Part shown: positions 1-64,000 of the stretch, piece after piece
Layout of the letters: every line of letters begins with the position of its first letter
Position numbering within the stretch: position 1 is the first letter of the stretch
Origin: Candidatus Portnoybacteria bacterium
Lineage (GTDB): Bacteria > Patescibacteriota > Minisyncoccia > Portnoybacterales > GWB1-42-6
Direction: 5' to 3'
Length of the DNA stretch: 64,000 bases
Assembly: GCA_016208745.1 (NCBI GenBank)
Contig: JACQXN010000022.1
Coordinates: 19,212-83,211 of the forward strand
Notes under the pieces: model-generated
Seen by the model: only the letters and a program-made list of their open reading frames with translations
Database searches by the model: none
What the model was told of the DNA's origin: nothing
Position numbers and translations under genes: made by a program

Positions 1-1010
1 CAAATTAAAATTGTGGCGACGCCCTCCATCCCACCGGCAATTGCCCCCACCAAACCAATGATAACGATAAAATTATTAATGCCAAAAAGGTAGCCTAAAA
101 GCGGCACAAAACAAACCAACGCCCAGGCCAAAATATTATTTAGATGATAGTCTCTATAAAAAATGCGGCGCAGATTGGCGCCCACAACAATAAAAGAGGT
201 CATCACTGCTAAAAAACCAAAAATCGCGCCAAGAATTATAATTTTTTGGCCAAAATATGGCGCAAGCCCGCTGATTGCGTCCTCGGTGGTCGCGTTGCCT
301 GTTATGCCGGTAACGCTTAAAGCAAATAAGATACAAATTAGCACCGGAATAAGGGTGCCCCAAATAATTGCTGTTCTTAATTTTCTTTCCTGACCTTTTA
401 AAATCTGCCGCATTTCCGGAATCGCCGCTCCGCCTGTCAAAGCAAACAAAATAACGCCATAAGGCAGGAAAAATTTTACCCAATTAATACCTGATAAATT
501 AATTGGATTGATCAACGGCGCACCTCTGAAAATAAAAACTCCCGCGACAAATAAAAGGAATAGGCTCATAAAAAACTCAGCCGGGCCAATAGTTTTTAAA
601 CCAAAAAGAATAATCAAAGCACCGAAAACAAAAAACACCAGAACCCACAAAAAATCGCTCCCGCCCAAAATGGGTTTGAAAATAAGGCTTAAAAAATTTC
701 CGCCGACAATTAAATAAGCCAGGAGCGCTCCGTAAAACTCAAAAATGATAATTGCGCCGACAATTCTTTTGCCGACCAACCCAAAGAATCTTTCGGCGTA
801 ACAGACCAAACCATGATCTTTTGTCGTGCGCAAAGCAATTTCTCCATAAAAAAGGTGGATAAACAAAATTACGCCGCCAATTACTATCAAATAAAAAAGA
901 CCGATTGAAAAACCGGCCTGCGCACAAACATAAGGAATGGCAAAAATCCCTACACCAATAATCATCCCAATCAAAGTCGCTAGCGCATAAAAAAACTTTT
1001 TATTCGCCAT
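1..1010 (-). CDS. Amino acid permease (HAAAP/TyrP-like aromatic amino acid transporter), partial; C-terminus lies beyond window start
   Basis: Manual minus-strand translation from ATG at 1010 (MANKKFFYALATLIGMIIGVGIFAIPYVCAQAGF...) is continuous to position 1. Multiple hydrophobic helices and a GxGIFxxP-like motif typical of amino acid transporters. Absent from the ORF track only because no stop lies in the window. Confidence 0.55.
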   Translation of the reverse strand, partial: MANKKFFYALATLIGMIIGVGIFAIPYVCAQAGFSIGLFYLIVIGGVILFIHLFYGEIALRTTKDHGLVCYAERFFGLVGKRIVGAIIIFEFYGALLAYLIVGGNFLSLIFKPILGGSDFLWVLVFFVFGALIILFGLKTIGPAEFFMSLFLLFVAGVFIFRGAPLINPINLSGINWVKFFLPYGVILFALTGGAAIPEMRQILKGQERKLRTAIIWGTLIPVLICILFALSVTGITGNATTEDAISGLAPYFGQKIIILGAIFGFLAVMTSFIVVGANLRRIFYRDYHLNNILAWALVCFVPLLGYLFGINNFIVIIGLVGAIAGGMEGVATILI

Positions 1011-1034
1011 AGGGTAAAAAATCTCGCTTAACTT

Positions 1035-1292
1035 CTATTCCAGAATCTTAAAAACTTCATCGCCTTCCTTAACTTTCTGCTCTGTTTTTAAACCAACTGC
1101 ATCGCCGGGTTTAGCGTTTTCAACCTCTTTATGCTCAACCTGCATTGAATCAACCGTCTGGTCAAAATCGGTGTTTGAGCCTTTGATTTTTATTTTATCG
1201 CCTTTATTCAGAGAGTCGGAAAGCTCAATAATACCCACGCCGATATTGCCGTAGTAATGGACAATTTTACCGACTAATTTTTCTTCTGCCAT
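1035..1292 (-). CDS. Small conserved hypothetical protein (beta-barrel, EF-Tu domain-2/KOW-like)
   Basis: 85 aa ORF. Likely true ATG at 1292, preceded by GGAGGTG Shine-Dalgarno; the track start at 1301 is GTG. Gly/Lys-rich small barrel-like sequence. Confidence 0.5.
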   Translation of the reverse strand: MAEEKLVGKIVHYYGNIGVGIIELSDSLNKGDKIKIKGSNTDFDQTVDSMQVEHKEVENAKPGDAVGLKTEQKVKEGDEVFKILE

Positions 1293-1302
1293 CTTTATCA
1301 CC

Positions 1303-1374
1303 TCCTCTGTATTCCCTCCTTTGGAAAAAGAGGGCTTGCGCCGCCTCTTAAAAAGGCGGGGTGAAGAGTGGATT
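1303..1374. repeat. GC-rich hairpin element (family B copy), intergenic
   Basis: Hairpins CCCTCctttggaaaaaGAGGG and CCGCCtcttaaaaaGGCGG followed by ggggtg. Same module architecture as 2055, 6457, 8289, 45667, 47688 and 56006. Confidence 0.6.
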
Positions 1375-1410
1375 TTGGGAAATTATCACAAATCACCCTG
1401 TCCCAAGTTT

Positions 1411-2013
1411 TTACTCTTCGTTAATTCTCGGTCTTTTTTCAATTTTCACTACTTTTTCCTCCTCCACCAATTCAAGTACTTTTTCTATTAAAGCCTTGGG
1501 GTCTGAATCATAAACTATTTTTCCTGAACCACGCTTGGCCCGCTCCACAATTTCTTCTATCATATCCGACATTCCGCCAGTACCAGTCAAAATGCCGATT
1601 GGTTTTTTATCCTCAAAAGCAATAGTAAATTCATTCAAAGTTCCCATGCGGCCGCAAATTATAATTACCGCATCCGAGGATCTGGTTAGCAAAAGATTCC
1701 GGCCCGCATATTCAAAGCCGGTATAAATAATCATATCAAAATAGTCAACCGGCAGGCGATAGCTTTTAACATGGGCGATTTCTGAAGCCGCCGGAGAGAG
1801 CCCAATGGAAATTCCGCCTTCTTCTTTGGCGCCAATAGCCGCCCAATAAGGAATGCCGGTGGTAGCACCAGTCATTAAAACTCCGTTGTGGCGGACGATT
1901 TCCCGTCCCACTTCTTTGGCTTTTTCAAGAGCTTCTGGCGCGCAACATTCGGTTTTGGCTGCGCCAGAAACGCAAATTTTGTATTTTAGATAGCTTTTTG
2001 CAACTTTTTCCAT
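1411..2013 (-). CDS. LOG family / TIGR00725 Rossmann-fold protein (putative nucleotide 5'-monophosphate nucleosidase)
   Basis: Motifs GATTGIPYWAA and ICGRMGTLNEF match the LOG-family GGxGTxxE signature; 200 aa. Confidence 0.7.
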   Translation of the reverse strand: MEKVAKSYLKYKICVSGAAKTECCAPEALEKAKEVGREIVRHNGVLMTGATTGIPYWAAIGAKEEGGISIGLSPAASEIAHVKSYRLPVDYFDMIIYTGFEYAGRNLLLTRSSDAVIIICGRMGTLNEFTIAFEDKKPIGILTGTGGMSDMIEEIVERAKRGSGKIVYDSDPKALIEKVLELVEEEKVVKIEKRPRINEE

Positions 2014-2054
2014 GATTTATACAGATAAACGCTGATATACAGATAGGATTTAAC

Positions 2055-2123
2055 TCCTCCCAGCCTCCTCTTTAAAAAAGAGGAAGAGCTCCCTCTCTTA
2101 TTTTAAGAGAGGGGTGGGGTGAG
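2055..2123. repeat. GC-rich hairpin element (family B copy), intergenic
   Basis: CCTCTTTaaaaaAGAGG and CCCTCTCTTAttttAAGAGAGGGG, then gtggggtgag. Confidence 0.6.
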
Positions 2124-2132
2124 TTAAATTTT

Positions 2133-2166
2133 ATCCGTATATCCGTAGAAAATCCGTATTCCGTAG
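2133..2166. repeat. Four direct repeats of ATCCGTA(T/G), possible operator-like site upstream of LOG gene
   Basis: atccgtat atccgtag aaa atccgtat tccgtag read directly; lies between the 2202 stop and the 2013 start. Confidence 0.45.
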
Positions 2167-2201
2167 CTATATTTTATCTTGACTCCCCTTAAAAGTCCAG
2201 C

Positions 2202-3599
2202 TTACTCTAACTCTACTGTACTCCCCATTTCTGGCACCTGCGCGTCCAAGCCCATCTCATCTCTTATAATTTGCGCCAAAACTCCTGCTGGCTCCTCTTC
2301 TCCGTGAACAACAAAAACTTTCTTGATTGGTTTACAAATATTGCACAGCCATTCTAATAACCCTTTTTGGTCGGCATGCGCAGAATAACCGGTGAAATTT
2401 TTAATCTTTGCCTTAACCTGAATCTTTGCGTCCAAAATTTCAACTTCTTTTTCCCCCTCCATAATTCGGCGGCCCAATGTTCCTTTGGCCTGGTAGGTGA
2501 TCAAAAGAAGAATATTTCTTTCGCCTGACAAATAAAGAGATTCATGGTGTATAATCCGGCCGCCTTGTGACATGCCAGAGCCGGCAATAATAACTTTTGG
2601 CGGAGGAATATTGTTTATTTTTTTTGAGTCTTTAATGGAGTGAGTAAACTGAAGGCCGGGGAATTTAAATATATCGTCACCTGACTTAATTAAGTTTCCC
2701 GCTTCTTGATTAAAATATCTCTCATGTTTTTTATAGACATCTGTTATATCATGCGCCAATGGACTATCAATAAAAATCGGGATTTGCGGAATACACTTAT
2801 TCTCTGCCAGCTCATTTAAATGAAAAAGCAACTGCTGGGTCCGCTCAAGGGCAAAGCTGGGAATCATTAAAACGCCATTTTTTCTAATTGCTTCTTCAAT
2901 AACATCTTCAATAATATTTTTTGCCTCGTCTGCTTTTTCGTGCAACCTGTCGCCATAAGTTGATTCTATCAAGACATAATCTGCCTCCTCAATTACTTCC
3001 GGCTTTCTTAAAATCGGCACCGGATAATTTCCTAGATCCCCCGAGAAGACAATAACAGATTTTTTATCCTGGGCTTGCTCGCCTCGCTGAAGCTCCGGCG
3101 AAGCGGGTCGAAGGATTACTTTAATTACGGCCGACCCCAGAATATGTCCGGCTTCAAAAAATTCAAAAGAAATTTCATCAGAAATTTTTGTTTCTTGATG
3201 ATATTCTGTTGGTATAAACAACCCCATGATCTGATCTATGTCTTTTTTACTAAAAAGAGAGAGCTTGCCTACGTGCTTGGCTTTCTCGGCTAAAATTTTC
3301 CTGCTGTCTTCTAAAATCAAGTGGACAAAATCTATGGTTGGCGGCGTGGCAAAAATTCTTCCGTTAAACCCGCCCTCAACTAAATTAGGGAGCCGGCCAA
3401 TATGGTCAAGGTGGGAATGAGTTATTAAAACCGCGTCAATTTCTTTTGGATTAAAGGAAAACGGCTCATTATTTTTTGCCTCCAGCTCTTTTTCGCCTTG
3501 AAACGCGCCGCAATCAACTAGGATTTTTGATTTTTCTGTTTCTAATAAATAACAGGCGCCGGTTACAACTTTAGCGCCGCCGCAAAAAGTAAGTTTCAT
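2202..3599 (-). CDS. beta-CASP family MBL-fold ribonuclease (RNase J / CPSF-like)
   Basis: HSHLDH metallo-beta-lactamase motif near the N-terminus; 465 aa with beta-CASP and RNA-metabolising MBL C-terminal regions. Confidence 0.75.
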   Translation of the reverse strand: MKLTFCGGAKVVTGACYLLETEKSKILVDCGAFQGEKELEAKNNEPFSFNPKEIDAVLITHSHLDHIGRLPNLVEGGFNGRIFATPPTIDFVHLILEDSRKILAEKAKHVGKLSLFSKKDIDQIMGLFIPTEYHQETKISDEISFEFFEAGHILGSAVIKVILRPASPELQRGEQAQDKKSVIVFSGDLGNYPVPILRKPEVIEEADYVLIESTYGDRLHEKADEAKNIIEDVIEEAIRKNGVLMIPSFALERTQQLLFHLNELAENKCIPQIPIFIDSPLAHDITDVYKKHERYFNQEAGNLIKSGDDIFKFPGLQFTHSIKDSKKINNIPPPKVIIAGSGMSQGGRIIHHESLYLSGERNILLLITYQAKGTLGRRIMEGEKEVEILDAKIQVKAKIKNFTGYSAHADQKGLLEWLCNICKPIKKVFVVHGEEEPAGVLAQIIRDEMGLDAQVPEMGSTVELE

Positions 3600-3767
3600 A
3601 AATATTTCTTCTTAGGGGATTCTTTAGTTTTTACGCAGGCAATCTGCTTCGCTTTCTGATACCTAAATTGGCTTGGCGTCCGATAGGCGGTTTTCCCTCG
3701 CCCTGCCCGAGCTGATGAATACTTTTTCATAGGTTAATTATAATATAGCTTAGAAAAAAGCTAAATA

Positions 3768-3796
3768 TTGACAAGACTATTTATTTATGAGATAAT
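3768..3796 (+). promoter_or_regulatory. Sigma70-like promoter TTGACA-N17-GATAAT
   Basis: TTGACA at 3768-3773, 17 nt spacer, GATAAT at 3791-3796. AGGAGG at 3833-3838 precedes ATG 3844. Confidence 0.5.
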
Positions 3797-3843
3797 AAAT
3801 ATACTGAATTTGGTTCCTTAAATAAATTCATCAGGAGGCGAGA

Positions 3844-4116
3844 ATGTCAGAAAATATAGAAGTTATAGAAGTGAAAAATTATACCGTGGAAATTAGAGTT
3901 TTAAGTATCCACTTTATCTTTGCATCGGCTGAAAATGGCAGAGTGCATTTGGTGGCTAGATTCAAGCCATACGCACAGATTTACGACCCAGCTTCTAACC
4001 GCGTCCCAAAACCTCTTTTCAAAGAAGCCTGCCGCATAGCTGCGGCGCGACTGAAATCTCAACAGAAAAGGTCCGTGCCCATAAAACACCTCCGCCAAAT
4101 TAAAATGTGGGGGTAG
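3844..4116 (+). CDS. Hypothetical small protein (90 aa)
   Basis: Consensus promoter plus strong AGGAGG RBS 5 nt upstream of ATG; no recognisable family. Confidence 0.45.
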   Translation: MSENIEVIEVKNYTVEIRVLSIHFIFASAENGRVHLVARFKPYAQIYDPASNRVPKPLFKEACRIAAARLKSQQKRSVPIKHLRQIKMWG

Positions 4117-4225
4117 CTGATATGTGATTCCTCCAAAAAAAACAAAACCCTTAGCAACCACGCTAGGGGTTATTTTTATCCTTATATTCTTTATTCGCCA
4201 TTGCAAAAATTTTGTTATAAAATCG

Positions 4226-4324
4226 CGGCGAGCTGAGTGTTTAAAAAATTACCTACGGAGGAGCAAAGCGACGAGTTTAGGAGGTAATTTTTAACAAAGC
4301 GAGTCCGATTTTATCAAAATTTTA
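4226..4324. repeat. ~100 nt structured repeat (family D copy 1) with 11 bp stem AAAAATTACCT/AGGTAATTTTT
   Basis: Near-identical architecture and flanks to 15258-15356; compensatory stem changes between copies. Confidence 0.6.
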
Positions 4325-4398
4325 TGCTTGGCGAGAGTTTTTTGCCTACTTTTTGTCGGTACAAAAAGTAGGTCCTTGCCGTCTTTAGATAAAGACGA

Positions 4399-5730
4399 TT
4401 AACGCATTCCTCTAAGTTCTTCTTTTACAATCTCGCTCTCCTGCCAAGGAATCTTTTTCCCATTTTCCACACACATCCAAACCTCTCCCCCTTTGCCAGT
4501 TAGAATAACCGCATCTCCGGCTTTCGCTAAACTCAATGCTTTTTTTATCGCTTCACGACGATCTAAAATTTCATAGACATTGGAAATTGGTAATTGGGTA
4601 TTGGAAATTCCAGATTTTATCTCCGATAAAATCTGGGTTGGGTCTTCATCATAAGGATCTTCATTGGTAATAATTACATAATCCGCGTATTCTCCAGCCA
4701 AGCGGCCTAAAGCCGCTCTTTTTGATTTATCGCGGCCGCCGCCCTGTGCGCCAAGCAAAGCAATAATTTTTCGCGGATTAAAAATTTTAAGCGCTTTGTA
4801 AGCCGATTCAAGAGAAGCCGGCTCGTGAGCATAATCAACGATAACTGTAAATGGCTGACCTTCATTAATTACTTCCAAACGGCCCGGCGCTGGTTTGGCA
4901 TTTTTTAGAGCCTCTTTTATTTTATCGACTCCGATTCCTTGCGAAATTGCTACGCAAATTGCCGCCGCAGCGTTATACATATTAACCTCGCCGATAAGAG
5001 GCGTAATAAAATTTTCACTGTTAAAATCGAATTCGGTTCTATCCGAGGCCAATTTAATGTTTGCAATTTGAAGCTTTCCAAATCCTCCCCAACCCTCCCT
5101 AAAGGGAGGGAGCGATTCCCCTCCTTTAGGAGGGGCTAGGGGAGATTTTAAAAAATACCCCATTTTTTTCGCCATTGGAATTTTCAAAAAATATTCTGTG
5201 CTCTCATCATCCAAATTATAAACTCCAATTCCGTTTTTCTTTTTCGCCACGGCTTCAAATAATTTTAATTTTGCTGCCCGATAATTTTCAAAACTGCCGT
5301 GGCGCTCAATGTGCTCGGGCGATAAATTAGTAAAAACCGCGACTGAATAATTAATGCCTTTGTGCCGATGCTGCAGAATTCCCTCTGAAGAAGTTTCAAT
5401 TACCGCGTATTTGCATCCTTCGCTAACCATTTGCCGCAATAATTTCTGCAATTTGAATCGGCCAAGCATAGTCTGCTTATAATCATTTATCCACTCCTTA
5501 TCCCTAATTCTAAAATTTACCGTTGTCGCCATGCCGGTTTTAAACCCCGCGCCCTGCAAAATCTGAGCGATTAAATTACAAGTCGTTGTTTTCCCTTTTG
5601 TCCCGGTCACGCCAATTACAATCAATTTCCGTGACGGAAAACCATACACAAGCGCGCCCAAATAAGCGAGCAACCAATGGTACCAACTAAAAATAAAATT
5701 CGGGATAAGTTTTTTTAGAATATTTTTCAT
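4399..5730 (-). CDS. Mur ligase family protein (MurE-like UDP-MurNAc-peptide ligase) with N-terminal membrane anchor
   Basis: GVTGTKGKTTT P-loop and DYAHEP motif of Mur ligases. N-terminus is a TM helix rather than a MurE N-domain. Carries an in-frame palindromic element at 5079-5149. Confidence 0.75.
   Translation of the reverse strand: MKNILKKLIPNFIFSWYHWLLAYLGALVYGFPSRKLIVIGVTGTKGKTTTCNLIAQILQGAGFKTGMATTVNFRIRDKEWINDYKQTMLGRFKLQKLLRQMVSEGCKYAVIETSSEGILQHRHKGINYSVAVFTNLSPEHIERHGSFENYRAAKLKLFEAVAKKKNGIGVYNLDDESTEYFLKIPMAKKMGYFLKSPLAPPKGGESLPPFREGWGGFGKLQIANIKLASDRTEFDFNSENFITPLIGEVNMYNAAAAICVAISQGIGVDKIKEALKNAKPAPGRLEVINEGQPFTVIVDYAHEPASLESAYKALKIFNPRKIIALLGAQGGGRDKSKRAALGRLAGEYADYVIITNEDPYDEDPTQILSEIKSGISNTQLPISNVYEILDRREAIKKALSLAKAGDAVILTGKGGEVWMCVENGKKIPWQESEIVKEELRGMR
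5079..5149. repeat. GC-rich nested-hairpin element (family A copy) inserted in-frame within Mur ligase CDS
   Basis: AAATCCTCCCC..CCCTCCCTAAAGGGAGGG..CCCCTCCTTTAGGAGGGG..GGGGAGATTTT. Translated in-frame on the minus strand as SPLAPPKGGESLPPFREGWGGF. Confidence 0.8.
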
Positions 5731-6068
5731 TCAAATTTTTTAATGAAAAACCATCTATATTTTTTTAATTTTCTTAAATACTCTAACTTGACCCCCGCCT
5801 CCCTCTTTTTCTTTGCATACTTATCGGTCATCTCTCCCCATTCCATTCTATTGGGGCTGCCAGATGATCTAAGTAATAGATTTTCGGGATTATATTCTGC
5901 CAAATCCCCGTTTATTAATTTTATATCTCTATCAATCTCGAATCCTTTTTGAATCCTGTTCCCAATATAAAAAATTACAGAAAGGATAAAAGAAATCCAT
6001 AAAATTGGGCTGATGCTTTTTAAAAAATCGAGCGTTGAATTGTAAAATTCAATAAAATAATCAATCAT
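5727..6068 (-). CDS. Hypothetical small membrane protein
   Basis: 113 aa with one TM helix; 4 nt overlap with the upstream Mur ligase start, suggesting translational coupling. Confidence 0.5.
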   Translation of the reverse strand: MIDYFIEFYNSTLDFLKSISPILWISFILSVIFYIGNRIQKGFEIDRDIKLINGDLAEYNPENLLLRSSGSPNRMEWGEMTDKYAKKKREAGVKLEYLRKLKKYRWFFIKKFE

Positions 6069-6105
6069 GCTTATTATTTATCGAGATAATTTGAATGAGA
6101 AATTT

Positions 6106-7194
6106 TCATCTTAAAATATTTCTTGTCGCTTTGTATATCTTGTACCACCATCTATTAAAAATGTAATTGTGCGTGCCGCAAAACGCGACTTCATACCCCC
6201 CAAAACCCTTCTTAAATCGGCTCACACCCGGCCATTTTTGTTCGTCATAACCCCAAAAATCATAATATTTACAGCCCTGATTTTTGACAAATTTTATCTG
6301 CTCCCATTGTAAAAGATGCGGCGCCATCAAACTGCGAGACTCGTTATCGGATCCGCCATGAATATAAATTGCTGTACTATTAAAAATATTTACTAAATTC
6401 GCGGCGATTGTTTTTCCTTGATATTGGGCTAAAAATAATAAATTCTCAAAATTTAACTCACCCTCGCTCTCTCTTAAAATAAGAGAGGGAATTACGTCTG
6501 TATTCTCTCCCCCTCTTAAATTAAGAGGGGGGTGGGGGGAGTTATTTCCAATTTGCAACTGCTTTCTATAATATTCTTTCTCAAAAATCTTTATCCCCTG
6601 TCTTTTTGCGGTCTGATTAAGCAAACTCCAAAATTCTTCAAAGTCTTTTTCGTTATACTCTGTCCTCCTTATTGTTACGCCTTTGCGCTGGGCAAGATTA
6701 ATATTATAACGTGTTTTCTCATGCATAGCCGCCAACAATTCTTCTTCACTTCTATCCAAATTTAAAATCAGAGTCCTGCTTGGCTGGATATCTTTTGTTT
6801 TTGAAAAACCCAACCCCCTTAAATCCTCCCTACTTATTTCAAAAGTCGGCTCGATTCTTAAAAATATCGCATTTTCTTGTTTAGCTAGATGTTTAACTTC
6901 CCGTAAAAAGCCCTGCATTCGCAGGAGATTCATCTCCGCCCGATGGCGGATCAGAATGGCATCTCGTGTTAATTCTGAAATTATTAGAGGGCCTCGCGGG
7001 CAATACAGATAGCTTTTCCCCAGCGGTAAATTATATTTAATTATTAAACCTGCCCAATCTTTGCCTTTCAGGAAAAAAGTTTTTCTCCCTAATGATTTCT
7101 GAAACTCCGCCCATTCTAAAGACTGCAAAAAACCGCCGCCTTGCTTCAAAACAAACTCATTCCAATCCTCTTTTCCGCCTTCATAAATAGCCAT
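6106..7194 (-). CDS. FemAB-family peptidoglycan interpeptide-bridge aminoacyltransferase
   Basis: FLQSLEWAEF N-terminal and LLQWEQIKFVKNQGCKYYDFWG C-terminal motifs typical of FemABX. Likely ATG at 7194 (track start 7239 is TTG). Contains an in-frame repeat at 6457-6541. Confidence 0.75.
   Translation of the reverse strand: MAIYEGGKEDWNEFVLKQGGGFLQSLEWAEFQKSLGRKTFFLKGKDWAGLIIKYNLPLGKSYLYCPRGPLIISELTRDAILIRHRAEMNLLRMQGFLREVKHLAKQENAIFLRIEPTFEISREDLRGLGFSKTKDIQPSRTLILNLDRSEEELLAAMHEKTRYNINLAQRKGVTIRRTEYNEKDFEEFWSLLNQTAKRQGIKIFEKEYYRKQLQIGNNSPHPPLNLRGGENTDVIPSLILRESEGELNFENLLFLAQYQGKTIAANLVNIFNSTAIYIHGGSDNESRSLMAPHLLQWEQIKFVKNQGCKYYDFWGYDEQKWPGVSRFKKGFGGYEVAFCGTHNYIFNRWWYKIYKATRNILR
6457..6541. 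repeat. GC-rich hairpin element (family B copy) inserted in-frame in FemAB CDS
   Basis: TCTCTCTTAAAATAAGAGAG and CCCCCTCTTAAATTAAGAGGGGGG hairpins. Encodes SPHPPLNLRGGENTDVIPSLILRESEGE inside the ORF. Confidence 0.75.
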
Positions 7195-7231
7195 ATTCTT
7201 AATGGCATTGTAGCGTAAAAAAATCCGAAAG

Positions 7232-7262
7232 ACAAACAAAAAAGGCAGTTATGACTGCCTTT
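7232..7262 (-). terminator. Rho-independent terminator for gene 7261-7671
   Basis: Hairpin AAGGCAGTtatgACTGCCTT followed on the minus strand by a T-run. Confidence 0.5.
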
Positions 7263-7671
7263 AATTTTGTAAAAACCATTCTGGAAATTTATCCAGCAAT
7301 ATGTCTTTGGCGGCATTCCAGCCGGCCATCTCCTCCATCCTTTCTTTCTTCTCTCGCGGAGTTAAATAAATAAATTCTTCTGGTGGTATATAATCGTATT
7401 CCGGCATCTCCCCTTCTAAAATCGCTATCCATAAACATTCATTCCAGCCCATCCGAAACCAGAAATCTGATGTGCTCACAAATGGCTTAAAAAGATGAAA
7501 AAACTTACTCACCCTTTTGCAAGCCCTTGCATATTCTTCTGTCTCTGGCGTCAAAAAATCCCTAATGCAATCTTTGGAATACTGGACTGTTTTTCTAATT
7601 TCCTCTTTTGAAAACCACGAGCCTGCCCGATGCGCTCCGGGTATCATCAATAGCAGCTCCCCCATCGCCAT
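7261..7671 (-). CDS. Hypothetical protein
   Basis: 136 aa ORF with no recognised family. Confidence 0.45.
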   Translation of the reverse strand: MAMGELLLMIPGAHRAGSWFSKEEIRKTVQYSKDCIRDFLTPETEEYARACKRVSKFFHLFKPFVSTSDFWFRMGWNECLWIAILEGEMPEYDYIPPEEFIYLTPREKKERMEEMAGWNAAKDILLDKFPEWFLQN

Positions 7672-7698
7672 CTCCTTTTTATTTAAATGAACATAAAA

Positions 7699-8277
7699 TT
7701 ACTTCCTCCCCAATCTCTTTAGGCATTCCTTAACCCGATTCTCAACTCCTTTAATTGTTTCTGGCAATTGCTGCAAAACTTCCCTGACCTCATAAACCCT
7801 ATAGCCTAAATTAACTAAAGCGTCAATCACTTCTATATCGCCGGCTACTCTCGATCCTTCTTTTCCTTGTGATAATTTTTTAACTTTTGTTTTTAATTCC
7901 AAAACTATCTTTTGCGCCATTTTTTTGCCAATGCCAGAAACCTTGCCTAAAATTGTTTCATCGCCTAAAACAATCGCCTCTTCCAAATCAGAAACTGAAG
8001 CTACGCCCAAAATATTCATCGCGGTTTTTGGCCCAATGCCCGGAATGGAAATCAAAAGCTCAAAAAGCTCCAATTCCTCAAAAGTCAAGAAACCAAACAA
8101 ATCCCAACTAGTTTCTTTAACTGAAAGAAAAGTAAAAACTTTGATACTTTGCCCGATTTGTGGTATTTTATTAAGGGTCTTTTCAGAAAAATGAACGCGA
8201 AAACCAATACCACCCGCTTCCATAATGGCGTATTTTTCCGATTTAAGAGAGATTTTGCCTTCTAAAGATGAGATCAT
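7699..8277 (-). CDS. ruvA: Holliday junction DNA helicase RuvA
   Basis: N-terminal OB-fold and helix-hairpin-helix motif (IPGIGPKTAMNIL); 192 aa. Confidence 0.85.
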   Translation of the reverse strand: MISSLEGKISLKSEKYAIMEAGGIGFRVHFSEKTLNKIPQIGQSIKVFTFLSVKETSWDLFGFLTFEELELFELLISIPGIGPKTAMNILGVASVSDLEEAIVLGDETILGKVSGIGKKMAQKIVLELKTKVKKLSQGKEGSRVAGDIEVIDALVNLGYRVYEVREVLQQLPETIKGVENRVKECLKRLGRK

Positions 8278-8288
8278 AATCTATTTTT

Positions 8289-8377
8289 TCCTCCTCCCCT
8301 CAGATGAGGGGAGGATTGAGGTGGGGTGCTGAAAAACACCACCACCCCCTGCCCCCTCCTCAACTGAGGAGGGGAAG
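8289..8377. repeat. GC-rich hairpin element (family B copy), intergenic
   Basis: CCTCCTCCCCTCAGATGAGGGGAGG..GAGGTGGGGTG..CCCTCCTCAACTGAGGAGGGG. Near-identical to 45667-45799 except for an internal ~50 nt indel. Confidence 0.7.
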
Positions 8378-8429
8378 AAAAAATTAAATAGTTTCTGCTT
8401 TCAGTATACCTCCCGCCCGCGCGAAATTC

Positions 8430-8460
8430 AAATAAAAAAGCCCGACAGTAAAGTCGGGCA
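8430..8460 (-). terminator. Rho-independent terminator for gene 8476-8745
   Basis: GCCCGACagtaaaGTCGGGC followed by T8 on the minus strand. Confidence 0.6.
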
Positions 8461-8475
8461 GGTTAAGTTAATTAA

Positions 8476-8745
8476 TCACCTACTTATATTTAAATCGTGG
8501 CCATATTCCAATTCCTCATTAATAATATCAAGAATTTCTTTATACCCTTTGTTTTGCGCGACTTCCCGAATTCTTTCAATCTGCTTAAGGACAAGTTCAG
8601 CCTCCCCTCTGACCAAACCAAATCTGTATTCAATGTCTTCTTGCGTGTTGTAGCCTCCCAAAACCATTAATCTTGCTTTATGAGGTGCGATGTGATGAAT
8701 CAACGCCTCGAGACAATTAATCAAATCTCCTTTTTCTCTTGCCAT
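8476..8745 (-). CDS. Hypothetical protein
   Basis: 89 aa ORF with a terminator downstream. Confidence 0.45.
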   Translation of the reverse strand: MAREKGDLINCLEALIHHIAPHKARLMVLGGYNTQEDIEYRFGLVRGEAELVLKQIERIREVAQNKGYKEILDIINEELEYGHDLNISR

Positions 8746-8842
8746 ATTACGTCTCCTCTGTGAGTTTTTAATGCCTGAAAATAATAAATAAAACGAACTA
8801 TCTAGCGAATTGAATTAATAATTGTATACCATAAACCAATTT

Positions 8843-10921
8843 ATGTCAACCTTCAAGCTCCGCGCACCATTTCGCCCAACAGGTGACCAGCCAGGCGCAA
8901 TAAATGCACTAGTTAAAAATTTAAAGACTGGCATTAAGCATCAGACGCTTTTGGGTGTGACAGGAAGCGGCAAAACTTTTACTATGGCCAATGTGATTGA
9001 GAAAAATCAAAAACCAACATTGGTTATTTCGCATAATAAAACTTTGGCGGCCCAGCTTTATCAGGAATTTAAAGAGTTTTTTCCGGAAAACGCCGTGCAT
9101 TTTTTCGTCTCCTATTATGACTACTACCAACCCGAAGCCTATATCCCCCAAACCGACACCTATATTGATAAAGACGTAAAAATCAACGATGAAATTGACC
9201 GCCTGCGCCACGCCGCCACGCAGGCGCTTTTAACCAGAAATGACACGATTGTTGTGGCTTCAGTTTCTTGCATTTATAATATCGGCTCGCCAGAAGAATA
9301 TCAGAATTTGAGTTTAGAGTTTAAGAAAGGCCAATTTTTGAGCCGCCAGAAATTTTTAAGGCATTTAATATCTCTGCAATACCAGCGATCGGATGTTGAT
9401 TTCAAAAGAGGCACATTTAAAGTCCGGGGCGATTTAATTGAGGTCTGGTCAGCCACTGGCGAACAAATATTAAAATTTGATTTTTTTGGCAATCAGATAG
9501 AAAAAATATCAGAAATCAATTTGCCCAATAATATTTTAAAAGCAGACAAGGAAAAAGAAGTTAAACAGGCAAGAGTTTTTCCGGCTAAATACTGGGTCGC
9601 GCCAGAGCAGAAATTGGGCTTAGCAATAAAAAATATTAAATTGGAGCTTGAAAACCAGCTGGAAAAATTAAAAAGACAGAATAAAATTCTTGACGCCGAA
9701 CGGCTTAAGCGGCGCACCAACTTTGACCTTGAAATAATCAAAGAAACCGGCTATTGTCACGGCGTTGAAAATTATTCACGGCATTTGGAATTTCGCAAAC
9801 CCGGCGAGCCGCCTTTCACCTTATTGGACTATTTTCCAAAAGACTATTTATTGATTATTGACGAATCGCACATGACTGTTCCCCAGCTTAACGGAATGTA
9901 TTTTGGCGACCGCTCGCGCAAAGAAACTTTAATTGAGTATGGCTTCCGCTTGCCTTCGGCGCTTGATAACCGACCGCTTAAATTTAATGAGTTCGAGAAA
10001 AAGGTTGATCAAGTTGTCTATACTTCGGCAACGCCCAGTAAGTACGAAATCGAGAAATCAAAGTCTGTCTGCACGAAAAAAAATCCTCCCCATCCCTCCT
10101 CCGTATCAAGTACGGGGCAAGCTCTAAAGGGAGGGAGTGATTCCCCTCCTTTAGGAGGGGCAAGGGGAGATTTTTGCATCATCCAGCAGCTCATCCGCCC
10201 CACTGGCCTGCTTGATCCGGCAATAGAAATCCGTTCAACTAAAAATCAAATTCCACATTTAATCAAGCAAATCAAAGAAACGGTCGAAAGTGGTGCCAGG
10301 GTTTTAGTAACAACAATTACCAAACGCCTCTCCGAAGACTTATCGGAATATTTGCAAGAGCAAGGAATAAAAGCCCAATATCTGCATTCTGAAATTAAAA
10401 CATTGGAACGACCGGAAATTTTGAAAGATTTAAGACTTGGCAAAATCGACGTTTTGGTTGGCATTAATCTTTTAAGAGAGGGGCTGGATTTACCAGAAGT
10501 TGGGCTGGTGGCAATTTTGGATGCTGACAAGGAAGGCTTTTTGCGCAATGACACAACGCTTATCCAAACAATGGGCCGCGCTTCTCGCCATCCGCAAGGC
10601 CGCGTTATTATGTATGCTGACAAGATTACCCAATCAATGAAACGCGCAATTTCTGAAACCAATCGCCGGCGCAAAATTCAGGAAAGCTATAATAAAAAAC
10701 ATAAAATCACGCCCCAGCCAATTAAAAAAGGCATCCGGCCAAGCATTGTAGAAATTACAAAAATGCCAAAAGGAGCGCTAAAAACTGAGAAAGAATATCT
10801 GGAAGAATACATTAAGGAGCTTGAGTTTAAAATGGAACTGGCTAATCGGAATTTGCAATTTGACGAAGCAATGAGACTGCAAGAACAAATTAATAAATTA
10901 AAAAGGGCGACGAAAAAATAA
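8843..10921 (+). CDS. uvrB: Excinuclease ABC subunit B (UvrB) with ~33 aa in-frame palindromic-element insertion
   Basis: GVTGSGKTF Walker A, helicase motifs, C-terminal UVR domain. Segment CTKKNPPHPSSVSSTGQALKGGSDSPPLGGARGDFC interrupts the conserved ELEKS...RPTGLLDP region. The track start at 8822 is TTG; the ATG at 8843 is more likely. Confidence 0.9.
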   Translation: MSTFKLRAPFRPTGDQPGAINALVKNLKTGIKHQTLLGVTGSGKTFTMANVIEKNQKPTLVISHNKTLAAQLYQEFKEFFPENAVHFFVSYYDYYQPEAYIPQTDTYIDKDVKINDEIDRLRHAATQALLTRNDTIVVASVSCIYNIGSPEEYQNLSLEFKKGQFLSRQKFLRHLISLQYQRSDVDFKRGTFKVRGDLIEVWSATGEQILKFDFFGNQIEKISEINLPNNILKADKEKEVKQARVFPAKYWVAPEQKLGLAIKNIKLELENQLEKLKRQNKILDAERLKRRTNFDLEIIKETGYCHGVENYSRHLEFRKPGEPPFTLLDYFPKDYLLIIDESHMTVPQLNGMYFGDRSRKETLIEYGFRLPSALDNRPLKFNEFEKKVDQVVYTSATPSKYEIEKSKSVCTKKNPPHPSSVSSTGQALKGGSDSPPLGGARGDFCIIQQLIRPTGLLDPAIEIRSTKNQIPHLIKQIKETVESGARVLVTTITKRLSEDLSEYLQEQGIKAQYLHSEIKTLERPEILKDLRLGKIDVLVGINLLREGLDLPEVGLVAILDADKEGFLRNDTTLIQTMGRASRHPQGRVIMYADKITQSMKRAISETNRRRKIQESYNKKHKITPQPIKKGIRPSIVEITKMPKGALKTEKEYLEEYIKELEFKMELANRNLQFDEAMRLQEQINKLKRATKK
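10081..10172. repeat. GC-rich nested-hairpin element (family A copy) in-frame in uvrB
   Basis: ~85 percent identical over 92 nt to 42961-43054, with the same outer AAATCCTCCCC/GGGGAGATTTT and two inner hairpins. Confidence 0.85.
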
Positions 10922-10929
10922 AGGGCATT

Positions 10930-11792
10930 CTTAACAAGTTGGAACAAGGAACAATGAATTCTTTAAGTATTCATGCGGGTTTTTAAAGATTTCAGGGTGG
11001 TTAAAATTTGCTTCAAATTCAGCCACGACATTTTCTAACTTGGAACCGGTAACGTGATGGTATTTTCTTCTGATAAAAGTCCTTAAATTACCAAATACTC
11101 CCTCTATCTCAGAAGTCAGCCCAAACTCCCATTTGGAATGAATGTCTCTTTGGTGAGTGACCGGCCAGGCATTCTTGATGCCCCGGTAATAGCCGGCTCC
11201 GTCCGTAAACAGCTTTGAGCCCGGCTCAACATGTCTGACAATGAATTGAGAGACGTTCTGTTTCTGAACATATTGTTTTGGGATGACTCGCAAAATTACC
11301 TTTTTGGCCAGCGTGTCTTTGGCTGCGATGACCGCTTTACCTCTAAAGAATGCTTCATCCATCTGAATCGTATCTTTTAGCGGAGAAAGCCAGTCAGGAT
11401 CAGGAATATTAAGCCTGAAGTTATCAAGCCAATTTCTAATTGTGACTTCGCTTAATTCTGTAATTTTAATTGTTTGGGTAATTGGCAAATGATTTAGCCA
11501 ACACCACAGAAGCGTGTAAAATGTTTCCCAGGGCAGCTTCATGTTGGACAGCCAGGTGTTGCTGGTTAGAGAGAAGGGTCTGCGGCATTTTTTACAGCGG
11601 TACCGATTCTCTGATTTGTAGACACTACGGCTTTTGCAACGCGGACAATGCAGATGAGTGCCAAAAAGAATACGCCTAACTATCTTTTTAATCTTAACTT
11701 CTGATGGTATTTGTTTTAAATGATACATAGGAGCAGATTTTTTAAAGATTTTCATCTTTATTGTATCATTGAATCTGTTCCAACTTCTTTAG
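10930..11792. mobile_element. IS1595-family insertion sequence (~860 bp) with 11 bp terminal inverted repeats
   Basis: AAGTTGGAACA at 10936-10946 and its exact reverse complement at 11776-11786 flank a transposase ORF. Confidence 0.65.
10931..11755 (-). CDS. IS1595-family (ISXO2-like) transposase
   Basis: N-terminal zinc ribbon CPRCKSRSVYKSENRYRCKKCRRPFS and a DDE region (IQMDEAFF...TDGAGYY); 274 aa. Confidence 0.75.
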   Translation of the reverse strand: MKIFKKSAPMYHLKQIPSEVKIKKIVRRILFGTHLHCPRCKSRSVYKSENRYRCKKCRRPFSLTSNTWLSNMKLPWETFYTLLWCWLNHLPITQTIKITELSEVTIRNWLDNFRLNIPDPDWLSPLKDTIQMDEAFFRGKAVIAAKDTLAKKVILRVIPKQYVQKQNVSQFIVRHVEPGSKLFTDGAGYYRGIKNAWPVTHQRDIHSKWEFGLTSEIEGVFGNLRTFIRRKYHHVTGSKLENVVAEFEANFNHPEIFKNPHEYLKNSLFLVPTC

Positions 11793-11863
11793 TATACCCA
11801 AATCATAATGTATGCCTAGCCGCGATGGTTTCGTGGCAAAATCACATCATTAGGGAGGCGGCA

Positions 11864-12055
11864 ATGGAAAAATGGGAAAAGTTTCTTAGTCGAGCCATGG
11901 TCGGAGGACTTGGTGAAAAAGTGAGAGAGGCTGTTATGGCAAATCCCGCTAGTCGCGATGACATAAAAATCGTCATCAAGGCTGCCGTAGAATTCGGGGG
12001 CCTGTCGGATGAGGCAATCATCGAAAAATACGGACCATCACCATTTCGCGGATAA
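11864..12055 (+). CDS. Hypothetical small protein (63 aa), higher GC than surroundings
   Basis: AGGGAGG RBS before ATG 11864 and a rho-independent terminator downstream. The longer track ORF starting 11720 is likely an overextension. Confidence 0.45.
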   Translation: MEKWEKFLSRAMVGGLGEKVREAVMANPASRDDIKIVIKAAVEFGGLSDEAIIEKYGPSPFRG

Positions 12056-12078
12056 CTCGGCCGCGTGTCAGTTTTACA

Positions 12079-12122
12079 CCCTGTCATAAAAAGCTTAGCG
12101 CCTACTGACAGGGATTTTTTTT
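12079..12122 (+). terminator. Rho-independent terminator
   Basis: CCCTGTCA..TGACAGGG hairpin followed by T8. Confidence 0.6.
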
Positions 12123-12141
12123 GACAGCGACCCCCTTTTTC

Positions 12142-12170
12142 TTGCCAAAAATAAAATTATCTGCTATATT
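12142..12170 (+). promoter_or_regulatory. Sigma70-like promoter TTGCCA-N17-TATATT for rpsT
   Basis: Spacing and hexamers read directly from the sequence. Confidence 0.45.
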
Positions 12171-12270
12171 CTCAATACAATCGAAAAACTAAAAATTAAG
12201 AATGAAAAACAACAATTAAAAATTAAAGGTTAATTTTTAACTTTTTCATTTTTCCTTTTTATATTGAAAT

Positions 12271-12528
12271 ATGCCAATCAAAGAATCAGCTAAAAAAGCA
12301 TTAAGACAAGAAAAAAAACATCGCGTTTTGAATTTGGCGCGGCAAAAAGCGGCCAAAGATGTTGTCAAAAAAATCAAAAAAATGGCAACTGCCGGCCAAA
12401 AAGACGAAGCAAAAAAGCTTGTCTCGCAAGCATATCAAGCCGTGGATAAAGCCGTTAAAAGAGGCGTCATCAAAAAAAATACCGCGGCCAGGCAAAAATC
12501 AAGATTAATGAAAATGCTGAATAAATAA
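12271..12528 (+). CDS. rpsT: 30S ribosomal protein S20
   Basis: 85 aa, Lys/Ala-rich, KKALRQEKKHRVLNLARQ and C-terminal KKNTAARQKSRL match S20. Confidence 0.85.
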   Translation: MPIKESAKKALRQEKKHRVLNLARQKAAKDVVKKIKKMATAGQKDEAKKLVSQAYQAVDKAVKRGVIKKNTAARQKSRLMKMLNK

Positions 12529-12531
12529 AAG

Positions 12532-12571
12532 AAAAACCACCCGATAAAATACTGGGTGGTTTTTTGTTTTT
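12532..12571. terminator. Bidirectional rho-independent terminator between rpsT and the convergent gene
   Basis: AAAACCACCCgataaaatactGGGTGGTTTTTTG flanked by A- and T-runs. Confidence 0.6.
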
Positions 12572-12573
12572 TA

Positions 12574-13212
12574 CTATTCTTCTACCAGCTCCGCAAGGAG
12601 CCTTCCCCAATCTTTCAGCCCGTCCTTTGTTTCCATATGGTTTGATGCAACAAGCTTGGTGTCGCCAGCTGAAAAACCAAAGAGTCTGTCAAAGGCAAAA
12701 ACGAATGGGTCGTCATGATGATTCCCCTGCGTAATGATCCCGACTTTCTTCACGCCAGCCTGCAATGCCCTCAAAACAATTATCGGCCCGTAAGGCATCT
12801 CACCCTGCTTTGAAACTAATTCCTCGCCTTTGGCGTTCATGCACTGATTCCCACCCTTTGGAAGCATAACGTCAGTAAGCACAACATCAAAGGGCATGTG
12901 CTTTGATTCTACTTCTGCCTTACGAAGAGCGAGCCTTATTTCTTTGGGAGCTTCGAAATGAGGCATTTCCTCTCCTTCGGAATTCCGCAAATACCAAATT
13001 TTGTGATTTGGGATACTGCTGTCTTCTTCTATTATCTTCCATCCACCTGTCGCTTTCTCAAATGCTGCCCTGAATTCATTAGGGTCAACGACAGGGATTA
13101 AAACTTCATGAGCCTGATCATATCCGGTTACAATGGTCAGCTCATGACCCCCTAACGCTCTCTTTGCCGCCTCAATATTCTTCTCCTTGTCTTCAACCAC
13201 TAAAATCTTCAT
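12574..13212 (-). CDS. Atypical receiver (CheY-like) domain protein with ~55 aa internal insertion; no output domain
   Basis: MKILVVEDKEK start and VVLTDVMLP phospho-acceptor context. Insertion between beta2 and beta3; K-P motif absent. Elevated GC relative to neighbours. Confidence 0.5.
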   Translation of the reverse strand: MKILVVEDKEKNIEAAKRALGGHELTIVTGYDQAHEVLIPVVDPNEFRAAFEKATGGWKIIEEDSSIPNHKIWYLRNSEGEEMPHFEAPKEIRLALRKAEVESKHMPFDVVLTDVMLPKGGNQCMNAKGEELVSKQGEMPYGPIIVLRALQAGVKKVGIITQGNHHDDPFVFAFDRLFGFSAGDTKLVASNHMETKDGLKDWGRLLAELVEE

Positions 13213-13350
13213 AATACCCTCCTTCCCTTGCCTGCTCTTTTGGAGTTCAGATCTTATAGGGCTCTGGTTTTTTAAAGAACCATCTTACATTTTTATCATA
13301 CCAGAATTTGTCAAATAATGTCGGCCTGTTGATAAAAAAATTGATAGCTA

Positions 13351-13379
13351 TTGACGTATTCTGGCTTATATGATATACT
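13351..13379 (+). promoter_or_regulatory. Sigma70-like promoter TTGACG-N17-TATACT
   Basis: Read directly; lies immediately upstream of the TrmB-like gene. Confidence 0.5.
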
Positions 13380-13391
13380 TAATATGTCGGT

Positions 13392-14165
13392 GTGATTTCC
13401 ACAAATATGATAAGAGACCTGCTAAACCAGCTAAATTTCTCAGAAAAAGAGGCTAATGTCTATTTAGCCCTACTTGAGCTTGGCTCGGCCAAAGCTAAAG
13501 AGATATCTCGTAAAACAGGCCTAAATCGAACAACCATATATGATATTTGTGAGGCGTTATTGCAAAAGGGGGTTATTAGTAAGTATAAAAAGGGCGCCTC
13601 TATGTTTTTTAACGCCCTTGATCCTAAATACCTAATAACCTATCTTGACCGAGAGAAAGAAGAAAATTCAAAAAAAATCGAAAAGCAGAAACGTAGAATC
13701 AATGAACTTTTACCCCAGCTAATTTCTCTCCAAGATATTTCTTCGGCAAAGCCCAAGATACAATTTTTTGAGGGAGAAAAAGGAATGCGTGAGGCTTACG
13801 AAGATACCTTAACCTCAAAAGAAATAATTTTAGCTTATGCCAATGTTGAAACAATGCATGAAGGACTGCCTAACTTTTTCCCTGAATATTATGCCAGACG
13901 GGCAAAAAATAAAATTTTTATCAGAGCCATAATCCCAAGAAATGAGGCTTCTATTGAGCGCTCGAAGAATAATCAACAAGAAATGCGCGATACCAGATTC
14001 CTGCCCGAAGAAATGACTTTTTCGCCAGAGGTTAATATCTATAACAATAAAATCTTGATTGTCTCTTGGAAAGAAAAAATGGCAATCTTAATAGAGTCAA
14101 AGGAGCTGACTGATTTACAACGGATAACCTTTGATTTACTCTGGGACACTCTACCTAAAAATTAA
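13392..14165 (+). CDS. TrmB-family transcriptional regulator
   Basis: N-terminal wHTH (LNFSEKEANVYLALLELGSAKAKEISRKTGLNRTTIYDICEALLQKG) matches TrmB. The track start is GTG; the ATG at 13407 is possible. Confidence 0.75.
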   Translation: MISTNMIRDLLNQLNFSEKEANVYLALLELGSAKAKEISRKTGLNRTTIYDICEALLQKGVISKYKKGASMFFNALDPKYLITYLDREKEENSKKIEKQKRRINELLPQLISLQDISSAKPKIQFFEGEKGMREAYEDTLTSKEIILAYANVETMHEGLPNFFPEYYARRAKNKIFIRAIIPRNEASIERSKNNQQEMRDTRFLPEEMTFSPEVNIYNNKILIVSWKEKMAILIESKELTDLQRITFDLLWDTLPKN

Positions 14166-14175
14166 TTAAGGCAAG

Positions 14176-14209
14176 TAAAAACCGCCCCACAAAATTTGGG
14201 GCGGTTTTT
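14176..14209. terminator. Bidirectional rho-independent terminator
   Basis: AAAAACCGCCCCacaaaatttGGGGCGGTTTTTG. Confidence 0.65.
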
Positions 14210-14235
14210 GTGTTCTCTTTTTTATTTAAACAGCG

Positions 14236-15189
14236 CTATCCCGTTATTTCTGCCACCACCAAATCCAACGCCACCTTAGGCTCAATTTTTCCGCGCTTGA
14301 TTGCAATATCAAGCTTTAATAACCTGTTGTATATTTTTTCTAAAATCTCCAGGCTAAAATTCCTAATTTGCGGCCAGGATTTTTTTATAACAAAAGGGTG
14401 TAGGCCGGTTTTTTTAGCCAAGGCGCCAAATTGCGTCCCCTGCTCTGACAGGCTCTTTATCTGTAATAAATTCCTGAACTGATAAACAAACATTGATAAA
14501 ATATAAATTTCGCTCTCGCCCTGCGACAAATGCTGATGCAATAATTTATAAACCAGTGTTTTATTCCTTGAGGCTAGAGCGTCAATGGTGTTAAAAATAT
14601 TGGGGTCAAATTTTGCTTTAACTAAAATATCTATATCCTTTTCGCCAATGGGGTCTTCCGCCTTATAGGCAACCAGCTTTTCAATTTCATTGTGCATCTG
14701 CCAAAGATCCGAACCGACTGAACCAGCTAATTTTTCTGCGGCTTGCGGCAAAATTTTGCCGCCAAAATTCTCCACCTCTTTTTTTATCCAATTGATAAGC
14801 TTTACTCCGCTGAGATATTCAAAATTTTGGGCCATCTCTGATTTTTTGGCCAACCAATCAAACAACTCTCCCTTCTCTGGTTTCTTGCTCTCAAAAAATA
14901 CCAGAATTATATCTTCGTCTTTTTCGGTTTTCTTTTTTTCCAGCAATTCTTTTAATTTCTGCTGGTCAGATTTTGCCGCCAAAGACGCCTCTTTGATAAC
15001 AATTAATTTTTTCTCGGCAAACATAGAAATAGAACCAAGCATATTGCCAAGCTCGGCCCATATATCAGGCAACCAATCAAATTGCCTAAAATTAAGGCCG
15101 CTTTTGTGTTTAACTTGATAGCCCTCAACAATTTCCTGTAATTTTTGACGGGACCGGAAAGTATCAGGCCCGTAAAGAAAAATGATCAT
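14236..15189 (-). CDS. holA: DNA polymerase III delta subunit
   Basis: N-terminal MIIFLYGPDTF...; 317 aa, HolA-like length and pattern. Confidence 0.75.
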   Translation of the reverse strand: MIIFLYGPDTFRSRQKLQEIVEGYQVKHKSGLNFRQFDWLPDIWAELGNMLGSISMFAEKKLIVIKEASLAAKSDQQKLKELLEKKKTEKDEDIILVFFESKKPEKGELFDWLAKKSEMAQNFEYLSGVKLINWIKKEVENFGGKILPQAAEKLAGSVGSDLWQMHNEIEKLVAYKAEDPIGEKDIDILVKAKFDPNIFNTIDALASRNKTLVYKLLHQHLSQGESEIYILSMFVYQFRNLLQIKSLSEQGTQFGALAKKTGLHPFVIKKSWPQIRNFSLEILEKIYNRLLKLDIAIKRGKIEPKVALDLVVAEITG

Positions 15190-15257
15190 AACGCTCCTTT
15201 AATATGTATTAAAAATTCAGCCTTCTCCTTGCATCGAAAAATTTTGCAAGAAAATTG

Positions 15258-15356
15258 AGATGAGCGAGGCGTTTGAAAAATTGCCGAGCGACGAGGGAAG
15301 CGAGGAGTTTACGAGGCAATTTTTAGATGAGCGAATCCAATTTTCTCAAAATTTTA
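15258..15356. repeat. ~100 nt structured repeat (family D copy 2)
   Basis: Matches 4226-4324 including flanks gagcgag..gttt(g/a)aaaaatt and gagcgaatccaattttctcaaaatttt. Stem covaries (TTGCC/GGCAA versus TTACCT/AGGTAA). Confidence 0.6.
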
Positions 15357-15431
15357 TCGCTGCAAGTGGTTTTTTGGTTACTTTTTTGTCATCAAAAAAG
15401 CAACTCTTTACCGCCTTTGGATAAAGGCGAT

Positions 15432-16487
15432 TTAATTCCCATAAGCTACTTCTTGTGTCGGATCCGCGATTTGAACCCAAATTTGGCCGGGCACGAATTT
15501 AATTTCCTGATCTTGCTCGTCATAAAAAAATAGCTTGCTTTTTTGACTCTTACTATCTTTTTCCCATCTGCCTTTAATAACTTGTCCGTTTAAATAAAAT
15601 TCAGCATCACCATTGCCTTCAATCTGAACATCGTTATATTGATCTTCCAGTTGACGGGATTGCGCCCTCATAATAACAATGTTTTTTGCCTCAACTTGGG
15701 AATTGTTATTTTTGTCTATTTCTTTTAAGTTATTGCGAAAACGAAAATAAGAATTGGTTTCTGGATCATATTGATAAGAAACACCAAAAGCGCCCGGATA
15801 TTTAATTTTTAAAATCTTTTTTTCTTTTTCTTGGCTGGCGATTTCACTTTTTAAAAGATGCTGATAGCCAACCAATTCTGATGTCAACTGATAACCAAGT
15901 TTCCCGGCCGTGTCTAAAAGCCTTTTGGCAGAGGTAAATCCGTTATGAGGCGCCGCAATGCCGGATTGACGATAAAAAGCATTATAGGGGTTAGGCAGGG
16001 CGTCAATATTATCCATGATGCCGGTTTTTAATTTTTCCAACGCAAAATGAGATCCGCCCCAATGGGCATAAATCGCGTCAAGGCCCAGAGCCAAAGGGAT
16101 AAAATCGTGCCGCGCCGATCTGACAGAGCCGATTTTTTCCGGAGAGTTGCATACAAAAACCGCCATTAGGCGCGTAATGCCGCCTTCCACCACCGGCATT
16201 TCAAAAACTAAATCCGCTTGTGAAATTCCAGCCAGCGGCCGCGCCTCAGCATCACTGCTTAGCATAATGGCTAGCGGCCGGCGATTGGCATTCTCGCAGG
16301 CAAGACCTGAAATCGGACTCTTTGGCCCCTGATCTTCGTTTATTTCCTGCTCTTGCTTGTTGTTCTGGCCTGAAACAAACTCAAAAGTACGGCCCTTCTG
16401 CCAAACAAAAAATGCGCTGCCCAGCAACACAAAAAATAAAATAGCGACAAAAATTATAAATTTAATTTTTTTCCTATTCGCCCTCAT
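15432..16487 (-). CDS. DUF3048 domain protein (YerB-like lipoprotein)
   Basis: ISGLACENANRRPLAIML...ADLVFEMPVVEGGITRLMAVF matches the DUF3048 core; N-terminal TM/signal. Confidence 0.7.
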   Translation of the reverse strand: MRANRKKIKFIIFVAILFFVLLGSAFFVWQKGRTFEFVSGQNNKQEQEINEDQGPKSPISGLACENANRRPLAIMLSSDAEARPLAGISQADLVFEMPVVEGGITRLMAVFVCNSPEKIGSVRSARHDFIPLALGLDAIYAHWGGSHFALEKLKTGIMDNIDALPNPYNAFYRQSGIAAPHNGFTSAKRLLDTAGKLGYQLTSELVGYQHLLKSEIASQEKEKKILKIKYPGAFGVSYQYDPETNSYFRFRNNLKEIDKNNNSQVEAKNIVIMRAQSRQLEDQYNDVQIEGNGDAEFYLNGQVIKGRWEKDSKSQKSKLFFYDEQDQEIKFVPGQIWVQIADPTQEVAYGN

Positions 16488-16864
16488 TTCTTTCCTTCTA
16501 AAACCTGCCTAATTTTATTGATAATTTCTCCCGGCGTAAAGTGGGCCTTGATTAAAAAGTCGTTTGCGCCAAGACTTATGCCTTTTTGCACATCTTCGCG
16601 CTGGCCGAGATTACTTAAAATTATTACTGGGATTTTCTTTATTTCTTCAGGAAAATCTTTTTTCAATCGTTCCAAAACCTCAAATCCATTAATCCCGGGC
16701 AGGATTAAGTCTAAAAGGATTAACGCTGGTTGGTCTTCCCTGATTTTTCTTAACGCCTCCTCGCCATCAACAACCGGGATGACTTCATAGCCCTCGCTTT
16801 TTATTTTCTTGGAGATCAGCTCTCTTAAGAATTTATCGTCTTCAACGACTAATATCTTCTCCAT
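16484..16864 (-). CDS. Stand-alone response regulator receiver domain protein
   Basis: VVEDD, conserved D in ILLDLILPGINGF, and KA motif; 126 aa CheY-like. Confidence 0.8.
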   Translation of the reverse strand: MEKILVVEDDKFLRELISKKIKSEGYEVIPVVDGEEALRKIREDQPALILLDLILPGINGFEVLERLKKDFPEEIKKIPVIILSNLGQREDVQKGISLGANDFLIKAHFTPGEIINKIRQVLEGKK

Positions 16865-16922
16865 AAATAATTCACTAGTTAGTTAATGTTAATTATATTA
16901 TAAAACAAAAACGTCAAAATCG

Positions 16923-19151
16923 CTACCTTTTCCATTTCATAAGCTCCCCCCAATTATCCCCTGTCTCAATTTCAACAATCAAGGGGGCGGGTAACTGATA
17001 AATACTCTCCATAATATTTTTTATCCTTGGCGCCGATTCGTCAATATAATCTTTTCTCACCTCAAAGATCAATTCATCATGAGCCTGAAGAAGCATTTTA
17101 ATTTTATCGCTTTTTAGCCTAAACGCTGAGTCTATTTTTACCATTGCCATTTTGACTAAATCAGCCGCTGTGCCCTGAACCGGAAAATTAATCGCCGCCC
17201 GCTCAGCCGCTTGACGCAAATTCCAAGCCGAAGAGTTAACTTCAGGCAGGAATCGCTTACGGCCAAAAAGAGTTTGGGCAAAACCCTTGTCTGCCACCTG
17301 GCTCTTTATTGTCTCAATATAGCGAGCTACCCCTTTAAATTCATCAAAATATTTTTTAATAAAAATCTTTGCCTTAGCCGACTCAATGCCTGCGGCCTGC
17401 GCGAATCCATGAATACTCATACCGTAAATTACGCCAAAATTAAGCGCTTTGGCAGCTTGCCGCATTTTTGGAGTGACTTTTTCAAGTGGCGTCTCAAAAA
17501 CTTCAGCAGCAGTAGCCAAATGGATGTCTTGCCCGGCCTTTAAAATTCCGATCATTTTTTTATCCTGCGCTAGCGAAGCCACAACCCGCAGCTCAATTTG
17601 AGAATAATCAGCCGCCAGAAATAAAAATCCTTTTTCAGCCACAAAAGCCTTTCTTATTTCATTGCCAAGATCAGTCTTTATGGGAATGTTCTGTAAATTC
17701 GGGTTGCGCGAAGAAAGGCGGCCGGTAGCCGCGCCAAGCTGATCATATTGCGTGTGAATGCGGCTATCTTTTTCACTGATCAAAGAAGGTAAGGCATTAA
17801 TATATGTTGACTTAAGCTTGGCTAGCTCCCTGTATTCTAAAATTAAATCTATTATTTTATGGCTGCCTTTTAGCTTTAGAAGCTCTGGCGCGGCAGTAGA
17901 AATAACTCTGCCCGGAGTTTTTTTTAATCCCTTAGTGCCTAATTTTAGTTTTTCAAACAATATATCGCTTAACTGCTGGGGAGAATTAATATTAAAATCT
18001 GCGCCTGATAATTGGTGGATTTCTTTTTCCAAGTTAAGCAGGCGGCTATCAACTTTTTTACCAAGCATTTTTAATTTTCCAACATCAATTTTTATGCCGC
18101 TTTTTTCCATTTTCTCAATCACTGGCGCAACTTCTTTTTCTAATTCATAAATTTTATACGATAGAATACCTGCTTTATAAGCCTCGTCTATTTTTTGATA
18201 AACGCCGCGCGTCTCTTCGTTTTTAATCGCTTCTTCAATTTCTTCTGGCGAGCCGCCGCTTATTTCTGAAAGTCTGTTTATCAAGCTAAAAAATTCCAAT
18301 TCGCGAAAAAGCGCTTTTATTTTTTCCAAATCATATTTGCCAAATTTTGCGCCTTCTAATTTAAACTTTATCGGCACGTCTCTTTTTATTGTCGCTAGGT
18401 ATTTACTAAAAACCGCTTGGTCTTTATTCTCAATAAGTTTCTCGTAAAGTTTTGGATTTTGGATCTTGGGATTTTTTTCTAATTCCTCGTATAGCTCCTC
18501 GATTGTGTTAAATTTTTTTAATAATTCTGTTGCGGTCTTTTCTCCTATTCCCGGCACTCCTGGAATATTATCCGAAGGATCGCCTTTTAATCCCCTGTAA
18601 TCTGGCATCTGCTCTGGTTTTAAGCCGTATCGATCCAGAACCGCTTTTTCGTCGTATATCATTGTGTCTTTCACGCCTTTACGAAGAGTATAAACGCGCG
18701 TGCTCTCATTAATTAGCTGCAATGTATCCAAGTCGCCAGTCACAATAATATTTTTGGTTATTGTTTTTTGGTTATTGTTTTTTGTAGCTATCGTGCCAAT
18801 AATGTCGTCTGCTTCAAACCCCTCTTTTTCATAGACAGGAATACCAAAAGCACTGACCACTTCTTTAACTCGACCAATTTGCGCGTAAAGTTCATCTGGC
18901 GCCTTAACCCGCGTGGCCTTGTAATCCTCAAATTCTTTATGACGAAATGTCGGCCCCTGTAAATCAAAAGCTGCTGCCACATAATCTGGCTTTAGTTCTT
19001 TTAAAACTTTTAACAAAACCAAAATAAACCCATAAACCGCGTTCACCCGCTCGCCTTTTTTAGTGCTAAGATCGGGCAAAGCATGAAACGCGCGGTGAAT
19101 AAGGGCGTGGGAATCAATGAGGACCAAGGTTTTTTGATTTTTGTCGGACAT
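16923..19151 (-). CDS. polA: DNA polymerase I (5'-3' exonuclease plus polymerase domains; short form)
   Basis: N-terminal FEN/5'-nuclease motifs and C-terminal family A polymerase motifs (RRAAKALNFGVIYG, HDELIFE); 742 aa. Confidence 0.9.
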   Translation of the reverse strand: MSDKNQKTLVLIDSHALIHRAFHALPDLSTKKGERVNAVYGFILVLLKVLKELKPDYVAAAFDLQGPTFRHKEFEDYKATRVKAPDELYAQIGRVKEVVSAFGIPVYEKEGFEADDIIGTIATKNNNQKTITKNIIVTGDLDTLQLINESTRVYTLRKGVKDTMIYDEKAVLDRYGLKPEQMPDYRGLKGDPSDNIPGVPGIGEKTATELLKKFNTIEELYEELEKNPKIQNPKLYEKLIENKDQAVFSKYLATIKRDVPIKFKLEGAKFGKYDLEKIKALFRELEFFSLINRLSEISGGSPEEIEEAIKNEETRGVYQKIDEAYKAGILSYKIYELEKEVAPVIEKMEKSGIKIDVGKLKMLGKKVDSRLLNLEKEIHQLSGADFNINSPQQLSDILFEKLKLGTKGLKKTPGRVISTAAPELLKLKGSHKIIDLILEYRELAKLKSTYINALPSLISEKDSRIHTQYDQLGAATGRLSSRNPNLQNIPIKTDLGNEIRKAFVAEKGFLFLAADYSQIELRVVASLAQDKKMIGILKAGQDIHLATAAEVFETPLEKVTPKMRQAAKALNFGVIYGMSIHGFAQAAGIESAKAKIFIKKYFDEFKGVARYIETIKSQVADKGFAQTLFGRKRFLPEVNSSAWNLRQAAERAAINFPVQGTAADLVKMAMVKIDSAFRLKSDKIKMLLQAHDELIFEVRKDYIDESAPRIKNIMESIYQLPAPLIVEIETGDNWGELMKWKR

Positions 19152-19277
19152 ATTCTAAATTTCTAATTAATCTAATTCCTAATTGACCTAAATAATTTCC
19201 AATTACTAATTCCTAATTTCCAATAAAATGTCTAATGTCTAATTCCCGAATTTGGGCATTGGGATTTTTGTTAGAAA
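19152..19277. repeat. Low-complexity CTAATTCC-type intergenic palindromic repeat (family F)
   Basis: ctaattcctaatt units plus ttgggcattggg, the reverse complement of the block at 60428-60445. Confidence 0.5.
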
Positions 19278-19781
19278 TTAGAAATTCTTAAGAGATATTC
19301 TCCTCTCCTTATCTCCGACCCATTCAAATCTAACCCATGTTGCATCTTTTGATATAAGTTTTTTAATCTTCTCCGCCCATTCGATAATAATTATGTTTTT
19401 GGGGTTAGCGGCAATCTCATTAAATCCAAGCGCTGATAATTCTTTGGGACTTTGGATGCGATAGCAGTCAATATGATATAAATTCTCTATCGATACCCTT
19501 CGACTCGCCCCGCTGCGCGCGGCTCGCTCAGGGAATAATTTAGCGGCGTTTACAATAAATCGCTTCATTATAACAAATGTTGGACTCGTAATTTTCTCCT
19601 TGACGCCAAGCGCCTTGGCCAGCCCTTGCGTAAAAGTGGTCTTGCCAGCCCCAAGCTCGCCTTCCAAAGCCAAAATTTTGGCTTTTTTATTTGCCTTATC
19701 GGCAAATAATTCTTTTAGAACCTGACCAGCCAAACGCTTGGTCTGCGCTTCGTTTTTCGTCAAAAAAACCTGCTTTTTCAT
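19278..19781 (-). CDS. tsaE: tRNA threonylcarbamoyladenosine biosynthesis protein TsaE
   Basis: GELGAGKTTFTQGLAKALGV P-loop context characteristic of TsaE/YjeE. Confidence 0.8.
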   Translation of the reverse strand: MKKQVFLTKNEAQTKRLAGQVLKELFADKANKKAKILALEGELGAGKTTFTQGLAKALGVKEKITSPTFVIMKRFIVNAAKLFPERAARSGASRRVSIENLYHIDCYRIQSPKELSALGFNEIAANPKNIIIIEWAEKIKKLISKDATWVRFEWVGDKERRISLKNF

Positions 19782-19952
19782 AAGATTATAATATCACGCC
19801 ATAGCCCAAGAAAAAAGGCTGCCTAACAAAAATCTAAAGTTATCCACCCCTTCCTACCTTGACCTTACTGCCGCCCTGCGATAGATTATATTAATATCTT
19901 TCTTTGGCATTTTGGTTTTTCCTTCTTAATTTTTACCTCTCAATTTATTAGT

Positions 19953-21074
19953 ATGCTTTCCCCAAAACAACAGGCTTTTGATTTACTAAACAAAAGCCAA
20001 AACATTTTAATCGTCTTGCCAAAGAACCAGTCAGCCGATAATTTAGGCTCGGCTTTGGCATTGTTTATTCTATTGAACGGACTGAATAAAAAAGCGGAAA
20101 TAATAGCCCAAGAACCGATAGCCGAAAGGCTTTCTTTTTTTCCTGGTCTTGAGCAAATAAAAGAGGAGCCGGCTGCTTTGCGTGATTTTATTATCTCAAT
20201 AGATACCTCGCAAAAAAGCATCAAAAGATTGCGTTACGAAACCAAAGATTCTCTGCTAAAAATATTTCTAAGCAGCCCTGATAAGCTGGAAGAAAAAGAC
20301 GTGCGACTAGAGCCGGGCCCGTATAATTATGACGCAATTATAATTATTGGCGCCCAGGACATGGAATCCCTTGGGGAATTTTATGAAAAACACACCGAGC
20401 TTTTTTTTCAAAAGCCGATTTTAAATATTGATTATCGTTCGGGCAATGAGCTTTTTGGCGAAATTAATTTGGTTGAAATAACGGCTAGCTCAGCCGCCGA
20501 AATTCTAACCGAATTTATCCTCGCCTTTTTCCCTAATTCCATAAGCCAGCCCATTGCCACCTGTCTTTTGGCCGGTATCATAGATGAGACTCATAGCTTC
20601 CAAAACACCAACGCGACTCCTCAGACTTTTAATCTAGCTTCTTCGCTTGTAACCCATGGAGCGGAAAAAGAGAAAATTATTCAAGCGCTTTACAAAACAA
20701 AGCCGTTGAATTATCTCCGACTTTGGGGAAGGCTTCTTGGCCGGCTTAATTACGAACCTGATAAAAATCTGGCTTGGCTTGAGGCCAGCCCAGAAGATTT
20801 TCAAGAAACAGAAACGTCTAGCTCAGATCTTTATACTATTTCCGATGAAGTACGCAGCCTCCTGCCCCAGTTAAATGCCGCCATTATTCTTTGGCCCGAA
20901 GAGCAAGAGATGATTTCAGCTATAATTCAGTCTTCCAAAATTGATCTTTTGCAAAAAATAAACCTAGAACTTGGCGGGGCTTTAAAAAATAATCTTATTT
21001 TGGCAAAGGCTATAGGCCCTGATCTTTTAAGCGCCAAAGCCCGATTAGAGAACTTGATTAATTCTTTTTTATAG
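19953..21074 (+). CDS. DHH-family phosphoesterase-like protein (NrnA-like) with degenerate catalytic motifs
   Basis: DHH/DHHA1-like architecture, but DHH motif III reads DYR and motif I is KNQSADNLGS. Confidence 0.55.
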   Translation: MLSPKQQAFDLLNKSQNILIVLPKNQSADNLGSALALFILLNGLNKKAEIIAQEPIAERLSFFPGLEQIKEEPAALRDFIISIDTSQKSIKRLRYETKDSLLKIFLSSPDKLEEKDVRLEPGPYNYDAIIIIGAQDMESLGEFYEKHTELFFQKPILNIDYRSGNELFGEINLVEITASSAAEILTEFILAFFPNSISQPIATCLLAGIIDETHSFQNTNATPQTFNLASSLVTHGAEKEKIIQALYKTKPLNYLRLWGRLLGRLNYEPDKNLAWLEASPEDFQETETSSSDLYTISDEVRSLLPQLNAAIILWPEEQEMISAIIQSSKIDLLQKINLELGGALKNNLILAKAIGPDLLSAKARLENLINSFL

Positions 21075-21117
21075 CATAAGATAAAAATGAAGGCAGATAA
21101 ATTCTCTTATATTTAAT

Positions 21118-21140
21118 GCGAAAATAATCATATTTTCGCC
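21118..21140. repeat. Short hairpin sharing the family E stem sequence (partial E-like copy)
   Basis: GCGAAAATaatcatATTTTCGCC. Shares atgcg(g)aaataatcatatttt with the 5' arm of E1 at 23036. Confidence 0.4.
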
Positions 21141-21177
21141 GAGTAATCACGTATCTTGTATAACTTGTAATTTTGCT

Positions 21178-22839
21178 ATGGCCAACCTTAAAAAAACAGA
21201 GATAAATGAAAAGCTTAATATCCTGAAGCGCAAACAGGAAGAAGAAAGCGCCCAGCGTCTAGCAGGAAAGCATCACTTGTCTTACATGGATTTGCACATG
21301 TTTCCGATCAATTCGGAAATTATCTATACCCTAGCCGAACAGGAAGCCCGGCAAGGCGAATTAATTGTTTTAAAAAAAGAGCTGGACAAGATAATCGTAG
21401 GAGTTGTTGATCCTGAGAGCCCGTCGACAAAAGGAGTCACAGAAAAGTTATCTCAAAGATCAGGTCGGCAAATAACTATGGTTGTTATTTCCCCCTCGTC
21501 CTTTAAGAGGGCGTTGAAATTTTATCAAATCAAAACAACCGAGACCCCGCTGGTTGGCAAAATAGCCATTAACCAAAAATATCTTGATGAGTTTAACCAG
21601 CAAGCCAAAGAAATCAGTGAATTAGGAAATTTATTCGCTAAAATTTCCACCACCGAAATCTTAGACACTATTTTCGCCGGCGCTCTTAAAACTGAGGCCG
21701 GCGATATTCATATTGAGCCGGGAAAAACAACCAGGCTAAGATATAGAATTGACGGAGTCTTGCAGGACATAACTTCTTTTTCTGAAAATATTTACCAATT
21801 TCTATTAAATCGCGTTAAGCTCCTTTCTGGACTCAAAATTAATGTTCATGATATTGGCCAAGACGGCCGGTTTACTATTCAAATTTTCAATCAAAAAAGT
21901 CCTTTTGAAAAAGAAATAATAAAAGAAATTGAGACCAGGGTCTCTATCCTGCCCCAAGGCGGCAATGAAACAATAGTCATCCGCCTTTTGGGTGTTGGTT
22001 TCAAAGAATTGGCCTTGGAGTATATCGGCTTAAGAGAAAGTATTCTAGAAATTCTCAGAAAAGAAATCCAAAGGCCCAATGGCCTAGTCCTAAACACCGG
22101 GCCAACCGGATCGGGAAAAACCACTACTCTCTATGCTTTCTTAAGCTATCTTAATAATCCAAAAGTTAAGATTATAACCGTTGAAGACCCAATAGAATAT
22201 CGACTGCCAGGCATTGTCCAAACCCAGATTAGCGAAAACTATACTTTTGCTGAAGCCTTAAGATCTATTTTGAGGCAAAATCCTAACATAATTATGATTG
22301 GTGAAATCAGGGACGAAGAAACTGCTAAAATTGCCATTGAGTCGTCTGCGACCGGCCATTTGGTTTTTTCTACTCTTCATACCAATGACGCCGCCGGCAC
22401 AATTAATCGCTTGATTGACTTGGGCGCTAACATAAAAACCTTGCCCGATTCCTTGGCTTTAATTATTGCTCAAAGATTATTAAGAAGGCTGTGTCCGCAA
22501 TGCAAAGAAGAATACGAACCAGACAAAGAAACCGCGCAAAAAATAGAAAAAAACCTAGCGAATGCTTCTGTCGGGCCCGTAAAAAAGCTATACAAAAGCC
22601 ACGGCTGCAAAGCTTGTTTTGGCTTAAAATACAAGGGCCGGCTGCCTGTTTTTGAAATAATGACAATGAATGAAGAAATAAAAAATGCGATAAGCAATGG
22701 CGCGACTTCCTCGGAAATTAAAAAAGCCGTCAAGCAGACAGGTATGGTGTCTTTGCTGCAAGACGGACTATTAAGGGCCATAGAAGGCGAAACCAGCCTA
22801 GAAGAAGTAGAACGAGTCGCAGGCCGACTAGAGGAATAA
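21178..22839 (+). CDS. pilB: Type IV pilus / type II secretion assembly ATPase (PilB/GspE family)
   Basis: GPTGSGKTTTLY Walker A, Asp and His boxes, C-terminal tetracysteine (CPQC...CKAC); 553 aa. Confidence 0.85.
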   Translation: MANLKKTEINEKLNILKRKQEEESAQRLAGKHHLSYMDLHMFPINSEIIYTLAEQEARQGELIVLKKELDKIIVGVVDPESPSTKGVTEKLSQRSGRQITMVVISPSSFKRALKFYQIKTTETPLVGKIAINQKYLDEFNQQAKEISELGNLFAKISTTEILDTIFAGALKTEAGDIHIEPGKTTRLRYRIDGVLQDITSFSENIYQFLLNRVKLLSGLKINVHDIGQDGRFTIQIFNQKSPFEKEIIKEIETRVSILPQGGNETIVIRLLGVGFKELALEYIGLRESILEILRKEIQRPNGLVLNTGPTGSGKTTTLYAFLSYLNNPKVKIITVEDPIEYRLPGIVQTQISENYTFAEALRSILRQNPNIIMIGEIRDEETAKIAIESSATGHLVFSTLHTNDAAGTINRLIDLGANIKTLPDSLALIIAQRLLRRLCPQCKEEYEPDKETAQKIEKNLANASVGPVKKLYKSHGCKACFGLKYKGRLPVFEIMTMNEEIKNAISNGATSSEIKKAVKQTGMVSLLQDGLLRAIEGETSLEEVERVAGRLEE

Positions 22840-22840
22840 A

Positions 22841-23010
22841 AATAGCTCCTATTAATCTGCAGGCGATTTTCCTTCCCTTAGAGGGAAGAATTAAAAATTT
22901 CCCCGAGGAGTAACCCAGCCTGAGCCAGATTATCCGAAGAGCCTAAGGGAAATCCCAGCAAGACCCCCTGTTAATGTGAGTCTTGATCGCCTACAGGTTA
23001 ACGAGAGCTA
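22841..23010 (+). ncRNA. Candidate structured RNA / 3' UTR element (multi-stem), unclassified
   Basis: Closing helix ATAGCTC..CTGCAGGCGAT pairs with ATCGCCTACAG..GAGCTAT. Internal hairpins CTTCCCttagaGGGAAG and CAAGACcccctgttaatgtgaGTCTTG. No family match recognised. Confidence 0.3.
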
Positions 23011-23035
23011 TTTCTAAAAATATCCTTGTCTGGAT

Positions 23036-23139
23036 GCGGAAATAATCATATTTTTCTTCACGCCTTCATTTAGATTGGCGCTCGCGCCTCAAGTAGAACC
23101 CGTAGCCAACCCGATGAAGAAAAATATGATTATTTCCGC
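23036..23139. repeat. Family E element: 25 bp perfect stem enclosing a conserved GC-rich loop (TTGGCGCTCGCGCC)
   Basis: GCGGAAATAATCATATTTTTCTTCA ... TGAAGAAAAATATGATTATTTCCGC. Second copy at 30699-30805 with compensatory stem substitutions. Confidence 0.65.
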
Positions 23140-23201
23140 CGTGCTATTTTGTTATTTGGGAAGAATAAAGCATTGTATCATATATATCTAAACTTGTCAA
23201 G

Positions 23202-24215
23202 ATGAGACTCACAGATCCCCAATCAACAAACGAAGATCAGGGGCTAGACCAAACCCTAAGACCAAAAACCTTTAAGGAATATTTAGGGCAAGAAAAAACT
23301 AAGGAAAATCTAAGAATCCTTATTGGCGCGGCTAAAAAGCGCCAAGAGCCGGTTGAGCACATTCTTTTATCGGGTGCCTCGGGTTTGGGTAAGACAACAT
23401 TAGCCCATATTCTGGCCTATGAAATGGGAGTCGGCCTTAAAGTGACATCTGGCCCGGCTATTGAACGAGTAGGAGATTTGGGCTCTATTTTAACCAACCT
23501 TTCTGACGGCGATATTTTATTTATTGACGAAGCTCACCGCTTAAATAAATTAATAGAAGAAGTTTTTTATCCGGCCATGGAAGATTTTAAACTGGATATT
23601 GTTATCGGTAAAGGGCCCTCGGCCAGAACTCTTCAGCTTGACTTGCCTCGCTTCACTTTAGTAGCTGCCACTACCAGACCCGGCCTACTTTCCACTCCCC
23701 TGCGCTCCCGTTTTGGCGTCAGTTTCCGTCTGGATTTTTATCAAACTCCTGATATGGAAAAAATTATTGAGCGCTCCGCCAAAATACTACGTGTTGACAT
23801 TTTGCCAGAGGCGACTAAAATTATCGCTCAATGCTCGCGCTTTACTCCCCGGGTAGCTAACCGGCTGCTAAAAAGAGTTAGGGATTTTGCCCAAGTTAAA
23901 AATAGCGGACAAATTGATGAGCTGCTAGCCAAAGAAGCCCTGGCCATGCTTGAGATTGACGAATTGGGCCTTGAACCAATTGACAGACAAATTCTAAAAA
24001 TTATTATAGAAAAATTTGACGGCGGCCCGGTTGGCCTGCAAACCTTGGCCGCTGCCACCTGCGAAGAAGAAGACACGATCACCGATGTCTATGAACCCTA
24101 CCTTATGCAAATAGGATTTTTAATCCGCTCTCCTCGCGGCCGTATGGCCAGCCGTGAGGCCTACGCCCATCTAAATCAGAAACTGCCACAAGATTACCAG
24201 AAAAAATTGATTTAA
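23202..24215 (+). CDS. ruvB: Holliday junction branch migration helicase RuvB
   Basis: [17 protein letters not shown] Walker A, AAA+ motifs; 337 aa. Confidence 0.9.
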
Positions 24216-24421
24216 TGTTTTTAACCGCCTTAATTCTGTTTAATTTCTTAATCACTGTTTTTGTGGTTTTTTCTTTGGCTATTTTATTCCATTTTCGCAA
24301 ATACCGCTGGCCTGGCGATTTAAACACCCTTTCGGCCGCTATTTATATTGTTGGCGCGATCTTTTTTGTCAGCCTGGCTTTTTATTTTTTTATCGCATGC
24401 CCCTGGGATATGCTGCCTTAA
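24215..24421 (+). CDS. Hypothetical small membrane protein (68 aa, 2 TM)
   Basis: Start overlaps the ruvB stop; hydrophobic helices. Confidence 0.4.
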   Translation: MFLTALILFNFLITVFVVFSLAILFHFRKYRWPGDLNTLSAAIYIVGAIFFVSLAFYFFIACPWDMLP

Positions 24422-24425
24422 ATTT

Positions 24426-24968
24426 ATGTTTTTTGAATTAAAACCAGACGAAAAAATTATTGCCACCTTACGCCGGCATTGGCTGGTTTTATCGCTAGTA
24501 ATTTTGCGAGTTTTACCGCTGCTATTTTTGCCTTTTATTCTCAAGCTTCTTTTATTATTTGTCGATCTGCCGTCTAACCCCTTGATTGACGAACTTTTTT
24601 GGCTCGCCTCATCTATTTGGTGGCTATTTGTCTGGACGGGGCTGGCAGTTATCTGGATTAATTACTATCTTGATTACTGGATTATTACCAACCAACGAAT
24701 TATCAGCACCTATCAAAAAGGTTTGTTTCGCCGCGAGGTTTCAGAGCTTTCTTTCACGCGAATTCAAGATATCACCGCCAATGTTGGAGGAATTATAAAA
24801 ACTTTTTTTAATTACGGGAGTCTGGAAGTCAGAACTGCCGGCACTTTTGAAACTGGCCAAGAAAGCAACGTCTTTGTCTTGGAAGACATTCCCCGGCCAT
24901 ATGAAATCCAAAACACTTTGTCAAAAATTCATCATGATTTTATCCGGGATTTCCACCATCGGTTATAA
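24426..24968 (+). CDS. Bacterial PH domain (bPH_2/DUF304, YdbT-like) membrane protein
   Basis: Two TM helices followed by a PH-like domain (YYLDYWIITNQRII...GSLEVRTAG). ATG at 24426 is in frame with the track ORF 24348. Confidence 0.6.
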   Translation: MFFELKPDEKIIATLRRHWLVLSLVILRVLPLLFLPFILKLLLLFVDLPSNPLIDELFWLASSIWWLFVWTGLAVIWINYYLDYWIITNQRIISTYQKGLFRREVSELSFTRIQDITANVGGIIKTFFNYGSLEVRTAGTFETGQESNVFVLEDIPRPYEIQNTLSKIHHDFIRDFHHRL

Positions 24969-26389
24969 ATCAAAAATTCTTTTAATCCGGGGGGCTTTTT
25001 TAATCGCTACCTTGGCGATTATTTTTATTTGGCCGCAAATAGCCCAATGCCAAGAAAACAACGTTGTTATCAATGAAATATTTTCCGATCCCTCCGGCGA
25101 AGACGCGGGCCTAGAATGGATTGAGCTTTATAATCCCTCCAGCTTTAGCAGCTCGTTCTTTTGTCGTAATATATTGGCGAGCACAAGGAAGCGATGACCA
25201 AAAAAATCTTTTTACTGGTGCGCAGGTAATAACCAATATGGGTAATAAATCTGGCTTTGTCGCGCTCTTTAAAAATAGCGAGCACAATAAAGATACTATT
25301 GTTGATTACTTGGAATATGGAGCGGCGACTAAAACATGGGAGTCAGTAGCCGAACAAGCTGGTATTTGGATAAAAGGACAGTTCGTTGAATCAACCACAG
25401 AAGGAAACTCGCTCGGATTAAAACAGGGCGGCCAAGACACAAATTCAACTAACGACTGGCAAATATTTCCTCTGCCAACCCCTAGTCAGCCAAATATTTA
25501 TCAAGCGCTGCCAGAGCCTGAACCCGTACCTCTGCCTCCCCCGCCTGCAGTTAATCAAGAAAGTCCTGTAGCCACCACAGAACCTCCGCCCACAACCCAA
25601 ACTGCGCCTACTATTAAAAATTATTCCGACAAAATCCAGCTTAATGAATTTATGCCTTGGCCAAAAGAAGGCAAAGAATGGGTAGAATTAATAAATCAGG
25701 GCCCAGAGACAATAGATATATCTGACTGGCAAATCGACGATATAGATGGCGGCAGCAGTCCGCAAAAAATTCCCAGCCAAACCTTAATCGACGCCAACCA
25801 AATTCTGATTATTGAATTTAATAAAAGCGTCCTTAATAACGACGGCGACGAGATTAGACTAATTGGGCAAGACGGAAAAATTTTGGATTCAGCTAGCTAC
25901 CAAAAAGCAAACGAAGGAATTTCTTTTGTCCGCTTTGAAAATAATCCTTGGCTCCAAACTTCTAGCCCAACACCGGGACAGAAAAATAAAAAAGCGGTCC
26001 CGCCGACAGAAACTCCGTTGGCGGAAAAATCACAAAATGCGGCGGCTGATCAAACGGAGCCAAATCAGGAATCATCGCAAATGGGCTTGTCTTTATCGCA
26101 AGAGGCCGCGAATTTAATGCCTGCAAACACAGGCATCCTGACAGCTCCAGCGGATAAAGTCGTCCAAAGCGAAAATGAGCAACCAAACATTAATAATACT
26201 CAAGTTCAATCTGGCCATCTCTTAGCAAGCCAAACCGCAAGCCAAAATTCTGCTTTAACCGAAAATAGCGCGCCTGAAAAATCCAAGGCAAAAACGCCCT
26301 TATTAATCGGGGTCGTTATTGTCTTGTCTTTCATATCGGCTATGGCCTTGGTATGTTTCAAAAGGAAAAATCCGGTTGACAGCGCCTAA
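24934..26389 (+). pseudogene. Lamin-tail-domain (LTD) surface protein, reading frame interrupted (+1 shift near 25140-25195)
   Basis: Frame 1 ORF (signal peptide, VVINEIFSDPSGEDAGLEWIELYNPS) ends at 25197. Frame 2 ORF from 25121 continues with the LTD consensus (FVVIYW...) and a second LTD (IQLNEFMPWPKEGKEWVELIN). C-terminal TM anchor. Confidence 0.5.
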
Positions 26390-26449
26390 AAAACAGACTA
26401 ATATTCATCCGTTGCCTTAATTTTTCATTTTCATTTTTTCATTTATTCT

Positions 26450-27196
26450 ATGTCCGGCCATTCAAAGTGGAGCCAAATTAAACACAAAAAAGCGCTAACT
26501 GATGCCAAGAAAAGCAAGGTTTTTAGCAAACTGGCGCGCTTGATTTCTGTTGCCGCGCGACAAAAAGGCGGCGACCAAAATACTAATCCTCAATTAAGAA
26601 TCATCGCTGAAAAAGCCCGGTCTTTGAATATGCCAAACGAAAATATTGAACGGGCAATAAAACGCGGCACCGGCGAAATAGAAGGTGGCAAAATTGAAGA
26701 AATAACGCTTGAAGCCTATGGACCAGAAGGCATCGCCCTTATCATTGAAGCGGTTACTGACAATAAAAACCGCACTATTTCTGAAATAAAATTCCTGCTT
26801 TCGCAACACGGCGGCAAAATGGCTGAGATAGGATCTGTTAATTGGCTTTTTGAAAAGAAGGGAGTAATTTATGTTGATTCAACTAACGAATCAAATAATC
26901 AAAAAGGCAAAGAGGAGCTGGAGTTGACGGCCATTGAAGCAGGCGCTCAAGATTTAAAATGGTCAGACGAAACAATGCTCGAAATTTATACTAGGCTAGA
27001 AGATTTTGAAAAAACCAAAGAGGAGATTGGATTAAAAAATATTAAAATAGAATCTAGCGCGCCAGAGTCTGTGCCAAAAAGCGAAATTAAAGTTGAGAAC
27101 GAAAAGAGCAAAGAGCAAATAAAAAAGTTGCTTGAGGCGCTTGATGAAAACGATGATGTCAACGAAATATATTCTAATTACAGAGAGCAAATATGA
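26450..27196 (+). CDS. yebC: YebC/PmpR family transcriptional regulator
   Basis: MSGHSKWSQIKHKK start, highly conserved in YebC; 248 aa. Confidence 0.85.
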   Translation: MSGHSKWSQIKHKKALTDAKKSKVFSKLARLISVAARQKGGDQNTNPQLRIIAEKARSLNMPNENIERAIKRGTGEIEGGKIEEITLEAYGPEGIALIIEAVTDNKNRTISEIKFLLSQHGGKMAEIGSVNWLFEKKGVIYVDSTNESNNQKGKEELELTAIEAGAQDLKWSDETMLEIYTRLEDFEKTKEEIGLKNIKIESSAPESVPKSEIKVENEKSKEQIKKLLEALDENDDVNEIYSNYREQI

Positions 27197-27690
27197 TTGT
27201 ACTTGGCATTGACCCTGGAACAGCTTCTATGGGGTATGGGATTATTGACGTAAAGAAAAGTGAATTAAAGCTAGTGTCTTTTGGCTGTATCAATACTACC
27301 AAAGATACTCCCACTCCAGACCGCCTAAAAATTCTTTATAAAAAAATAAGCGAGTTAATTAAAAAGTGTCGTCCGGATATTTTATCAATAGAGCAAATTT
27401 TCTTTTTTAAAAACTCAAAGACCGTAATTTCTGTAGCCCAAGCCCGAGGCATTGCTATTTTGGCGGCAGCTAATTCCGGCCTGCCGGTTCAGGAATATAC
27501 TCCGCTTCAGGTTAAACAAGCGGTTGTGGGTTATGGTTTGGCGCAAAAACAACAAGTCCAAAAAATGGTTAAAACTATTTTAAAATTAAAGGAGATTCCC
27601 CAGCCAGACGATGCAGCTGATGCCCTAGCAATTGCTATATGCGCTGGCCATTGCCCGGCCGCTATTGACAGCTTAAAGATAAAAAAATAG
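27193..27690 (+). CDS. ruvC: Crossover junction endodeoxyribonuclease RuvC
   Basis: MIVLGIDPGTASMGYGI N-terminus with catalytic D; 165 aa; 4 nt overlap with yebC. Confidence 0.85.
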   Translation: MIVLGIDPGTASMGYGIIDVKKSELKLVSFGCINTTKDTPTPDRLKILYKKISELIKKCRPDILSIEQIFFFKNSKTVISVAQARGIAILAAANSGLPVQEYTPLQVKQAVVGYGLAQKQQVQKMVKTILKLKEIPQPDDAADALAIAICAGHCPAAIDSLKIKK

Positions 27691-27765
27691 AATGATAGCA
27701 CAAATCTAATTATTGATTAAAGGTCGAGAAAAACAAATAATAAATACTTGCTAAAAAACAATACA

Positions 27766-27912
27766 TGAGCGAAGATTTAATTTTAAATCAGATGGATGAA
27801 GAGACCGAAGAGACTCCTGATGAAATCGAAGAAGGGGACACGACAACAGAGGCTCCCAAAGAAGACGAGGAAGGCGGATCCGATGAAGGAATTGAGAGCG
27901 ACGAAGCGTAAA
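27766..27912 (+). CDS. Possible tiny highly acidic protein (48 aa)
   Basis: MSEDLILNQMDEETEETPDEIEEGDTTTEAPKEDEEGGSDEGIESDEA. No obvious RBS; terminator-like hairpin downstream. Confidence 0.25.
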
Positions 27913-27935
27913 AACATTTTTTGATTACTCATCTT

Positions 27936-27967
27936 AAAAAGCGCCTCTTTTAAAGAAGCGCTTTTTA
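27936..27967. terminator. Bidirectional terminator-like hairpin
   Basis: AAGCGCctcttttaaagaaGCGCTT with flanking A- and T-runs. Confidence 0.45.
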
Positions 27968-27992
27968 AGTTTAGCTATATTGAGTTATCGTC

Positions 27993-29204
27993 TCATCTTA
28001 ATTTAATAAACTTTCTTTTACCAGCCTTAATCACCAAGCCTTTTTTTATTTTAATGGTCTCCTTCCAATCTTTTTTTATTTCATCATCAATTTCAATTGC
28101 TCCCTGCAAAACCAATCTTTTTGCCTCGGATTTTGAAGGAATGAGCTCGGTTTTTATTAATAGATCTAGAATATTTAATTCTTCTTCAGAAACTTTTATT
28201 TCTGGAATTTCCAAAGGCCTAGCTCCCTCTTTGAAAACAAGACTAAATTCTTTTTCTGCCTGAACTGCCGCTTCCTCGCCGTGATAAAAGGATGTTATTT
28301 TTTTGGCTAGTCTAGCCTTCGGATCCCGCGGATTTATTCTCTCTTCTTTCAACTCGCAAGAGATATTTTCGATTTCAGCTAACGGCGTATCGGTTAAAAG
28401 CTCAAAGGCCGGGATAATTTGCCCATCTGGCCAGCTCATTATTTTACCGAACATGTCTTTGGCGCTATCTTCCATTGAGACCATATTGCCTTCGGTTTTT
28501 CCCATTTTTTTGCCGCTGGGATCGGTTAGAAGCTTGGTTGTTAAAACAAATTTCTCTTTGTTTTTGACTGACTTCATTAAATCGCGGCCAACCAGCATAT
28601 TAAAAGTCTGGTCTGCGCCGCCAACCTCCAAATCAACGTCCATGGCTAAAGAATCATAACCTTGGGCGATTGGATATAAAAATTCATGCAGATAAATTGG
28701 CTCGTTGCGCTTTATCCTTTCCTGAAACATATCACGCACAATCATTTGGCCAACCGTGAAATTAGAAGCAATCTCAATTAAATCAAGAAATGTTAATTTG
28801 TCGCTCCACTCTGAATTATATTTTATTTGGGCCGGATTTTCACCGGAAAAATCTAAAAAATTTCCGGCTAGCTTCTTATAATTCTCTGAATTTCTAATAA
28901 CTTCGTCGCGGCTTAATTTTTTTCTCGCCGCTGTTTTATCTGTGGGGTCGCCGATCATGCCGGTAAAATCGCCTGTTAGCATGATTACCTCGTGACCTAA
29001 TTTCTGGAATTGGCTTAACTTGCGCAGGGTAATGGAGTGGCCAAAATGAAGGGTTGGCGAAGAAGGATCGTAGCCGCAATAAAGTCGGATTTTTTTGCCC
29101 GATTCCAAAACCTCCTTTAGTGCCTCGGCTGAAGGATAGACTTTCTCGACTCCGCGGGTTAAAGCCTCTTTAATTTTTTCTTGCACATCCGCCACTTGTT
29201 TCAT
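27993..29204 (-). CDS. tyrS: Tyrosyl-tRNA synthetase with C-terminal S4 domain
   Basis: HIGH-class motif (LHFGH), KMGKT (KMSKS), S4-like C-terminus; 403 aa. Confidence 0.9.
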   Translation of the reverse strand: MKQVADVQEKIKEALTRGVEKVYPSAEALKEVLESGKKIRLYCGYDPSSPTLHFGHSITLRKLSQFQKLGHEVIMLTGDFTGMIGDPTDKTAARKKLSRDEVIRNSENYKKLAGNFLDFSGENPAQIKYNSEWSDKLTFLDLIEIASNFTVGQMIVRDMFQERIKRNEPIYLHEFLYPIAQGYDSLAMDVDLEVGGADQTFNMLVGRDLMKSVKNKEKFVLTTKLLTDPSGKKMGKTEGNMVSMEDSAKDMFGKIMSWPDGQIIPAFELLTDTPLAEIENISCELKEERINPRDPKARLAKKITSFYHGEEAAVQAEKEFSLVFKEGARPLEIPEIKVSEEELNILDLLIKTELIPSKSEAKRLVLQGAIEIDDEIKKDWKETIKIKKGLVIKAGKRKFIKLR

Positions 29205-30604
29205 TTTTCGTTACTTAGAATTTTTAAGTGGAGCTCTTTTAATTGCTTTTCATCAACTTCCGACGGCGCAATCATCATTAAATCGCGGCCATCGCCGGTT
29301 TTTGGGAAAGCAATAACTTCTCTGATATTTGGCTCGCCTGCCAGAATCATAACAAACCTATCAATGCCCGGCGCGATACCTCCGTGCGGGGGCACGCCGT
29401 ACGAAAAAGCTTCCAGTAAATGGCCGAATTTTTCCCTGATTTGCTCTTTTTTATGCCCCATTACCTCAAAAACTGCTTCCAAAATTTCTGGCCGATATGT
29501 TCTTAGGCTGCCGCCGCCAATCTCATAGCCATTGCACACAAAATCATATTGAAAGCCCATAATTTTTTCCGGGCATTCCTTAATCTCCTCGATATCCTCG
29601 CTCTGGGGGCGGGTAAAAGGATGATGAACCGCATCCCATCTTTTTTCTTCCTCGCGCCACTCAAACATCGGAAAATCAACAATGAAACAAAAAGCGAGCT
29701 CATTGGGATCGTTTTTATCCTTACGCAGATCCGGCTTGTCGGTCCCGTATTTTTCCATTGCCTCCTTATAAGAAATACGAGGGAATGGCGTTTGCGTAAA
29801 TTTCTTATCTGGTGAAATATTTTTAACAATATCGGCGTATAATCTTTCAATTAAATCAAGGATTTCTTCCTGGCTCATAAAGCTTGTCTCCAGGTCAAGC
29901 TGAGTGAATTCTGGTTGCCTATCCCCACGCGTGTCTTCATCCCTAAAACACCGGGCAATTTGAAAATATTTTTCAAAACCAGCCACCATTAAAAGCTGTT
30001 TGTATTGCTGGGGTGATTGCGGCAAAGCATAAAATTTACCCGGCTCCAGACGGCTTGGAACGATGTAATCCCTGGCGCCTTCGGGCGTTGATTTAGTTAA
30101 AATCGGTGTTTCAATTTCAATAAAATCTTCTTTGCCAAGCCACTGACGCATAAATTGAATGACCTTATCGCGCAAAATCAAATTGTTCTTTAATCGCTCG
30201 CGGCGCAAATCCAAATAGCGAAATTTCAATCGCTTGTCTTCGCTGATTTGAGAACCGTCGGTATTAATATCAAAAGGCGGGGTTTTGGCTTCGGATAGAA
30301 TTTCTAAATTTTCAACAGCAATCTCTATTTCGCCGGTTGCGATTTTAGGATTAATCATACCTTTAGGCCTGGCTTTAACTTCGCCCTCAACCAAAACCAC
30401 CCACTCGGGCCTTAAGCTTGTCGCTTTTTCATATAATTCTTTGTTTTCGGGCAAAAAGACCAGCTGCGTTAAGCCTTCTTTGTCCCGCAGATCAATAAAA
30501 ATAATTTTTCCGTGATCTCTCCTGACATCAACCCAGCCGGCCAATTTCACTTTTTGACCGATTCTTAATGAAACCTCTTTTGATAGAATTCTTTTTTCAA
30601 TCAT
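29201..30604 (-). CDS. aspS: Aspartyl-tRNA synthetase (short form, apparently lacking GAD insertion domain)
   Basis: N-terminal OB fold, class II motifs (FQIARCFRDEDTRGDRQPEFTQLD; NGYEIGGGSLR); 467 aa. Confidence 0.8.
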   Translation of the reverse strand: MIEKRILSKEVSLRIGQKVKLAGWVDVRRDHGKIIFIDLRDKEGLTQLVFLPENKELYEKATSLRPEWVVLVEGEVKARPKGMINPKIATGEIEIAVENLEILSEAKTPPFDINTDGSQISEDKRLKFRYLDLRRERLKNNLILRDKVIQFMRQWLGKEDFIEIETPILTKSTPEGARDYIVPSRLEPGKFYALPQSPQQYKQLLMVAGFEKYFQIARCFRDEDTRGDRQPEFTQLDLETSFMSQEEILDLIERLYADIVKNISPDKKFTQTPFPRISYKEAMEKYGTDKPDLRKDKNDPNELAFCFIVDFPMFEWREEEKRWDAVHHPFTRPQSEDIEEIKECPEKIMGFQYDFVCNGYEIGGGSLRTYRPEILEAVFEVMGHKKEQIREKFGHLLEAFSYGVPPHGGIAPGIDRFVMILAGEPNIREVIAFPKTGDGRDLMMIAPSEVDEKQLKELHLKILSNEK

Positions 30605-30698
30605 AGCTTAATCCTATCTAATAAATGCCTCAAAGTCAATTAGAGCGGCAAGGTTGAAATCTGACTAGAATTCTGGCATAATTAGACAGATGACAGAC

Positions 30699-30805
30699 GG
30701 CGTAAATAAGCATATTTTTCAACGCGCCTCTATCAAGTTGGCGCTCGCGCCTATATTAACGAGCCCACAGCCAGCCCGACGTTAAAGAATATGCTTATTT
30801 ACGCC
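30699..30805. repeat. Family E element copy 2 (long stem plus conserved GC loop) in divergent aspS/PBP promoter region
   Basis: GGCGTAAATAAGCATATT ... AATATGCTTATTTACGCC. Loop contains TTGGCGCTCGCGCC as in copy 1. Confidence 0.65.
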
Positions 30806-30827
30806 AGATAATCTTACTTCGCACAAA

Positions 30828-33464
30828 ATGAAACTTTATCGCCCATATCATAGCGCTCCCAAAAAAAGAGGTAAAATAAGGAAAATCCTGACTTTTCTGG
30901 GTTATCTGGTTGGCGCAGGCATAATTATTATTGCCGGCGTTTTTATATATTTTGTCAAAGACCTGCCCAATCCCGATAAAATTTCCGAACGCCAAATTAC
31001 CCAGTCAACTAAAATCTACGACCGAACTGGCCAAGTTTTGCTTTATGATGTTCATGGCGAAGAGAAAAGAACCGTTGTCCCGCTTGACCAAATTTCTAAA
31101 TCTTTACAGCAAGCCACAATTTCCACAGAAGACGCTAATTTTTATCATCATTTTGGATTAGATTTCAAAGGCATTGCCCGGGCTGTTTGGGGAGTAATAA
31201 CCAACAACAAAAGCGCTGGCGGCGGCTCAACTATCACCCAGCAATTCATAAAGAAATCTTTTTTTACCGATAAAAGATCTTACACCAGAAAATTCAAAGA
31301 ATGGATTTTGGCTTTGGAGCTAGAAGCAAAATATTCAAAAGACGAAATTTTAGGATTTTACTTAAACCAAATTCCTTATGGCTCAAATGCTTATGGCGCC
31401 GAAGCAGCCAGTCAAACATTTTTTAATAAATCAGCCAAAGACCTGACATTAGCTGAAAGCGCTCTTTTGGCTGCTCTGCCCCAAGCCCCAAGCTATTATT
31501 CTCCTTATGGCTCGCACCCCGAAGACCTTAAGGCCCGCCAGGAATACGTTCTGGAGCGGATGGAAAAACTAGGGCATATCAACAGAGAAGAGATGGAGGC
31601 GGCAAAGGGAGAAAAGTTAAATTTTTCAAAAAATACGCAGATTATCAAGGCGCCGCATTTTGTAATGTATATCAAAGAATATCTGGAGGCAGAATACGGA
31701 GAAGAAATGGTTGAACGAGGAGGATTAAAAGTCTATACCTCTCTTGACTGGGATTTGCAGCAAGCCGCCCAGGAGATCGTTGAAAAAGGGGCACAAGACA
31801 ATCAGGCAAAATACGGCGCCTATAATGCCGCCCTTTCTGCGGTTGACCCAAAAACAGGCCAGATTTTGGTTATGGTCGGCTCAAAAGATTACTTTGCTGA
31901 CGCCCTGCCGCAAGGCTGCGAGCCAGGAAAGACTTGCCGCTTTGAGCCAAACGTCAATGTATCTGTGCGCAATCGCCAGCCAGGCTCTTCCTTTAAACCA
32001 TTTGCTTATGCGCTGGCCTTCCAAAAAGGCTTTTTGCCAGAAACTACGCTATTTGATTTAAAAACAGAGTTTAATTCTAGCTGTCCACCAGAGGCTGTAG
32101 CCGAACAATATAATGGCCAACGCTGTTATAATCCCCAAAACTACGACGGAAGCTTCAGGGGGCCGGTTTCTATGCGTCAGGCCCTAGCCCAATCGCTTAA
32201 TATCCCGGCCGTTAAAACTCTTTATTTGGCCGGCATACCAGAAACAATTGAATATTCAAGAGCAATGGGCATCACGACTTTAAAAGACAAAGACCGCTAT
32301 GGCTTGGCTCTGGTTCTTGGCGGCGGAGAAGTAAAGCTAATTGATGAAGTGGCTGCTTATGGCGTCTTTGCGGCTGACGGAATAAAAAACGAAAAAACCG
32401 CGATTTTAAAAATAGAAAATTCAGAAGGAAAAATTCTGGAAGAATTTAAGGCCGACCCCAAAAAGGTTATGGAGCCACAAATTGCCAGATTGATTTCTGA
32501 TGTTTTGTCTGACAATGAAGCGCGAGCGCCAGTTTTTGGACAAAGCTCCCCTCTCTATATTAGCGACCGACCAACAGCCGTTAAGACCGGCACCACCCAA
32601 GAATACCGCGACGCCTGGACCGTGGGTTACACTCCGTCTTTGACAGCTGGCGTCTGGGTTGGTAATAACAACAACGCGCCGATGGCCAAAGCAGGCGCTG
32701 GCTTATACGCGGCCGCGCCCCTCTGGAATGCTTTTATAAAAAAAGCTTATGAGATAAAGGCTGATAACCAACAGCCAATTCAGAATAGTTTTACCTTACA
32801 AAAAGAGCCGGAACAATTTATTAAGCCGGAAATAAAAACCACTGACAAGCCGGTTTTAAATGGCCAAATATTTTCTGAAGCAAAAGTAAAAATAGATAAA
32901 ATTTCTGGCAAGCTGGCCACTGACCTAACTCCCCCGGACTTGATTCAAGAAGTGCTCTTTAAAGAAATTCACACCATCTTATATTATCTTGATAAGGACG
33001 ATCCTTTGGGCGAGGCGCCAAAAAATCCTTCAGGCGACCAGCAGTTTTCTAACTGGGAATGGGCAGTGCAAAACTGGGCCAAGACCTCTGGTTGGGTCCC
33101 GCAGCTGCCGCCAAGCAGCCAAGACGATGTTCACAAGCCAGAGAACCAACCAACCATCCAGATTGTTTCTCCAAATTCTGGCCAGGCCATCACCCAAAAA
33201 TCAATTACTATTTCTGTCCAAGCCCAGGCAAAACTTGGCATTAAACAAATAGATTTCTTTTTTGATAACCAGCTTATCGGAACCGATACAAAAGAACCCT
33301 ATAGCATCACCTATAATCTCCCCCGCCGATTAAGCGGCGCCGCACATACAATTAAAGTCCGCGCCTATGACCAAGCCTATAATCGCCAAGAAACCGAAAT
33401 TCAAGTTTTTACCTACAACATACCAGGAATAATTATTGAGCCGGAAGAAACGCTAACTGACTAA
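30828..33464 (+). CDS. Class A penicillin-binding protein (transglycosylase + transpeptidase, PBP1A-like)
   Basis: N-terminal TM, GT51 motifs (TISTEDANFYHHFGLD; GGSTITQQ), transpeptidase SxxK/KTG motifs; 878 aa. Confidence 0.85.
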   Translation: MKLYRPYHSAPKKRGKIRKILTFLGYLVGAGIIIIAGVFIYFVKDLPNPDKISERQITQSTKIYDRTGQVLLYDVHGEEKRTVVPLDQISKSLQQATISTEDANFYHHFGLDFKGIARAVWGVITNNKSAGGGSTITQQFIKKSFFTDKRSYTRKFKEWILALELEAKYSKDEILGFYLNQIPYGSNAYGAEAASQTFFNKSAKDLTLAESALLAALPQAPSYYSPYGSHPEDLKARQEYVLERMEKLGHINREEMEAAKGEKLNFSKNTQIIKAPHFVMYIKEYLEAEYGEEMVERGGLKVYTSLDWDLQQAAQEIVEKGAQDNQAKYGAYNAALSAVDPKTGQILVMVGSKDYFADALPQGCEPGKTCRFEPNVNVSVRNRQPGSSFKPFAYALAFQKGFLPETTLFDLKTEFNSSCPPEAVAEQYNGQRCYNPQNYDGSFRGPVSMRQALAQSLNIPAVKTLYLAGIPETIEYSRAMGITTLKDKDRYGLALVLGGGEVKLIDEVAAYGVFAADGIKNEKTAILKIENSEGKILEEFKADPKKVMEPQIARLISDVLSDNEARAPVFGQSSPLYISDRPTAVKTGTTQEYRDAWTVGYTPSLTAGVWVGNNNNAPMAKAGAGLYAAAPLWNAFIKKAYEIKADNQQPIQNSFTLQKEPEQFIKPEIKTTDKPVLNGQIFSEAKVKIDKISGKLATDLTPPDLIQEVLFKEIHTILYYLDKDDPLGEAPKNPSGDQQFSNWEWAVQNWAKTSGWVPQLPPSSQDDVHKPENQPTIQIVSPNSGQAITQKSITISVQAQAKLGIKQIDFFFDNQLIGTDTKEPYSITYNLPRRLSGAAHTIKVRAYDQAYNRQETEIQVFTYNIPGIIIEPEETLTD

Positions 33465-33490
33465 AATGTAATCTCTTAAAAATTATCTAC

Positions 33491-33525
33491 AAAAAACAGC
33501 CCCATCTATGGGGACTGTTTTTTTA
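33491..33525. terminator. Bidirectional rho-independent terminator
   Basis: AAAAAACAGCCCCAtctaTGGGGACTGTTTTTTT. Confidence 0.6.
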
Positions 33526-33543
33526 ATTGCGGCTCCTACCGCT

Positions 33544-33837
33544 TTAACTAATGAATCTCATTTTTTCTATTAACTCCTTACCAAATAATTGATTAAGGTG
33601 TTGAATAATTCTTATTTGTTTTAATTGAAGATCAGAGGCCCAAATAGAGTTTAGGCAGTCAACGATTAAAACCTTATCCTTGAAAGAAACCGGTTTGGTT
33701 TTATTTCTATAAACTTCTCCGAAAAGTTCTACTAAAATTTTATCCCAACCCAAAGCAAGCTGGTTAAATTCTAAAACCGGGCCGAGGTTTAGTTTGTTTA
33801 TCGTAAAGGGGAGAATTTTTTTTAGCGTGACCCACAT
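33544..33837 (-). CDS. DUF721 (DciA-like) protein downstream of dnaN
   Basis: 97 aa; conserved position after dnaN and C-terminal pattern typical of DUF721. Confidence 0.55.
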   Translation of the reverse strand: MWVTLKKILPFTINKLNLGPVLEFNQLALGWDKILVELFGEVYRNKTKPVSFKDKVLIVDCLNSIWASDLQLKQIRIIQHLNQLFGKELIEKMRFIS

Positions 33838-33842
33838 TATAG

Positions 33843-34946
33843 TTAGGTTTTAATTGGCATTATTACATACAGAAATCCATCTTCGCCAGAGGGCCTAATA
33901 ACAGATGGACTGGTTTCTGAATTTAATCCCAAGGAAACATTTTTTGTTGAGATATTGCTTAAGCCATCCAAAAAATAACGAAAGTTAAAGATAACTTCCA
34001 TTGGTTTACCTTTGACATCAGCTGGGATTTGGGATTTATTTTCACCCAAATCAGCATCTTGAGACAAAATATCAATCTTACCAGAATAAATAGACAGCTT
34101 AACGTCATTTATTTTACTGCTAAAAATACTGGCGATTTTAATATTATTAACAAACTCATCCTTAAGAAGGGTTGCCTGAGTTTCAAAGCTTTTGGGGATA
34201 ATTTGTTGATAATCAGGGTATTGGCCGTCAATAATCCTTGAAATCAATTGCACCTCATTAGTCTCAAATAAAACTTGGCTATCGCCCAAAATAAACCTAA
34301 CTTCATTATCTGGCTTTTCGGTTAATATCCTAATTAGTTCCTGAATGGTGCGCTGGGGAATAATTAAAGAGATTGGTTTTGTAATTAAATTATTTGTCTG
34401 ATAGATAGTTTTTTCGGCTAGTCTAAAGCTGTCGGTTGCCACAAATTTAATTGCTTCTTTGTCTATTTTAAAAAGGATTCCTGAAATTTCAGGCCTTGAT
34501 TCAGAAAGAGCAGCCGAACCAACAACTTGAGATAAATTATTTTTTAATATCTCGCCTTTTTTAAAAATTATAATCGGCTTTTCTTTTATTTTAGGAATTA
34601 AAGGAAAATCATCAGACGGCAGACCCTTGATGCTAGCTTTGTAATTTTCACACCTAACAAAAAGGGTGTTATCTTTTACCTCTAGTTCAATTTTTTTATT
34701 TGGTAAACTATTAATAAAACTGCTTAATATTTTAGCTGGACAAGTAATTGAACCTTGTTTTTCTATTTTTCCTGAAGTCCAAGTGTTAATACCAATTTCA
34801 AGATTAGTTGAAGAAATTTTTAATCGGCCACCCTCGGTTTCAAGTAATAAATTATTTAAAATCGGCAAAGTTAAATTACGGCCAACAATATTTTGGGTAA
34901 TATTTAAATTGGTTTTTAGATTTTCCTGAAGACAGATAATTTTCAT
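33843..34946 (-). CDS. dnaN: DNA polymerase III beta sliding clamp
   Basis: 367 aa, three-domain clamp pattern, immediately downstream of dnaA. Confidence 0.9.
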   Translation of the reverse strand: MKIICLQENLKTNLNITQNIVGRNLTLPILNNLLLETEGGRLKISSTNLEIGINTWTSGKIEKQGSITCPAKILSSFINSLPNKKIELEVKDNTLFVRCENYKASIKGLPSDDFPLIPKIKEKPIIIFKKGEILKNNLSQVVGSAALSESRPEISGILFKIDKEAIKFVATDSFRLAEKTIYQTNNLITKPISLIIPQRTIQELIRILTEKPDNEVRFILGDSQVLFETNEVQLISRIIDGQYPDYQQIIPKSFETQATLLKDEFVNNIKIASIFSSKINDVKLSIYSGKIDILSQDADLGENKSQIPADVKGKPMEVIFNFRYFLDGLSNISTKNVSLGLNSETSPSVIRPSGEDGFLYVIMPIKT

Positions 34947-35152
34947 TAATTTAATTTTTAATTTATTTTAATGTTATATTTATTAAGTAATTACTTATTT
35001 GTGGAAAAGTTTGTTTTGTTGAAGACTGTATTAAATTTTTTATTTAATATATTGTTGATAATATATTAAAATTTAAGGGGATTATTATTATTTGTAATTA
35101 TTTTTTATAAAATAATTATTTTATAAAGTATTTATCCACCAGATATTAATTA
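34947..35152. promoter_or_regulatory. Candidate oriC: AT-rich dnaA-dnaN spacer with DnaA-box-like motifs
   Basis: ~85 percent A+T. TTATCCACC at 35132-35140 and TGTGGAAAA at 35000-35008 are each 8/9 to consensus. TATTTGTGGAAA recurs at 36835-36847 upstream of dnaA. Confidence 0.4.
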
Positions 35153-36523
35153 TTAAATACTATAAAATCTTTCTTTAATTAAATTAATTTCTTGTTGTAG
35201 GGATTCGTTTTTTTGTAGCTCTCTATTTAATTTTTCACAAGCATACATAACAGTTGTATGATCTCTGCCGCCTAACTTCTCACCAATAAAAGGAAAGGAG
35301 CTTTTTAATTCCTCCCTGATTAAAAACATAGCTACTTGTCTTGGCCAGACTAACTCTTTTTTACGACAACGATTAATTAGGTGGCTAGTGTTTATATCGT
35401 AAAATTCTGATACTGCCTGAAGAATAACTTTATAACTTATTTTTTTAGAAGGAGGTGAGGTAATGCCGGTTAGTATTTTTGAAATTTGCTCCAATGACGG
35501 CAGGGAGCCGCTTAATTTAAGGGTAATCATTACTCTATTTAATGCTCCTTCAAGCTCCCTGATATTTTTTTGAATATTGGCAGCGATATAATTTAACACC
35601 TCATCGCTTATTTGAAGATTTTTTTCGTAACACTTTGCTTTTAATATAGCGATTCTTGATTCTAAATCAGGATAGCTGATATCAGCGATCATTCCCCCTT
35701 CAAATCGTGATTTTAATCTTTCTTCAAGCGTTGAGATAGCTTTGGGCGGCCGATCAGAACTTATAATTATCTGTTTATTGTTTTGATATAAGGCGTTAAA
35801 GGTATGGAAGAATTCTTCCTGAGTTTTTTCTTTGCCGGATAAAAACTGAACATCATCAATAATTAAGACATCGATTTTTCGGTAACTATTCTTAAATTCC
35901 TCCATTTGCCCATTATAAAGGGCAGCGACTAGCTCATTGGTAAATTTTTCAGAACTTGTATAGCAGATTTTTTTCTCGTTTTTAAAGTTTTTAACTATTT
36001 CGTTGCCAATTGCTTGGATAAGATGGGTTTTGCCCAGCCCCACCCCGCCATAAATAAATAAGGGGTTATAGAGCCGGCCAAGGTTTTTAGTTATTGCTTG
36101 GGCAGCCGCTTGGGCCAATTCATTGAACGAACCGACAATAAAATTATCAAAAGTGTATTTTGGATTAAGGTGGGTCTCTTTGTTGATCTCAAGCTCTTGG
36201 AAAGACTGATTGACAATTTCGGTTTCTTTCCGTCTGGGAGGAGTTGATCGTCCAGGCGTTGCCAGTTCTGGCAAGGAAATCGCGGCAATGACAAATTCAA
36301 CCTCTTTTACTTCAGGTAAAATATTTCGCAGAGCTCTTAATATTAATTTATTGTATTTATTCTCCAGCCACTCTTTAGAAAAAGCATTAGGGACGCCGAC
36401 TGTCGCGGCGCCTTCTCTGGTTTTTATTACATCGGTGTTCCGAAACCAAGTAATAAAGTTTGTCTTGGAAATATTGAGTTCAATTTCCCCTAAGGCAGCT
36501 TGCCAAAGCTCGTGGTTGGTCAT
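35153..36523 (-). CDS. dnaA: Chromosomal replication initiator DnaA
   Basis: GGVGLGKTHL Walker A, AAA+ motifs, C-terminal DnaA-box-binding HTH; 456 aa. Confidence 0.92.
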   Translation of the reverse strand: MTNHELWQAALGEIELNISKTNFITWFRNTDVIKTREGAATVGVPNAFSKEWLENKYNKLILRALRNILPEVKEVEFVIAAISLPELATPGRSTPPRRKETEIVNQSFQELEINKETHLNPKYTFDNFIVGSFNELAQAAAQAITKNLGRLYNPLFIYGGVGLGKTHLIQAIGNEIVKNFKNEKKICYTSSEKFTNELVAALYNGQMEEFKNSYRKIDVLIIDDVQFLSGKEKTQEEFFHTFNALYQNNKQIIISSDRPPKAISTLEERLKSRFEGGMIADISYPDLESRIAILKAKCYEKNLQISDEVLNYIAANIQKNIRELEGALNRVMITLKLSGSLPSLEQISKILTGITSPPSKKISYKVILQAVSEFYDINTSHLINRCRKKELVWPRQVAMFLIREELKSSFPFIGEKLGGRDHTTVMYACEKLNRELQKNESLQQEINLIKERFYSI

Positions 36524-37056
36524 AGAGATTTATCGGCTAGAAGCGATTATAATTTCTAACCTTTGTTTTTAAAAAATAAACAAATATCAGCCCCCGTCAT
36601 TTATTGGCGGGTAGAGAGCGGGCTGTATAAATCTCAGTAGTTTTACAGAAGGCGTCTGTATTTAAAGAAAGCCTTTTGTAAAACCGCTGAGGGAGCAGGC
36701 GGTTTTGTAGCGTGTCCTGCTTGGCCCGAATTTTAATGGACTTTTTAACTTTTCCAATTATATCACAAAGAAAATTATTGAGAATAACCCTGTCTATGGC
36801 CAGAAAGACACAATTTTGTTAATAAGGTGTGCAGTATTTGTGGAAATCATTTTTTAAATTGACTTCGTAATTATTTAATACTATACTTAATTTAATCCAA
36901 TGTCAAAATATGCCGGGTAGTGAAAATTTGGCAGATAACATTCTTCCTCCGTAAAAGTTTCAAAACCGGCAAAGGCGAACAAAAATTAAGTAGAAACGAT
37001 TTCTAAGATTAAATTTATTAACGAATTTAATCTTAGCCAAATTTCTGCTAATCGGT

Positions 37057-37191
37057 ATGAGTATAACCTATAAGCCCAAAAAAAGAAAACGCAAGAAAAC
37101 CCACGGGTTTTTGAAAAGAATGAGGAAATTCGGCGGCCGTCGGGTTTTAAAAAAAAGAAGAGCCAAGGGCCGTAAGCATTTAACGGTTTAA
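37057..37191 (+). CDS. rpmH: 50S ribosomal protein L34
   Basis: Manual translation [44 protein letters not shown] (44 aa). Not in the ORF track because it is under 60 aa. Confidence 0.85.
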
Positions 37192-37194
37192 TCA

Positions 37195-37539
37195 ATGTTA
37201 CCCAAAATTCAGAGATTAAGAAAGGCCGGTGATTTCAAAACGGCCCTAAAAAGCGGGCGGTTTGTCAGGGGCGAATTAATGGATATAAGATTTTCTGCGA
37301 ACGATCTTGGTATTTGCCGTTTTGGCTTTATAATAAGCGCCAAGGTTTCCAAAAAGGCTGTTTTGCGCAATCGGGCGCGCCGACAAATATCCCAAGCAGC
37401 TAAGGCGCTTATCGGTTATATCAGGCCCGGTTATGATTTTGTGATTATTGCTAAACCAAAAATCATCGGCAAAGATTCTGGTGAAATTAACCAAAAATTA
37501 AATGACTTTTTTAAGAAAACTAACCTTTTTAGTCAATAA
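37195..37539 (+). CDS. rnpA: Ribonuclease P protein component
   Basis: [14 protein letters not shown]-terminus and RNR-like motif (RNRARRQ); 114 aa directly after rpmH. Confidence 0.85.
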
Positions 37540-37783
37540 AGCCGCCTTAATTTCTATTAGATTTTATCAGGTTGCTTTATCGCCAGATCAGGGAATTTTA
37601 CGAAAACAAAATAATGTCTGCCGATTTTATCCCTCCTGCTCTCATTACAGCTTTGGCGTGATTAAAAGATTCGGTGTTATGAGGGGCGCTTGGTTGTCTT
37701 TTAGAAGAATTTTAAGATGCCACCCGCTAAGTAGCGGGGGTTACGATCCTATCCCCCCAATTAAAAACAATGGACATAATTAG
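37502..37783 (+). CDS. yidD: Membrane protein insertion efficiency factor YidD
   Basis: [11 protein letters not shown] ... [12 protein letters not shown] signature. Confidence 0.75.
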
Positions 37784-38486
37784 TTTATTATTTAACGAAG
37801 TTTTATATAGACCGCTTTTTAACGGCTTGATTTTTTTATACAATACAATTCCCGGCCATGATTTTGGCGTGGCGATTATTGCTTTAACTTTAATTATCAG
37901 GGCGGCTATTTATCCCTTAGCGCAAAAGTCTCTCAAATCTCAAAGAGCATTGACTGAGCTGCAGCCCAAGGTTAAAGAGATTCAGCAGAAGTATAAAGAC
38001 GATAAAGAAAAACAAGGCCGGGCCCTAATGGAGCTTTACAAGGCCAATAAAGTTAATCCGGCTTCAGGCTGTTTGCCGCTTCTTATTCAATTGCCAATTC
38101 TTTTGGCTTTGTTTAGCGTTTTCAGAACCGGCCTGGATCCCGAAAGGTTAAATGGACTTTATAGTTTTATTTCAAATCCGGGCGTTATTAACCATATGTT
38201 CCTTGGTTTTCTGGATTTATCGCAAAAGAATCTATATTTAGCCCTTTTGGCTGGCGCAGCGCAGTTTATCCAGTCTAAGATGATGATGCCAAAATCAAAC
38301 AAATCCAGCGCTACTGATTTTTCAGGCGCCATGCAAAAACAAATGCTTTATATTTTCCCGATTATAACAGTCTGGATTGCAGCGAGTTTGCCAGCGGGGC
38401 TCGGGCTTTATTGGTTGGCAATGACTTTATTTGGAGTGGCTCAACAATATTTTCTTTTAAGGAAAAAAAATGAACAACGAATTTAA
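37770..38486 (+). CDS. yidC: YidC/Oxa1-family membrane protein insertase (short form)
   Basis: Conserved TM core (IIRAAIYPL...[16 protein letters not shown]); 238 aa. Confidence 0.85.
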
Positions 38487-38934
38487 AGAAACATTAGAGG
38501 TAATAGTTAAAGAAACGCTTTTAAAAATGGATTTTGAGGGCGAAATTTCATTTGACTCAGACCAGCAAGACTTGTTGATATTAAAAATAAAAAGCGAAGA
38601 AGCCGGTCTTTTAATCGGTAAAGGCGGCGAGACAATGGCGGCGCTACAGCATCTAATCAGGGCAATTGTTAGTAAAAAAATAGGAGCCTCGGCGCCAAAT
38701 TTCATTATTGATGTTAATGATTACCGGTATAATCAGATAGAGTCATTAAGGGAACGAGCCCAGGCTTTGGCAAAAGAAGCAATACTGGAAGGCCGATCAA
38801 AGATTTTGGAACCGATGTCTTCTTATGAGCGAAGAATAGTCCATTTAGCTTTGCGTGATGTTCGGGGTATAAAAACTGAAAGCGAGGGAGAGGGCTTATT
38901 AAGAAGAGTAGTGATCAAGCCAGATGCTAGTTAG
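38470..38934 (+). CDS. khpB: Jag/KhpB RNA-binding protein (KH + R3H domains)
   Basis: C-terminal R3H (YERRIVHLAL) after a KH-like region; located after yidC. Confidence 0.8.
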   Translation: MNNEFKETLEVIVKETLLKMDFEGEISFDSDQQDLLILKIKSEEAGLLIGKGGETMAALQHLIRAIVSKKIGASAPNFIIDVNDYRYNQIESLRERAQALAKEAILEGRSKILEPMSSYERRIVHLALRDVRGIKTESEGEGLLRRVVIKPDAS

Positions 38935-40345
38935 AAAAATCGCCTACAATACAATTATTTCCCTTGCCTCAAGGATTTTAGCCACTCTTATCGCTTTGAT
39001 AATAGTGGGTCTGACAACGAGGTATCTGGGCCAAAATGGTTTTGGTTTATATAGCACCATTTTGGCTTTTTTATATATTTTTTCGGTTCTAGCTGATTTG
39101 GGCCTCTATTCTATTTTAGTGCGGGATATTTCAAAAGACGGAGCCCCAGAATCTGAAATTGCAAGCCACGCGCTCTCTTTGCGATTTTGGGCGGGGCTTT
39201 TTATTTTTAGCGTGGCGCCGATTGTCGCTTGGTTTTTTCCTTATTCTTTTGAAGTTAAGGCGGGAATTTTAATTGCTTCTTTTGGCTCTTGGTCTTTATC
39301 TAACGCCCAAGTTTTAATGGGCGTTTTCCAAAAATATTTAAAAATGGACAAGGTGGCGTTTGCAGAATTTATTTGTCGCCTTTTTCAGCTTGCTTTAGTT
39401 GGCTTTTTTATCTGGAAAGACTTTGGGTTTTTAAGCCTTGTTATTGCTTATAGCGCAAGCGCTTTTGTTAATTTTTTGTTAGTTTGGTTTTTTGCCAGAA
39501 AATATGTTTTAATAAAAATCGGCTGGGATTTGCCTTATTGGAAAAAGATGTTGAGAAAAAGTTTTCCCTTGGCAATCTCAGCTATTTTTGTAATGATTTA
39601 TTTTAAACTAGACACAGTTATGCTTTCTTTAATGAAATCGCCTTCGGACGTAGGCATTTATAGCGCGGCTTATAAGATCTTGGAAAGCTTGATTTTTCTG
39701 CCGGCGATGTTTACCGGATTGATTATGCCTCTTTTATCGCGATATGCTTTTGGGAATCCGTTAGAATTTCAAAAGGTCAGCCAAAAAACCCTAAATATTT
39801 TTTTAATTTTTTCTATTCCCTTGGCAGTCGGTGGAATTTTTCTGGCTGGTCCGATAATCAATTTGGTTGCAGGGCAGGGATTTTCAGCTGCTGCCGGAAT
39901 TTTAAAGATTCTTATTTTTGCCACATCAATTATCTTTTTTGGCGCCTTGTTTTCTAATATGATTGTGGCGCTGGATAAACAAAAATCATTGGCCAAAATT
40001 TATGCCTTGGGCGCAGCGGTTAATTTTTCAGTTAATTTGGTTTTAATTCCGAAATTTTCTTATTGGGGCGCCGCCAGCTCAACTCTTTTGACAGAGCTTT
40101 TGGTTACTGCTTTAATGGCAGTAGTGATTTTTAAAGCAACTAAAAAGTTCCTCAATTTTAGGTCTTCTCTTAAGATTTTACTGGCTTGCGCGCCAATGGC
40201 CGCGATTCTTTATTTTCTCACCCCGTTTAATATTTTATTGCTTTTGCCAATTGCTCTTTTGGTGTATTTTTTCAGCCTTTTTGCATTAAAAGGATTTTCT
40301 ATTGACGACATTGCTTCTTTAATCAGGCGCCCCACCCAACCATGA
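38924..40345 (+). CDS. MOP-superfamily oligosaccharide/lipid-II flippase (Wzx/MurJ-like)
   Basis: 473 aa, ~12-14 TM helices, polysaccharide-biosynthesis-protein N-terminal pattern. Confidence 0.65.
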   Translation: MLVRKIAYNTIISLASRILATLIALIIVGLTTRYLGQNGFGLYSTILAFLYIFSVLADLGLYSILVRDISKDGAPESEIASHALSLRFWAGLFIFSVAPIVAWFFPYSFEVKAGILIASFGSWSLSNAQVLMGVFQKYLKMDKVAFAEFICRLFQLALVGFFIWKDFGFLSLVIAYSASAFVNFLLVWFFARKYVLIKIGWDLPYWKKMLRKSFPLAISAIFVMIYFKLDTVMLSLMKSPSDVGIYSAAYKILESLIFLPAMFTGLIMPLLSRYAFGNPLEFQKVSQKTLNIFLIFSIPLAVGGIFLAGPIINLVAGQGFSAAAGILKILIFATSIIFFGALFSNMIVALDKQKSLAKIYALGAAVNFSVNLVLIPKFSYWGAASSTLLTELLVTALMAVVIFKATKKFLNFRSSLKILLACAPMAAILYFLTPFNILLLLPIALLVYFFSLFALKGFSIDDIASLIRRPTQP

Positions 40346-41706
40346 ATAGCCTAGCGCAAATTTCCAGTTCATCCAAAGAAAAAATAACGCCTTTTTGGCG
40401 TTATTTTGAGATTGCCTTTTTACTGCTTATCCTTTATCTTCCGTTTCAGATTGCTTTAAATCCGGCTGGAAACATTGATTTGGCCTCAATCAGGGTTTTT
40501 GTCCTGTTGTTTTTCCTGGTCTGGTTTTTTTACACCGCATTTTTTAAAAAGGAAAATTTTTCTTTAACTTTCCAAGGCTTTGGCCTAGTCGCCTTTTTAA
40601 TAATTGGCGGCCTTTCTTTGCTTTTGGCTCAAGAATTTGAATGGGGCTGGCGCAAATTTTTATTTCTTTTGTCCATATTCCCGCTTTATTTTTTAGCTGT
40701 TGGTTTGGCCAACAAGCCAGATTATTTAAAGAAAGTGGTCGGCATTTTTATTTGGTCTGCGGCACTGGCGGCTTTGGCGGGTCTAATCCAATTTATAATT
40801 CAGTCGGTCTTCGGTCCGGAATTTTTGGCTAATATTTATTCACAAAGACTAGGTCCGTTATTTTGGGGCAAAAACTTTTCCTCGCTGGTCATAAGCGATC
40901 CAAGCTGGCTGGTTAATGTGGCTGGCCAAACTCATATTAGAGCCTTTGGCCTATTTCCAGATCCGCATATGATGGCCTTTTTTATGGGCTTATCATTCCC
41001 CATTGTCTTTGCCCAGCTTCTTTTTAGGAGAAGCAATAATCTTAAACTACTTGCTATTTTTTGTTTATTATTCGTTGTCCTTTTGCTGACTTTTTCTCGC
41101 GGTGGATATCTGGGATTCTTGGCAGCAGCCGCGATAATAATTTTGGTTTCTTGGCGGCTACTGGAGAGGAGTAAAAAAAAGGCAGTCTTAGTAAGCGTTA
41201 TTTTTTTTGCTATTGTTATATCTATATTTGCTCAACCGGTTACAGCGCGTTTTTTAGCCAGTTTCTCTCCAGACGAGGGCTCCTCTTCCGGCCGCTTGGC
41301 AATCTGGCAAGATTCTTGGAAGGTATTTTTAGGCCACCCGATTCTTGGTGTGGGTCTTGGAAATTATCCAAGGGAGGCCGACTCCTTAATTGGTTATCGC
41401 AGCTCTATTACCAGCCACAATCTTTATCTGGATATTGCTTCAGAAATTGGATTTTTTGGTTTAGCTATTTGGCTGATTTTAGTTTTTGGCAGTATCTTTC
41501 AATTGTATAAATCTATTAAGAGGCATAAAAATCAAGAATCAAATAATTTTTTATTGGCAGTTAAAATTGGGCTTTTAGGGTCACTCGTCTATTTTTCCGT
41601 GCATTCTTTTTTTGAAACACCAATATTTAATCCAGTTATCCTGGCGGCTTTTATGATAATTCTGGCTCTGGCCAGCTTAGTTGCTAAATATGGCTATCAG
41701 CATTAA
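40342..41706 (+). CDS. O-antigen ligase family (Wzy_C domain) membrane protein
   Basis: Multi-TM with large loop containing TFSRGGYLGFL; 454 aa. Confidence 0.6.
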   Translation: MNSLAQISSSSKEKITPFWRYFEIAFLLLILYLPFQIALNPAGNIDLASIRVFVLLFFLVWFFYTAFFKKENFSLTFQGFGLVAFLIIGGLSLLLAQEFEWGWRKFLFLLSIFPLYFLAVGLANKPDYLKKVVGIFIWSAALAALAGLIQFIIQSVFGPEFLANIYSQRLGPLFWGKNFSSLVISDPSWLVNVAGQTHIRAFGLFPDPHMMAFFMGLSFPIVFAQLLFRRSNNLKLLAIFCLLFVVLLLTFSRGGYLGFLAAAAIIILVSWRLLERSKKKAVLVSVIFFAIVISIFAQPVTARFLASFSPDEGSSSGRLAIWQDSWKVFLGHPILGVGLGNYPREADSLIGYRSSITSHNLYLDIASEIGFFGLAIWLILVFGSIFQLYKSIKRHKNQESNNFLLAVKIGLLGSLVYFSVHSFFETPIFNPVILAAFMIILALASLVAKYGYQH

Positions 41707-42940
41707 TTCAATTTATGAAATAGCTATTCTGGTAATCGGTTTTATTGCATTCGCCTTTTTGGCATGGCGGAATTTTGAGCGGGCTTTATATCTTGTAATA
41801 ATTTTTCTACCCCTATATATTTTAAAGGTTAAATTATTTATCATTCCCTTTAATGTTTTAGAGATTTTAATTTGGTTTCTTTTTGCGGTTTGGATTTTAA
41901 GGGGGGCTTACAGAAATATTGATTTGTCTAAGTTTAAAGATTTTTTATGGCCAGTCGTTTTAATTTTAGGCGGCGTGATTTTAGGGCTTTTTATCTCGGA
42001 TAATTTTAAAATAAGCGCGGGAATTTTTAAGGGCTGGTTTTTAACGCCTTTAATTTTTGCCTTAATATTGGTTGGCGAGCTTAAGGGAGACGAGAAAAAG
42101 AAAAATATTTTTTGGTCTTTTTATATTTCGGCTGTTTTAGTAGCAATTATTGCGCTTAGCTATTATATCGGAGGCAAGGTTACTTTTGATGGCCGCTTAA
42201 GCGCCTTTTTCCTTTCGCCAAATCATTTAGCCATGTATTTGGCGCCCGGATTTTTAGCTGGCTTAGGGCTTTTTGGGCTGACTGATTCAAGGAAACAACG
42301 CATATTGCTTGCAGCCGGCTTATTTATTTGCGGATTGAGCATTTATTTCACATTCTCATATCTTGCATGGATAAGCGTTCTGGCAGCAGCTGCTTTTTGG
42401 CCGATAATAAAGTTTAAGTGGTTGGATAAAAACGATAAAAAGTTATTGCTTATTGGCTGCTTGTTATTTGTCATATTGCTGGCCGGCTTGTTTTTTTCCC
42501 AATTTGGCAGCGAGAAACTTGATAATTTATTGCACTCTGACCGCTCTTCATGGCAGTCGCGCTTAATGATCTGGCGGGCAGCAGGCGAAATAATAAAGGA
42601 CCACCCGATTTTAGGTATAGGAGCAGGTATGTTTCAGGGGTATTATTTAAAATATCAAAGTCGATTTTCTGTTCCTTATCTTGAATGGGCGGTGCCGCAG
42701 CCGCATAATTTGTTTTTAGCTTTCTGGCTGCAGGCGGGCCTTGCCGGTTTAGTCGGTTTAATTTGGCTGCTGGCTGTGTTTTTTAAAAAAACATTTAGCC
42801 TGCTAAAAAACAAAAATCAGCTGGCGCTGATTTTAATAATACTTATGGGTTATATAATTTTACACGGCTTGCTAGACACAACCTATTTTAAAAATGATTC
42901 GGCAGTTATTTTTTGGATAATAATAGCTCTAGCTATTTGA
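41681..42940 (+). CDS. O-antigen ligase family (Wzy_C domain) membrane protein, second paralogue
   Basis: Multi-TM, SDRSSWQSRLMIWRAAGEII...PILGIGAGMF motif; 419 aa. Confidence 0.6.
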   Translation: MLNMAISINSIYEIAILVIGFIAFAFLAWRNFERALYLVIIFLPLYILKVKLFIIPFNVLEILIWFLFAVWILRGAYRNIDLSKFKDFLWPVVLILGGVILGLFISDNFKISAGIFKGWFLTPLIFALILVGELKGDEKKKNIFWSFYISAVLVAIIALSYYIGGKVTFDGRLSAFFLSPNHLAMYLAPGFLAGLGLFGLTDSRKQRILLAAGLFICGLSIYFTFSYLAWISVLAAAAFWPIIKFKWLDKNDKKLLLIGCLLFVILLAGLFFSQFGSEKLDNLLHSDRSSWQSRLMIWRAAGEIIKDHPILGIGAGMFQGYYLKYQSRFSVPYLEWAVPQPHNLFLAFWLQAGLAGLVGLIWLLAVFFKKTFSLLKNKNQLALILIILMGYIILHGLLDTTYFKNDSAVIFWIIIALAI

Positions 42941-42960
42941 GATTAACTTGGCTACTCGTT

Positions 42961-43054
42961 AAATCCTCCCCAACCCTCTCCCCGTATCAAGTCCGGGGCA
43001 AGCTCTAAAAGGAGAGAGCGATCCCCCTCCTTTAGGAGGGGTTAGGGGAGATTT
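42961..43054. repeat. GC-rich nested-hairpin element (family A copy), intergenic
   Basis: Near-identical to the uvrB-internal copy at 10081-10172. Confidence 0.8.
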
Positions 43055-43065
43055 TAGCTAGTCTC

Positions 43066-44169
43066 CTATTTTAATTTTATATTACAAAGCAATCCGTTTT
43101 TCCCATTTATAAAAAACAAATAATCTTCCTCTGGAGAAAGGATCAGCTCTTTGGCGTCAAAGGATTGCTCTTCGTTTGATTGGGCGATTTTTGTTGTTTT
43201 TTGGCTGGCAACATCAATCATATAAATATCATCTCGGATAATTATTTTTCCGTTTAAATAATCGTCAGGCATAGCTACGCCTTCGGAAAGCCCTTGGGGC
43301 ACAGCGCAAAAAATCTTTTGGCTGTCTGCTCCCCAGACGCATTTTTCAGCGATTGTTTTAAGCGGCAATAGCGTGGCTTGACCAGATCCGATTTGCGTGA
43401 CAAATAATTTTAAGTCTTTCCCCTTTTCATTGGTTGTCTGATAAATAATTTTTTTTTTTTTTTTCGACCACTTAACAGATAAGCCATAAATATCGCTTAA
43501 AATTTTCGTTAAGTTGCCAGATTCCGGGTCAATGGTAAAAAGAGAACCCGGAACTAGGCCGCTGGGAGAATTTCCAATAGAAATTTTATCTGGGCCGGGC
43601 CATTCAACAATTAGATTGGTTAGGCGGGTAGTAAAAATATTTTTCCAATTTTGACCATTGGCATCGGCAACGCTGATATTATTTTGATCGTTGGAAGCAT
43701 TTTGATATTGATAGACAATTTTTTGGCTGTCTGGCGAAAAATTGATTGAGCGAACATTTTCATTTAAGGCGTTATTGGCTCTGGCCTGATAATTAAAAAC
43801 GCTTTTTGTTGTTTGGCCGTTTTTCTCAAAAATACTGATAACTTTCTTTTTGTCTGGCGACCAAACAACCCCTTCTAAATCCGGCAGGTTAGCGCTTGAG
43901 ATGACCTCTTCTCCTGACCCATCAAAGTTAGATTTTAAAACATGGCCATCGGCTTTTGAATAATATTTTATGGTTTGGCCGTCTTCGGAAATTGTTGGCG
44001 CCAAAACCGCGGCCTTGCTGATAATATTTATTTTAAGGTCGGTTTTTATCCCTTCGTTTTCTGTTTCGCTGGTTGGCTCCTTTTTAATGTAGAAATTATA
44101 AACCACTAGCGCGCCAGCGGCAAAAAGAAGAAGAACAAGAGAGGTGATAAAAAGTTTTTTGGTGTTCAT
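43066..44169 (-). CDS. TolB-like beta-propeller (PD40 repeat) protein with N-terminal anchor; contains A16 tract
   Basis: Repeated SPD(S/K)xK(I/V)xY motifs. T16 on the plus strand at 43449-43464 encodes KKKKK. Confidence 0.6.
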   Translation of the reverse strand: MNTKKLFITSLVLLLFAAGALVVYNFYIKKEPTSETENEGIKTDLKINIISKAAVLAPTISEDGQTIKYYSKADGHVLKSNFDGSGEEVISSANLPDLEGVVWSPDKKKVISIFEKNGQTTKSVFNYQARANNALNENVRSINFSPDSQKIVYQYQNASNDQNNISVADANGQNWKNIFTTRLTNLIVEWPGPDKISIGNSPSGLVPGSLFTIDPESGNLTKILSDIYGLSVKWSKKKKKIIYQTTNEKGKDLKLFVTQIGSGQATLLPLKTIAEKCVWGADSQKIFCAVPQGLSEGVAMPDDYLNGKIIIRDDIYMIDVASQKTTKIAQSNEEQSFDAKELILSPEEDYLFFINGKNGLLCNIKLK

Positions 44170-44213
44170 AGATATTTAATCGAGATTAGATCCGTTATTG
44201 AGCAGTAAAGTAA

Positions 44214-45026
44214 TTATGCGGACATGACGACTGAAACGTCCCAATGATTGCTTTCGTTAGTATATATGGCCCCACTTGGAGAGCGATACTGTTCTGAGCC
44301 AAAAGTGGGAGGTTCTATTTTGGTGAAATTATCTTCTATGTAAGATGTTAATATATCGCTCATCATCAAATCAACTTTATAGCCATTTTCATGGCTGTAT
44401 TGTCCTTCTGAGTGACCAGCCTCTGTGCCGCCAGTAATGTATACGCTGTTAGGGCTAATATTATGATCTTCTACAAGACTAATGACTTCATTAAGAGTTG
44501 TTTGCTTTATGCCTTCTAGTTTGACACATCCTACAGATTGGCCTTGTGCACACGCTGGTTTTACTCCGATGCCATGTGCCGTAAGCAAATCTCTTGCAGC
44601 TTGCTCTGTCATTCCGCCGCTTGGCGGAGGGGGTGGGGGAGGAGGGGTTGGTGTTGGGGCCGGCACATATTTTTCTATTGGTGCAAGATCCGGCCCGCTC
44701 AAATCAATCAGTTGATGGTTAATCGTCCACAAAATTATGTAGGCGCCAAAAAGAAGCAAAAGACCAAGCAGAGCAGATAAGATATAGTCTTTAGCTTGGG
44801 CAGTTTTGCCAACCATATATAAAAATCCGCCAAAAGCAATGGCAGCTACTGCTAGCGCGCCGGCAATGCCAAGCCCCCAGATATAAAGCGCTTTAATATA
44901 TACTCCGGGTTCGGGGTTATCGCCTTCTTTCATTCCGCCAAAGGGAAATTCAATGGCTGAAGCAACTAAGGGCACAACAAAAACAATTATTATTAAAATT
45001 AAGAAAAGCATCGCCTTTTTTTTCAT
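44214..45026 (-). CDS. Pilin-like membrane N-terminus, Pro linker and C-terminal M15/LAS-type peptidoglycan peptidase-like domain (putative T4SS cell-wall hydrolase)
   Basis: Two TM helices, PAPTPTPPPPPPPPSGG linker, SHENGYKVD (Hx6D) and ESNHWD (ExxH-like) motifs reminiscent of VanY/M15. Confidence 0.45.
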   Translation of the reverse strand: MKKKAMLFLILIIIVFVVPLVASAIEFPFGGMKEGDNPEPGVYIKALYIWGLGIAGALAVAAIAFGGFLYMVGKTAQAKDYILSALLGLLLLFGAYIILWTINHQLIDLSGPDLAPIEKYVPAPTPTPPPPPPPPSGGMTEQAARDLLTAHGIGVKPACAQGQSVGCVKLEGIKQTTLNEVISLVEDHNISPNSVYITGGTEAGHSEGQYSHENGYKVDLMMSDILTSYIEDNFTKIEPPTFGSEQYRSPSGAIYTNESNHWDVSVVMSA

Positions 45027-45128
45027 AGAGAAATTTTAAAAATTAAAAGTATGCGTTAGCGTGTGAAAAAATAAATTAATGTTATGACGTCCGACATCGA
45101 TAGAATTCTGGTTTTTAAAATTATGTAT

Positions 45129-45167
45129 AAAATCCCCCTTAATCCCCCTTTAAAAAGGGGGAGATAG
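45129..45167. repeat. GC-rich hairpin element (family B short copy), intergenic
   Basis: aaaatcccccttaatCCCCCTTTAAAAAGGGGGagat; 39 nt near-identical to 56052-56090. Confidence 0.7.
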
Positions 45168-45186
45168 TTGTCTTATGATTTGAAAG

Positions 45187-45639
45187 CTATGCTTTAACAG
45201 AAACCGGCTTAATTTTCCTTTTTAGAAATCCCGGCAGATACCCGCCCTCTTCCAAATATAGCGTGATTATAAAAAAAGTCCAAGTTGGCAGAGCGCCCAA
45301 CACCGGCACAAATTCAACAAGACTGGCGCCAATAAATCTTTTGCTCGGGAATTTATGAAGCTTCCAAAAGCACCAGAACCACAAAATTGCAGTGATTGGC
45401 AGATTGATTATTGTTACTAAAACCGCTAAAAAGACTGAAAGCGTGCAAACTACATCAAGGCTGTCTTTAACAACGCACAGCATGCCAACAAGCGCAAATT
45501 CAACGCCGGTAATCTTTTTGCTTGAGCTGGGTTGTTTTGTCTGCGTTGATTCTTCGTCTGGCTCTTGGCTTGTTTGCGCCCGATTTTGATTTAATTTTTG
45601 CTGATTTAGCTGTTCTTGGGGCATTTGGTTAAGAGGCAA
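45187..45639 (-). CDS. Hypothetical membrane protein of T4SS-like cluster
   Basis: 150 aa, Gln/Ser-rich N-terminus then 3 TM helices. Confidence 0.45.
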   Translation of the reverse strand: MPLNQMPQEQLNQQKLNQNRAQTSQEPDEESTQTKQPSSSKKITGVEFALVGMLCVVKDSLDVVCTLSVFLAVLVTIINLPITAILWFWCFWKLHKFPSKRFIGASLVEFVPVLGALPTWTFFIITLYLEEGGYLPGFLKRKIKPVSVKA

Positions 45640-45666
45640 TTATTGTGGGCTACGAAACACTCTTTT

Positions 45667-45799
45667 CCTCCTCCCCTCAGATGAGGGGAGGATTGAGGTG
45701 GGGTGATGATTATTCGCGTGGACGCATTTGCATGAATTCGCGCCATTTAAATGCAATCAACACCACCCCCTACCCCTCCTCATCTGAGGAGGGGAGGAG
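45667..45799. repeat. GC-rich hairpin element (family B copy with ~50 nt internal palindromic insert), intergenic
   Basis: Same termini as 8289-8377 (CCTCCTCCCCTCAGATGAGGGGAGG ... CATCTGAGGAGGGGAGGAG). Confidence 0.7.
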
Positions 45800-45811
45800 T
45801 TAGAAAATACT

Positions 45812-47638
45812 TTACATCAGCGGGTTTTTTTGTTGAATAGTCTCTTGCTCGGCAAATTCCTGTTTGGCTTTTTCAATTTCTAAAAGTTGCGAAGGGTCAG
45901 AGGTAATAATCTGGTCTTCGGTGTAGGAGGCGACAACTTTTATCGCCACATGCTTTAGCCCGGCAAAAAATATTCCTTCGCCAACATTGCATTCCAAAAG
46001 CAGGTATTTTTCTTGCTCGGTTAAACTAAAGGTCTGTTTGATTATATCAATGGTGGTCGGCGACTGCTTCATTAAAAGCTGTATAGAGGAATTACTGACG
46101 ATTGGTTTGCCGTATTCGGAGCTCATAAAATCAGCAATATCTTGTGTAATAGTTGTTAGGGCGGTGAAATATTTGCGGCAACGCTTGGCAATATGCGTCA
46201 TAAACGAAGCCGCATCTACGTATTTCATCATTACCCAAGCCTCGTCAACCACTAAAAGTCTTTTTTTAAGCCTTTCTGTTCGCATTAGATTCCAAATGTA
46301 GTGTAGGACAATATACATTGCCATTGGCCGCAATTCCTCTTCCATATCGCGAATGCTAAAAGTTACCAATTTATTTTTGGCTGTAATATTGGTTGGCTGG
46401 TTAAAAAAGCCAGTATAAGAGCCAGTAACGTATTTTTCCAAACGCAGGGCAATGGGTTTGCCGCCCTCCATATTCTCTAAAACGGTTTTTAAATCGCCCA
46501 AAAGCGGCGGCGTCATTTTGGAAAAATCAACATTAGGTGTGATATCGCGGGAAGCATAAGTTTCATTAAGCGCTTTATCCAAAATCGCGTCTTCTTGCGG
46601 AGTTAGGCCTCCAAGCATTATTCGAAGCAAACCAACAAGATGTATAATATTGCTTCGTAAAATATCAGCTGGCTGGTCGTCTTTTTGTAAAACAGGTAAA
46701 TCAAACGGGTTAATGTTGTTGGCGGAATTAAGCGAGATTTTAATATATGAGCCGCCGACAGTCTCGGTTAAATATTGGTATTCGTTTTCCGGGTCAATAA
46801 CGATAACATCTGTGCCAAGCATCAGCGATCTTAGAATTTCCAGTTTAACAGCATAGCTTTTGCCAGCGCCAGATTTAGCAAAAATCACGGAGTTATAATT
46901 TTCCATGCTAAATCTGTCAAAGAGCACGAGGCTGTTATTGTGCCGGTTAATGCCATAAAGAATGCCTTTGTTATCCGACAAATCAGAAGAAACAAAAGGA
47001 AAGGTGCTTGATATTGGCGAGGTATTCATTGGAACGTTAATAAAAAGCTCGTCTTTGGCCAGAGGCAGAATAGCGTTAAAACCTGCTTCTTGTTGAAATG
47101 AGGCGGGTTTGGCATAGACCAGTTTTGCCTCCAGCAGTCCCCTTATTTCATTCTCTGTTTCATCAAGCTCCTTGGCTGAGTCGCCAAAAATAGCCAGATA
47201 AAGCCCAAAGCGGAAAAATCTTTCTGTCCCCTGTTGAAGGACGTCTCTTAAGCCCTCCATATCCTGCAAAGAGGTTTCCAAGATTGGGTCTCTGGCTTTG
47301 CCTTTCTCCTGCTCTATGGAAATTTGCGATTGAACATGCCCCACTCTTTTTCTTAATTGTTTTAAGATTAAACCGGTGTCAGCCGGGTGAATAAACATCG
47401 TAATATTTTTTTCTTTATCAAGCGAAAGAATAGGCGAGAGCCAATTGGTTAAAAGATGCCTTGGGTAGGTAAAAACAAAAAGAACGCGGCAAAATTTATT
47501 GCCAATTTCAAGATGGTTGACGCTAAGCTTAATAGCGGGCGGCGCGATTAATTCAGCCAAGCCAAGCGAGGTTTGGTTTGGTTGGTTTGCGGCCGAAGGT
47601 TCGGGGGATTTTTTTCTTGAGAATAAAGAGAAGGCCAT
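45812..47638 (-). CDS. VirB4/TrbE-family T4SS ATPase, C-terminal two-thirds (separate ORF)
   Basis: Walker A AKSGAGKSY, Walker B LLVVDEAW, WLSP motif, VirB4 C-terminal pattern; 608 aa. Confidence 0.8.
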   Translation of the reverse strand: MAFSLFSRKKSPEPSAANQPNQTSLGLAELIAPPAIKLSVNHLEIGNKFCRVLFVFTYPRHLLTNWLSPILSLDKEKNITMFIHPADTGLILKQLRKRVGHVQSQISIEQEKGKARDPILETSLQDMEGLRDVLQQGTERFFRFGLYLAIFGDSAKELDETENEIRGLLEAKLVYAKPASFQQEAGFNAILPLAKDELFINVPMNTSPISSTFPFVSSDLSDNKGILYGINRHNNSLVLFDRFSMENYNSVIFAKSGAGKSYAVKLEILRSLMLGTDVIVIDPENEYQYLTETVGGSYIKISLNSANNINPFDLPVLQKDDQPADILRSNIIHLVGLLRIMLGGLTPQEDAILDKALNETYASRDITPNVDFSKMTPPLLGDLKTVLENMEGGKPIALRLEKYVTGSYTGFFNQPTNITAKNKLVTFSIRDMEEELRPMAMYIVLHYIWNLMRTERLKKRLLVVDEAWVMMKYVDAASFMTHIAKRCRKYFTALTTITQDIADFMSSEYGKPIVSNSSIQLLMKQSPTTIDIIKQTFSLTEQEKYLLLECNVGEGIFFAGLKHVAIKVVASYTEDQIITSDPSQLLEIEKAKQEFAEQETIQQKNPLM

Positions 47639-47687
47639 TAGAATAAATTAAAAAGTAAAAAAAGAATTATAAGCGTTATCCCCCTCT

Positions 47688-47773
47688 TTATAAAAGAGGG
47701 ACTAAGGGGGATTTATATTGAAGACTATTTTTAAAATCCACCCCAGCCCTCCTTTTTTAAAGGAGAGAGCAGG
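47688..47773. repeat. GC-rich hairpin element (family B copy) separating the two VirB4 ORFs
   Basis: Reverse-complement relative of the element at 56006-56090. Lies between the stop at 47777 and the ATG at 47638, which are in the same frame; the intervening 138 nt contains stops. Confidence 0.75.
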
Positions 47774-47776
47774 CCA

Positions 47777-48409
47777 TTATACATTAATAACCGGCCTTTC
47801 TCTGGCGCCGGGGTTATACATTTTATAAAGAAGCTCAACTAATTCATCGTCATTTAGGGCAACTGTTTTTAAACTGCAGGCAGAGAGTCCGGAAGATATG
47901 TATTCCATTCTTTGCCAAAGGCCGGCGCGCATCTGTTGGAAAGTTGGGAGCTTTGTTTCCCCGTTTTTTTTGCCAAACGATTTTTTCATCTTTTCAATAA
48001 GACCGGTGGCTTGTTTTTCAATGCTTTGGGTAAAGGGCACGATGACATAAAAATAAGTGCTCATAATATTAACCATTTGCGATAAATTTTTCACAAAATC
48101 AATATATTCGCTCGTTTGGATTTTTAAAAGCTCGTTTTCCTGTTCAACTCTTTTTTGTTCCAAGGTTTTTAAATAATCAGAAACATCAAATTTTCTGGTT
48201 GAGACCAGAATTTGGATTGGAAAATCAAGCGAGTTTAAAAATTCCTGATAACGATAAGTGATGGCTTCCTGCTCTTCGCTGGATTTTAAAGAGAAATTAA
48301 GAGAGCCGATCATCAAAACCCCCTTTAAAGAGCCGTCTTTCATTAAGATAGCGCCTTCTTTGATTTCAGTGACTGGGATTTTTTTTTTTTTTCTTGCGCC
48401 CTGATTCAT
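47777..48409 (-). CDS. VirB4-family ATPase N-terminal domain (separate ORF); contains A14 tract at codons 6-10
   Basis: GAILMKDGSLKGVLMIGSLNFSLKSSEEQEAI...PIQILVSTRKFDVSDYLK matches the N-domain of Gram-positive VirB4 (Tn916 Orf16/PrgJ-like). T14 on the plus strand at 48379-48392. Confidence 0.7.
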   Translation of the reverse strand: MNQGARKKKKIPVTEIKEGAILMKDGSLKGVLMIGSLNFSLKSSEEQEAITYRYQEFLNSLDFPIQILVSTRKFDVSDYLKTLEQKRVEQENELLKIQTSEYIDFVKNLSQMVNIMSTYFYVIVPFTQSIEKQATGLIEKMKKSFGKKNGETKLPTFQQMRAGLWQRMEYISSGLSACSLKTVALNDDELVELLYKMYNPGARERPVINV

Positions 48410-48432
48410 AAAGTTAATTTAAATATCAAATT

Positions 48433-48497
48433 GTCATTCCTGCGAAAGCAGGGATCCAGGTTTTATGAGTCTGGATTCCCGCTTTCGCGGGAATGAC
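48433..48497. repeat. Family C hairpin repeat (GTCATTCC-TGCGAAAGCA-GGGATCC / GGATTCCC-GCTTTCGC-GGGAATGAC)
   Basis: Internal hairpins CCTGCgaaaGCAGG and TCCCGCtttcGCGGGA with outer GTCATTCC/GGAATGAC inverted repeat. Relatives at 56371-56462 and 56878-56900. Confidence 0.65.
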
Positions 48498-48553
48498 ATA
48501 GAATGTTCTAGGGATTTTGTTGATGTCAGACGTCAGCAGATTAATTGCCTAAT

Positions 48554-48859
48554 TTAAATTCGATTTTTCTTCCAAATAAACATCCTTCCTTTAATTATAT
48601 AATTAATAGAAGCGCCAAGAATGGTAATAAACGGCCGGCCGTTGATTTTAAGAAATGCCAAAGCCAGCGCAAAAAGAGTCAAGGGAATAGAAGCTAGCAT
48701 AAAGAGCCAAAACTCGGCATATTGATACAAAAAGAAAAGGATTGCGCCGGTTCCGCCAAGATACCCAAACTGCTTTAAAGTCAGCGGCCCGACTATTTTG
48801 TCCTCTACTTCTAAAAATTGGGGGACATTGAATTGCATATAAAAAAGCTCAAAGCTCAA
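48554..48859 (-). CDS. Small two-TM protein (VirB3/PrgI-like candidate)
   Basis: 101 aa, two hydrophobic helices, positioned immediately upstream of VirB4 as is typical for VirB3. Confidence 0.4.
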   Translation of the reverse strand: MSFELFYMQFNVPQFLEVEDKIVGPLTLKQFGYLGGTGAILFFLYQYAEFWLFMLASIPLTLFALALAFLKINGRPFITILGASINYIIKGRMFIWKKNRI

Positions 48860-48911
48860 AACTCAAATATCAAAGCACGATTTCACGCTTGGTAATATTA
48901 TCGGTCTTCGG

Positions 48912-48982
48912 AAATCCTCCCCAACCATCCCTAAAGGGAGGGGGTTGTTCCCCTCCTTTAGGAGGGGTTAGGGGAGATTTTA
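48912..48982. repeat. GC-rich nested-hairpin element (family A copy), intergenic
   Basis: AAATCCTCCCCAACCATCCCTAAAGGGAGGG..CCCCTCCTTTAGGAGGGGTTAGGGGAGATTTT. Confidence 0.8.
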
Positions 48983-49041
48983 AAAGCAGCATTGTTTGGC
49001 TGACGGAAATGTTTTAAGCCTCGAGCTTTTAATTTCTAATT

Positions 49042-50055
49042 TTACTGCTGGTTAAAATCCTTTCTTAAATTAACAATATTTCCCTCCAGTTTTGGCGTTG
49101 GTTTGGGAGCTTGCAGAACCGGGCCAGATAAATCTTCGCTGGAAACAGGCTCTTTGTAAGCGTCTTTTGTTGGGATCGACGACGGGGGTGGTTGATAGGT
49201 AGGTTTTTGGGGGAGACCGCTGATTGGCACTCCTCGCGGGGGTTGGGGTTGAGGTATAGGCTGGGCAGGTGCGGACTTTGGCGCAGGAGCGCTCGGCATG
49301 GGTTTTTCTAAAATCAACAATCCGGTTTCTTTGGAAAAAGGCAATTCTATTTGCTCGTCAAAAGATTTTAAAACTTGATTTAAAGCCACTCTTTCTTGCT
49401 CTTTTAAGGCTCGGCCATTTTGGCTCTCATATATATAGCGCATTCTAACAAGCGCCAAATCCTGTTCTGGAAAACCGGTTCTGAATTTAGCGTAATCAGT
49501 CAGCCAATTCCCTATTGAAGGAAGCCTCGGGCTTTCTGAATCAGGCAGCCTAATCGGACTTTCGGTTATTTTCTGATTGGCAATTTCTGGTTTTTGATTG
49601 ATAGCAGAGGCGATTGTTTGGTTTGCGATTTCCTGCGGAGCTGGTTTGGGAGTCTCGTTTTGAATCGGAGCGGAATTATTTTCTTCTAGTTCCAATAACT
49701 CTGCTTTATGGGTTGGCGGAGTTGCCGTGCGCGACCAATTCTGTATTAGCGATTCAATGTTTGGGAAATATTGTTTAAGCGGCAGAAATATCGTTTTTGC
49801 TAAAGCGCAAGATAGGCCATTCGCAATTTCCATCGGAGCGGGCAATTCTCTTTGAAAGATTTCTGGCATTTTTTCCAAAGGCGCGTCATTAACAAAAACA
49901 AGGCCGATTAACTTCGCTATTTTACCCCGGCCATCAAGCGCGATGCCGTAACTTGTGCCGACGCCGTGAACTGTCTGGGTTGGCAGGTCAGAAAGTAAAA
50001 CATTTTTTACCGGCTCCGGAAGATTATTCACTTTTTCTCTAAAAGCCAGATCCAT
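49042..50055 (-). CDS. Hypothetical protein with Pro-rich C-terminus (T4SS-like cluster)
   Basis: 337 aa; PxP-rich tail (PSAPAPKSAPAQPIPQPQPP). Confidence 0.45.
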   Translation of the reverse strand: MDLAFREKVNNLPEPVKNVLLSDLPTQTVHGVGTSYGIALDGRGKIAKLIGLVFVNDAPLEKMPEIFQRELPAPMEIANGLSCALAKTIFLPLKQYFPNIESLIQNWSRTATPPTHKAELLELEENNSAPIQNETPKPAPQEIANQTIASAINQKPEIANQKITESPIRLPDSESPRLPSIGNWLTDYAKFRTGFPEQDLALVRMRYIYESQNGRALKEQERVALNQVLKSFDEQIELPFSKETGLLILEKPMPSAPAPKSAPAQPIPQPQPPRGVPISGLPQKPTYQPPPSSIPTKDAYKEPVSSEDLSGPVLQAPKPTPKLEGNIVNLRKDFNQQ

Positions 50056-50058
50056 AAA

Positions 50059-52413
50059 TTATACATTTCTTAAATAAGCATCTTGAGTTGCCATAGTGTG
50101 CCCTTGAGCCGCGGGGTGTTGTCTTATATATTCAACAATATCGTGAGCTAGCTGGCCATTTTCATTTCCAAGTTTTTCAACAACACCACGTAAAAGATTG
50201 GGCGGGATATTCATAGCCACAGTCGGTGAGAAGTTTTGCAGGCGTTTCAGGCCTTCTGCGCCAGCCCTCCGGGCCCAGTCTCTTTGTTGGGTAGGGGACA
50301 TTCTTTGTACATCGCCAGTTTGGGACGCATAAGCAAAGTTGACCTCATTTCCCACAGGGTTGATACCTCGGGCATTCATCGCCGCTTGATTCGTTGGGTT
50401 TGTTATTCTCGTTAGCGTAGCAATGAGTTCTCTTTGGTGTTGGGTTGATTTATTCCTTAAGTCTTCAACTTGTTTGGCGCTTCCGTTTCTAACTATAGCA
50501 TCTACAACATGATCATCCAAAAGGGAAAGATGCGAAATACTATTAAGATTACCTTCACGGATCGTGGTCTGGACAGCTTGTTCGCGCTGGGCAAGATTTG
50601 CGATGGTCTCTGGTCTTGCCTGCTCTAGCTGGGTAGCTTCTTGCCCGTAGCCAAATCGCCTGAGGTTTTCAATGGCTGTCGTGGCTGTCGCATTGTCATA
50701 TTGATTTTTGGCTACGCCTCTCCTTGTATTTTCCAAATCAACGGCAACCGCTCTAGCCCCTCCTGTTCTTCTATCTAGTTTTTCTCTGTCTAAGTCGGCT
50801 TGGCTATATGAGGCAATCCGTCTTGCGTAAGCCTGCATCTCTGGAGTTTCCATTGCCCTTCGTCGTACGTCTTTGGCTGCAGCCTCAACTCTTGCTCCAG
50901 TTTTTGCGAATGGCGTTCTTTCTTTTAAGGTTGTTCCTACTCTTTCTGTGACTGCGGCTCCGGCTCTCCTTGCCTGTGTTTGCGCTTGCCTACCAGTCCA
51001 CGCCACCGGTCTCATTGCTTGTCCTTGCGCCCAGCGTCTGCCTCTCTGACCCATACTGACAACCGCGCTGGCGCCAGTGATGCTCATTTTCTGGGCGACA
51101 ATTAAAGAGCCTAAAAGAAAACCGATTATTATGACAAAGCTAATTGTTGTACCAATGCTAAAACTTCCAATTCCGGGCATTTGTTGTAATTCTGTAAGCC
51201 CTTCCCCTGTATTGCGCATTTGCTTCAAAACAACGCCCTTGGTAATCATAAGAAGCGAGATATAAAGAAAAAAGGTGAAGGCCGGAGCAAATAGAATCCA
51301 TTTCATAAAACTCTCCCACCATTGATTCCAATATTTTTGGGTTACTGGCAGAATAGAAAAAAGCCAAGCTAGTGGAGCTAAAATAAGTAAGAATAATAAG
51401 GATATATAACGGATTATAAAAAGAATAGCCGCGGCAAAAAATACAAAAGCGGCGATTAAAATAAAAATAGAGCCTGCAAAAATTCCGATTAGAATTGTTA
51501 AAAGAGCGTCTACTTCGCCGTCAAGGTTAGGCATATTCACTTCGTCTTTAAATACGCTTGCCATATCTAGGCCATTCATAATATTGTCGGTTATGCTAAC
51601 CGCTCCATTCGATGTCGCCGCGTTAACAAAATATTTGGTTAAAACTTGAGAAAAATCAATTATGACTCCAGCAATTACTAAACTAAAATTAATTAAAAGA
51701 GCGGCGATGATTAATTTTGGCAAGGTGCGTTTTAAGCCGTATGAATCAAGTTTTAAAATCGTGGCAAAAGCAATAATGATTAAAATCAAAGAGAAGAACA
51801 TATTGGCCAAATCTCTAGTGTATCTCCAGCCTTCTTGGACAATGACTGACTTGGTGAAATCCTGCAGTTCCGGTTTCTCGAGCACAAAATTAAATATATA
51901 AGCTGCTAACCGAAGAAGTAGGCCTAAAACCGAGAAAATAAACCACATAACACCGCCTAAAAGTTTAAGGGCCTGTTCATATAACCATCCTCCGCCTCCA
52001 GCATTACCAGCGCTGCTATTTGATACGGATGCTACATTATTTTGGTTGCTGGGCGTATCACAAAAATATCTTTGTTCCGCTACTCCGTGCGCTATTAACA
52101 TTGATTTATAAACGCAGAACCCTTTTTCGCCACTTTCCATACAAGGCGCGCCCACGGTTTTTGCTGTGCAGTTAGTGATATATGCTGAATCCGGCACGTC
52201 GCATTCCAAAACTGGCTCGCCTTCGTCGTCTAAATCACCCGTCATCACGCAGGTTCCGTTCACGCCTCCTAAGGCACATGTATCTCCTGCTTCCAGGCCG
52301 TCACATTCTTGCGCAGACGCATAATTAGCAGTTGAGAAAAAAATAAAACCAGCAACTGCCAAAACAGCAATAATTAAAACAATATTTATTTTTCTGGATT
52401 TATTTTGAGCCAT
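50059..52413 (-). CDS. VirB6/TrbL-like polytopic membrane protein with Cys-rich N-terminal ectodomain and Arg/Ala/Gln-rich C-terminal extension
   Basis: Signal/TM, 10 Cys in the first 120 aa, ~8 TM helices. The C-terminal ~330 aa is hydrophilic and encoded by markedly GC-richer DNA (50059-51060). Confidence 0.55.
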   Translation of the reverse strand: MAQNKSRKINIVLIIAVLAVAGFIFFSTANYASAQECDGLEAGDTCALGGVNGTCVMTGDLDDEGEPVLECDVPDSAYITNCTAKTVGAPCMESGEKGFCVYKSMLIAHGVAEQRYFCDTPSNQNNVASVSNSSAGNAGGGGWLYEQALKLLGGVMWFIFSVLGLLLRLAAYIFNFVLEKPELQDFTKSVIVQEGWRYTRDLANMFFSLILIIIAFATILKLDSYGLKRTLPKLIIAALLINFSLVIAGVIIDFSQVLTKYFVNAATSNGAVSITDNIMNGLDMASVFKDEVNMPNLDGEVDALLTILIGIFAGSIFILIAAFVFFAAAILFIIRYISLLFLLILAPLAWLFSILPVTQKYWNQWWESFMKWILFAPAFTFFLYISLLMITKGVVLKQMRNTGEGLTELQQMPGIGSFSIGTTISFVIIIGFLLGSLIVAQKMSITGASAVVSMGQRGRRWAQGQAMRPVAWTGRQAQTQARRAGAAVTERVGTTLKERTPFAKTGARVEAAAKDVRRRAMETPEMQAYARRIASYSQADLDREKLDRRTGGARAVAVDLENTRRGVAKNQYDNATATTAIENLRRFGYGQEATQLEQARPETIANLAQREQAVQTTIREGNLNSISHLSLLDDHVVDAIVRNGSAKQVEDLRNKSTQHQRELIATLTRITNPTNQAAMNARGINPVGNEVNFAYASQTGDVQRMSPTQQRDWARRAGAEGLKRLQNFSPTVAMNIPPNLLRGVVEKLGNENGQLAHDIVEYIRQHPAAQGHTMATQDAYLRNV

Positions 52414-52429
52414 TAAAGCCTTTTAATTT

Positions 52430-53959
52430 TTATTGGCATGACGCCAGTCGTGCCTGCTCCGCAAGTATCTGCTGGGCTACTCCAGCGGCCTGCTGGTTGT
52501 AGTAGCCAGTAAAAGCAGCTATCTGATTATTAAGAAGAGAGGCAGCTTCTAAAAGCCCTCGGAATGTGGTTTGGTTGGTGTCTAAAAGATTTTGTAATGA
52601 GTTTAGCGTTTCCCTGTAAAGGGTATCAAACTGCGCCAAGGCAGCGTCTAGTTCGCCAGGGTCAGTCTGGGAATCTATAACTTCCTCCATGGCCGCGATT
52701 AGATTTTTCAGATTGCTTTCGGCTTCTGGAATTAAGGCGCTTTTTCGTGATACCAGAGACATAAAACCGGTAACAACAGCCAGAGGCGTGCCTCTATTGT
52801 CACCCCAATTCCAGTCGCCAGCTGATATGGGGGGTGTGGCTAGAGTGCAGCCATCAGTATGACTAATTTGAAATTGAAGCGAGGTTAATTGTTGAATGGC
52901 ATTTAATATGCCGCCTGCATCATAGCTGGCATTTATTAAATTCATTCTCATCGTTTGGATTGCAGAAAGCAGGTCTTCGGCTGTTTGAAGATTATCCTCT
53001 ACGTAACCCAGATCAAGATCAGGCACTGGCGGATTGCCTCCGCCTCCGCCACCACCGCCTCCACCGCCACCGCCACCGCCACCATCATCGCCGCCGCTCT
53101 CACCCCAGACATCAAGGGCTGCGTCAGCCCCTTCTTCTACAATATAATTAATCGCTCCTAATCCCATGTCTATAATGCCGTTTATAAAAAATTCAGCTAC
53201 AGCAGCGGCAAATTCAGACCACTCATCAATAGTCAGCATATAGTCCAGGTCCATCATTGTGCTTCTTCCGGTCGCGAGAGTTTGAAGAATACCCGGGGTT
53301 GTCCTGTCACCCAAAGAGCTTTGGTTGCCAACTAATTTGCTTGATTCGGTTGAAAAAGCTAAATTTTCTCTGGCCGTTTTTTCGTCAGAAGCAAGAAAAT
53401 ACGCGCCATACATATTGCCTGAGGGTTTTAGCATTTTTGCCCACATATCCCAGCCGCCGCTACCAAAGTCACCTAAAAAGGCATCTGCTTCATCATCTGA
53501 AAACGGAGGCTCTGCTTGATCTCTGAAGCTGGCGCTTTGAGACAGGTAATATCTTGTTTGTTCGTCAAACACTCCAGATAAATATCCTGTGCCAAGGTTG
53601 CTTTCAATAAAATTAAGACCGGCTATTTGAGCAGTTCCTGATAGATAATTCATCCAATCTATGACAAAATTTCCCTGTGTCCAGCCAAGCACTTCCTTAA
53701 CTATAAATTCCAAAACAGCTCTTTTGAACACGGCAAAAGTTATTCTTCTGGCCAGATCAATAAGTTGTTCAAACGCAAAAAATCCCGCTAAAGTCCCTTC
53801 GATAGTGGTGAGCAATGCTATTTCCGCTCCGCAGCATTGAGCTTTTGCTTCTTTGGGTGGAGTAAGAATATTGAACGCAATAATATTGAAAAGAAGCACA
53901 AAAACTAAAACCGCGGCAAATAATTTACGGGACCAAATTGTTTTGTTGAAGAAAGACAT
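52430..53959 (-). CDS. Secreted/anchored hypothetical protein with 17-residue poly-Gly linker
   Basis: N-terminal TM; GGDDG(G)17NPP encoded by imperfect (GGY/GGC) repeats at 53040-53100. Confidence 0.5.
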   Translation of the reverse strand: MSFFNKTIWSRKLFAAVLVFVLLFNIIAFNILTPPKEAKAQCCGAEIALLTTIEGTLAGFFAFEQLIDLARRITFAVFKRAVLEFIVKEVLGWTQGNFVIDWMNYLSGTAQIAGLNFIESNLGTGYLSGVFDEQTRYYLSQSASFRDQAEPPFSDDEADAFLGDFGSGGWDMWAKMLKPSGNMYGAYFLASDEKTARENLAFSTESSKLVGNQSSLGDRTTPGILQTLATGRSTMMDLDYMLTIDEWSEFAAAVAEFFINGIIDMGLGAINYIVEEGADAALDVWGESGGDDGGGGGGGGGGGGGGGGNPPVPDLDLGYVEDNLQTAEDLLSAIQTMRMNLINASYDAGGILNAIQQLTSLQFQISHTDGCTLATPPISAGDWNWGDNRGTPLAVVTGFMSLVSRKSALIPEAESNLKNLIAAMEEVIDSQTDPGELDAALAQFDTLYRETLNSLQNLLDTNQTTFRGLLEAASLLNNQIAAFTGYYNQQAAGVAQQILAEQARLASCQ

Positions 53960-54942
53960 TATTTAAGATTTTTTTTAAGGTTGTTTATTTCCATTGTTAT
54001 TTTTTCAGACGCCGAACCGCTTTTCTGGTATTCTTCTATGGCGATTAAGGCTTTCAGCGGATCTTCCTGAGCATTGCTTATAACCAAGAAAACATTACTG
54101 CTATGAAGCATTGTTGATAAAAGAGTCTTTTGGAATTCAGCATAAAATTTGGGCGTTGAAATGTTTTTTAATTTTTCATAGGATTCATGGAAAGTTTTTT
54201 GCGCTATTTTAACTTTTGAAAAATCACTATTTGTCATAGCCCATTCGATATCCTGGTCTGAGACCTGAATATTTTTTGAGTTTTCTTTGATAATATTTAA
54301 AACAGCAGTTAAATAGGCAATTCTGTCTTCGTTCCTATCGCTTTGGGAAATTTTTATGTCGTTATCGGTTATGCTGGGCGGCAAAACTTTTTTTAATTCC
54401 TCATTGCTTATATTTTGGAGCATTTTTTGAAATTCCGGCATATTCTCAAGCTCTTCTGCGCTATACATTTCGCCTGTGTCTGGATTTATAAGTACGCTTT
54501 TGCCTTGTTTTATGCCTCCGCCTATTCCTTTTGCAAAAATTTCGGTCCAGTTATTTGTGCTAGCTAATATTTTTTCTTTTTCGCTAAAACCAGTTTGAGC
54601 ATTACTGCCTTTTTGCATTGGGTTGTAGCCAGACGCCACTTCTTCGCCGTCCAAATATCCATCGCCATCAGAATCTTGATTATTGATATCTGTTCCGTAT
54701 TTTGCTTCTTCCCAATCTCTTAAGCCATCGTTATCAGAATCTTTAAATTTGTCTTTTATAGCCGAAGTTACAGAAGCAGTTCCTTTGCCGATTTTTTTAA
54801 AAAGATTTATAGGATTAAATTTTCCTTCGGCGTAAAAAAAACTGCCAAAAACCAATAGTAAAATTAGCAGTATCACGCCCGCTGCAAAAATACTTTTTTT
54901 TCTGTTCTCAAGCATACCCAGTATATCAACTTCCAGAGCCAA
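53959..54942 (-). CDS. Membrane-anchored protein with thrombospondin type-3-like Ca-binding repeats
   Basis: DSDNDGLRDWEE and DSDGDGYLDGEE motifs after an N-terminal TM; 327 aa. Confidence 0.5.
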   Translation of the reverse strand: MALEVDILGMLENRKKSIFAAGVILLILLLVFGSFFYAEGKFNPINLFKKIGKGTASVTSAIKDKFKDSDNDGLRDWEEAKYGTDINNQDSDGDGYLDGEEVASGYNPMQKGSNAQTGFSEKEKILASTNNWTEIFAKGIGGGIKQGKSVLINPDTGEMYSAEELENMPEFQKMLQNISNEELKKVLPPSITDNDIKISQSDRNEDRIAYLTAVLNIIKENSKNIQVSDQDIEWAMTNSDFSKVKIAQKTFHESYEKLKNISTPKFYAEFQKTLLSTMLHSSNVFLVISNAQEDPLKALIAIEEYQKSGSASEKITMEINNLKKNLK

Positions 54943-55234
54943 GCGCCGCTTTCTTGTGGCGCCTGTATTCTAAAAGTCTTAAACCTAAAAATCTACGACC
55001 CTGAGTGGTTTTCAAATAATGCTCTCGGCGCTTGGCATCTTCTTGATTAAGACAGCCTTCAAAATATATTAACTTGAACGGTAATCGGAATTTTGTAGAG
55101 AAAGATAATCCCTTATTATGTTCTTCTATTCTTTTTTTAAGATTAGCGGTATAGCCAACATAGCAATCTTTATCTTTTAGGCTCTCTAAAACATAAACCC
55201 AGAAGAACATACTGGAAGTTGTATTACTGGGCAT
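54926..55234 (-). CDS. GIY-YIG nuclease family protein
   Basis: FFWVYVLESLKDKDCYVGYTANLKKRIEEHN (GIY...YIG motif); 102 aa. Confidence 0.75.
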   Translation of the reverse strand: MPSNTTSSMFFWVYVLESLKDKDCYVGYTANLKKRIEEHNKGLSFSTKFRLPFKLIYFEGCLNQEDAKRREHYLKTTQGRRFLGLRLLEYRRHKKAALGSGS

Positions 55235-55264
55235 AGAATTTATTAACTTAATTTTAACACAGAT

Positions 55265-55306
55265 TTATCCACAAAAAAATAACCGATTTTCAGTCAGTTA
55301 TCCACA
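55265..55306. promoter_or_regulatory. Two perfect consensus DnaA boxes (TTATCCACA) in direct orientation
   Basis: 55265-55273 and 55298-55306. Followed by three CAATAACCA-like direct repeats (55279-55350) in an AT-rich spacer. Confidence 0.45.
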
Positions 55307-55412
55307 ATTAGGGAAATGCAATAACCAATAATCAAAAAACAATAACCAGGCAAATTTTAATAATCAATTTTTCAATATTCAGATTATTTTAGTCCGATGC
55401 CGGATTTCTCTA

Positions 55413-55739
55413 TTATTGAAGAAGAATTCTTTTTAGCTCGTCGGCCTCCTTTATTAGGGGCTGGATTTCTTTAGATAAGCCTTCGTTTGTTTCTGATATC
55501 AATATCAACCAATAGATTGTTTCTTTCGCCTCTTTTCTTGCTATTCTTAGTCGATGGACAAAGTCCTTTTTACTCAACGCGTCATTAGCTTCTATATAAT
55601 TTGCTCCGATTGAAGTTCCCGCTCGAAAGCCCTGCCGGATTAATTCTATATTGATTATGTTTTTTTGCAGAATCTTACATGCTCTAGCCATCTTTTTGCT
55701 AAAATCAAGCGTTCTTTCTTCTAAATCAAAATTATGCAT
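55413..55739 (-). CDS. Four-helix-bundle protein (TIGR02436; 23S rRNA intervening-sequence protein family)
   Basis: GTSIGANYIEAN and AKETIYWL motifs; 108 aa. Confidence 0.75.
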   Translation of the reverse strand: MHNFDLEERTLDFSKKMARACKILQKNIINIELIRQGFRAGTSIGANYIEANDALSKKDFVHRLRIARKEAKETIYWLILISETNEGLSKEIQPLIKEADELKRILLQ

Positions 55740-55796
55740 ATTGTTTCGGTTATTGTTTATTTGTCTATTGATTATTATTTGGAGCTTGTTTTTTGG

Positions 55797-56792
55797 TTAT
55801 TGGTTATTTAAATTTAATTCCTTCGTTATCCTTGTCCAATCTTCAGCTCTCAATGTTTCTGCCCTTTGGCTTGGCGAAATACCAGCTTTTTTTAAGGCCT
55901 CTTCAACTATTTTGCGGTTAATTTTTAACCCTTTTGTTAAGTTACCGGCTAATTGTTTGCGGGGAGCAGAAAAACCGGCGCGGACGACTTTAAAAAAATC
56001 ACTTGCCCCCTCCTTTTTAAAGGAGGGCTGGGGTGGATTTTCTTTTTCTACAAAATCCCCCTTAATCCCCCTTTTATAAAGGGGGAGATGGCTTTTTGGT
56101 ATAATCTTAATTATCGCCGAATCGACTTTTGGTTGCGGCCAGAAACAGCTTTTGGAAACATAATGCAAAATTTTTGGCTGGGCGTAAAATTGCACCGAAA
56201 CCGCCAAGAGACTCATTTCGGGCGGCTCGGCACAAATTCTTTGGGCTACTTCTTTTTGTACCATTAAAATCATTTCGCTTGGCGGATTATTTGATTCCAG
56301 AAACTTTCTAATAACGGGCGAGGTTATATAGTAAGGAAGATTGGCGACGAGTTTGTAATTATATACTTTTGTCATCCCGGGCTTGAACCGGGATCCAGAC
56401 GTCGTTCCTGCGAAAGCAGGGATCTGCTCATTATCCTGGATTCCCGTTTTCACGGGAATGACAAAAAGCGAGGTAATTGGAAATTTCAAGGCATCGCCTT
56501 CTATAATCTCTGCATTTCCATAATCTCTTAGTGTCTCTTTTAAAATTTGAATCATATTTCTCCCTTTTTCAATTGCGATAACCCTTTTTGCTTTTTTGGC
56601 TAATTCTTGTGTTAGCGTGCCAAGGCCCGGTCCAATTTCCAAAATCGTGTCGGCTTTTTTTATTTGTGCGGCTTCAATAATCTTATCTAATATATTTTTG
56701 TCAATTAAAAAATTCTGACCAAGCTGTTTTAGGGGCGTGGTGCCATATTTTGATAGCAGATATTTAATTGTTTGCGCGGATAAAAGGTTCAT
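55797..56792 (-). CDS. rsmA: 16S rRNA (adenine1518/1519-N6)-dimethyltransferase RsmA/KsgA carrying two in-frame repeat-element insertions
   Basis: SAM motif ILEIGPGLGTLT, NLPYYITSP catalytic motif, PQPKVDSAII. At 331 aa it is ~50-60 aa longer than typical KsgA. Confidence 0.8.
   Translation of the reverse strand: MNLLSAQTIKYLLSKYGTTPLKQLGQNFLIDKNILDKIIEAAQIKKADTILEIGPGLGTLTQELAKKAKRVIAIEKGRNMIQILKETLRDYGNAEIIEGDALKFPITSLFVIPVKTGIQDNEQIPAFAGTTSGSRFKPGMTKVYNYKLVANLPYYITSPVIRKFLESNNPPSEMILMVQKEVAQRICAEPPEMSLLAVSVQFYAQPKILHYVSKSCFWPQPKVDSAIIKIIPKSHLPLYKRGIKGDFVEKENPPQPSFKKEGASDFFKVVRAGFSAPRKQLAGNLTKGLKINRKIVEEALKKAGISPSQRAETLRAEDWTRITKELNLNNQ
56006..56090. repeat. GC-rich hairpin element (family B copy) in-frame in rsmA
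   Basis: CCCCTCCTTTTTAAAGGAGGG..ctggggtggatttt..aaaatcccccttaatCCCCCTTTATAAAGGGGGagatgg. Encodes ...KGDFVEKENPPQPSFKKEGA... inside KsgA. Confidence 0.75.
56371..56462. repeat. Family C hairpin repeat in-frame in rsmA
   Basis: GTCATCCCGGGcttgaaCCGGGAT..CCTGCgaaaGCAGG..GGATTCCCGttttcaCGGGAATGAC. Encodes FPITSLFVIPVKTGIQDNEQIPAFAGTTSGSRFKPGMT between DALKF and KLVANLPYY. Confidence 0.75.
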
Positions 56793-56805
56793 TCTAAAGA
56801 GAAAA

Positions 56806-56972
56806 TTATAAATCCAAAATCCTAAACTCTAAATAAACTCAAAATTCAAATGTTCTAAATTTAAAACTTCTGATTTTGTCATTCCGGCGAAATCCGGACT
56901 CTAGGTTCGTTTTAGATTTTGGATTTTGGTTATTGGGATTTGTTTAGAGTTTAGGATTTAGAATTTAGGGTT
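56806..56972. repeat. ~165 bp imperfect palindrome around a family C-like mini hairpin
   Basis: AAATCCTAAACTCTAAA at 56819-56835 and its exact reverse complement at 56942-56958. Second arm pair AAATCCAAAATCC/GGATTTTGGATTT. Centre is ttgtcattCCGGCgaaatCCGGa. Confidence 0.55.
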
Positions 56973-56974
56973 TT

Positions 56975-58918
56975 TTAGAAATCGTATTCTCCAAACTCTT
57001 CCGGCTCGCCAATTAAGTCTATGAGATGCTTTGGTATATCAAATAAAAACCTTGAGGGCGGATTGACTTGGATGCTGCCATATAAGTTTCTTTGCTGGGC
57101 AAAAGTTAAAAAAAGCTGTTCTTTGGCGCGCGTTATGCCAACATAGCAAAGCCGCCGTTCTTCCTCCATTTGCCAAACATCCATCATTGAGCGGGAATGC
57201 GGAAACAGGCCTTCTTCGCAGCCGATAATAAAAATCACGGGAAATTCAAGACCCTTGGCGCAATGAAGCGTCATTAGATTAACCAAGTCTTTTTGTGTTT
57301 CCACGTCATCATGATTTGACATTAGCGCTACTTCTTCCAAAAAAGAGGATAAACCTTCTTGGGGGCTTAGCGCGTCATATTTTTTGGTCACTGAAAAAAG
57401 TTCCTCAACATTTTCCCATCGGCAATCCCCCTCTGGCGAGCCGTCTCGCAAATAATTTTCCAATCCGATTTTTTTAATGACTTGCTTTAGGGTTTGCGAA
57501 AGAGGTAGAATTTTTGCGGTTTCTCTTAAGTCAGAAATTAAATCCTGAAAGTCTTTTAGGGCTTTGGTTTTTCTTGGGGTGAGCTCTGATATGAGTGCTT
57601 CACTTGGCCGGGTTAATAAATCAACAGCTCGCTTATCTTTTCCCAGCCCCCGCGGCGGCAAGTTGATGATTCTTTCAAGGCTTAGCGCATCTTGCGGGTT
57701 CTGGATAAAGCGCAGATAGGCGATTAGGTCCTTAATTTCCTTGCGTTCATAAAATTTAAGCGTGCCGATAACTTTATAAGGAAAGCCGAATTTCAAAAAC
57801 GCTTCTTCAATTGCCCGCGACTGGGCATTGGTGCGGTAAAGCACAGCAAAGTCCTTAAAGGATAATCCCCTTTTTGATTTCTGGCGGCTGATTTCCTGAA
57901 TAACAAACTGGCCCTCATCTCCCTCATCTTTGGCGGCAAAAAAAGTTATTTTGTGGCCGGCAGAATTTTCTGTCCAAAGCTGTTTGTCTTTGCGATTGAT
58001 ATTTTTTGAGATGATTGCCTGGCTAGCATCTAAAATGTTTTGGGTGGAGCGATAGTTTTGTTCTAAAAACACTAGTTTTGCTTCGGGGTAATCCTTTTCA
58101 AAATTTAAGATATTGCGGAAATCCGCTCCCCGGAAAGCATAGATTGACTGGTCAAAATCGCCGACCGCGCAAATGTTCCGGTTTTTGGCAGCCAAAAGAT
58201 TAACAAAGACATATTGAGCATGGTTTGTGTCCTGATATTCGTCAACTAAAAGATATTTAAAGCGATCTTGATATTTTTCCAGAATTTCGGGGTGGTCTTT
58301 AAAAAGTTTATTTGCCAACATCAGCAAGTCATCAAAATCCATTGCATTGTGACTTTTGAGGCCGGCCTGATATTTCTCGTAAACTCTTGAAACTATCTGC
58401 TGAAAATATTCAGCGCCTGACTGGCTGTAGAGTTTTTGATCTATGAGTTCGCTTTTGGCTTGCGAGATTATAGCTTGGATTGTCTGGGGTTTAAATTGTT
58501 CTTGAGAAATTTCCAAATCAGCCATCACCTTTTTTACTAAAGCCAAGCTGTCTTTGTCGTCAAAAATGACAAAATCCTTTTTATAGCCCAAAAGCTCTGC
58601 TTCTTGACGCAGAATTCTGGCGCAAATTGAATGGAACGTGCCAACTAAAGGCAGGTGAGCCGGCGTTTGGGGCTTAGCAAATTGATTATAAGCCAAAAGT
58701 TTTTGCAGGCGTTGCTTCATTTCGTCGGCTGCCTTATTGGTAAAGGTGACGGCCATTATGCTTTGTGGCGCCACCCCCTGTTCTATTAAATAGGCAACGC
58801 GGTGAGTCAGGACTTTTGTTTTGCCAGAGCCCGGACCAGCCACAACCAAAATCGGGCCTTCGGTTGTAATCACGGCCTCGCGTTGTTTTTCGTTAAGAGA
58901 GTTTATAATAGAAGACAT
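56975..58918 (-). CDS. pcrA: ATP-dependent DNA helicase, UvrD/PcrA/Rep family
   Basis: AGPGSGKT Walker A, helicase motifs II-VI; 647 aa. Confidence 0.85.
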   Translation of the reverse strand: MSSIINSLNEKQREAVITTEGPILVVAGPGSGKTKVLTHRVAYLIEQGVAPQSIMAVTFTNKAADEMKQRLQKLLAYNQFAKPQTPAHLPLVGTFHSICARILRQEAELLGYKKDFVIFDDKDSLALVKKVMADLEISQEQFKPQTIQAIISQAKSELIDQKLYSQSGAEYFQQIVSRVYEKYQAGLKSHNAMDFDDLLMLANKLFKDHPEILEKYQDRFKYLLVDEYQDTNHAQYVFVNLLAAKNRNICAVGDFDQSIYAFRGADFRNILNFEKDYPEAKLVFLEQNYRSTQNILDASQAIISKNINRKDKQLWTENSAGHKITFFAAKDEGDEGQFVIQEISRQKSKRGLSFKDFAVLYRTNAQSRAIEEAFLKFGFPYKVIGTLKFYERKEIKDLIAYLRFIQNPQDALSLERIINLPPRGLGKDKRAVDLLTRPSEALISELTPRKTKALKDFQDLISDLRETAKILPLSQTLKQVIKKIGLENYLRDGSPEGDCRWENVEELFSVTKKYDALSPQEGLSSFLEEVALMSNHDDVETQKDLVNLMTLHCAKGLEFPVIFIIGCEEGLFPHSRSMMDVWQMEEERRLCYVGITRAKEQLFLTFAQQRNLYGSIQVNPPSRFLFDIPKHLIDLIGEPEEFGEYDF

Positions 58919-59168
58919 TTTTTATCCAGTATAACGCAAAAGCGGAAAAACTAAAAATAGGATACCGTGATTCACGACAATCTCATACGTTTGCAGTTGT
59001 TGTGCGGTATTGCTTCGTCGCCCCGCCCGCTGTGGCGGGCTTGGCTCCTCGCAATGACAGGGCGGTGTTTTTACGCACAATTTTTAGTTTCTTTGCCTGT
59101 TAATTTCTTGTGGACAGATTTCTTGACCCGTTATACCAAAAAATGCTAGGATTTATAGGCAGCAAAGG

Positions 59169-60344
59169 ATGAGTACAACCCTTAAAAATCCCTCAAATAA
59201 GCCAAAAATGGCCTTGAGGGAGTCAAGGAAAAGTATTCGCCAAATGGTATTTGGCGCTTTTATGATTAAGAAGAAATGGCTGTTAAGCGCAGCCGTTATT
59301 TTATTTACTTTTATTACGCTAGATTGTTTCTGCGCTCCTCCGTTTAAAGACATTTCTGAAAAACCAATTTTGTTTAACAAAGAAGAAACGCAGGTAGTTT
59401 TTGGACAAATATTTTCAAACCAGGAGCAGTCGCTTATTGGAAGCGCGGGAATTTTAGGCGGCCCATCGATTTTAGGATCTCTGGTCGCTTCTGTGGCGCA
59501 AGCGAGCATTGATTTTTCCGCTGACGATGCTTTTGAGGACGCAGACTTACTGCTGCTCCAGGAGAATTCTTTAATATCAGCCAATAATCCGGCTGGCACA
59601 GTTGGTTTTTCCGAATTTAATCGTGAAGTTAGGACTTACGTTGTAAAACAAGGCGACACGCCCGAGGAGATTGCCATCTCTTTTGGTATTAATTCCTATA
59701 CTTTGCTTTGGGCCAATAACTTAAGAGATGGTGATATTATCAGGCCAGGCGATAAGCTGACAATTTTGCCGATTAACGGGGTGAGAGTTAAAGTTGGCGC
59801 GGCGGATACAGTAGCCTCTTTGGCAAAAAAGTACAAAGGTGATTCAATGGAAATCATAGCTTTTAATAGCCTTCCGCTTGACGGAGCGCTTAAGGCTGGC
59901 GAATACATCATTATTCCTGATGGCGAAACGCCTAGCCTGCCTAAGCCAAAATATACAGCGCCGGCTACAAAATATGCCAAATCAACCACGCCGGCTAGCA
60001 GCTGGTTGATCTGGCCGACATCCGGACAAAACTGGGGCAGGATTCATGGTAATAACGGCGTTGACGTTGCCAATAAATGCGGCACGCCGATATACGCGGC
60101 CGCTACTGGCAAAGTTATTATTTCAGATGGCGTTGGTTGGAATGGCGGTTATGGTAAGTATGTTAAGATACAACATCCAAATGGCGTAGCCACTCTTTAT
60201 GCTCATGCCACCCAACTTTTGGTCTCGGCCGGAGAACAGGTTGGACAGGGTCAGGTGATCGCTTTGATGGGCACCACCGGCCGCTCTACTGGCTGTCATT
60301 TGCATTTTGAGGTGAGAGGCGCGGCCAATCCATTAGCTAGGTAA
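59169..60344 (+). CDS. LysM-domain M23-family peptidoglycan metalloendopeptidase
   Basis: Two LysM repeats (YVVKQGDTPEEIA; DKLTILP) and C-terminal M23 motifs (HGNNGVDV...; HLHFEV). Confidence 0.8.
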   Translation: MSTTLKNPSNKPKMALRESRKSIRQMVFGAFMIKKKWLLSAAVILFTFITLDCFCAPPFKDISEKPILFNKEETQVVFGQIFSNQEQSLIGSAGILGGPSILGSLVASVAQASIDFSADDAFEDADLLLLQENSLISANNPAGTVGFSEFNREVRTYVVKQGDTPEEIAISFGINSYTLLWANNLRDGDIIRPGDKLTILPINGVRVKVGAADTVASLAKKYKGDSMEIIAFNSLPLDGALKAGEYIIIPDGETPSLPKPKYTAPATKYAKSTTPASSWLIWPTSGQNWGRIHGNNGVDVANKCGTPIYAAATGKVIISDGVGWNGGYGKYVKIQHPNGVATLYAHATQLLVSAGEQVGQGQVIALMGTTGRSTGCHLHFEVRGAANPLAR

Positions 60345-60384
60345 TATTTGTAGAACTAGATAGGAATTATTAAAAAGCCCGAGA

Positions 60385-60450
60385 GGGCTTTTTAAAGTTA
60401 CGAATATCTAATTCCTAATTCCTAATTTCTAATAAAAATCCCAATGCCCA
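60385..60450. repeat. Low-complexity CTAATTCC-type intergenic repeat (family F copy)
   Basis: tctaattcctaattcctaatttctaataaaaatcccaatgcccaatg; inverse relation to 19220-19277. Confidence 0.5.
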
Positions 60451-60564
60451 ATGTTAAAAAATAAAGCAGCGGACATTTTATTGGGGATTGAGAATTATTT
60501 AGGTCAATTAGCCCGCCCTCGGCAAGCCGAAGGCGAGGCCGGGGAAATTAGGTTAATTAGAAAT

Positions 60565-62103
60565 TTAATTTTCTTCCTTCGGTCTATATTGCAATGCTTC
60601 AGCCAAATACTGGGTTTTGATTTCCGCGTCTTGAGCCAAATCAGCAATGGTTCTGGCCAGTTTCAAAATCCGATGATAAGAGCGGGCTGATAAATGCATT
60701 GTGTTAACCGCATTCTTCAAAATTTGCTGGCCAGTTGAATCAATCGGGCAATACCTCTTTATTTGCCGTAAATCCATTTCTGAATTGGTGACAATATTTT
60801 CTTCTTTGAATCTTTCTTTTTGTATTTCTCGAGCTTGCCCAACCCTTTCTCTTATTAAAGCGCTTTCTTCGGCCACTTTTTCTGTGGCCAGCTTATCATA
60901 TTTTATTGGCGGCACTTCAATATGCAGATCAATGCGGTCTATTAATGGTCCGGAAACTCGTCTTTTGTATTTGGCAATTTGTCCTTGTGAGCAAACGCAA
61001 TGTTTGGCAGGATTGGTTAAATTGCCGCAGGGACAGGGATTCATTGCCGCTACTAAAATAAAACGGGCGGGGAAATTGAGCGTGCCCTGCGCCCGGGAAA
61101 CAGTAATAATGCCGTCTTCCAGGGGCTGTCGCAAGGCCTCCAAGACATCGCGGTGAAATTCCGGGAATTCATCTAAAAACAAAACGCCCCGGTGGGCTAA
61201 AGTTATTTCCCCGGGTTTGGGATGATTGCCGCCGCCAACCAAGGCAGGCGCTGAAGCGGTATGATGAGGGCTGCGAAAAGGCCGCTCGGTGATTAATGGT
61301 TTTGAATTGCCAAGACGGCCAGCCACGCTGAAAATTTTAGTTACATCCAAAGCCTCCCCAAGATTTAATGGGGGCAGAATTGTTGGCAGGGTCCGCGCTA
61401 ACAATGTTTTGCCAGCGCCGGGCGGGCCAGACATTGCTATGTTGTGGCCGCCAGCAGCGGCGATTTCAAGCGCCCGTTTGGCGCTCTCTTGGCCTTTAAC
61501 ATAGGCCATGTCATATGGGGAGTCGCTTTCTATATAATATTGGCTAACATCGGTTAGGGGGCTGGATTCAATTAATTGTTTGCTTTCAAGATGTAAAAAT
61601 AGATCTTCTAAATTTTGGGCGCCAAAAACCTTTATGCCTTTAACGAGCGCTGCTTCAGCGGCGTCAGCTTTGGGTAAAAAAATATTTTCAAAGCCTCTAG
61701 CTTTGGCCATAAGCGCCAGAGCCAAAGCGCCATTTGTATGGCGCAGTCCCCCTTCCAAGGATAGCTCGCCGATAAAAAGAGATTTGGCTAAGTCTATGTT
61801 TTTTGGCGCCACTTGTTCAGAAGCAATCAAAAAAGCTACGGCAATTGGCAGATCGTAGCTTGGCCCTTCTTTTTTTAAATCAGCTGGCGCCAGATTGACT
61901 GTTACGCGGCGGTTGGAATGATGCGGCGGTGAGGCGCCCGAGTTTTTAATAGCCGAAGAAACTCTTTCTTTTGACTCCTTAATTGCGGCATCAGGCAAGC
62001 CGACAATAGAAAAATTATGCAAACCCGGCGACATATCAACTTCGACTTCAATCGGCAGGCAGTCAAGGCCAATTAAAGCAGCGGAATAGACTTTGGAAGG
62101 CAT
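60565..62103 (-). CDS. comM: YifB/ComM-family Mg-chelatase-like AAA+ ATPase
   Basis: N-terminal Lon-protease-like S5 domain fold, GPPGAGKT Walker A, C-terminal Mg-chelatase subunit ChlI domain; 512 aa. Confidence 0.85.
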   Translation of the reverse strand: MPSKVYSAALIGLDCLPIEVEVDMSPGLHNFSIVGLPDAAIKESKERVSSAIKNSGASPPHHSNRRVTVNLAPADLKKEGPSYDLPIAVAFLIASEQVAPKNIDLAKSLFIGELSLEGGLRHTNGALALALMAKARGFENIFLPKADAAEAALVKGIKVFGAQNLEDLFLHLESKQLIESSPLTDVSQYYIESDSPYDMAYVKGQESAKRALEIAAAGGHNIAMSGPPGAGKTLLARTLPTILPPLNLGEALDVTKIFSVAGRLGNSKPLITERPFRSPHHTASAPALVGGGNHPKPGEITLAHRGVLFLDEFPEFHRDVLEALRQPLEDGIITVSRAQGTLNFPARFILVAAMNPCPCGNLTNPAKHCVCSQGQIAKYKRRVSGPLIDRIDLHIEVPPIKYDKLATEKVAEESALIRERVGQAREIQKERFKEENIVTNSEMDLRQIKRYCPIDSTGQQILKNAVNTMHLSARSYHRILKLARTIADLAQDAEIKTQYLAEALQYRPKEEN

Positions 62104-62254
62104 AAGATTTAACGATAATTAGAAATAATCTAAAATGTAAATATCAAAAATCAAAATGACAATGTAAAATGCAAAATTATTAAATTCATTTTTAAATTTT
62201 GTTCGTCAACTGGCGGATCATTTTCCATTTTGATTTTTGCATTTTTAATTACTT

Positions 62255-63859
62255 TCAATAAATTGGCAGCTCGACGAAGAATGTCGAGCCTTTCCCTTCT
62301 CCTTCGCTTTCAGCCCAAACTTTGCCTTTGTGCTCTTCAATTAGTTTTTTGGCCACATAAAGCCCTAGGCCTATGCCCTCAGTCCAGAGTTTGGGCACTT
62401 TTTTGCCTCGCACAAATTTACCAAAAATCATTGCTAGTTCTTCCCCGTCCATTCCAATGCCCGTGTCTTTAACCGAGAATAAAGTTTTATTGCCGGCTGA
62501 TTTAGCCAGCTTTATCTCCACATATCCTTCGTGAGTATATTTAATGGCATTATCAATTAAATTCATAATCACTTGGCGCAGTTTTTCTGAATCAGCCCGA
62601 ACAATCATTTTATCGTAAAACTGCGGATCCCATTTTAACTCCAGCCTTTTCTTGTCAGCGGTGGTTTTAAGTTCGTCAGCAACACTACTGACAAGCTCTG
62701 TCAGCGATATAGATTCCCATTTAAATTGCATTTTCCCCCCTTCTATGCGGGAGATATCAAGCAGATCATCAATTAGATGGCTTAATCTTTCGTTGCTGGC
62801 GTTTATTTTTTCTAAAATTTCTTTAGCTTGGTTGGGTAAGGATCCATAAGTTCCTTCAGTCAGCATGGAAACAAAGCCTTTGATAATAGAAAGCGGAGTG
62901 CGCAACTGATGCGAGGCAATAGAGATAAATTCTGATTTAGCTTTGTCTAACCTTTGTAAGTCTTCGTTGGCCTTTTTTAGTTGTTCTGTTAGCGCTGTTA
63001 ATTCTTCTCTGGTCCTGACTTCTTTTAAAACACCGCGAATGAGGAGGATGCTAAAGAAAGAAACGGCGCCAAAAAGTGAAAAATTAAGCACAACTGCGTT
63101 TACTGATTCAGAAAACAGAGCATTAATTAGGAGGATTAATGATATGAGAGCACCAAAAATTTCCGTGGCAATAACTTTTACATTCATCAGATGGTGTTTT
63201 AAAATCGCATAGACAATAAAAACAACCATCGGGATTGTCATTACCTGTCCCAGCCAATTGAAATAAAAGATATTGAATGAGGGGAGAGTCAAATTGGAAA
63301 AGTTGGCTAAAATAGTCGGGATAAATGTGCCCCATAAAATAAATCGGATCTGCACTTTATTGATGCCCGAGGCAGACCAGTATTTTTTAAAAAGGATAAA
63401 AAATAAGACCGAAAAATAGAGCAGAAAATAAATATTATAAACTAAATAATAAGCCCCCCAGAGGATTTCTTTTTCTTGGCCCGACCCTATTTTGACGCCG
63501 CTCACAATATATCCGTTTCTGGCTGCCATAACTGCAAGAATAATCGTAGGCAGCCACATAAAAAACCGGACATATTTATTGACATTTATCTGGCCCTCAG
63601 GGAGGGTGAAGACAAAATACATAAGAGTTGGCGGGATAAGCAGGGCGACTTCGTATAAAATCCTTACCCAAAAAATAGCGTCCTGCTGGGCGTTTGCGTT
63701 TCTAAAAAGAAACATGGCGACACACCAAGAAACAAGCGAGACAACAAACAAGCTAAACCATTGGTTTAGCTTGTTTTTGGGGTTCCTAAAATATACAAAC
63801 CCTCCTAGTAGGCTATTTGTAATAGCAGCTATAATAATTAGAATATTTTGTATATCCAT
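62255..63859 (-). CDS. Sensor histidine kinase with polytopic (~7-8 TM) N-terminal sensor domain
   Basis: HisKA H-box SHQLRTPLSIIKGF and HATPase_c N/G boxes (NLIDNAIKYT; DTGIGM; GIGLGLYV); 534 aa. Confidence 0.8.
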   Translation of the reverse strand: MDIQNILIIIAAITNSLLGGFVYFRNPKNKLNQWFSLFVVSLVSWCVAMFLFRNANAQQDAIFWVRILYEVALLIPPTLMYFVFTLPEGQINVNKYVRFFMWLPTIILAVMAARNGYIVSGVKIGSGQEKEILWGAYYLVYNIYFLLYFSVLFFILFKKYWSASGINKVQIRFILWGTFIPTILANFSNLTLPSFNIFYFNWLGQVMTIPMVVFIVYAILKHHLMNVKVIATEIFGALISLILLINALFSESVNAVVLNFSLFGAVSFFSILLIRGVLKEVRTREELTALTEQLKKANEDLQRLDKAKSEFISIASHQLRTPLSIIKGFVSMLTEGTYGSLPNQAKEILEKINASNERLSHLIDDLLDISRIEGGKMQFKWESISLTELVSSVADELKTTADKKRLELKWDPQFYDKMIVRADSEKLRQVIMNLIDNAIKYTHEGYVEIKLAKSAGNKTLFSVKDTGIGMDGEELAMIFGKFVRGKKVPKLWTEGIGLGLYVAKKLIEEHKGKVWAESEGEGKGSTFFVELPIY

Positions 63860-63865
63860 TTGCCG

Positions 63866-64000
63866 CTAGCAGTTGTGCAATTTTTCTGTAATTATTTTTT
63901 TGATTTCATTTATTTTTTCAGGCGCATAAACCTTGCCCGAGCGCTGGTAGTTGTCTATTCTAAAACCCAATAATTCCCCGAGTTCGCCAAATTGATTAAT
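63866..64000 (-). CDS. C-terminal fragment of an unidentified CDS extending beyond window end
   Basis: 44 in-frame sense codons ending at TAG 63866-63868, 6 nt upstream of the kinase start codon. Confidence 0.3.
   Translation of the reverse strand: MNQFGELGELLGFRIDNYQRSGKVYAPEKINEIKKIITEKLHNC

Follow-up and report, generated by a model that had tools for sequence, protein, structure and literature searches.

The FemAB/FemX-type transferase encoded in the window, by which we mean the whole 64-kb stretch of Candidatus Portnoybacteria DNA analysed here, contains a segment encoded by a palindromic repeat. The proposal, originally made from a sequence-only reading, that this gene hosts an in-frame hairpin module holds: the segment stems from a repeated palindromic element inserted in frame, as opposed to being a conserved feature native to the protein, and it is absent from orthologues. 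In our view it is probably a non-autonomous palindromic repeat, similar to the Rickettsia palindromic elements (RPEs) or to MITEs, that is tolerated in a permissive loop of the enzyme.

According to this reading, a copy of the element would have landed in the Fem gene in its one stop-free reading frame, and with a net insertion of about 87 nt, i.e. 29 codons and thus a multiple of three, the reading frame would have been kept. Transcription and translation would then turn the segment into a loop rich in Pro, Gly and Arg and probably disordered, with the conserved motifs left intact, and the insertion would survive because the Fem loop is structurally permissive.

Structure of the inserted element

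The element is a nested palindrome that extends from TAAC to GTTA (Table 1) and is laid out on the coding strand as TAACTCCCCCCACC-hairpin-spacer-hairpin-AGCGAGGGTGAGTTA. It is in frame, free of stop codons and encodes approximately residues 218-247 of the Fem protein (NSPHPPLNLRGGENTDVIPSLILRESEGEL), including the peptides NSPHPPLNLR and GGENTDVIPSLILR. Its outer inverted arms (TAACTC.../...GAGTTA) are imperfect. Both hairpins described in the sequence-only reading are present, TCTCTCTTAAAATAAGAGAG at 6468-6487 and CCCCCTCTTAAATTAAGAGGGGGG at 6509-6532, and chance is excluded by shuffling, as each of the two hairpin patterns was matched in 0 of 100 shuffles. The translation originally given, SPHPPLNLRGGENTDVIPSLILRESEGE, is correct and corresponds to positions 6457-6540. 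Other parts of that description need adjustment: the hairpins do lie within 6457-6541, but the complete element also comprises the outer arms and a weak third hairpin; the term "GC-rich" applies only relative to a genome of about 40% GC, the stems themselves having 38-55% GC; and "family B" has just a single further copy within the window (2051-2126).

Table 1. Positions of the Fem gene, its inserted element and related modules in the window.
Feature	Position	Strand	Remarks
Sister copy, same sub-family	2051..2126	+	76 nt, two hairpins, no central hairpin; intergenic
AAATCC...GGAGATTT sub-family module	5080..5148	minus	69 nt; in frame in Mur ligase as SPLAPPKGGESLPPFREGWGGFG
FemAB/FemX-type transferase gene	6106..7194	minus	Intact; 362 aa, ATG start at 7194
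Complete inserted palindromic element	6454..6544	minus	91 nt, TAAC to GTTA; from sequence, absence from orthologues and fold
Outer arm TAACTCACCCTCGC (+ strand)	6454..6467	.	
Hairpin 2, CTCTCTTAAAATAAGAGAG	6469..6487	.	Perfect 8-bp stem; encodes (I)PSLILRE
Central spacer	6488..6508	.	Weak third hairpin GAGAAT..ATTCCC (coding strand)
Hairpin 1, CCCCCTCTTAAATTAAGAGGGGG	6509..6531	.	First in coding order; perfect 11-bp stem; encodes PPLNLRGG
Outer arm GTGGGGGGAGTTA (+ strand)	6532..6544	.	Imperfect pairing with 6454-6467
Related module	10081..10173	+	93 nt, nested hairpin; encodes NPPHPSSVSSTGQALKGGSDSPPLGGARGDF within UvrB, in frame
Two related modules	55993..56086	minus	In frame in KsgA/RsmA-type rRNA dimethylase (...LPLYKRGIKGDFVEKENPPQPSFKKEG...)

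The predicted single-strand fold of the element is a four-way junction with a dG of -38.3 kcal/mol for the coding strand and -46.9 kcal/mol for the + strand, corresponding to z-scores of -5.4 and -6.1, respectively. These z-scores together with the shuffles rule out that a native, lineage-specific linker is palindromic by coincidence. MAGs can be mis-assembled at repeats, but the repeat in question is shorter than one sequencing read, the Fem protein is colinear with its homologues on both sides of the insert and an independent assembly (GCA_043800535.1, locus L001) contains the same element at the same Fem codon with identical junctions. An assembly artefact or a fortuitously palindromic native linker is thus hardly credible.

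The host protein and the site of insertion

Judged by its sequence, the product of the host gene is an aminoacyl-tRNA-dependent peptidoglycan-bridge transferase of the FemX type. It matches Pfam family PF02388 (FemAB; E 1.4e-38, 133 bits versus a cut-off of 24) in three stretches that are broken at the insert, and it is 100% identical to the Candidatus Portnoybacteria protein listed at NCBI (P0001), a search with which yielded 5035 homologues at E<=1e-10. The conserved motifs of the catalytic site are kept, with F327 and K328 (motif FKKGFGG) present along with 35 other invariant family columns. The lysine following the phenylalanine in FKxGFGG is the counterpart of K305 in Weissella viridescens FemX. 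The AF2 model of the protein (pLDDT 84.6, pTM 0.81) has FemX structures 6snr (E 2.8e-21, TM 0.73) and 1ne9 as its best Foldseek matches, with FemA (1lrz) also matched, and it predicts that the two-GNAT-domain FemX fold is undisturbed by the insert. Structural mapping, one of the checks originally suggested, places the insert in a predicted disordered surface loop (pLDDT 27-31) on an otherwise confident FemX fold. Residues 218-245 are the sole part of the model with a pLDDT below 50 and lie between a helix (206-214) and a strand (250-258).

Two syntenic orthologues (P0010 from L004 and P0012 from L003), which are embedded in the gene order RuvA-Fem-x-Mur ligase, lack the segment, and the site reads QNSSDKF / QINSENF. 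Many further proteins in an alignment of 113 Fem homologues likewise have nothing at the insert position, and the distance between the YYxK and HG motifs amounts to 36-40 residues in most of the 113 as compared with 69 in the window protein. The case that had been named as speaking against an insertion, an equivalent conserved segment in homologues without repeats, was not found.

When compared with the PDB by phmmer, residues 209/260 of the window protein align with residues 213/301 of Staphylococcus aureus FemX (6snr), and residues 212/253 with residues 219/230 of W. viridescens FemX. The staphylococcal FemA, FemB and FemX proteins (1lrz, 6snr) bear a coiled-coil arm in the very same domain-2 loop, between the helix ending in ...YY(R/K)K and the next beta-strand, which shows that this loop tolerates large insertions. 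In the arm, about 60-90 residues encoded by ordinary sequence fold into an antiparallel coiled coil, whereas the insert in the window protein is a repeat-derived loop of 29 residues that is predicted to be disordered. Other G/P/R-rich, repeat-derived insertions occupy the same loop in about 30 of the 113 homologues, and in two loci (L002 and L005) the codon concerned carries other or nested elements. The CPR Fem loop is a hotspot colonised by many different repeat families. The staphylococcal-type coiled-coil arm has been proposed to contact tRNA, and as the insert sits at the position of this arm, an effect on substrate handling is conceivable. For enzyme function we consider the element to be probably neutral, or almost so.

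Introns are a known feature of rRNA and tRNA genes in CPR bacteria (PMC9698310, PMC13011429), a pronounced structure is predicted for the element and one relative has an intein in UvrB, so that an intervening sequence (translational bypass element, intein, or intron of group I or II) leaving a mature enzyme without the segment deserves mention. We regard such removal as extremely improbable, given that the whole window lacks any match to an Rfam intron family, that group I and II introns are much longer than 91 nt and that 29 residues without a Hint motif are too short for an intein. A single stop-free frame and the preponderance of frame-preserving lengths among related copies (24 of 35, see below) would moreover be needless if the segment were excised. 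The segment is probably translated rather than removed.

A repeat family across distant phyla

The Fem gene had been put forward as the third essential cell-wall or DNA-repair gene to host an element. Indeed, the genes for a Mur ligase (4399..5730) and for UvrB (8822..10921) host modules too, these being of another sub-family, and the same applies to a gene for a KsgA/RsmA-type methyltransferase (55797..56792). All four host genes are presumably essential. The intergenic sister copy has a SLOG-family gene on one side and a beta-CASP RNase gene on the other, and hairpin 2 of the Fem element is 90% identical to this copy at 2090-2130. The sister copy is missing from the syntenic intergenic region of L001, pointing to turnover of the element after the lineages split.

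Species-representative genomes were scanned with the pattern CTCTTAWWTTAAGAGRGNNNNNGGGKGAGTTA, exact matches being required. At least 118 module loci were retrieved, while about 0.001 would be expected by chance according to our estimate (23 fixed and 4 two-fold positions in the pattern; 1.2e12 positions searched). Among the matches listed, the CPR hosts are Gottesman-, Doudna-, Zambryski-, Portnoy- and Saccharibacteria, and the hosts outside CPR comprise Deltaproteobacteria, Nitrospirae, Thermodesulfobacteriota, KSB1 and one Methanoregula MAG. The modules consist of arms TAAC(T/G)CCCCC / GGG(G/T)GAGTTA around one to three C-rich/G-rich hairpins of the CCCTCTTAAwTTAAGAGGG type; variants of the outer ends can be written as TAAC(G/T)CCCCC / GGGGGAGTTA. 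The terminal arms of 10-14 nt are imperfect inverted repeats and the total length varies between 43 and 139 nt. In the commonest variant, a conserved G/A mismatch in the arms gives the element polarity. One stem position is C-G in 101, T-A in 17, T.G in 6 and C.A in 3 of the copies listed (Fisher p 2e-13), and these paired changes indicate that palindromy is maintained by compensatory change.

Each strand of the hairpin offers only one frame without TAA. Nearly all of 20 copies inspected within ORFs read NN(S/A)PxPPLxLRGG..GEL, and the lengths of in-ORF copies are skewed towards preservation of the frame (1 mod 3 in 24 of 35). Modules occur in frame in RecG, LeuRS, DnaG, Mur ligase, YchF, ArgRS, SecA, a class-I aaRS and a YggS-like protein, the RecG copies of one Gottesmanbacteria and one Portnoybacteria MAG sharing the same site. 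Many other copies are found just past gene ends. The literature searched contains neither a description of this repeat family or of in-frame palindromic repeats in CPR nor any relevant occurrence of the element sequence strings.

Mobility and relation to known types of structured sites

The insert presumably derives from a mobile element that reached the Fem gene through transposition or recombination. Neither an autonomous partner nor a transposase with matching ends is apparent among the 46 window ORFs scanned. The only transposase gene of the window belongs to the IS1595 family (10931..11755; element 10923-11799, inverted repeats GGGCATTCTTAAC...) and was rejected as the parent because its inverted repeats are unrelated to the module ends. 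An ORF situated between two module copies (L040) bears no likeness to transposases by eye. Over 92 copies, direct repeats of k=2-8 that would indicate target-site duplication gave no signal above that of shuffles, whatever the offset, the highest count being 12 versus 5.7 expected (k=2); a palindromic TA/TAA inside the termini may represent such a duplication. When metagenomes were scanned with the conserved flank upstream of the insertion, nothing but empty alleles of the P0012 type and three chance matches came up, and no filled/empty pair from close strains. Viral contigs yielded a single match to the module and hence no support for a phage vector.

The module might also represent a known hairpin-type site, i.e. 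an integron attC site, a RAYT-served REP/BIME or an intrinsic terminator, but we deem this very improbable. The termini ...AAC / GTT... do recall the R''/R' boxes of attC, the sister copy at 2051-2126 fits ATTTAAC / GTTAAAT and many copies directly follow gene ends. The host taxa overlap groups known for chromosomal integrons. However, the modal ends of the module, ATAAC...GTTAT, do not fit the attC boxes RYYYAAC...GTTRRRY, copies reside inside housekeeping ORFs and not between cassettes, and no integrase was detected among the 46 window ORFs scanned. The GTAG or CGTC head of REPs is lacking (PMC3733652). A terminator-like site is absent from 6454-6544 on either strand, there being no T-tail. 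A promoter function was likewise rejected, since the two weak promoter-like matches in antisense do not exceed what chance would give (7 found versus 4.5 expected). Over the whole window, Rfam 15 at gathering thresholds gave 0 matches, group I and II introns included, and ARAGORN reported 0 tRNAs.

Divergence of element and host gene

Identity between window and L001 amounts to 91% for the element and 66% for the Fem gene. All 16 hairpin codons (8 per hairpin) are identical. Among codons for identical amino acids, 26 of 27 are the same inside the element as compared with 102 of 194 outside (p 4e-6), and for third codon positions the figures are 29 of 32 and 149 of 314, respectively. The stems are unchanged and the differences are confined to the spacer and the arms, the central spacer differing at 5 of 7 positions and forming a perfect hairpin in L001 (GGGAAT..ATTCCC). 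In a neighbor-joining tree of 279 columns, the two element-sharing host proteins (P0001 and P0003) never group together (0% bootstrap); instead, P0003 forms a clade with two empty-site homologues and homologues carrying other elements (93.5% bootstrap). A selfish insertion in decay would be expected to diverge along with the gene around it. With an element more conserved than its host gene and hosts that are not sisters, a simple scheme of insertion followed by drift is not the whole story. The excess identity means nucleotide-level constraint, gene conversion or site-specific re-insertion.

Re-invasion of the same Fem codon in separate lineages, either site-specific or by gene conversion through homologous recombination between co-occurring relatives, would place a young element in old genes. 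Shared junctions in non-sister proteins are consistent with this scenario, although the conflicting clade derives from 279 columns only. The flank upstream of the insertion, GAATATTATAGAAAGCAGTTG, is nucleotide-identical even in empty Fem alleles and could support recombination, whereas the downstream flank is not conserved. The same-site RecG copies and the activity of the element after the lineages had split fit as well. On the other hand, a recent copy of the whole element should not combine identical hairpins with a spacer so different, and the 64-kb window and 20 kb of L001 contain no second 91-nt copy of this architecture. We therefore rate re-invasion as rather unlikely, while giving it some weight.

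Alternatively, the insert could be a domesticated nucleic-acid element in which purifying selection acts on the structure and sequence of the hairpins in DNA or mRNA, the peptide being a by-product. Possible roles would be a recombination signal, a binding site for a conserved factor, or a structure that stabilises the mRNA or makes ribosomes pause between both halves of domain 2. The identity of the hairpin codons and third positions, the sparing of the stems, the strong covariation and the polarity of the arms argue for such a function, as does conservation of the hairpin sequence itself, beyond pairing, across phyla, which is however partly built in by the exact-match scan. Against it stand the many Fem orthologues without any element, the turnover of sites between relatives (Mur ligase, UvrB, the intergenic copy) and the lack of a terminator-like tail or an Rfam family. 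Gene conversion among dispersed copies would furthermore give the same pattern without function. We consider domestication decidedly doubtful and adhere to a non-autonomous repeat tolerated in a permissive loop.

A more far-reaching version combines these thoughts: a structured element spanning phyla and possibly domains, the hairpins of which are actively maintained at the nucleotide level within an essential gene, be it by a DNA or RNA function or by homing or conversion. This appears improbable to us. Site-specific homing or conversion would repeatedly restore the element at the same Fem and the same RecG codon in lineages whose host genes show saturated synonymous divergence. Either way, the element would persist in a manner that has no described precedent among RPEs or MITEs.

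If our preferred reading of a tolerated palindromic repeat is right, proteins of CPR/Patescibacteria are remodelled by palindromic repeats, as first seen in Rickettsia. The CPR bacteria concerned have tiny genomes with mostly essential genes, and the module family is shared by phyla that are very far apart. For CPR proteins, both annotation and alignment would be affected, spurious "low-complexity" loops such as PPLxLRGG being repeat-derived, and the modules would mark structurally permissive loops in FemX, RecG, SecA and tRNA synthetases. It thus becomes a testable question what mobilises or preserves a palindrome of 49-91 nt that keeps its sequence even though the divergence of its host genes has reached saturation.

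Comparison with known repeat systems

The closest parallel is provided by the RPEs, which PMC10969869, relating the work of Ogata et al. (2000, Science 290:347), portrays as short palindromic repeats of about 100-150 bp that make up ten families found in Rickettsia alone. As far as that account goes, RPEs and the Fem module are alike in occurring in many copies, in residing in frame in unrelated housekeeping genes where they are read as an extra peptide, in being absent from orthologues, in occupying sites compatible with the protein fold and in having no known transposase. What marks an RPE-like element was found for the module, namely a palindrome at multiple loci, in-frame insertion in ORFs with empty orthologues and a loop position. 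The module differs from RPEs by its length of 49-130 nt, by its modular build of one to three hairpins between fixed arms and by the Pro/Gly/Arg-rich coil NNSPxPPLxLRGG..GEL. It is further set apart by its hosts, which are not Rickettsiales but CPR phyla, Deltaproteobacteria, Nitrospirae, KSB1 and a methanogen MAG, and by orthologous copies (window and L001) that are more conserved than the host gene.

MITEs like Correia of Neisseria and ERIC/IRU of enterobacteria resemble the module in their small size, their terminal inverted repeats, the hairpin formed by the whole element and the distribution of copies, which are mostly intergenic beside gene ends and occasionally intragenic and in frame (PMC10969869, PMC3184786). 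For the module, no duplication signal emerged from the 92 copies and no parent IS with the same ends from the 46 window ORFs scanned, the ends of the IS1595 element being unrelated; its hosts are far more diverse than those of any one MITE family described. RAYT-mobilised REP/BIME sequences are likewise G+C-rich imperfect palindromes that are repeated in the genome, often paired and thought to form single-strand hairpins (PMC3733652, PMC12306157). REPs, however, are extragenic and have a GTAG or CGTC head, whereas the modules have TAAC/GTTA ends and lie inside ORFs.

Structure of the element and its host gene

The largest open reading frame over the two hairpins that the sequence-only reading had placed in frame in a FemAB-family transferase (6457-6541) lies on the minus strand of the window, which has about 40% G+C. 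The encoded protein matches FemAB in Pfam in three stretches (E 1.4e-38) and is 100% identical to P0001, annotated at NCBI as a peptidoglycan bridge formation glycyltransferase FemA/FemB family protein of Candidatus Portnoybacteria. All family-invariant columns of the homologue alignment are present in it, F327-K328 included, and judged from its sequence the gene looks functional.

Both hairpins were recovered, neither pattern being seen in 100 shuffles each, and the translation originally quoted for them is exact and spans 6457-6540. They make up the centre of a longer nested palindrome, which on the coding strand consists of a first outer arm (TAACTCCCCCCACC), hairpin 1 (CCCCCTCTTAATTTAAGAGGGGG), a 21-nt spacer containing a weak hairpin, hairpin 2 (CTCTCTTATTTTAAGAGAG) and a second outer arm (AGCGAGGGTGAGTTA). 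A four-way junction forms when it is folded as a single strand (coding strand, dG -38.3 kcal/mol, z -5.4; plus strand, dG -46.9 kcal/mol, z -6.1), and no shuffle folded as well. Such a hairpin has one TAA-free reading frame per strand. That of the Fem element encodes PPLNLRGG and PSLILRE, the spacer holding both hairpins in the same frame. An antisense ORF and a sigma-70-like match at the element (Table) are both probably due to chance; outward promoters carried by MITEs are known.

In the AlphaFold2 model built from the alignment (pLDDT 84.6, pTM 0.81) a single segment lacks confidence, residues 218-245 (pLDDT 27-31), between a helix (206-214) and a strand (250-258). The model matches FemX of S. 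aureus (6snr, E 2.8e-21), FemX of W. viridescens and FemA. When the sequence is aligned to proteins of known structure, residues 209/260 correspond to 213/301 of the S. aureus protein and residues 212/253 to 219/230 of the W. viridescens enzyme. These correspondences place the insert in the loop that bears the coiled-coil arm in staphylococcal Fem proteins, a site known to accept large insertions, whereas the W. viridescens enzyme is armless.

Insertion into the Fem gene

Many of 31 aligned homologues lack the segment between ...EYYRKQLQI and NFENLLFLA. Among syntenic loci of relatives (gene order RuvA - Fem - small ORF - Mur ligase), the site holds just QNSSDKF in L003 (P0012) and QINSENF in L004 (P0010), the same element as in the window in L001 (P0003), hairpin 1 and then a different, nested element in L002 (P0002) and yet another element in L005 (P0004). 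The distance between the anchors is 36-40 aa in the majority of the 113 homologues in which both were found; in about 30, diverse Pro/Gly/Arg-rich insertions lengthen it to 47-86 aa. Repeat-free homologues with an equivalent conserved segment, which would have spoken against an inserted module, were not encountered, and the absence of the segment from many homologues, syntenic L003 and L004 included, supports insertion.

Conservation beyond the host gene

The element is the best-conserved stretch of the Fem gene between the window and L001, with 91% DNA identity as against 66% for the genes. Codons for identical residues are unchanged in 26/27 cases inside the element versus 102/194 outside (p 4e-6), and third positions agree in 29/32 versus 47% (p 1e-6). 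All 16 of 16 hairpin codons are identical, changes being confined to spacer and arms. In a bootstrapped neighbor-joining tree computed after removal of the insert columns, P0003 belongs to a clade (93.5% support) whose other homologues carry different elements or none (P0013, P0016), and no bootstrap tree groups P0001 with P0003; the window and L001 host proteins are not sisters. The intergenic sister copy of the window is absent at the syntenic L001 site, which implies activity of the family after the two had split. These observations do not fit simple selfish decay. The conservation may stem from nucleotide-level selection on the hairpins, from gene conversion by other copies or from repeated insertion at a preferred site.

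Related modules in the window

The exact sub-family of the Fem element has one further copy in the window. Three other genes contain in-frame related modules, in which C-rich/G-rich hairpins are bounded by AAATCC.../...GGAGATTT arms, and further copies occupy several intergenic gaps. Alignments show the Mur ligase and UvrB sites to be indel hotspots, where relatives carry different elements. UvrB of L003, a related Portnoybacteria contig, has 1207 aa (1628-5251) with an intein (Intein_splicing and LAGLIDADG_3) at a site different from that of the window module.

The C-rich/G-rich modules are grouped at 2000-10200 and 43000-56100 and almost absent from 11000-42900, about 31 kb around a putative origin; this clustering may be due to chance. 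The dnaA-dnaN intergenic region, AT-rich and dense in AT palindromes, coincides with the minimum of cumulative GC skew and is probably the replication origin. A TraG/VirB4-like ATPase and a PrgI-family gene suggest a type IV secretion-like cluster, with a hairpin module in nearly every surrounding gap. In a third module family, a GGTGGGGTG...CACCACCCC stem lies between two hairpins, TCCTCCCCTCAGATGAGGGGAGGA and CCCCTCCTCAnCTGAGGAGGGG. Two copies of ATTCCCG-n6-CGGGAAT resemble in form the dRS3 repeats of Neisseria (ATTCCC-n8-GGGAAT).

Table. Positions of the element and of other features in the window
Feature	Position	Strand	Remarks
Fem gene	6106..7194	minus	ATG at 7194, stop at 6106; 362 aa
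Nested palindrome	6454-6544		91 nt, in Fem gene
Hairpin	6468-6487		perfect 8-bp stem
Hairpin	6509-6532		perfect 11-bp stem
Antisense ORF	6532..6765	plus	77 aa, begins within element
Sigma-70-like match	6545-6572	plus	10/12; just outside element, pointing away from it
Sister copy	2051-2126		intergenic
Related module	5080-5148		in frame in Mur ligase
Related module	10081-10173		in frame in UvrB
Related module	about 55993-56086		in frame in KsgA-type methyltransferase
Third module family	8292-8374		
Third module family	45669-45794		extra central insert of ~45 nt
ATTCCCG-n6-CGGGAAT	48475-48494		
ATTCCCG-n6-CGGGAAT	56440-56459		
IS1595-family insertion sequence	10923-11799		directly after uvrB
IS1595-family transposase	10931..11755	minus	
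dnaN	33843..34946	minus	
dnaA-dnaN intergenic region	34947-35152		AT palindromes at 35029-35127
dnaA	35153..36523	minus	
Low-G+C block	34001-36000		30% G+C
Secretion-like cluster	45143-48990		suggested by gene content
TraG/VirB4-like ATPase	45812..47638		
PrgI-family gene	48554..48859		
Modules around cluster	45143, 45669-45794, 47682-47765, 48912-48980		

A repeat family across phyla

A scan for the hairpin-plus-arm pattern in one genome per species matched at least 118 loci, with an estimated 0.001 or so expected by chance. They belong to five or more CPR phyla, Deltaproteobacteria, Nitrospirae/Thermodesulfovibrionia, Thermodesulfobacteriota and KSB1; the matches listed also include MAGs labelled Methanoregula, Rhodobacterales and Pseudomonadales. 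The family's basic unit, most often 49 nt long, reads (A/T)TAAC(G/T)CCCCC-n3-4-CCCCCTCTTAAwTTAAGAGGGGG-n3-4-GGGGGAGTTA(T/A); CPR genomes also contain two- and three-hairpin versions such as the Fem copy. One stem position left free by the search pattern covaries strongly (C-G 101, T-A 17, T.G 6, C.A 3; p 2e-13). The commonest variant (44 of 96 complete copies, L006-L123) has a conserved G/A mismatch between its outer arms, TAACGCCCCC versus GGGGGAGTTA, which gives the 'palindrome' a defined polarity.

Thirty-five of the 96 complete copies lie within long ORFs, and nearly all of the 20 in-ORF copies translated use the frame NN(S/A)PxPPLxLRGG..GEL. Host proteins identified by Pfam are RecG, LeuRS, DnaG, a Mur ligase, YchF, ArgRS, SecA, another class-I synthetase and a YggS-like protein; the RecG copies of a Gottesmanbacteria and a Portnoybacteria MAG share one site. 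At five loci of Deltaproteobacteria/Thermodesulfobacteriota (L060, L064, L121, L015, L017) the 49-nt module is nested in a longer palindrome, CCAAATCCCAAGC...ATAAC-module-GTTAT...GTTTGGGATTTGG, which suggests composite elements built on the same core. In L067 (Zambryskibacteria) a 2634-aa ORF, which encodes a giant surface protein, contains an in-frame 91-nt module with two hairpins around residue 1263, directly after an intein N-terminus-like ...HCVTGDTRL motif; the module may be a repeat that entered an intein.

Relation to known elements

No target-site duplication was detectable at the family copies, whose flanks weakly extend the palindrome (A-rich left, T-rich right), and the scan of viral contigs gave one match. 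Comparison of 46 window ORFs with Pfam revealed no mobile-element gene besides the IS1595-family transposase; the 24-nt inverted repeats of that insertion sequence (GGGCATTCTTAACAAGTTGGAACA) have ends unrelated to the hairpin modules. Rfam at gathering threshold yielded no family and ARAGORN no tRNA gene in the whole 64 kb, and the element has no terminator tail. Its AAC...GTT ends recall integron attC boxes, a reading rejected since most copies are off consensus, copies lie inside housekeeping genes, and no integrase is nearby among the window ORFs scanned. Membership among REP sequences fails on head motif and location.

The original observation of an in-frame hairpin module is confirmed and its interpretation supported: the feature is an RPE/MITE-like palindromic repeat that is probably read through inside a gene. 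The cross-phylum breadth of the family and a conservation exceeding that of the host gene are worth pursuing. Full-text literature searches gave no account of the module family or of palindromic repeats lying in frame within CPR proteins, an absence that is no proof of novelty; the precedents found are Rickettsia palindromic elements (RPEs), intragenic MITEs and introns in CPR rRNA and tRNA genes. The in-frame occurrence of such modules in unrelated housekeeping genes, at indel hotspots in the Mur ligase and UvrB of the window, matches the pattern described for RPEs (PMC10969869).

Follow-up and report, generated by a model that had tools for sequence, protein, structure and literature searches.

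Unexplained lineage-specific insertions are common in the proteins of CPR/Patescibacteria. REP/REPIN sequences are extragenic by definition and are mobilised by RAYT (IS200/IS605-like) transposases, and coding hairpin inserts bracketed by identical codons are known from T4 gene 60 and from the Magnusiomyces mitochondrial 'byps'. Rickettsia palindromic elements (RPEs) were reportedly the subject of Ogata et al. in Science in 2000 (290:347). According to the summary in PMC10969869, RPEs are short palindromic multi-copy repeats of small genomes, located between genes and in frame within unrelated housekeeping genes, whose products gain a stretch of peptide that the host fold can accommodate; no transposase is known for them. 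MITEs with in-frame intragenic copies include ERIC, Correia/NEMIS, QMITE1 and Nezha (PMC10969869), and the Whalefall-1 RNA motif (RF01762) is derived from metagenomes (Weinberg et al. 2010, PMC2864571). Coding palindromic repeats of CPR/Patescibacteria were not described in the literature searched, the coverage of which was incomplete and constitutes no proof of novelty.

We analysed a stretch of 64,000 nt (the window) from a Candidatus Portnoybacteria MAG, in which the uvrB gene carries a palindromic element that is rich in G+C in a genome of 40% GC. The element belongs to a family of palindromic repeats of 65-99 nt, built from modular nested hairpins and termed family A. The features of the locus and the further copies are listed in Table 1.

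Table 1. Features of the uvrB locus and of the other family-A copies in the 64-kb window.
Feature	Position	Strand	Remarks
Host gene uvrB	8822..10921	+	699-aa ORF; all UvrB Pfam domains found
36 extra UvrB codons, residues 417-452, CTKKNPPHPSSVSSTGQALKGGSDSPPLGGARGDFC	10070..10177	+	Gap in PDB alignment; bounded by Cys codons
Predicted tryptic peptides inside or across the insert			NPPHPSSVSSTGQALK, GGSDSPPLGGAR, GDFCIIQQLIR
Family-A palindromic element, long form	10081..10174	+	94 nt; outer stem around two inner hairpins
Outer stem, 5' arm	10081..10091	+	AAATCCTCCCC
Outer stem, 3' arm	10164..10174	+	GGGGAGATTTT
Hairpin 1	10094-10099 / 10129-10135	+	CCCTCC / GGGAGGG; encloses nested mini-hairpin
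Nested mini-hairpin in hairpin 1	10099-10105 / 10111-10117	+	CTCCGTA / TACGGGG
Nested module of ~24 nt	10099..10122	+	CTCCGTA-TCAAG-TACGGGG + CAAGC; sets long form apart from short form
Inner hairpin 2	10143..10160	+	CCCCTCC-TTTA-GGAGGGG; most conserved module across copies
Intergenic long-form copy	42961..43055	+	Convergent Wzy_C-type and peptidase genes on either side; no open frame
Short-form copy in Mur ligase gene	5080..5149	+	Gene on opposite strand (4399..5730 -); in frame as KSPLAPPKGGESLPPFREGWGGF
Short-form intergenic copy	48912..48981	+	T4SS-like gene cluster

The long form in uvrB matched the family-A profile with nhmmer at E=4.5e-31, and its reverse strand also matched this profile, in keeping with an imperfect palindrome. 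The nested-hairpin layout described by the first-pass annotation, comprising outer arms, a CCCTCC/GGGAGGG pair and an inner hairpin, is present throughout. The start of the element was likewise placed correctly, but its end was set at 10172 (92 nt) and has to be moved to 10174, because the outer 3' arm GGGGAGATTTT extends that far. The terminal inverted repeats AAATCCTCCCC and GGGGAGATTTT form an 11-nt imperfect pair, and the stem is lengthened by the self-complementary TGCA found at 10070-10073 and again, 105 nt apart, at 10175-10178. Hairpin 2 contains an SD-like AGGAGG and an anti-SD-like CCTCCTTT. According to the seed alignment of the four window copies, the nested module specific to the long form is shared with the 42961 copy and with L021. 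The RNA fold of the uvrB element reached -47.5 kcal/mol, and none of 200 shuffles was as stable. The element is not a chance feature, since this fold has a z of -3.8 and the 5' motif occurs six times in the window against 0.01 expected. The covariation term of family A (-0.96) is uninformative as to hairpin structure, because the family is nearly invariant and two alternative folds (two local hairpins or one long hairpin) are possible.

At the gathering threshold, Rfam returned no match in the window or in three ortholog loci. The best permissive match was Whalefall-1, with which the element shares a CUCUCC...GGAGAG-type hairpin and a GGGUGAGGA-like tail; however, 47 nt stand in place of a 22-nt segment of the model, and membership was rejected, as the score of 21.2 bits (gathering score, 37) reflects composition. 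Permissive matches to miRNA-precursor models were weak and equally compositional. A simple scan for intrinsic terminators did not flag the element, and the evident terminators of the genome are other sequences.

The host protein is annotated by NCBI as a 692-aa UvrB starting at Met8 (P0001), and it is 52-58% identical to UvrB proteins of solved structure. In the alignment to Bacillus caldotenax UvrB (2fdc_A), residues 10-416 correspond to 4-407 and residues 453-694 to 407-655, so that both flanks meet at residue 407 and a solved UvrB has nothing between them. The solved structures offer no counterpart to residues 417-452, a segment of 36 aa that has no Pfam domain and is not an intein-sized protein-splicing domain. 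The insertion site is the short linker joining RecA-like domain 1a to domain 3, 14 residues past helicase motif III (SAT). The AF2 model yielded pLDDT values below 50 at residues 420-449 and of 84-94 in the flanks, and its core superposed on solved UvrB structures with TM scores of 0.86-0.90 (normalised to the target). The insert is accordingly modelled as a disordered loop between confidently predicted domains of an otherwise normal fold, at a position predicted to be compatible with that fold. These results bear out the earlier claim of an in-frame insertion within the continuous ORF and between helicase domains, with flanking segments contiguous in other UvrBs; only its size had been underestimated, at ~33 aa, as the segment CTKK...GDFC spans 36.

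Four copies of family A were located in the window, divided equally between genes and intergenic DNA, and several related hairpin families were also present there. The intergenic copy that had been reported at 42961-43054 with 85% identity is real, although it ends at 43055 and is 84% identical to the uvrB copy ungapped (90% gapped), and the two short forms had been overlooked, as had the related hairpin families. A scan of genomes revealed 19 family-A loci in six Patescibacteria MAGs, and the window together with Patescibacteria MAG or metagenome contigs provided 21 unique canonical copies, nine of which lie in ORFs. The latter encode conserved housekeeping proteins, namely UvrB, SecA, MiaA, a MurC-like ligase, Mur ligases and a pseudouridine synthase; hosts of hairpin repeats overall include UvrB, SecA, MiaA, Mur ligases, FemAB and KsgA. 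Between genes, a family-A copy most often begins 1-20 nt past a stop codon. In relatives, other inserts occupy the Mur ligase and FemAB sites, and both the Mur ligase insert (the short form at 5080..5149) and the FemAB insert are missing from the orthologs in L020. Searches with the insert peptide make a poor census because it is too short and of low complexity: a word-indexed search returned three short proteins, and an exhaustive HMMER scan a single match at E<=0.001. A viral vector was also considered and rejected, as the canonical family was not found in IMG/VR, where one match was restricted to the outer stem.

Copies within genes obey the reading frame. All nine canonical in-ORF copies are divisible by three in length, compared with five of the 12 other copies, and all nine are free of stop codons and use one frame per orientation. 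Among the non-ORF copies, the forward frame is open in only six of 12 and the reverse frame in eight of 12; none of the 12 splits a gene, and no out-of-frame copy was found inside one. Lengths of the uvrB-resident copies differ by 0, +6 and -3 nt. The in-frame tolerance proposed in the first-pass annotation thus extends to nine copies in conserved genes.

This behaviour recalls that of RPEs, an analogy which had been drawn before and proved apt, with no homology claimed. Family A is likewise palindromic and multi-copy, is found in a small genome, and lies both between genes and in frame in housekeeping genes, where its inserts are lineage-specific and free of stops. It is not an RPE of Rickettsia by taxonomy, since its host is a Candidatus Portnoybacteria, in agreement with the CPR-like genome suspected earlier; RPEs are from Alphaproteobacteria and measure about 100-150 nt, as opposed to 65-99 nt. 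In addition, family A differs in being G+C-rich in a genome of 40% GC, in its nested hairpins of modular build, whose outer stems recur in other families, and in the repeated use of one protein loop, at which no fewer than five unrelated families turn over rapidly. By analogy of behaviour, the comparison supports regarding the uvrB element as an RPE-like phenomenon in a new phylum.

Family A resembles MITEs in its small size, terminal inverted repeats, non-autonomous nature and in-frame fusion with host ORFs, but target-site duplications are lacking in 18 of 21 copies and no parent IS with matching ends was found in the 64 kb. With REP/REPIN sequences it shares G+C-rich imperfect palindromes, single or compound, the lack of target-site duplications and a frequent location just past stop codons, whereas nine of the 21 canonical copies are intragenic; no RAYT was seen in the window, which is partly annotated and covers part of the genome only. 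Bypass elements, finally, are similar in the hairpin within coding sequence and the matched flanking codons; they differ in that every insert here keeps the frame and lacks stops, no stop follows the first Cys codon, and copies in other genes lack matched codons.

The state of the linker was then compared across 120 UvrB orthologs and mapped onto an NJ tree with bootstrap. In 85 of these the linker comprises only 4-15 aa, and the remaining 35 contain inserts of 20-93 aa from at least five unrelated hairpin families, some of them compound. The closest ortholog (P0002/L020), with 82% aa identity outside the linker and a syntenic locus, has a 6-aa linker and an empty site, and the site is empty in L024 as well, so that the insertion is lineage-specific and is not ancestral UvrB sequence, as had been proposed. 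Family-A carriers make up two separate clades, each with 100% bootstrap, and sister pairs with the same support differ in occupancy, namely P0037 (empty) versus P0018 (A), P0036 (B+E) versus P0032 (C), and P0017 (B) versus P0016 (C). The linker is therefore a permissive hotspot with a rapidly changing occupant. WIN, P0004, P0013 and P0018 carry family A at an identical codon position, orientation and frame; flanking residues are kept within clades and the interior of the insert varies. The same segment does occur in other lineages (P0013 and P0018), but as a DNA repeat with 93-98% nucleotide identity in hosts with saturated four-fold sites and interleaved empty-site lineages. Judged from these alignments, its presence in a separate clade is a matter of recurrence or maintenance of a repeat and not of ancestral protein sequence.

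Across the uvrB carriers, the family-A element is 93-98% identical, and the insert plus flanks 87-94% (third positions, 77-92%). In contrast, four-fold degenerate sites of the hosts are saturated, at 40-57% identity. This identity far above that of the saturated sites argues that the uvrB insert is not an old neutral passenger. Conservation at the nucleotide level could reflect selection on DNA or RNA structure, and hence some function. These identities, together with the inserts in 35 of 120 linkers and the Cys-codon flanks detailed below, go beyond what had been noted previously. It is the distribution of the copies alone that points to mobility, because adjacent direct repeats of at least 2 nt were absent from 18 of 21 copies, there was no conserved flank, and neither a parent IS nor a mobilising enzyme for family A was found within the 64-kb window.

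In the interpretation that we favour, and hold to be quite probable, a member of a small, non-autonomous family of G+C-rich palindromic repeats, spread through Patescibacteria, sits in uvrB and has become a near-neutral, translated UvrB loop. The copy would most likely be transcribed and translated straight through, because its length is 3n and the frame in use contains no stop, and the product would be a Pro/Gly/Ser-rich disordered surface loop of 35-36 residues that leaves the UvrB fold intact. The insert would persist because it is near-neutral at the linker rather than needed by UvrB, and the linker is a permissive hotspot also for unrelated hairpin families, at times nested or side by side. 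We infer that mobility is ongoing, through some mechanism acting in trans. This interpretation cannot explain the flanks of unrelated inserts: TGC codons for Cys lie on either side of the uvrB element (10070-10072 upstream and 10175-10177 downstream), and TGY...TGY surrounds the insert in each of the seven carriers inspected, which represent families A, B, C and E, with Cys present in just two of the 85 short linkers (P0117 and P0101). A simple model of random insertion and later selection predicts neither the codon position, orientation and frame shared in uvrB nor these Cys flanks.

A more far-reaching proposal, which we regard as possible but rather doubtful, is that a structure-specific mobilisation or recombination system operates across Patescibacteria and, time and again, places hairpin cassettes of unrelated families at one codon position, nests them and exchanges them. 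It would target the uvrB linker and comparable loops of Mur ligase and FemAB, and would keep the element DNA near-uniform across lineages with saturated synonymous sites. The Cys flanks might then be a signature of the process, or might reflect a functional need, for instance to clamp the loop or, as the least probable option, to let ribosomes bypass it.

The insert may instead have been co-opted, either as an mRNA or DNA hairpin tuning uvrB expression, in which the pairing of the SD-like and anti-SD-like segments of hairpin 2 could take part, or as a peptide loop under selection, perhaps one with a Cys-clamped base. The 87-94% identity among hosts with saturated synonymous sites, the occupation of the same site in 35 of 120 orthologs and the Cys flanks of four unrelated families would suit this option. 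We nevertheless consider it unlikely: intergenic copies and those in unrelated genes are equally conserved, so that the uniformity belongs to the family rather than to uvrB. Moreover, the closest relatives live without any insert, the occupants are unrelated in sequence and of 20-93 aa, hence devoid of a common peptide, and the loop is predicted to be disordered.

That the segment is old UvrB sequence of a clade, inherited vertically from a single ancestral insertion with later losses and no active repeat, is very improbable. The position, orientation, frame and Cys flanks shared by WIN, P0004, P0013 and P0018 are compatible with it, as are flanking residues conserved within clades around a variable interior, but lineages with an empty site fall between the carriers at 100% bootstrap, the identity of third positions in the insert greatly exceeds that of host four-fold sites, long and short forms are out of step with the host tree, and near-identical copies exist in intergenic DNA and other genes. 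A single origin may have been followed by overwriting from other copies (gene conversion), which would still imply an active repeat.

We attach very little credence to an untranslated insert, which ribosomes would bypass from Cys to Cys in the manner of T4 gene 60 or the Magnusiomyces 'byps', or which would be excised from the mRNA. A stable G+C-rich hairpin is indeed bracketed by matched Cys codons in seven of seven carriers and four element families, and a Cys-to-Cys skip would restore a linker of native length. However, the codon after the putative take-off site is ACG and not a stop, the gap (35 codons in this gene) keeps the frame and lacks stops in all cases, and indels between resident copies are 3n. 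No such constraint is expected under bypass or excision, yet nine of nine in-ORF copies are 3n and open, and seven of 12 non-ORF copies are not 3n. No matched codons flank the in-ORF copies of Mur ligase, FemAB and KsgA, and no intron or ribozyme family of Rfam was matched. An assembly artefact, conceivable for repeats in a MAG, or a decaying uvrB pseudogene is scarcely credible, given that three independent assemblies of other samples carry the same element at this very site and that the ORF is intact, with all UvrB domains and 52-58% identity to solved UvrB.

Short hairpin repeat families landing in frame in essential genes would be one concrete source of the insertions that abound in CPR proteins. 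If the phenomenon is general, hairpin-repeat segments should be masked in CPR protein annotation and homology modelling, and the repeats would mark, as a natural map, the permissive loops of conserved enzymes. Near-uniform DNA in deeply diverged hosts would further point to some mechanism of mobilisation, exchange or homogenisation, in hosts whose tiny genomes hold few genes recognisable as those of mobile elements. Were cassettes indeed directed to such sites, selfish hairpin elements would be a systematic rather than occasional source of loop evolution in CPR. A hotspot occupied by multiple families with rapid turnover is, in any case, a tractable system for asking whether site reuse results from targeting or only from selection.

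An IS1595-family transposase gene (10931..11755) was discarded as parent of family A, as its 24-nt TIRs (10923-10946 / 11776-11799) are unrelated to the termini of the element. This gene adjoins uvrB and encodes the sole transposase seen in the window.

The palindromic element described in the first-pass annotation was present within a continuous 699-residue UvrB ORF, as judged from sequence, ORF and Pfam domains, and the protein is identical to NCBI entry P0001, a UvrB annotation from a Candidatus Portnoybacteria MAG. Its RNA fold has an energy of -47.5 kcal/mol (z = -3.8; 0/200 shuffles as stable), and its 5' motif occurs six times in the window versus 0.01 expected. In the alignment with Bacillus caldotenax UvrB (2fdc_A), window residues 10-416 match residues 4-407 and residues 453-694 match 407-655. 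The flanks thus meet at residue 407, contiguous as proposed, so that residues 417-452 (nt 10070-10177) have no counterpart; the insertion stood, and its size was revised from ~33 to 36 aa. The intergenic copy placed at 42961-43054 with 85% identity was also real, except that it ends at 43055 and is 84% identical ungapped and 90% gapped.

Coordinates of the uvrB element, its host gene and further repeats in the window
Feature	Position	Strand	Remarks
Outer stem 5' arm, AAATCCTCCCC	10081-10091	+	
Outer stem 3' arm, GGGGAGATTTT	10164-10174	+	
Hairpin 1, CCCTCC / GGGAGGG	10094-10099 / 10129-10135	+	inside outer arms
Mini-hairpin, CTCCGTA...TACGGGG	10099-10117	+	nested within hairpin 1
Hairpin 2, CCCCTCC-TTTA-GGAGGGG	10143-10160	+	inside outer arms
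uvrB ORF	8822-10921	+	continuous; all UvrB Pfam domains found
IS1595-family insertion sequence	10923-11799		transposase 10931-11755 (-); 24-nt terminal inverted repeats, 20/24 matching
Second long-form family-A copy	42961-43055		intergenic, between convergent genes
Short-form family-A copy, without ~24-nt nested module	5080-5149		in Mur ligase gene 4399-5730 (-), read in frame on opposite strand
Short-form family-A copy, without ~24-nt nested module	48912-48981		
Family-C copy in FemAB	6440-6530		gene 6106-7239 (-), read in frame
A-like and family-B elements in KsgA/RsmA	56019-56089, 56365-56470		gene 55797-56792 (-), read in frame
Hairpin repeats in T4SS-like cluster spacers	45129, 45663-45795, 47678-47765, 48433-48498, 48912		

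An AlphaFold2 model of this UvrB was built with a 46-sequence alignment (mean pLDDT 79.4), and its core superposes on solved UvrB with TM values of 0.86-0.90, normalised to the target. Residues 420-449 have pLDDT values below 50 (10-residue block means of 31, 26 and 43) and are flanked by helix 407-417 and strand 453-455 at 84-94. In UvrB and SF2 helicases, SATP constitutes motif III, with which RecA-like domain 1a ends, and the hinge to domain 3 comes next. Since the insert follows this motif at that hinge, it lies on the interdomain linker, where the model predicts a disordered loop, in keeping with the surface loop anticipated at first pass.

Hairpin 2 is the most conserved module in all copies of the element's repeat family (family A), and its SD-like AGGAGG pairs with CCTCCTTT, which resembles the anti-SD 3' end of 16S rRNA. 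No Rfam family matched the element at the gathering threshold in the window or at three ortholog loci. A weak sub-threshold resemblance to Whalefall-1 was found at 10083-10163 on the minus strand (21.2 bits versus a gathering score of 37); this motif, known only from metagenomes, may be part of one general class of hairpin repeats with family A.

The linker from SATPxxYE to [IV][IV][EQ]QLIRPTG was compared in 120 UvrB orthologs (59-82% identity). It comprises just 4-15 aa in 85 of them, and the site is empty in L020, which among relatives represented by a long syntenic contig is the one nearest to the window's UvrB clade, both of which bear out the suggested lineage-specificity; no family-A copy occurs within the 22 kb of L020. 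The 20-93 extra residues in the remaining 35 orthologs are encoded by at least five unrelated families, namely A (NPPxPS...LKGG...PPLGGxRGDF), B (SVIPAKAGIQ...GMTKK), C (NSPNPPLNLRGG...GEGWGEV), D (PPPLLDKERV) and E (RPELVSG...GMT), and compound inserts of several joined elements occur. The DNA of each insert forms a stable hairpin (-36 to -59 kcal/mol), compared with only -2 to -6 kcal/mol at empty sites. Family A occupies an identical codon position, orientation and frame in four orthologs, as the long form in the window and P0013 and as the short form in P0004 and P0018. In a UvrB NJ tree (632 columns, linker masked), its carriers fall into two separate clades, and sister pairs differ in state (P0037 empty/P0018 A; P0036 B+E/P0032 C; P0017 B/P0016 C; P0052 empty/P0048 other), each with 100% bootstrap. 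These data show that the segment is an inserted member of a repeat family, and that several families have used the same linker site, turning over rapidly. A close ortholog, P0011 (1207 aa), has an intein with Pfam intein-splicing and LAGLIDADG domains, so that selfish inserts of two different kinds are found in UvrB of this clade.

Among 185,579 species-representative genomes, the element's 3' half found matches at 19 loci, spread over six Patescibacteria MAGs. Metagenomes were searched with an outer-stem-only pattern, and chance matches were then removed from the canonical set. This set holds at least 21 unique copies, nine of 21 among the matches listed being in ORFs; canonical family A was absent from IMG/VR. 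Among the listed matches, the host genes encode MiaA, SecA, a MurC-like ligase, a pseudouridine synthase and Mur ligases, and the length is a multiple of three in 9/9 in-ORF copies versus 5/12 others. Of these 12 non-ORF copies, again among the listed matches, the forward frame is open in only six and the reverse in only eight, and none splits a gene; the ambiguous copies L017 and L132 are true intergenic copies. A single frame is used per orientation (forward KNPPQPSLKGG...VRGDF, reverse KSPLAPPKGGE...REGWGGF), and the in-ORF copies are shown to preserve the host reading frame. Being 3n in length and stop-free, neither of which a spliced or bypassed element needs, their sequences indicate that the ribosome probably reads through. 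Together with the empty sites, these copies support the initial proposal of a repeat insertion like the Rickettsia palindromic elements (RPEs), tolerated in frame in a CPR genome. Mechanistically, translation of the insert would give UvrB a disordered, nearly neutral loop, and family A would be currently mobile.

Intergenic family-A copies usually start 1-20 nt past an upstream stop codon (42961, L007, L017, L019, L095, L105, L132), a REP-like placement that may point to roles at mRNA 3' ends. The outer stems recur in an abundant different family (...CCCCGGTAGGGAGGACTT...AAGTCTCCCCTACCGGGGGAGATTT; metagenome loci L028-L147), which has terminal hairpins CCTCCCCGGTAGGGAGG and TCTCCCCTACCGGGGGAGA and an A+T-rich core and is almost always intergenic, with ~5 of at least ~85 copies in ORFs among the matches listed.

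Target-site duplications were lacking in 18 of the 21 canonical copies among the matches listed, and no conserved flank was found around these 21. The IS1595-family element, which begins 2 nt past the uvrB stop and is missing from L020, was rejected as parent of the hairpin repeats, its terminal inverted repeats being unrelated to the element ends.

Among the four uvrB carriers, the element is 93-98% identical, and the whole insert with flanks 87-94% (third positions 77-92%); overall coding identity is 65-79%, and host four-fold degenerate sites are saturated at 40-57%. Element DNA is thus uniform across diverged hosts, and the insert is not an old neutral passenger. The codons directly adjoining it have diverged as much as the rest of uvrB, so the uniformity belongs to the element, and a transferred gene segment is ruled out as its source. 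A conserved master sequence may have been inserted recently and independently, other copies may have overwritten the resident ones, or selection may act on the palindrome.

At the uvrB site, Cys codons (TGY...TGY) flank every insert of families A, B, C and E inspected as DNA (window 10070-10072 and 10175-10177; ortholog loci L021, L022, L023, L025, L026 and L027). Tyr or His occupies these positions in both empty sites inspected as DNA (L020, L024), Cys occurs in only 2/85 short linkers (P0117, P0101), and no such flanks accompany the in-ORF copies of other genes. The codons are possibly a relic of an older insert whose interior was replaced later, or the two cysteines may be selected in the protein to hold the loop base. 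A possible role in ribosomal bypass, with the codons as a matched take-off and landing pair, is opposed by the frame, stop-codon and 3n evidence.

Housekeeping genes that frequently carry in-frame palindromic repeats are best known from RPEs (PMC10969869). Family A behaves likewise, but resides in a different host phylum; the elements are shorter, G+C-rich and built of modular nested hairpins, and one protein loop is reused by several families. Beyond this behaviour, the multi-family hotspot, its fast turnover and the strikingly uniform element DNA are the more interesting feature. The target-site-duplication test and, within these 64 kb, the parent-IS test speak against a MITE, and the in-gene copies against a REP, and two of the three defining features of a gene-60-type bypass element are missing. 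No published description of coding palindromic repeats in CPR/Patescibacteria was found in a literature of incomplete coverage.

A self-BLAST census yielded ~16 G+C-rich palindromic elements of at least five families in these 64 kb of 40% GC DNA, five of them within four genes. L020 lacks the Mur ligase and FemAB inserts, and where other relatives have an insert at these two sites, it is not the one of the window; compared with PDB 6ifs, KsgA contains two additional segments. G+C-rich segments inside ORFs at 3064-3120 (ORF 2202-3599, minus; peptide KVILRPASPELQRGEQAQDK by translation), 19482-19550 (ORF 19278-19781, minus) and 44591-44672 (ORF 44214-45026, minus) are candidates for additional repeat-derived inserts, and stable hairpins are formed by the first (-24 kcal/mol) and the third (-33 kcal/mol). 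Hairpin repeats are unusually dense in the intergenic spacers of a T4SS-like cluster at 45100-49000 (TraG/VirB4-type ATPase, 45812-47638; PrgI-like, 48554-48859). Two 105-nt elements, at 23036-23140 and 30700-30805, each just upstream of a plus-strand gene (from 23202 and 30828), have a near-perfect outer stem of 25-26 bp around a conserved core (...TTGGCGCTCGCGCC...); they match no Rfam family and may represent either a further repeat family or an RNA that regulates in cis. Finally, an A+T-rich 121-nt repeat pair (4205-4325 and 15237-15357; 76% identical; ends AAAAATTTTG...CAAAATTTTAT) lies on or close to gene boundaries, with a 2-nt overlap between the first copy and the end of ORF 3901-4206.

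Follow-up and report, generated by a model that had tools for sequence, protein, structure and literature searches.

A T4SS locus with two ORFs in one frame

The window (the whole 64,000-nt stretch of Candidatus Portnoybacteria DNA analysed here) carries, on its minus strand, a trsD-like gene of 210 aa (47777..48409; the N ORF) followed by a virB4 ATPase gene of 608 aa (45812..47638; the C ORF). Both are surrounded by T4SS neighbours: the gene order runs from a TrbL/VirB6-like gene (50059-52413) through a 337-aa gene and a PrgI/VirB3-like gene (48554-48859) to the trsD-like gene, virB4, and three conserved unknowns encoding 150, 270, and 367 aa. Synteny of the whole locus is kept in relatives. 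As judged by this gene content and order, the locus is a canonical Patescibacteria T4SS locus.

The N ORF ends in the residues VINV and a TAA stop (47779-47777), and the C ORF begins with an ATG at 47638 and the N terminus MAFSLFSRKK. Between them lies an intergenic spacer of 138 nt (47639..47776, minus strand) that holds an in-frame TAG and an in-frame TAA. From 48409 to 45812 on the minus strand, a single frame of 866 codons can be counted, composed of the 210-aa ORF, 46 codons of spacer, and the 608-aa ORF. An earlier note, made by reading the same DNA, described this arrangement as a virB4 gene split by a palindromic element with stop codons, and offered a recent pseudogenising insertion, a genuinely split VirB4, or read-through/recoding as explanations. 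Its description of the region was accurate: the translation and a pair of 29-nt arms in the spacer (see below) agree with two ORFs in the same frame, separated by 138 nt (46 codons) of palindromic DNA with TAA and TAG stops.

Both ORFs encode complete proteins

The C ORF aligns with positions 178-733 of 752 of the NCBIfam model NF045971 (conju_CD1110; E=4e-108) and scores 362.8 bits, above the cutoff of 325. Pfam P-loop_TraG, DUF87, and CagE_TrbE_VirB are all found in it above their gathering thresholds. Its translation holds a Walker A motif (GAGKSY), a Walker B motif (LLVVDEAW), and a WLSP motif, and the Walker A/B columns are invariant across 25 homologues. The start fits the consensus N terminus of its homologues (MxFxLFxKK), and among the matches listed, 120 of 120 homologues are 569-710 aa long. 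The protein is identical to a database entry of a Candidatus Portnoybacteria MAG. By profile match and Walker motifs, the C ORF is a VirB4-family T4SS ATPase, as was expected from its assignment as the remainder of VirB4 in the earlier note.

The N ORF, in turn, matches the N-terminal parts only of VirB4-type models in our profile search, namely positions 103-253 of 894 in NF045975 (Mbov_0397 VirB4; E=3e-11) and positions 7-143 of 752 in the CD1110 profile. It is only remotely similar to the curated TrsD model NF041427 (E=7.3e-5; 22.7 bits, below the cutoff of 200). A Pfam scan with a local copy assigned no family to it; the identical NCBI protein (locus tag HY764_04005, on a 95-kb contig of a Candidatus Portnoybacteria MAG) carries a precomputed PF26593, a family that the gene tables of relatives call 'TraC-like'. 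The identity of the N ORF is therefore taken from the NCBIfam matches, the precomputed PF26593, and its fused homologues, and the NF045975, CD1110, and TrsD matches confirm the earlier assignment to the N-terminal domain of VirB4. Its length is that of a free-standing protein: 120 of 120 homologues among the matches listed stand alone at 202-255 aa. When an N-domain profile was run against 1.84 billion cluster representatives, 148 of the best 150 matches were 161-443 aa long and only 2 of the best 150 were fused proteins. The end of the ORF is also normal, in that it terminates after a conserved YNP motif, where homologues terminate. On the evidence of these alignments, the N ORF encodes a complete protein of ~200 aa that stands alone, is homologous to the very N-terminal part of VirB4, and is encoded separately, directly upstream of virB4.

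Rare single-chain TrsD-VirB4 fusions occur in more distant relatives, as exemplified by P0358 (797 aa) and P0373 (898 aa), which share 52% identity with the C ORF. The N ORF was compared with P0358 only, to which it is 39% identical over residues 3-214 of the fused protein. The linker is ~15 residues in P0358 and ~110 residues in P0373. A fused state is thus possible in the wider family, and trsD and virB4 therefore encode one functional module that can be written either way.

TrsD next to VirB4 has already been published for Patescibacteria, where TrsD was described as remotely homologous to the N-terminal part of VirB4 (PMC12102498). No other T4SS component is as abundant in Patescibacteria: TrsD has 2,272 homologues, 1,664 of them found in association with VirB4. 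In Ca. Southlakia epibionticum (Ca. S. epibionticum), TrsD is given as essential (PMC12102498). We compared the window pair with these Patescibacteria TrsD-VirB4 pairs (PMC12102498) and with TrsD/TraD plus TrsE/TraE (VirB4) of the staphylococcal plasmids pGO1/pSK41. As in both systems, a VirB4-N homologue of ~200 aa lies immediately upstream of a VirB4 ATPase of ~600 aa, in a monoderm-type locus with PrgI/VirB3 and VirB6 homologues. Unlike the usual pair, which has a spacer of a few bases, the window pair is separated by 138 nt with a repeat. The two ORFs jointly cover positions 7-143 and 178-733 of 752 and include Walker A/B, as do the single-chain VirB4/TraC/CD1110-family ATPases (~750-900 aa); unlike those, the module is encoded as two polypeptides in this locus, as it is in essentially every relative of the Parcubacteria type.

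The trsD/virB4 junction in relatives

To compare the junction across species, we fetched 80 loci from different species of Parcubacteria-type Patescibacteria. In 77 of them, the scorable loci, the N homologue lies directly upstream of the ATPase gene on the same strand. A stop codon lies between the two genes in 77/77 scorable loci. Their spacer has a median of 8 nt and ranges from -29 to 536 nt (6 overlaps, 48 spacers of 0-30 nt, and 23 of >30 nt), with a TAATG overlap at the junction in L005 and L030. Relative to the upstream stop, the ATPase start is in frame 0 in 14 loci, in frame 1 in 34, and in frame 2 in 29. Because all three relative frames occur among relatives, the shared frame in the window is uninformative; by this count, the two ORFs share a frame by chance.

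Among the eight closest relatives, with ATPases 74-80% identical to the C ORF product, every one (8/8) has a stop followed by a separate start at the junction, and the contents of their spacers are unrelated. The shortest are an ATGA overlap of 4 nt (spacer -4 nt; L089), 3 nt (L091), and 6 nt (L083: TAGaatcaaATG, protein N terminus MAFSLFSKK). Longer spacers measure 105 nt (L092, an unrelated palindrome of -38.9 kcal/mol), 109 nt (L090), ~129 nt (L082, an AT-rich inverted repeat), 178 nt (L081, different GC hairpins), and 508 nt (L088, which holds a GIY-YIG ORF). This last ORF (L088 822-1112), a 96-aa GIY-YIG domain gene between trsD and a virB4 whose product is 78% identical, may be a homing-endonuclease-like insertion into the spacer. 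The junction thus tolerates anything from a 4-nt overlap up to an inserted GIY-YIG gene. Hence, tight translational coupling of trsD and virB4 would not be required.

Relatives that lack any repeat at the junction still have a stop and a start there, and no continuous ORF across the junction was found in the close or moderately distant relatives examined. The view that the element split virB4 does not hold, since the 77 scorable loci and the eight closest relatives are already two genes; the option of a genuinely split VirB4, with N and C parts encoded separately, is the one that the 77 loci bear out. The earlier note had named as a counter-observation that relatives always encode the two domains separately at this position without any repeat. 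Separate coding was indeed found in 77/77 and 8/8 loci, and a repeat-free junction in most (median spacer, 8 nt) but not all.

Among the spacers longer than 45 nt at this junction (~30% of relatives), many are strong hairpins, and palindromes unrelated to the window element are present at the same junction in L002, L019, L055, L081, and L092. We considered whether the junction is a hot spot for palindromes and rejected this idea: across the 80 loci, spacers >45 nt make up 30% here versus 26% at other same-strand junctions, and the median spacer is 8 nt at trsD/virB4 versus 11 nt at other same-strand junctions of the same loci. As a separate observation, 23S_rRNA_IVP / bAvd-family four-helix-bundle genes lie amid the T4SS genes of several close relatives, beside prgI and trsD (L082 976-1419 and 1755-2129; L089 1-229; L092 1-326). 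None was found at that position in the window.

A palindromic repeat occupies the spacer

Most of the spacer is a palindromic repeat with a core of ~95 nt (47674..47768), laid out as hairpin, arm, loop, arm', hairpin. The core boundaries were set where four copies, including those on two unrelated metagenome contigs, cease to align. The 29-nt arms (47686-47714 and 47734-47762) are 76% complementary, and perfect sub-hairpins are present at 47682-47700 and 47749-47765. The predicted RNA fold has a free energy of -40.9 kcal/mol, with a z-score of only -2.1 owing to base composition. A search of Rfam at E<=1 matched no family to the element at 47674-47768.

A stretch of 33 nt (47641..47673, minus strand) between the core and the virB4 start forms an A/T-rich virB4 leader that is not common to other element copies and resembles the A/U-rich leaders of other genes in the window. 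We scored a Shine-Dalgarno core as GGAG/GAGG <=25 nt upstream of an ORF, and found it in only 3 of the 54 long ORFs of the window (51/54 without). Gene leaders in the window are A/T-rich, and translation initiation appears to be largely Shine-Dalgarno independent.

An apparent insertion footprint at the junction

The insert is flanked by a 9-nt direct repeat, TAATGGCCT. The left copy (47771..47779, minus strand) includes the trsD stop TAA, and the right copy (47632..47640, minus strand), at a spacing of 139 nt, includes the virB4 start ATG. Flanks shared a word of >=9 nt in 33 of 20,000 shuffles (p ~0.002). Deletion of one 139-nt unit gives ...GTA-TAATGGCC..., that is, a TAATG stop/start overlap as in L005 and L030, and the synthetic empty-site sequence of the junction reads ...GTTATTAATGTATAATGGCCTTCTCTTTATTC... 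No empty-site allele of the exact trsD/virB4 locus was found. The direct repeat suggests insertion into an ancestral TAATG overlap; the simplest account is an event at a translationally coupled junction that produced a 9-nt duplication and spared both genes.

Read as a target-site duplication, this footprint is incomplete, and either the insert is composite or the 9-nt repeat is coincidental. In the alignment of copies, the 33 nt that separate the core from the right TAATGGCCT copy fall outside the shared part, and the candidate 9-nt duplication is found at the trsD/virB4 copy only. We also considered the 33-nt A/T-rich tail as part of the element, together with a 7-nt CGACTTT duplication around a second copy inside rsmA (a unit of ~131 nt). 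This was rejected because the rsmA unit would take in a conserved RsmA segment, PKVDSAIIKIIPK; for the same reason, the likeness of the two tails (TATAAT, TTAATTAT) is compositional.

We conclude with high confidence that the region holds two separate, intact, and co-oriented genes, trsD and virB4, with a ~95-nt repeat in an ordinary intergenic spacer, and that nothing is broken or recoded. The trsD gene encodes the segment that forms the extreme N terminus of single-chain VirB4 proteins, and the trsD/virB4 split is older than the whole clade. The repeat that has landed in the trsD/virB4 spacer belongs to a family of palindromic, non-coding hairpins found across the genome. The ancestral junction was presumably a TAATG stop/start overlap, and the insertion may have duplicated TAATGGCCT, leaving the trsD stop in the left copy and the virB4 start in the right one. 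Translation of virB4 would now start on its own, from a leader that is rich in A/U and lacks a Shine-Dalgarno sequence, as would that of nearly all genes here.

Alternative explanations

The element might not be neutral, a reading that adds to the two-gene architecture rather than competing with it. Here, the insertion would have uncoupled the translation of trsD and virB4, and either the hairpin or a promoter-like TTTATA-17-TATAAT at the 3' edge of the element would tune virB4 expression, as an internal promoter, an RNA stabiliser, or a processing site. The promoter-like site (47694..47666, minus strand, with TATAAT at 47671-47666) matches 10 of 12, scores best among such sites on this strand of the scanned region, and lies ~28 nt upstream of the virB4 ATG. 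The hairpin is predicted to be stable, and five relatives have unrelated palindromes at the same junction. However, 10 promoter-like matches were found in this AT-rich region versus 7.0 expected from its shuffles, and the fold z-score is modest. No intrinsic terminator-like site was found at the element on the coding (minus) strand, and long spacers are no commoner here than at other junctions. Furthermore, the repeats occur in either orientation, both in spacers and inside ORFs where such a role is impossible. A promoter role for TTTATA-17-TATAAT is no more than a possibility; overall, we consider a regulatory effect of the element unlikely.

A mis-join in the MAG that placed the repeat between the two genes is far less probable still. 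Short-read contigs in the Logan assemblies of SRR12113404 and SRR12113398 do end inside the element loop, as expected for a repeat, but in these two independent assemblies the right half of the element runs into the start of the C ORF with a sequence identical at every base. The gene order, moreover, is the conserved one, and the two-gene conclusion is independent of the element.

There is very little to recommend a recent insertion into a continuous virB4 that left a pseudogene or two fragments. The ORFs share a frame, the gap between them is largely a mobile-looking repeat, and fused TrsD-VirB4 proteins exist in distant lineages. Against this, a stop and a separate start are found at this exact position in all scorable loci and all eight close relatives, with or without a repeat, both ORFs are full length compared with their stand-alone homologues, and excision of the 139-nt unit leaves a TAATG overlap and no open frame. 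Programmed read-through or recoding across the element to give one VirB4 polypeptide, which has the shared frame alone in its favor, is just as hard to credit: three stops (TAA, TAG, and TAA) would have to be bypassed, frames (14/34/29) and spacers (from overlap to >500 nt) follow no conserved recoding geometry, no Rfam or recoding-type structure was found at the element, and a conserved ATG and N-terminal motif of its own mark the start of the C ORF.

A family of hairpin repeats within and between genes

The closest paralogous copy of the element lies at 55997-56093 (plus strand; nhmmer E=1.8e-12), inside the rsmA ORF (55797-56792, minus strand; RrnaAD, E=1e-57). Relative to its host gene, it is in the opposite orientation, and it is read through in frame, so that the element in the spacer is, as the earlier note proposed, a reverse-complement relative of the in-frame rsmA copy. 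The Pfam match to RrnaAD extends no further than residue 237 of the rsmA product, exactly where the element begins, and the element is translated as ~30 extra residues (…IIPKSHLPLYKRGIKGDFVEKENPPQPSFKKEGASDFF…). A second odd insert (FVIPVKTGIQDNEQIPAFAGTTSGSRFKPGMTK) is present earlier in the same protein. In addition, there is a partial copy at 45111-45167, and two further copies are found on unrelated metagenome contigs (L086 and L087). The element therefore exists as multiple dispersed copies with shared ends, as is typical of MITE-like repeats. A metagenome-wide scan with the exact core returned only these two other contigs, a number that does not allow a census of the family.

More broadly, the window contains 16 hairpin units of the form poly-pyrimidine/loop/poly-purine, 10 of which are intergenic though ~89% of the window is coding. 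Such units are present in most spacers of the T4SS operon (43024, 45143, 45669-45794, 47682, and 48950); the trsD/virB4 copy is not special among them. Perfect poly-Py/poly-Pu hairpins also lie in frame, without stops, within a Mur ligase ORF (4399-5730, minus strand; hairpins at 5093-5135), a FemAB-family ORF (6106-7239, minus strand; 6509-6531), and the UvrB ORF (8822-10921, plus strand; 10143-10160). This pattern suggests that repeats have commonly inserted in frame in this genome.

The prgI/trsD spacer (48413-48516) holds a different long palindrome (…cattcccgcgaaagcgggaatccag…cctggatccctgctttcgcaggaatg…), the only place hit in the Rfam search, which matches WsnRNA46 (Wolbachia sRNA 46) on both strands with 43 and 39 bits, below the gathering score of 65; the match probably reflects convergence of a palindromic repeat and not true homology to WsnRNA46. 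Two near-identical modules, 8286-8378 and 45663-45798, are 37 kb apart and share 47 nt at 98% identity and a second, 33-nt hairpin at 85%. The latter module is directly downstream of virB4. Together, the two modules make up a further repeat family built along similar general lines.

Intergenic palindromic repeats of bacteria include REP/BIME, ERIC, and Correia/NEMIS-type MITEs, and the Rickettsia palindromic elements (RPEs) are comparable. In general terms, the element resembles REP/BIME, ERIC, and Correia/NEMIS MITEs in being ~80-100 nt long, non-coding, strongly self-complementary, and mostly intergenic, with many diverged copies. Like RPEs, it has some copies that lie within housekeeping genes and are translated in frame. 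Unlike the named REP/ERIC/MITE/RPE classes, it shows no similarity to an Rfam family at this site, and it is not known to have a transposase, nor a terminal inverted repeat flanked by a consistent target-site duplication. Our literature search found no report on palindromic elements in CPR. We tentatively propose, while regarding it as rather doubtful, that these hairpin repeats are an undescribed CPR counterpart of RPEs, mobile in operon spacers and in frame in essential genes (rsmA, Mur ligase, FemAB, and UvrB). In that case, the copy between trsD and virB4 would keep the 9-nt duplication footprint of a TAATG overlap, and its insertion would have turned a coupled pair into two independently initiated cistrons.

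The main value of this analysis is a correction: the two-gene form is the norm and already published, and a trsD plus virB4 pair met in the annotation or scanning of Patescibacteria genomes should not be mistaken for a virB4 that is broken or recoded. The apparent insertion footprint at the TAATG overlap is a mildly new point. The repeat family, some of whose copies are translated within housekeeping proteins, is of greater interest and may represent selfish DNA in extremely reduced genomes.

Follow-up and report, generated by a model that had tools for sequence, protein, structure and literature searches.

Hairpin repeats in a Candidatus Portnoybacteria genome, one of them in-frame in rsmA, are very probably Ssn-related single-strand DNA motifs

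Three hairpin-repeat sites in a stretch of 64,000 nucleotides from Candidatus Portnoybacteria, referred to here as the window, are very probably copies of the Ssn-related motif (SRM), known as NTS/dRS3 in Neisseria and as the CGTC-1 tagged REP or RPE-6 elsewhere; as far as sequence can tell, their modules appear to be selfish or non-autonomous hairpin DNA. What was found belongs to a family of single-strand DNA hairpin motifs that is already known and was characterised only recently; it is not an RNA element, and the initial annotation of this DNA had missed this identity. CGTC-tagged REPs were defined by Di Nocera, De Gregorio and Rocco in 2013 (PMC3733652). In their CGTC-1 type a CGTC or TGTC tag is combined with an 8-bp stem whose first bases are AT, the loop has 4 nt and the tail is CCA. 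Most copies of this type form inverted dimers, some lie within genes and no transposase gene is linked to them; the type equals both dRS3 of Neisseria and RPE-6 of Rickettsia conorii (PMC3733652). The dRS3 repeat is ATTCCC-N8-GGGAAT (PMC1797815), and about half of its copies are a longer, oriented motif, the NTS CGTCATTCCCGCGMAVGCGGGAATCYRG (Chenal et al., 2025, Nat Commun; PMC11893778). SsnA, a 94-aa single-domain GIY-YIG protein, binds the NTS solely as single-stranded DNA, with no binding of double-stranded DNA, RNA or the reverse strand, and lowers Neisseria transformation by NTS-bearing DNA (PMC11893778). The enzyme cleaves a few nucleotides upstream of the motif; loop identity is dispensable for cutting, and mutagenesis identified the GTC before the stem and the C after it as most critical for cutting and binding (PMC11893778). 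SRM is found within 5 kb of 71% of ssnA homologues, and the motif-ssnA-motif layout resembles a tiny insertion sequence (PMC11893778).

The family repeats as an oriented module, about 28 nt long: a (T/C)GTC tag is followed by the first half of an 8-bp stem that opens with AT, then by a loop of 4 nt, the other half of the stem and CCAG. The initial annotation had placed a repeat family at 48433-48497, 56371-56462 and 56878-56900, and genuine copies are present at all three sites. Together they hold six modules, assembled into an inverted dimer (copy A), a trimer (copy B) and a decayed singleton (copy C) (Table 1). The tag is TGTC in five of the six modules and CGTC in the other. All six keep the GTC before the stem and the C after it, including the decayed module C, which retains GTC, a 5-bp stem and the following C. 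The inner stems vary by compensated changes (TGC/GCA, CGC/GCG, CGT/ACG and CGG/CCG), the CGT/ACG stem of module B3 being compensated relative to CGC/GCG. A shared outer repeat, GTCATYCC/GGRATGAC, had also been described; its arms are real, but they are the tagged ends of outward-facing modules, and a long element bounded by an outer inverted repeat does not exist.

Table 1. Positions of the repeat modules, the gene that hosts copy B and the nearby GIY-YIG gene, in window coordinates.
Feature	Position	Strand	Description
Copy A	48432-48498		Inverted dimer, two modules tail to tail
Module A1, TGTCATTCCTGCGAAAGCAGGGATCCAG	48432..48459	+	Tag TGTC, one G-T pair in the stem, loop GAAA, tail CCAG
Copy A spacer	48460..48470	.	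11 nt, between the tails of both modules
Module A2, TGTCATTCCCGCGAAAGCGGGAATCCAG	48471..48498	-	NTS consensus with 1 mismatch (first C to T)
Copy B	56370..56462	- (coding strand, order B3-B2-B1)	93-nt in-frame rsmA insertion
Module B1, TGTCATCCCGGGCTTGAACCGGGATCCAG	56370..56398	+	7-bp stem, 7-nt loop; fits the published SRM pattern
Module B2, CGTCGTTCCTGCGAAAGCAGGGATCTGC	56400..56427	+	CGTC tag, altered tail CTG
Module B3, TGTCATTCCCGTGAAAACGGGAATCCAG	56436..56463	-	Inner stem CGT/ACG; fits the SRM pattern
Module C, TGTCATTCCGGCGAAATCCGGACTCTAG	56877..56904	+	Decayed singleton, uvrD-rsmA spacer
rsmA	55797..56792	-	16S rRNA dimethyltransferase, 331 aa; hosts copy B and a second in-frame insertion
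GIY-YIG ORF	54926..55234	-	Single domain, 102 aa (94 aa from the NCBI start); candidate Ssn-like nuclease

The modules fit the published definitions in both sequence and structure, which is the basis for assigning them to SRM/NTS/dRS3/CGTC-1. Modules A1, A2 and B3 show all four CGTC-1 features, while B1 (7-nt loop, 7-bp stem), B2 (tail CTG) and C (decayed) deviate. The exact dRS3 core was found in two modules, at 48475-48494 (A2) and 56440-56459 (B3). Compared with the NTS, module A2 has a single mismatch and the other modules at least three, mostly compensated stem changes. The published SRM pattern, HGTCWYN(0-2)YYVSBRHN(0-5)WNVSBRGN(0-2)RNCYNB, matched the window four times, against 0.04 matches expected from 100 dinucleotide shuffles, and three of the four matches fall in the reported sites. 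The fourth, TGTCATTGCCGCGATTTCCTTGCCAGAACTGG at 36262-36293 inside dnaA, forms no good hairpin and is probably a chance match of a very degenerate pattern.

Pattern counts argue against chance. GTCATYCC occurs eight times in the window against 1.9 expected, with five of the eight inside the three sites, and GTCATTCC-N10-GGRATCCAG gave three exact matches and one with 2 mismatches, where the expectation is 0.23 even at 3 mismatches allowed. We therefore consider negligible the probability that the repeats are a product of chance or of assembly, or are MITEs derived from the IS1595-family element of the window. The expectation for the module pattern lies far below what was observed, and the insertion in rsmA was recovered independently in assemblies of other samples. 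The window does encode an IS1595 DDE transposase (10931-11755, minus strand), but the 24-bp terminal repeats of its element (10923-10946 and 11776-11799) are unrelated to the modules, and the MITE idea was rejected on this ground. The sequence-specific patterns were used in place of a generic scan for GTC plus an 8-bp stem (G-T pairs and one mismatch allowed), which was dropped: its 57 matches, against 56 in shuffles, amount to chance. GTCATTCCGCCGCTTGGCGGAGG at 44608-44630 was considered as a seventh copy and not counted; its outer stem and tail are missing.

Further copies, which the initial annotation had proposed to seek genome-wide, were found on a wider search. Two collection scans with a 17-base pattern, its ten inner bases left free, returned at least 120 loci each. 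Hosts among the matches listed include Dehalococcoidia, Nitrospirota, Planctomycetes, Desulfobacterota, alpha-, beta- and gamma-proteobacteria and two Neisseria species, as well as Gemmatimonadota, Zixibacteria, Latescibacterota, Cloacimonas and Poribacteria. Candidate Phyla Radiation (CPR) hosts among these matches are six MAGs (one each of Paceibacteria, Parcubacteria, Uhrbacteria and Gracilibacteria, and two Saccharibacteria). Modules are arranged singly, as inverted dimers, or nested in one another. No widely recurring protein family was detected among ORFs within 1.5 kb of the modules in the 240 loci listed, the largest cluster being an ABC transporter ATPase at 7 loci. A crude estimate of the intragenic fraction was uninformative, since long open frames arise by chance in GC-rich genomes. 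One exact module (L194:1508-1534), in the VIPAQAGIQ frame, sits within an open frame of 584 codons. Its contig, 3.8 kb long, is from a MAG that bears the label Nanoarchaeota; either the motif occurs in an archaeon or the contig is mis-binned.

These copies also display the structural covariation that had been suggested as a check. Among 74 distinct modules, the inner three stem pairs, at positions unconstrained by the search pattern, are 98% paired, compared with 15-53% in controls slid along the sequence; cells changed on both sides number 39 versus 8.6 in shuffles, a count reached in 0 of 500 shuffles. The GTC upstream and the C just after the palindrome hold across 320 modules from elsewhere, and the base before GTC, itself unconstrained, is C or T in 308 of them. 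Loops are less uniform (GAAA in 93 of the 320 modules, GAAG in 66, GCAG in 64, GTAG in 21 and GGAG in 13).

The initial annotation had taken GNRA-like loops as a hint of RNA-level structure. The 144-nt spacer that separates prgI from the next ORF contains copy A, which sits 24 nt upstream of the start codon, the genes on either side being co-directional; the dimer can form one long hairpin that is very stable as RNA on both strands (-46.2 kcal/mol, z -10.3, and -40.9 kcal/mol; z about -10 to -11). Stabilisation of upstream mRNA is a known property of E. coli REPs (cited in PMC3733652), and the M2 orthologue in L241, a relative described below, keeps its pairing only via a G-T pair on the sense strand. 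Hairpins acting in the prgI-virB4 and uvrD-rsmA transcripts, for example as mRNA stabilisers or attenuators with GNRA tetraloops, are nevertheless very unlikely. Fold energy does not discriminate, because any palindromic DNA yields a stable RNA fold; the same dimer reaches -25.6 kcal/mol as DNA, and single modules are predicted to fold as DNA hairpins of -5 to -9 kcal/mol. Only about a third of the loops in the 320 modules fit GNRA, and copy A has no terminator-like character. Both orientations are present in every composite copy and across the family, so that transcripts carry sense and antisense forms, and copies occur inside ORFs and in many unrelated contexts over phyla. Rfam gave no match at the gathering score anywhere in the window, and the sole experimentally shown partner of the motif, SsnA, binds it as single-stranded DNA and leaves the RNA form unbound (PMC11893778). 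Orthologues of the prgI-virB4 spacer were sought in metagenomes; four loci were found, of which one (L245) is syntenic, and there the same two genes are 6 nt apart with no repeat, the site of copy A being empty.

That one copy is in-frame in rsmA, as the initial annotation had stated, held up: copy B adds 31 codons to the gene, encoding the peptide VIPVKTGIQDNEQIPAFAGTTSGSRFKPGMT. Compared with KsgA of Bacillus subtilis (7v2l), the insert falls at a short loop, with query residues 110-147 opposite residues 118-129. The second in-frame insert (query 233-255 versus 217-219 of 7v2l; about 56000-56085) belongs to another hairpin family. Stop codons are absent from five of the six reading frames of a module, as read from its sequence, and this goes some way to account for the tolerance of modules within genes. 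A loop of at least 30 residues is present at the insert site in 30 of the 107 RsmA homologues in which the loop could be delimited. Several contain module-translated peptides (VIPxKxGIQ, LDSRFRGND) at other loop positions, SRM-derived peptides thus being present in this loop in other CPR RsmA proteins, and further homologues carry different repeat families. The variety of repeat peptides in the same RsmA loop marks it as a permissive landing place.

The three closest insert-bearing homologues (L241, L242 and L243; RsmA 59-62% identical) come from independent assemblies and keep the uvrD-rsmA synteny. In all three the insert occupies exactly the same position and has identical ends, TTTGTCATTCC ... 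CCCGGGATGRCA. Third codon positions beside the insert are free to differ, whereas GTCATTCC, GGAATCCAG and CTGGATCCC do not vary at all. For its inner stem, the first module has CGT/ACG in the window; the L241 stem reads CGC/GCG and that of L242 GGC/GCC, and all three are common subtypes of the family. From these sequences we read the rsmA insert as what may be one old insertion whose modules have since been either retained or exchanged as DNA, with stepwise compensation, gene conversion and re-insertion indistinguishable here; its conservation could also stem in part from protein-level selection.

The second hairpin family of rsmA (CCCCC...GGGGG, translated PLYKRGIKGD...; 56000-56085) occurs again at 10088-10177, where it is inserted in-frame within an ORF with UvrB domains (8822-10921). 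In other RsmA homologues the same family, translated PPFKKGGVGG, is found at the first loop in place of SRM.

Other short hairpins are nested within the SRM module loops of the rsmA orthologues (L241:10001-11161, L242:2590-3501 and L243:195-1148), examples being 30 nt inserted into module 1 in L241 and, in L242 and L243 alike, a CCCCGTATCAAGTACGGGG hairpin within module 3. The nesting suggests that hairpin loops are themselves insertion targets. It would also suit the idea that an IS110/Piv-type recombinase uses the modules for attachment or as targets, in the way that filamentous prophages of Neisseria use dRS3; the link between dRS3 and phage is documented (PMC1797815), and five loci of a viral sample have a member of an IS110 transposase family 135-328 nt from a module. 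We hold this idea to be very improbable for the present sites. The 59 ORFs of the window include no IS110-family gene, nothing is integrated at the window copies, and the idea would account for how the motif is used, not for how it spread.

The slight chance that the modules are classical REP/REPIN elements mobilised by RAYT, an IS200/IS605-type Y1 transposase, is of the same order. The architecture is the same, with a tetranucleotide tag at the hairpin foot and inverted dimers folding as one long hairpin, and the two share a single-strand logic. The tag here is YGTC (CGTC or TGTC) and not GTAG, however, and CGTC REPs were reported without an associated transposase gene (PMC3733652). No HUH Y1 transposase is encoded among the window's 59 ORFs, and none recurs beside the modules in the 240 loci listed.

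Like CGTC-1 REPs, the window copies comprise an inverted dimer (copy A) and an intragenic in-frame copy (copy B) and have no neighbouring transposase; unlike those of the CGTC-1 survey, which covered five phyla with CPR not among them, they reside in a CPR host, and one module has a 7-nt loop. To NTS/SRM they are near-identical in sequence (one module at a single mismatch from the NTS, three fitting SRM); they likewise form oriented hairpins and belong to a family spread over many phyla. The host here is a CPR bacterium, Patescibacteria being unmentioned in the main text of PMC11893778. Copy number here is low, unlike that of the Neisseria NTS, and the large arrays of Neisseria NIMEs are absent: no array of dRS3 alternating with 50-150-bp RS elements was seen in the window, only the dimer, the trimer and the singleton. 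One copy here is inside the essential gene rsmA; in N. meningitidis, genes contain only 2% of the NTS (PMC11893778).

The rsmA insert also resembles Rickettsia palindromic elements, in that a housekeeping protein gains, in a surface loop, additional residues translated from a palindromic repeat. As in R. conorii (PMC3733652), one gene has two different inserts, and uvrB also carries an insert, of another family. Unlike RPE-1, the best-known RPE, which is longer and of unrelated sequence, the insert here is a composite of three SRM modules, and the host is a free-living or episymbiotic CPR lineage, in contrast to RPE hosts.

Two of the three sites have a single-domain GIY-YIG gene, with a 94-aa product, less than 5 kb away (copy B at 1.1 kb, copy C at 1.6 kb); copy A is 6.4 kb from it. 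It is the only such single-domain ORF in the window (Pfam E 7.6e-16), and from the NCBI start its product has Y6, Y17 and E63, an SsnA-like size and catalytic layout. About 81 kb of this genome was covered (the window plus L261 and L262), and each of the six modules found there lies within 8.5 kb around the gene. Of the 240 loci, searched with an HMM built from homologues of the L151 ORF (whose protein has 94 aa with Y6, Y17 and E64, like the meningococcal enzyme), four have an SsnA-like gene abutting a module (0-21 nt away), in one case with modules on both sides, which reproduces the published association of motif and nuclease.

Unlike the genes of Ssn systems, the gene in the window has no modules directly beside it; it also has terminal repeats of its own and falls in a separate CPR clade. 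Its protein is about 34% identical to SsnA-like proteins (hhalign probability 96.5%), and it scores 31.7 bits against these and 31.8 bits against the UPF0213 protein BH0048, which has an unrelated function. More than 700 close homologues exist at 75-84% identity, all the named ones from Patescibacteria, and no SRM was present within 5 kb in the three contexts of such homologues examined. The gene is absent from the syntenic relative L241. Terminal inverted repeats of about 20 bp (CCCAGTAATACAACTTCCAG ... CTGGAAGTTGATATACTGGG; 54917-54936 and 55212-55231) lie within its own coding sequence; they are unrelated to SRM, and both ends are conserved as DNA in homologues of three unrelated CPR contexts, where the homologues often overlap the upstream gene by 11 nt. 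The homologues are 75-84% identical although RsmA of the nearest relatives is only about 60% identical. By these features 54917-55236 looks like a mobile GIY-YIG element of about 330 bp.

On balance, a working Ssn in this genome, whether this 94-aa protein or another, is a possibility to be entertained, but the less probable case. A stronger proposal, that the 94-aa protein is a CPR-clade Ssn which recognises these hairpins and that the in-frame hairpins of rsmA are maintained or replaced through its activity rather than surviving by chance, we regard as unlikely. Were it true, the window would hold a working Ssn/SRM single-stranded DNA system in an ultra-small bacterium dependent on DNA uptake. 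If the neighbouring GIY-YIG protein is the cognate nuclease, the two would constitute a new specificity pair in a family of interest to biotechnology, with implications for the handling of incoming single-stranded DNA by CPR bacteria.

We favour an explanation in which each module would form its oriented hairpin when the DNA is single-stranded, and in which the modules here, as selfish or non-autonomous hairpin DNA, may have spread or been replaced via a single-strand-specific process. They would persist only where harmless, in intergenic spacers and permissive protein loops, and any continued action on them would hinge on a working Ssn, neighbouring or elsewhere in the genome. Current mobility is unsupported; copy number is low, and no recent presence/absence polymorphism was seen.

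As it stands, the result is mostly the correct identification of something known, and its new points are modest: the CPR host, the reuse of one RsmA loop as a landing site, a long-lived in-frame composite copy with DNA-level conservation, shared by four lineages whose RsmA is about 60% identical, and a nearby mobile GIY-YIG gene as candidate for the cognate nuclease. The range of a recently explained system, in which tiny GIY-YIG nucleases recognise hairpin motifs in single-stranded DNA, is extended to the Candidate Phyla Radiation, and SRM motifs can evidently last in-frame in an essential gene over long evolution, the stem being kept via compensated or replaced pairs. For annotation, peptides such as VIPAKAGIQ, LDSRFRGND or IPAFAGMT in CPR proteins should be taken as translated repeats and not as domains.

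Small GIY-YIG genes were encountered in other places as well. L257 (343-922) and L260 carry two further ones in tandem, L259 has one and L258 none, the locus being otherwise identical and adjoining a tRNA-like-looking sequence; the GIY-YIG genes thus show strain-level presence/absence. In the genome studied here, a second, uncalled and more divergent GIY-YIG ORF (L262:5866-6141; 57.7 bits to the CPR family HMM) lies about 3 kb left of the window, with no SRM nearby.

The window as a whole comprises a dnaA/dnaN origin region, a type IV secretion-like cluster with PrgI, a split VirB4 and TrbL/VirB6, and many short hairpin repeats of several families. The IS1595-family element, with its 24-bp terminal inverted repeats, spans 10923-11799 and bears the only transposase found. 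The VirB4-like ATPase is apparently split into a 210-aa ORF (47777-48409, no Pfam match) and a 608-aa ORF (45812-47638, CagE_TrbE_VirB plus TraG P-loop), and the 139-nt gap between the two holds other hairpin repeats (47679-47765). Just downstream of copy A, a slippage-prone run of 14 T (A on the coding strand) at 48379-48392 lies within the first codons of ORF 47777-48409 (MNQGARKKKK...).
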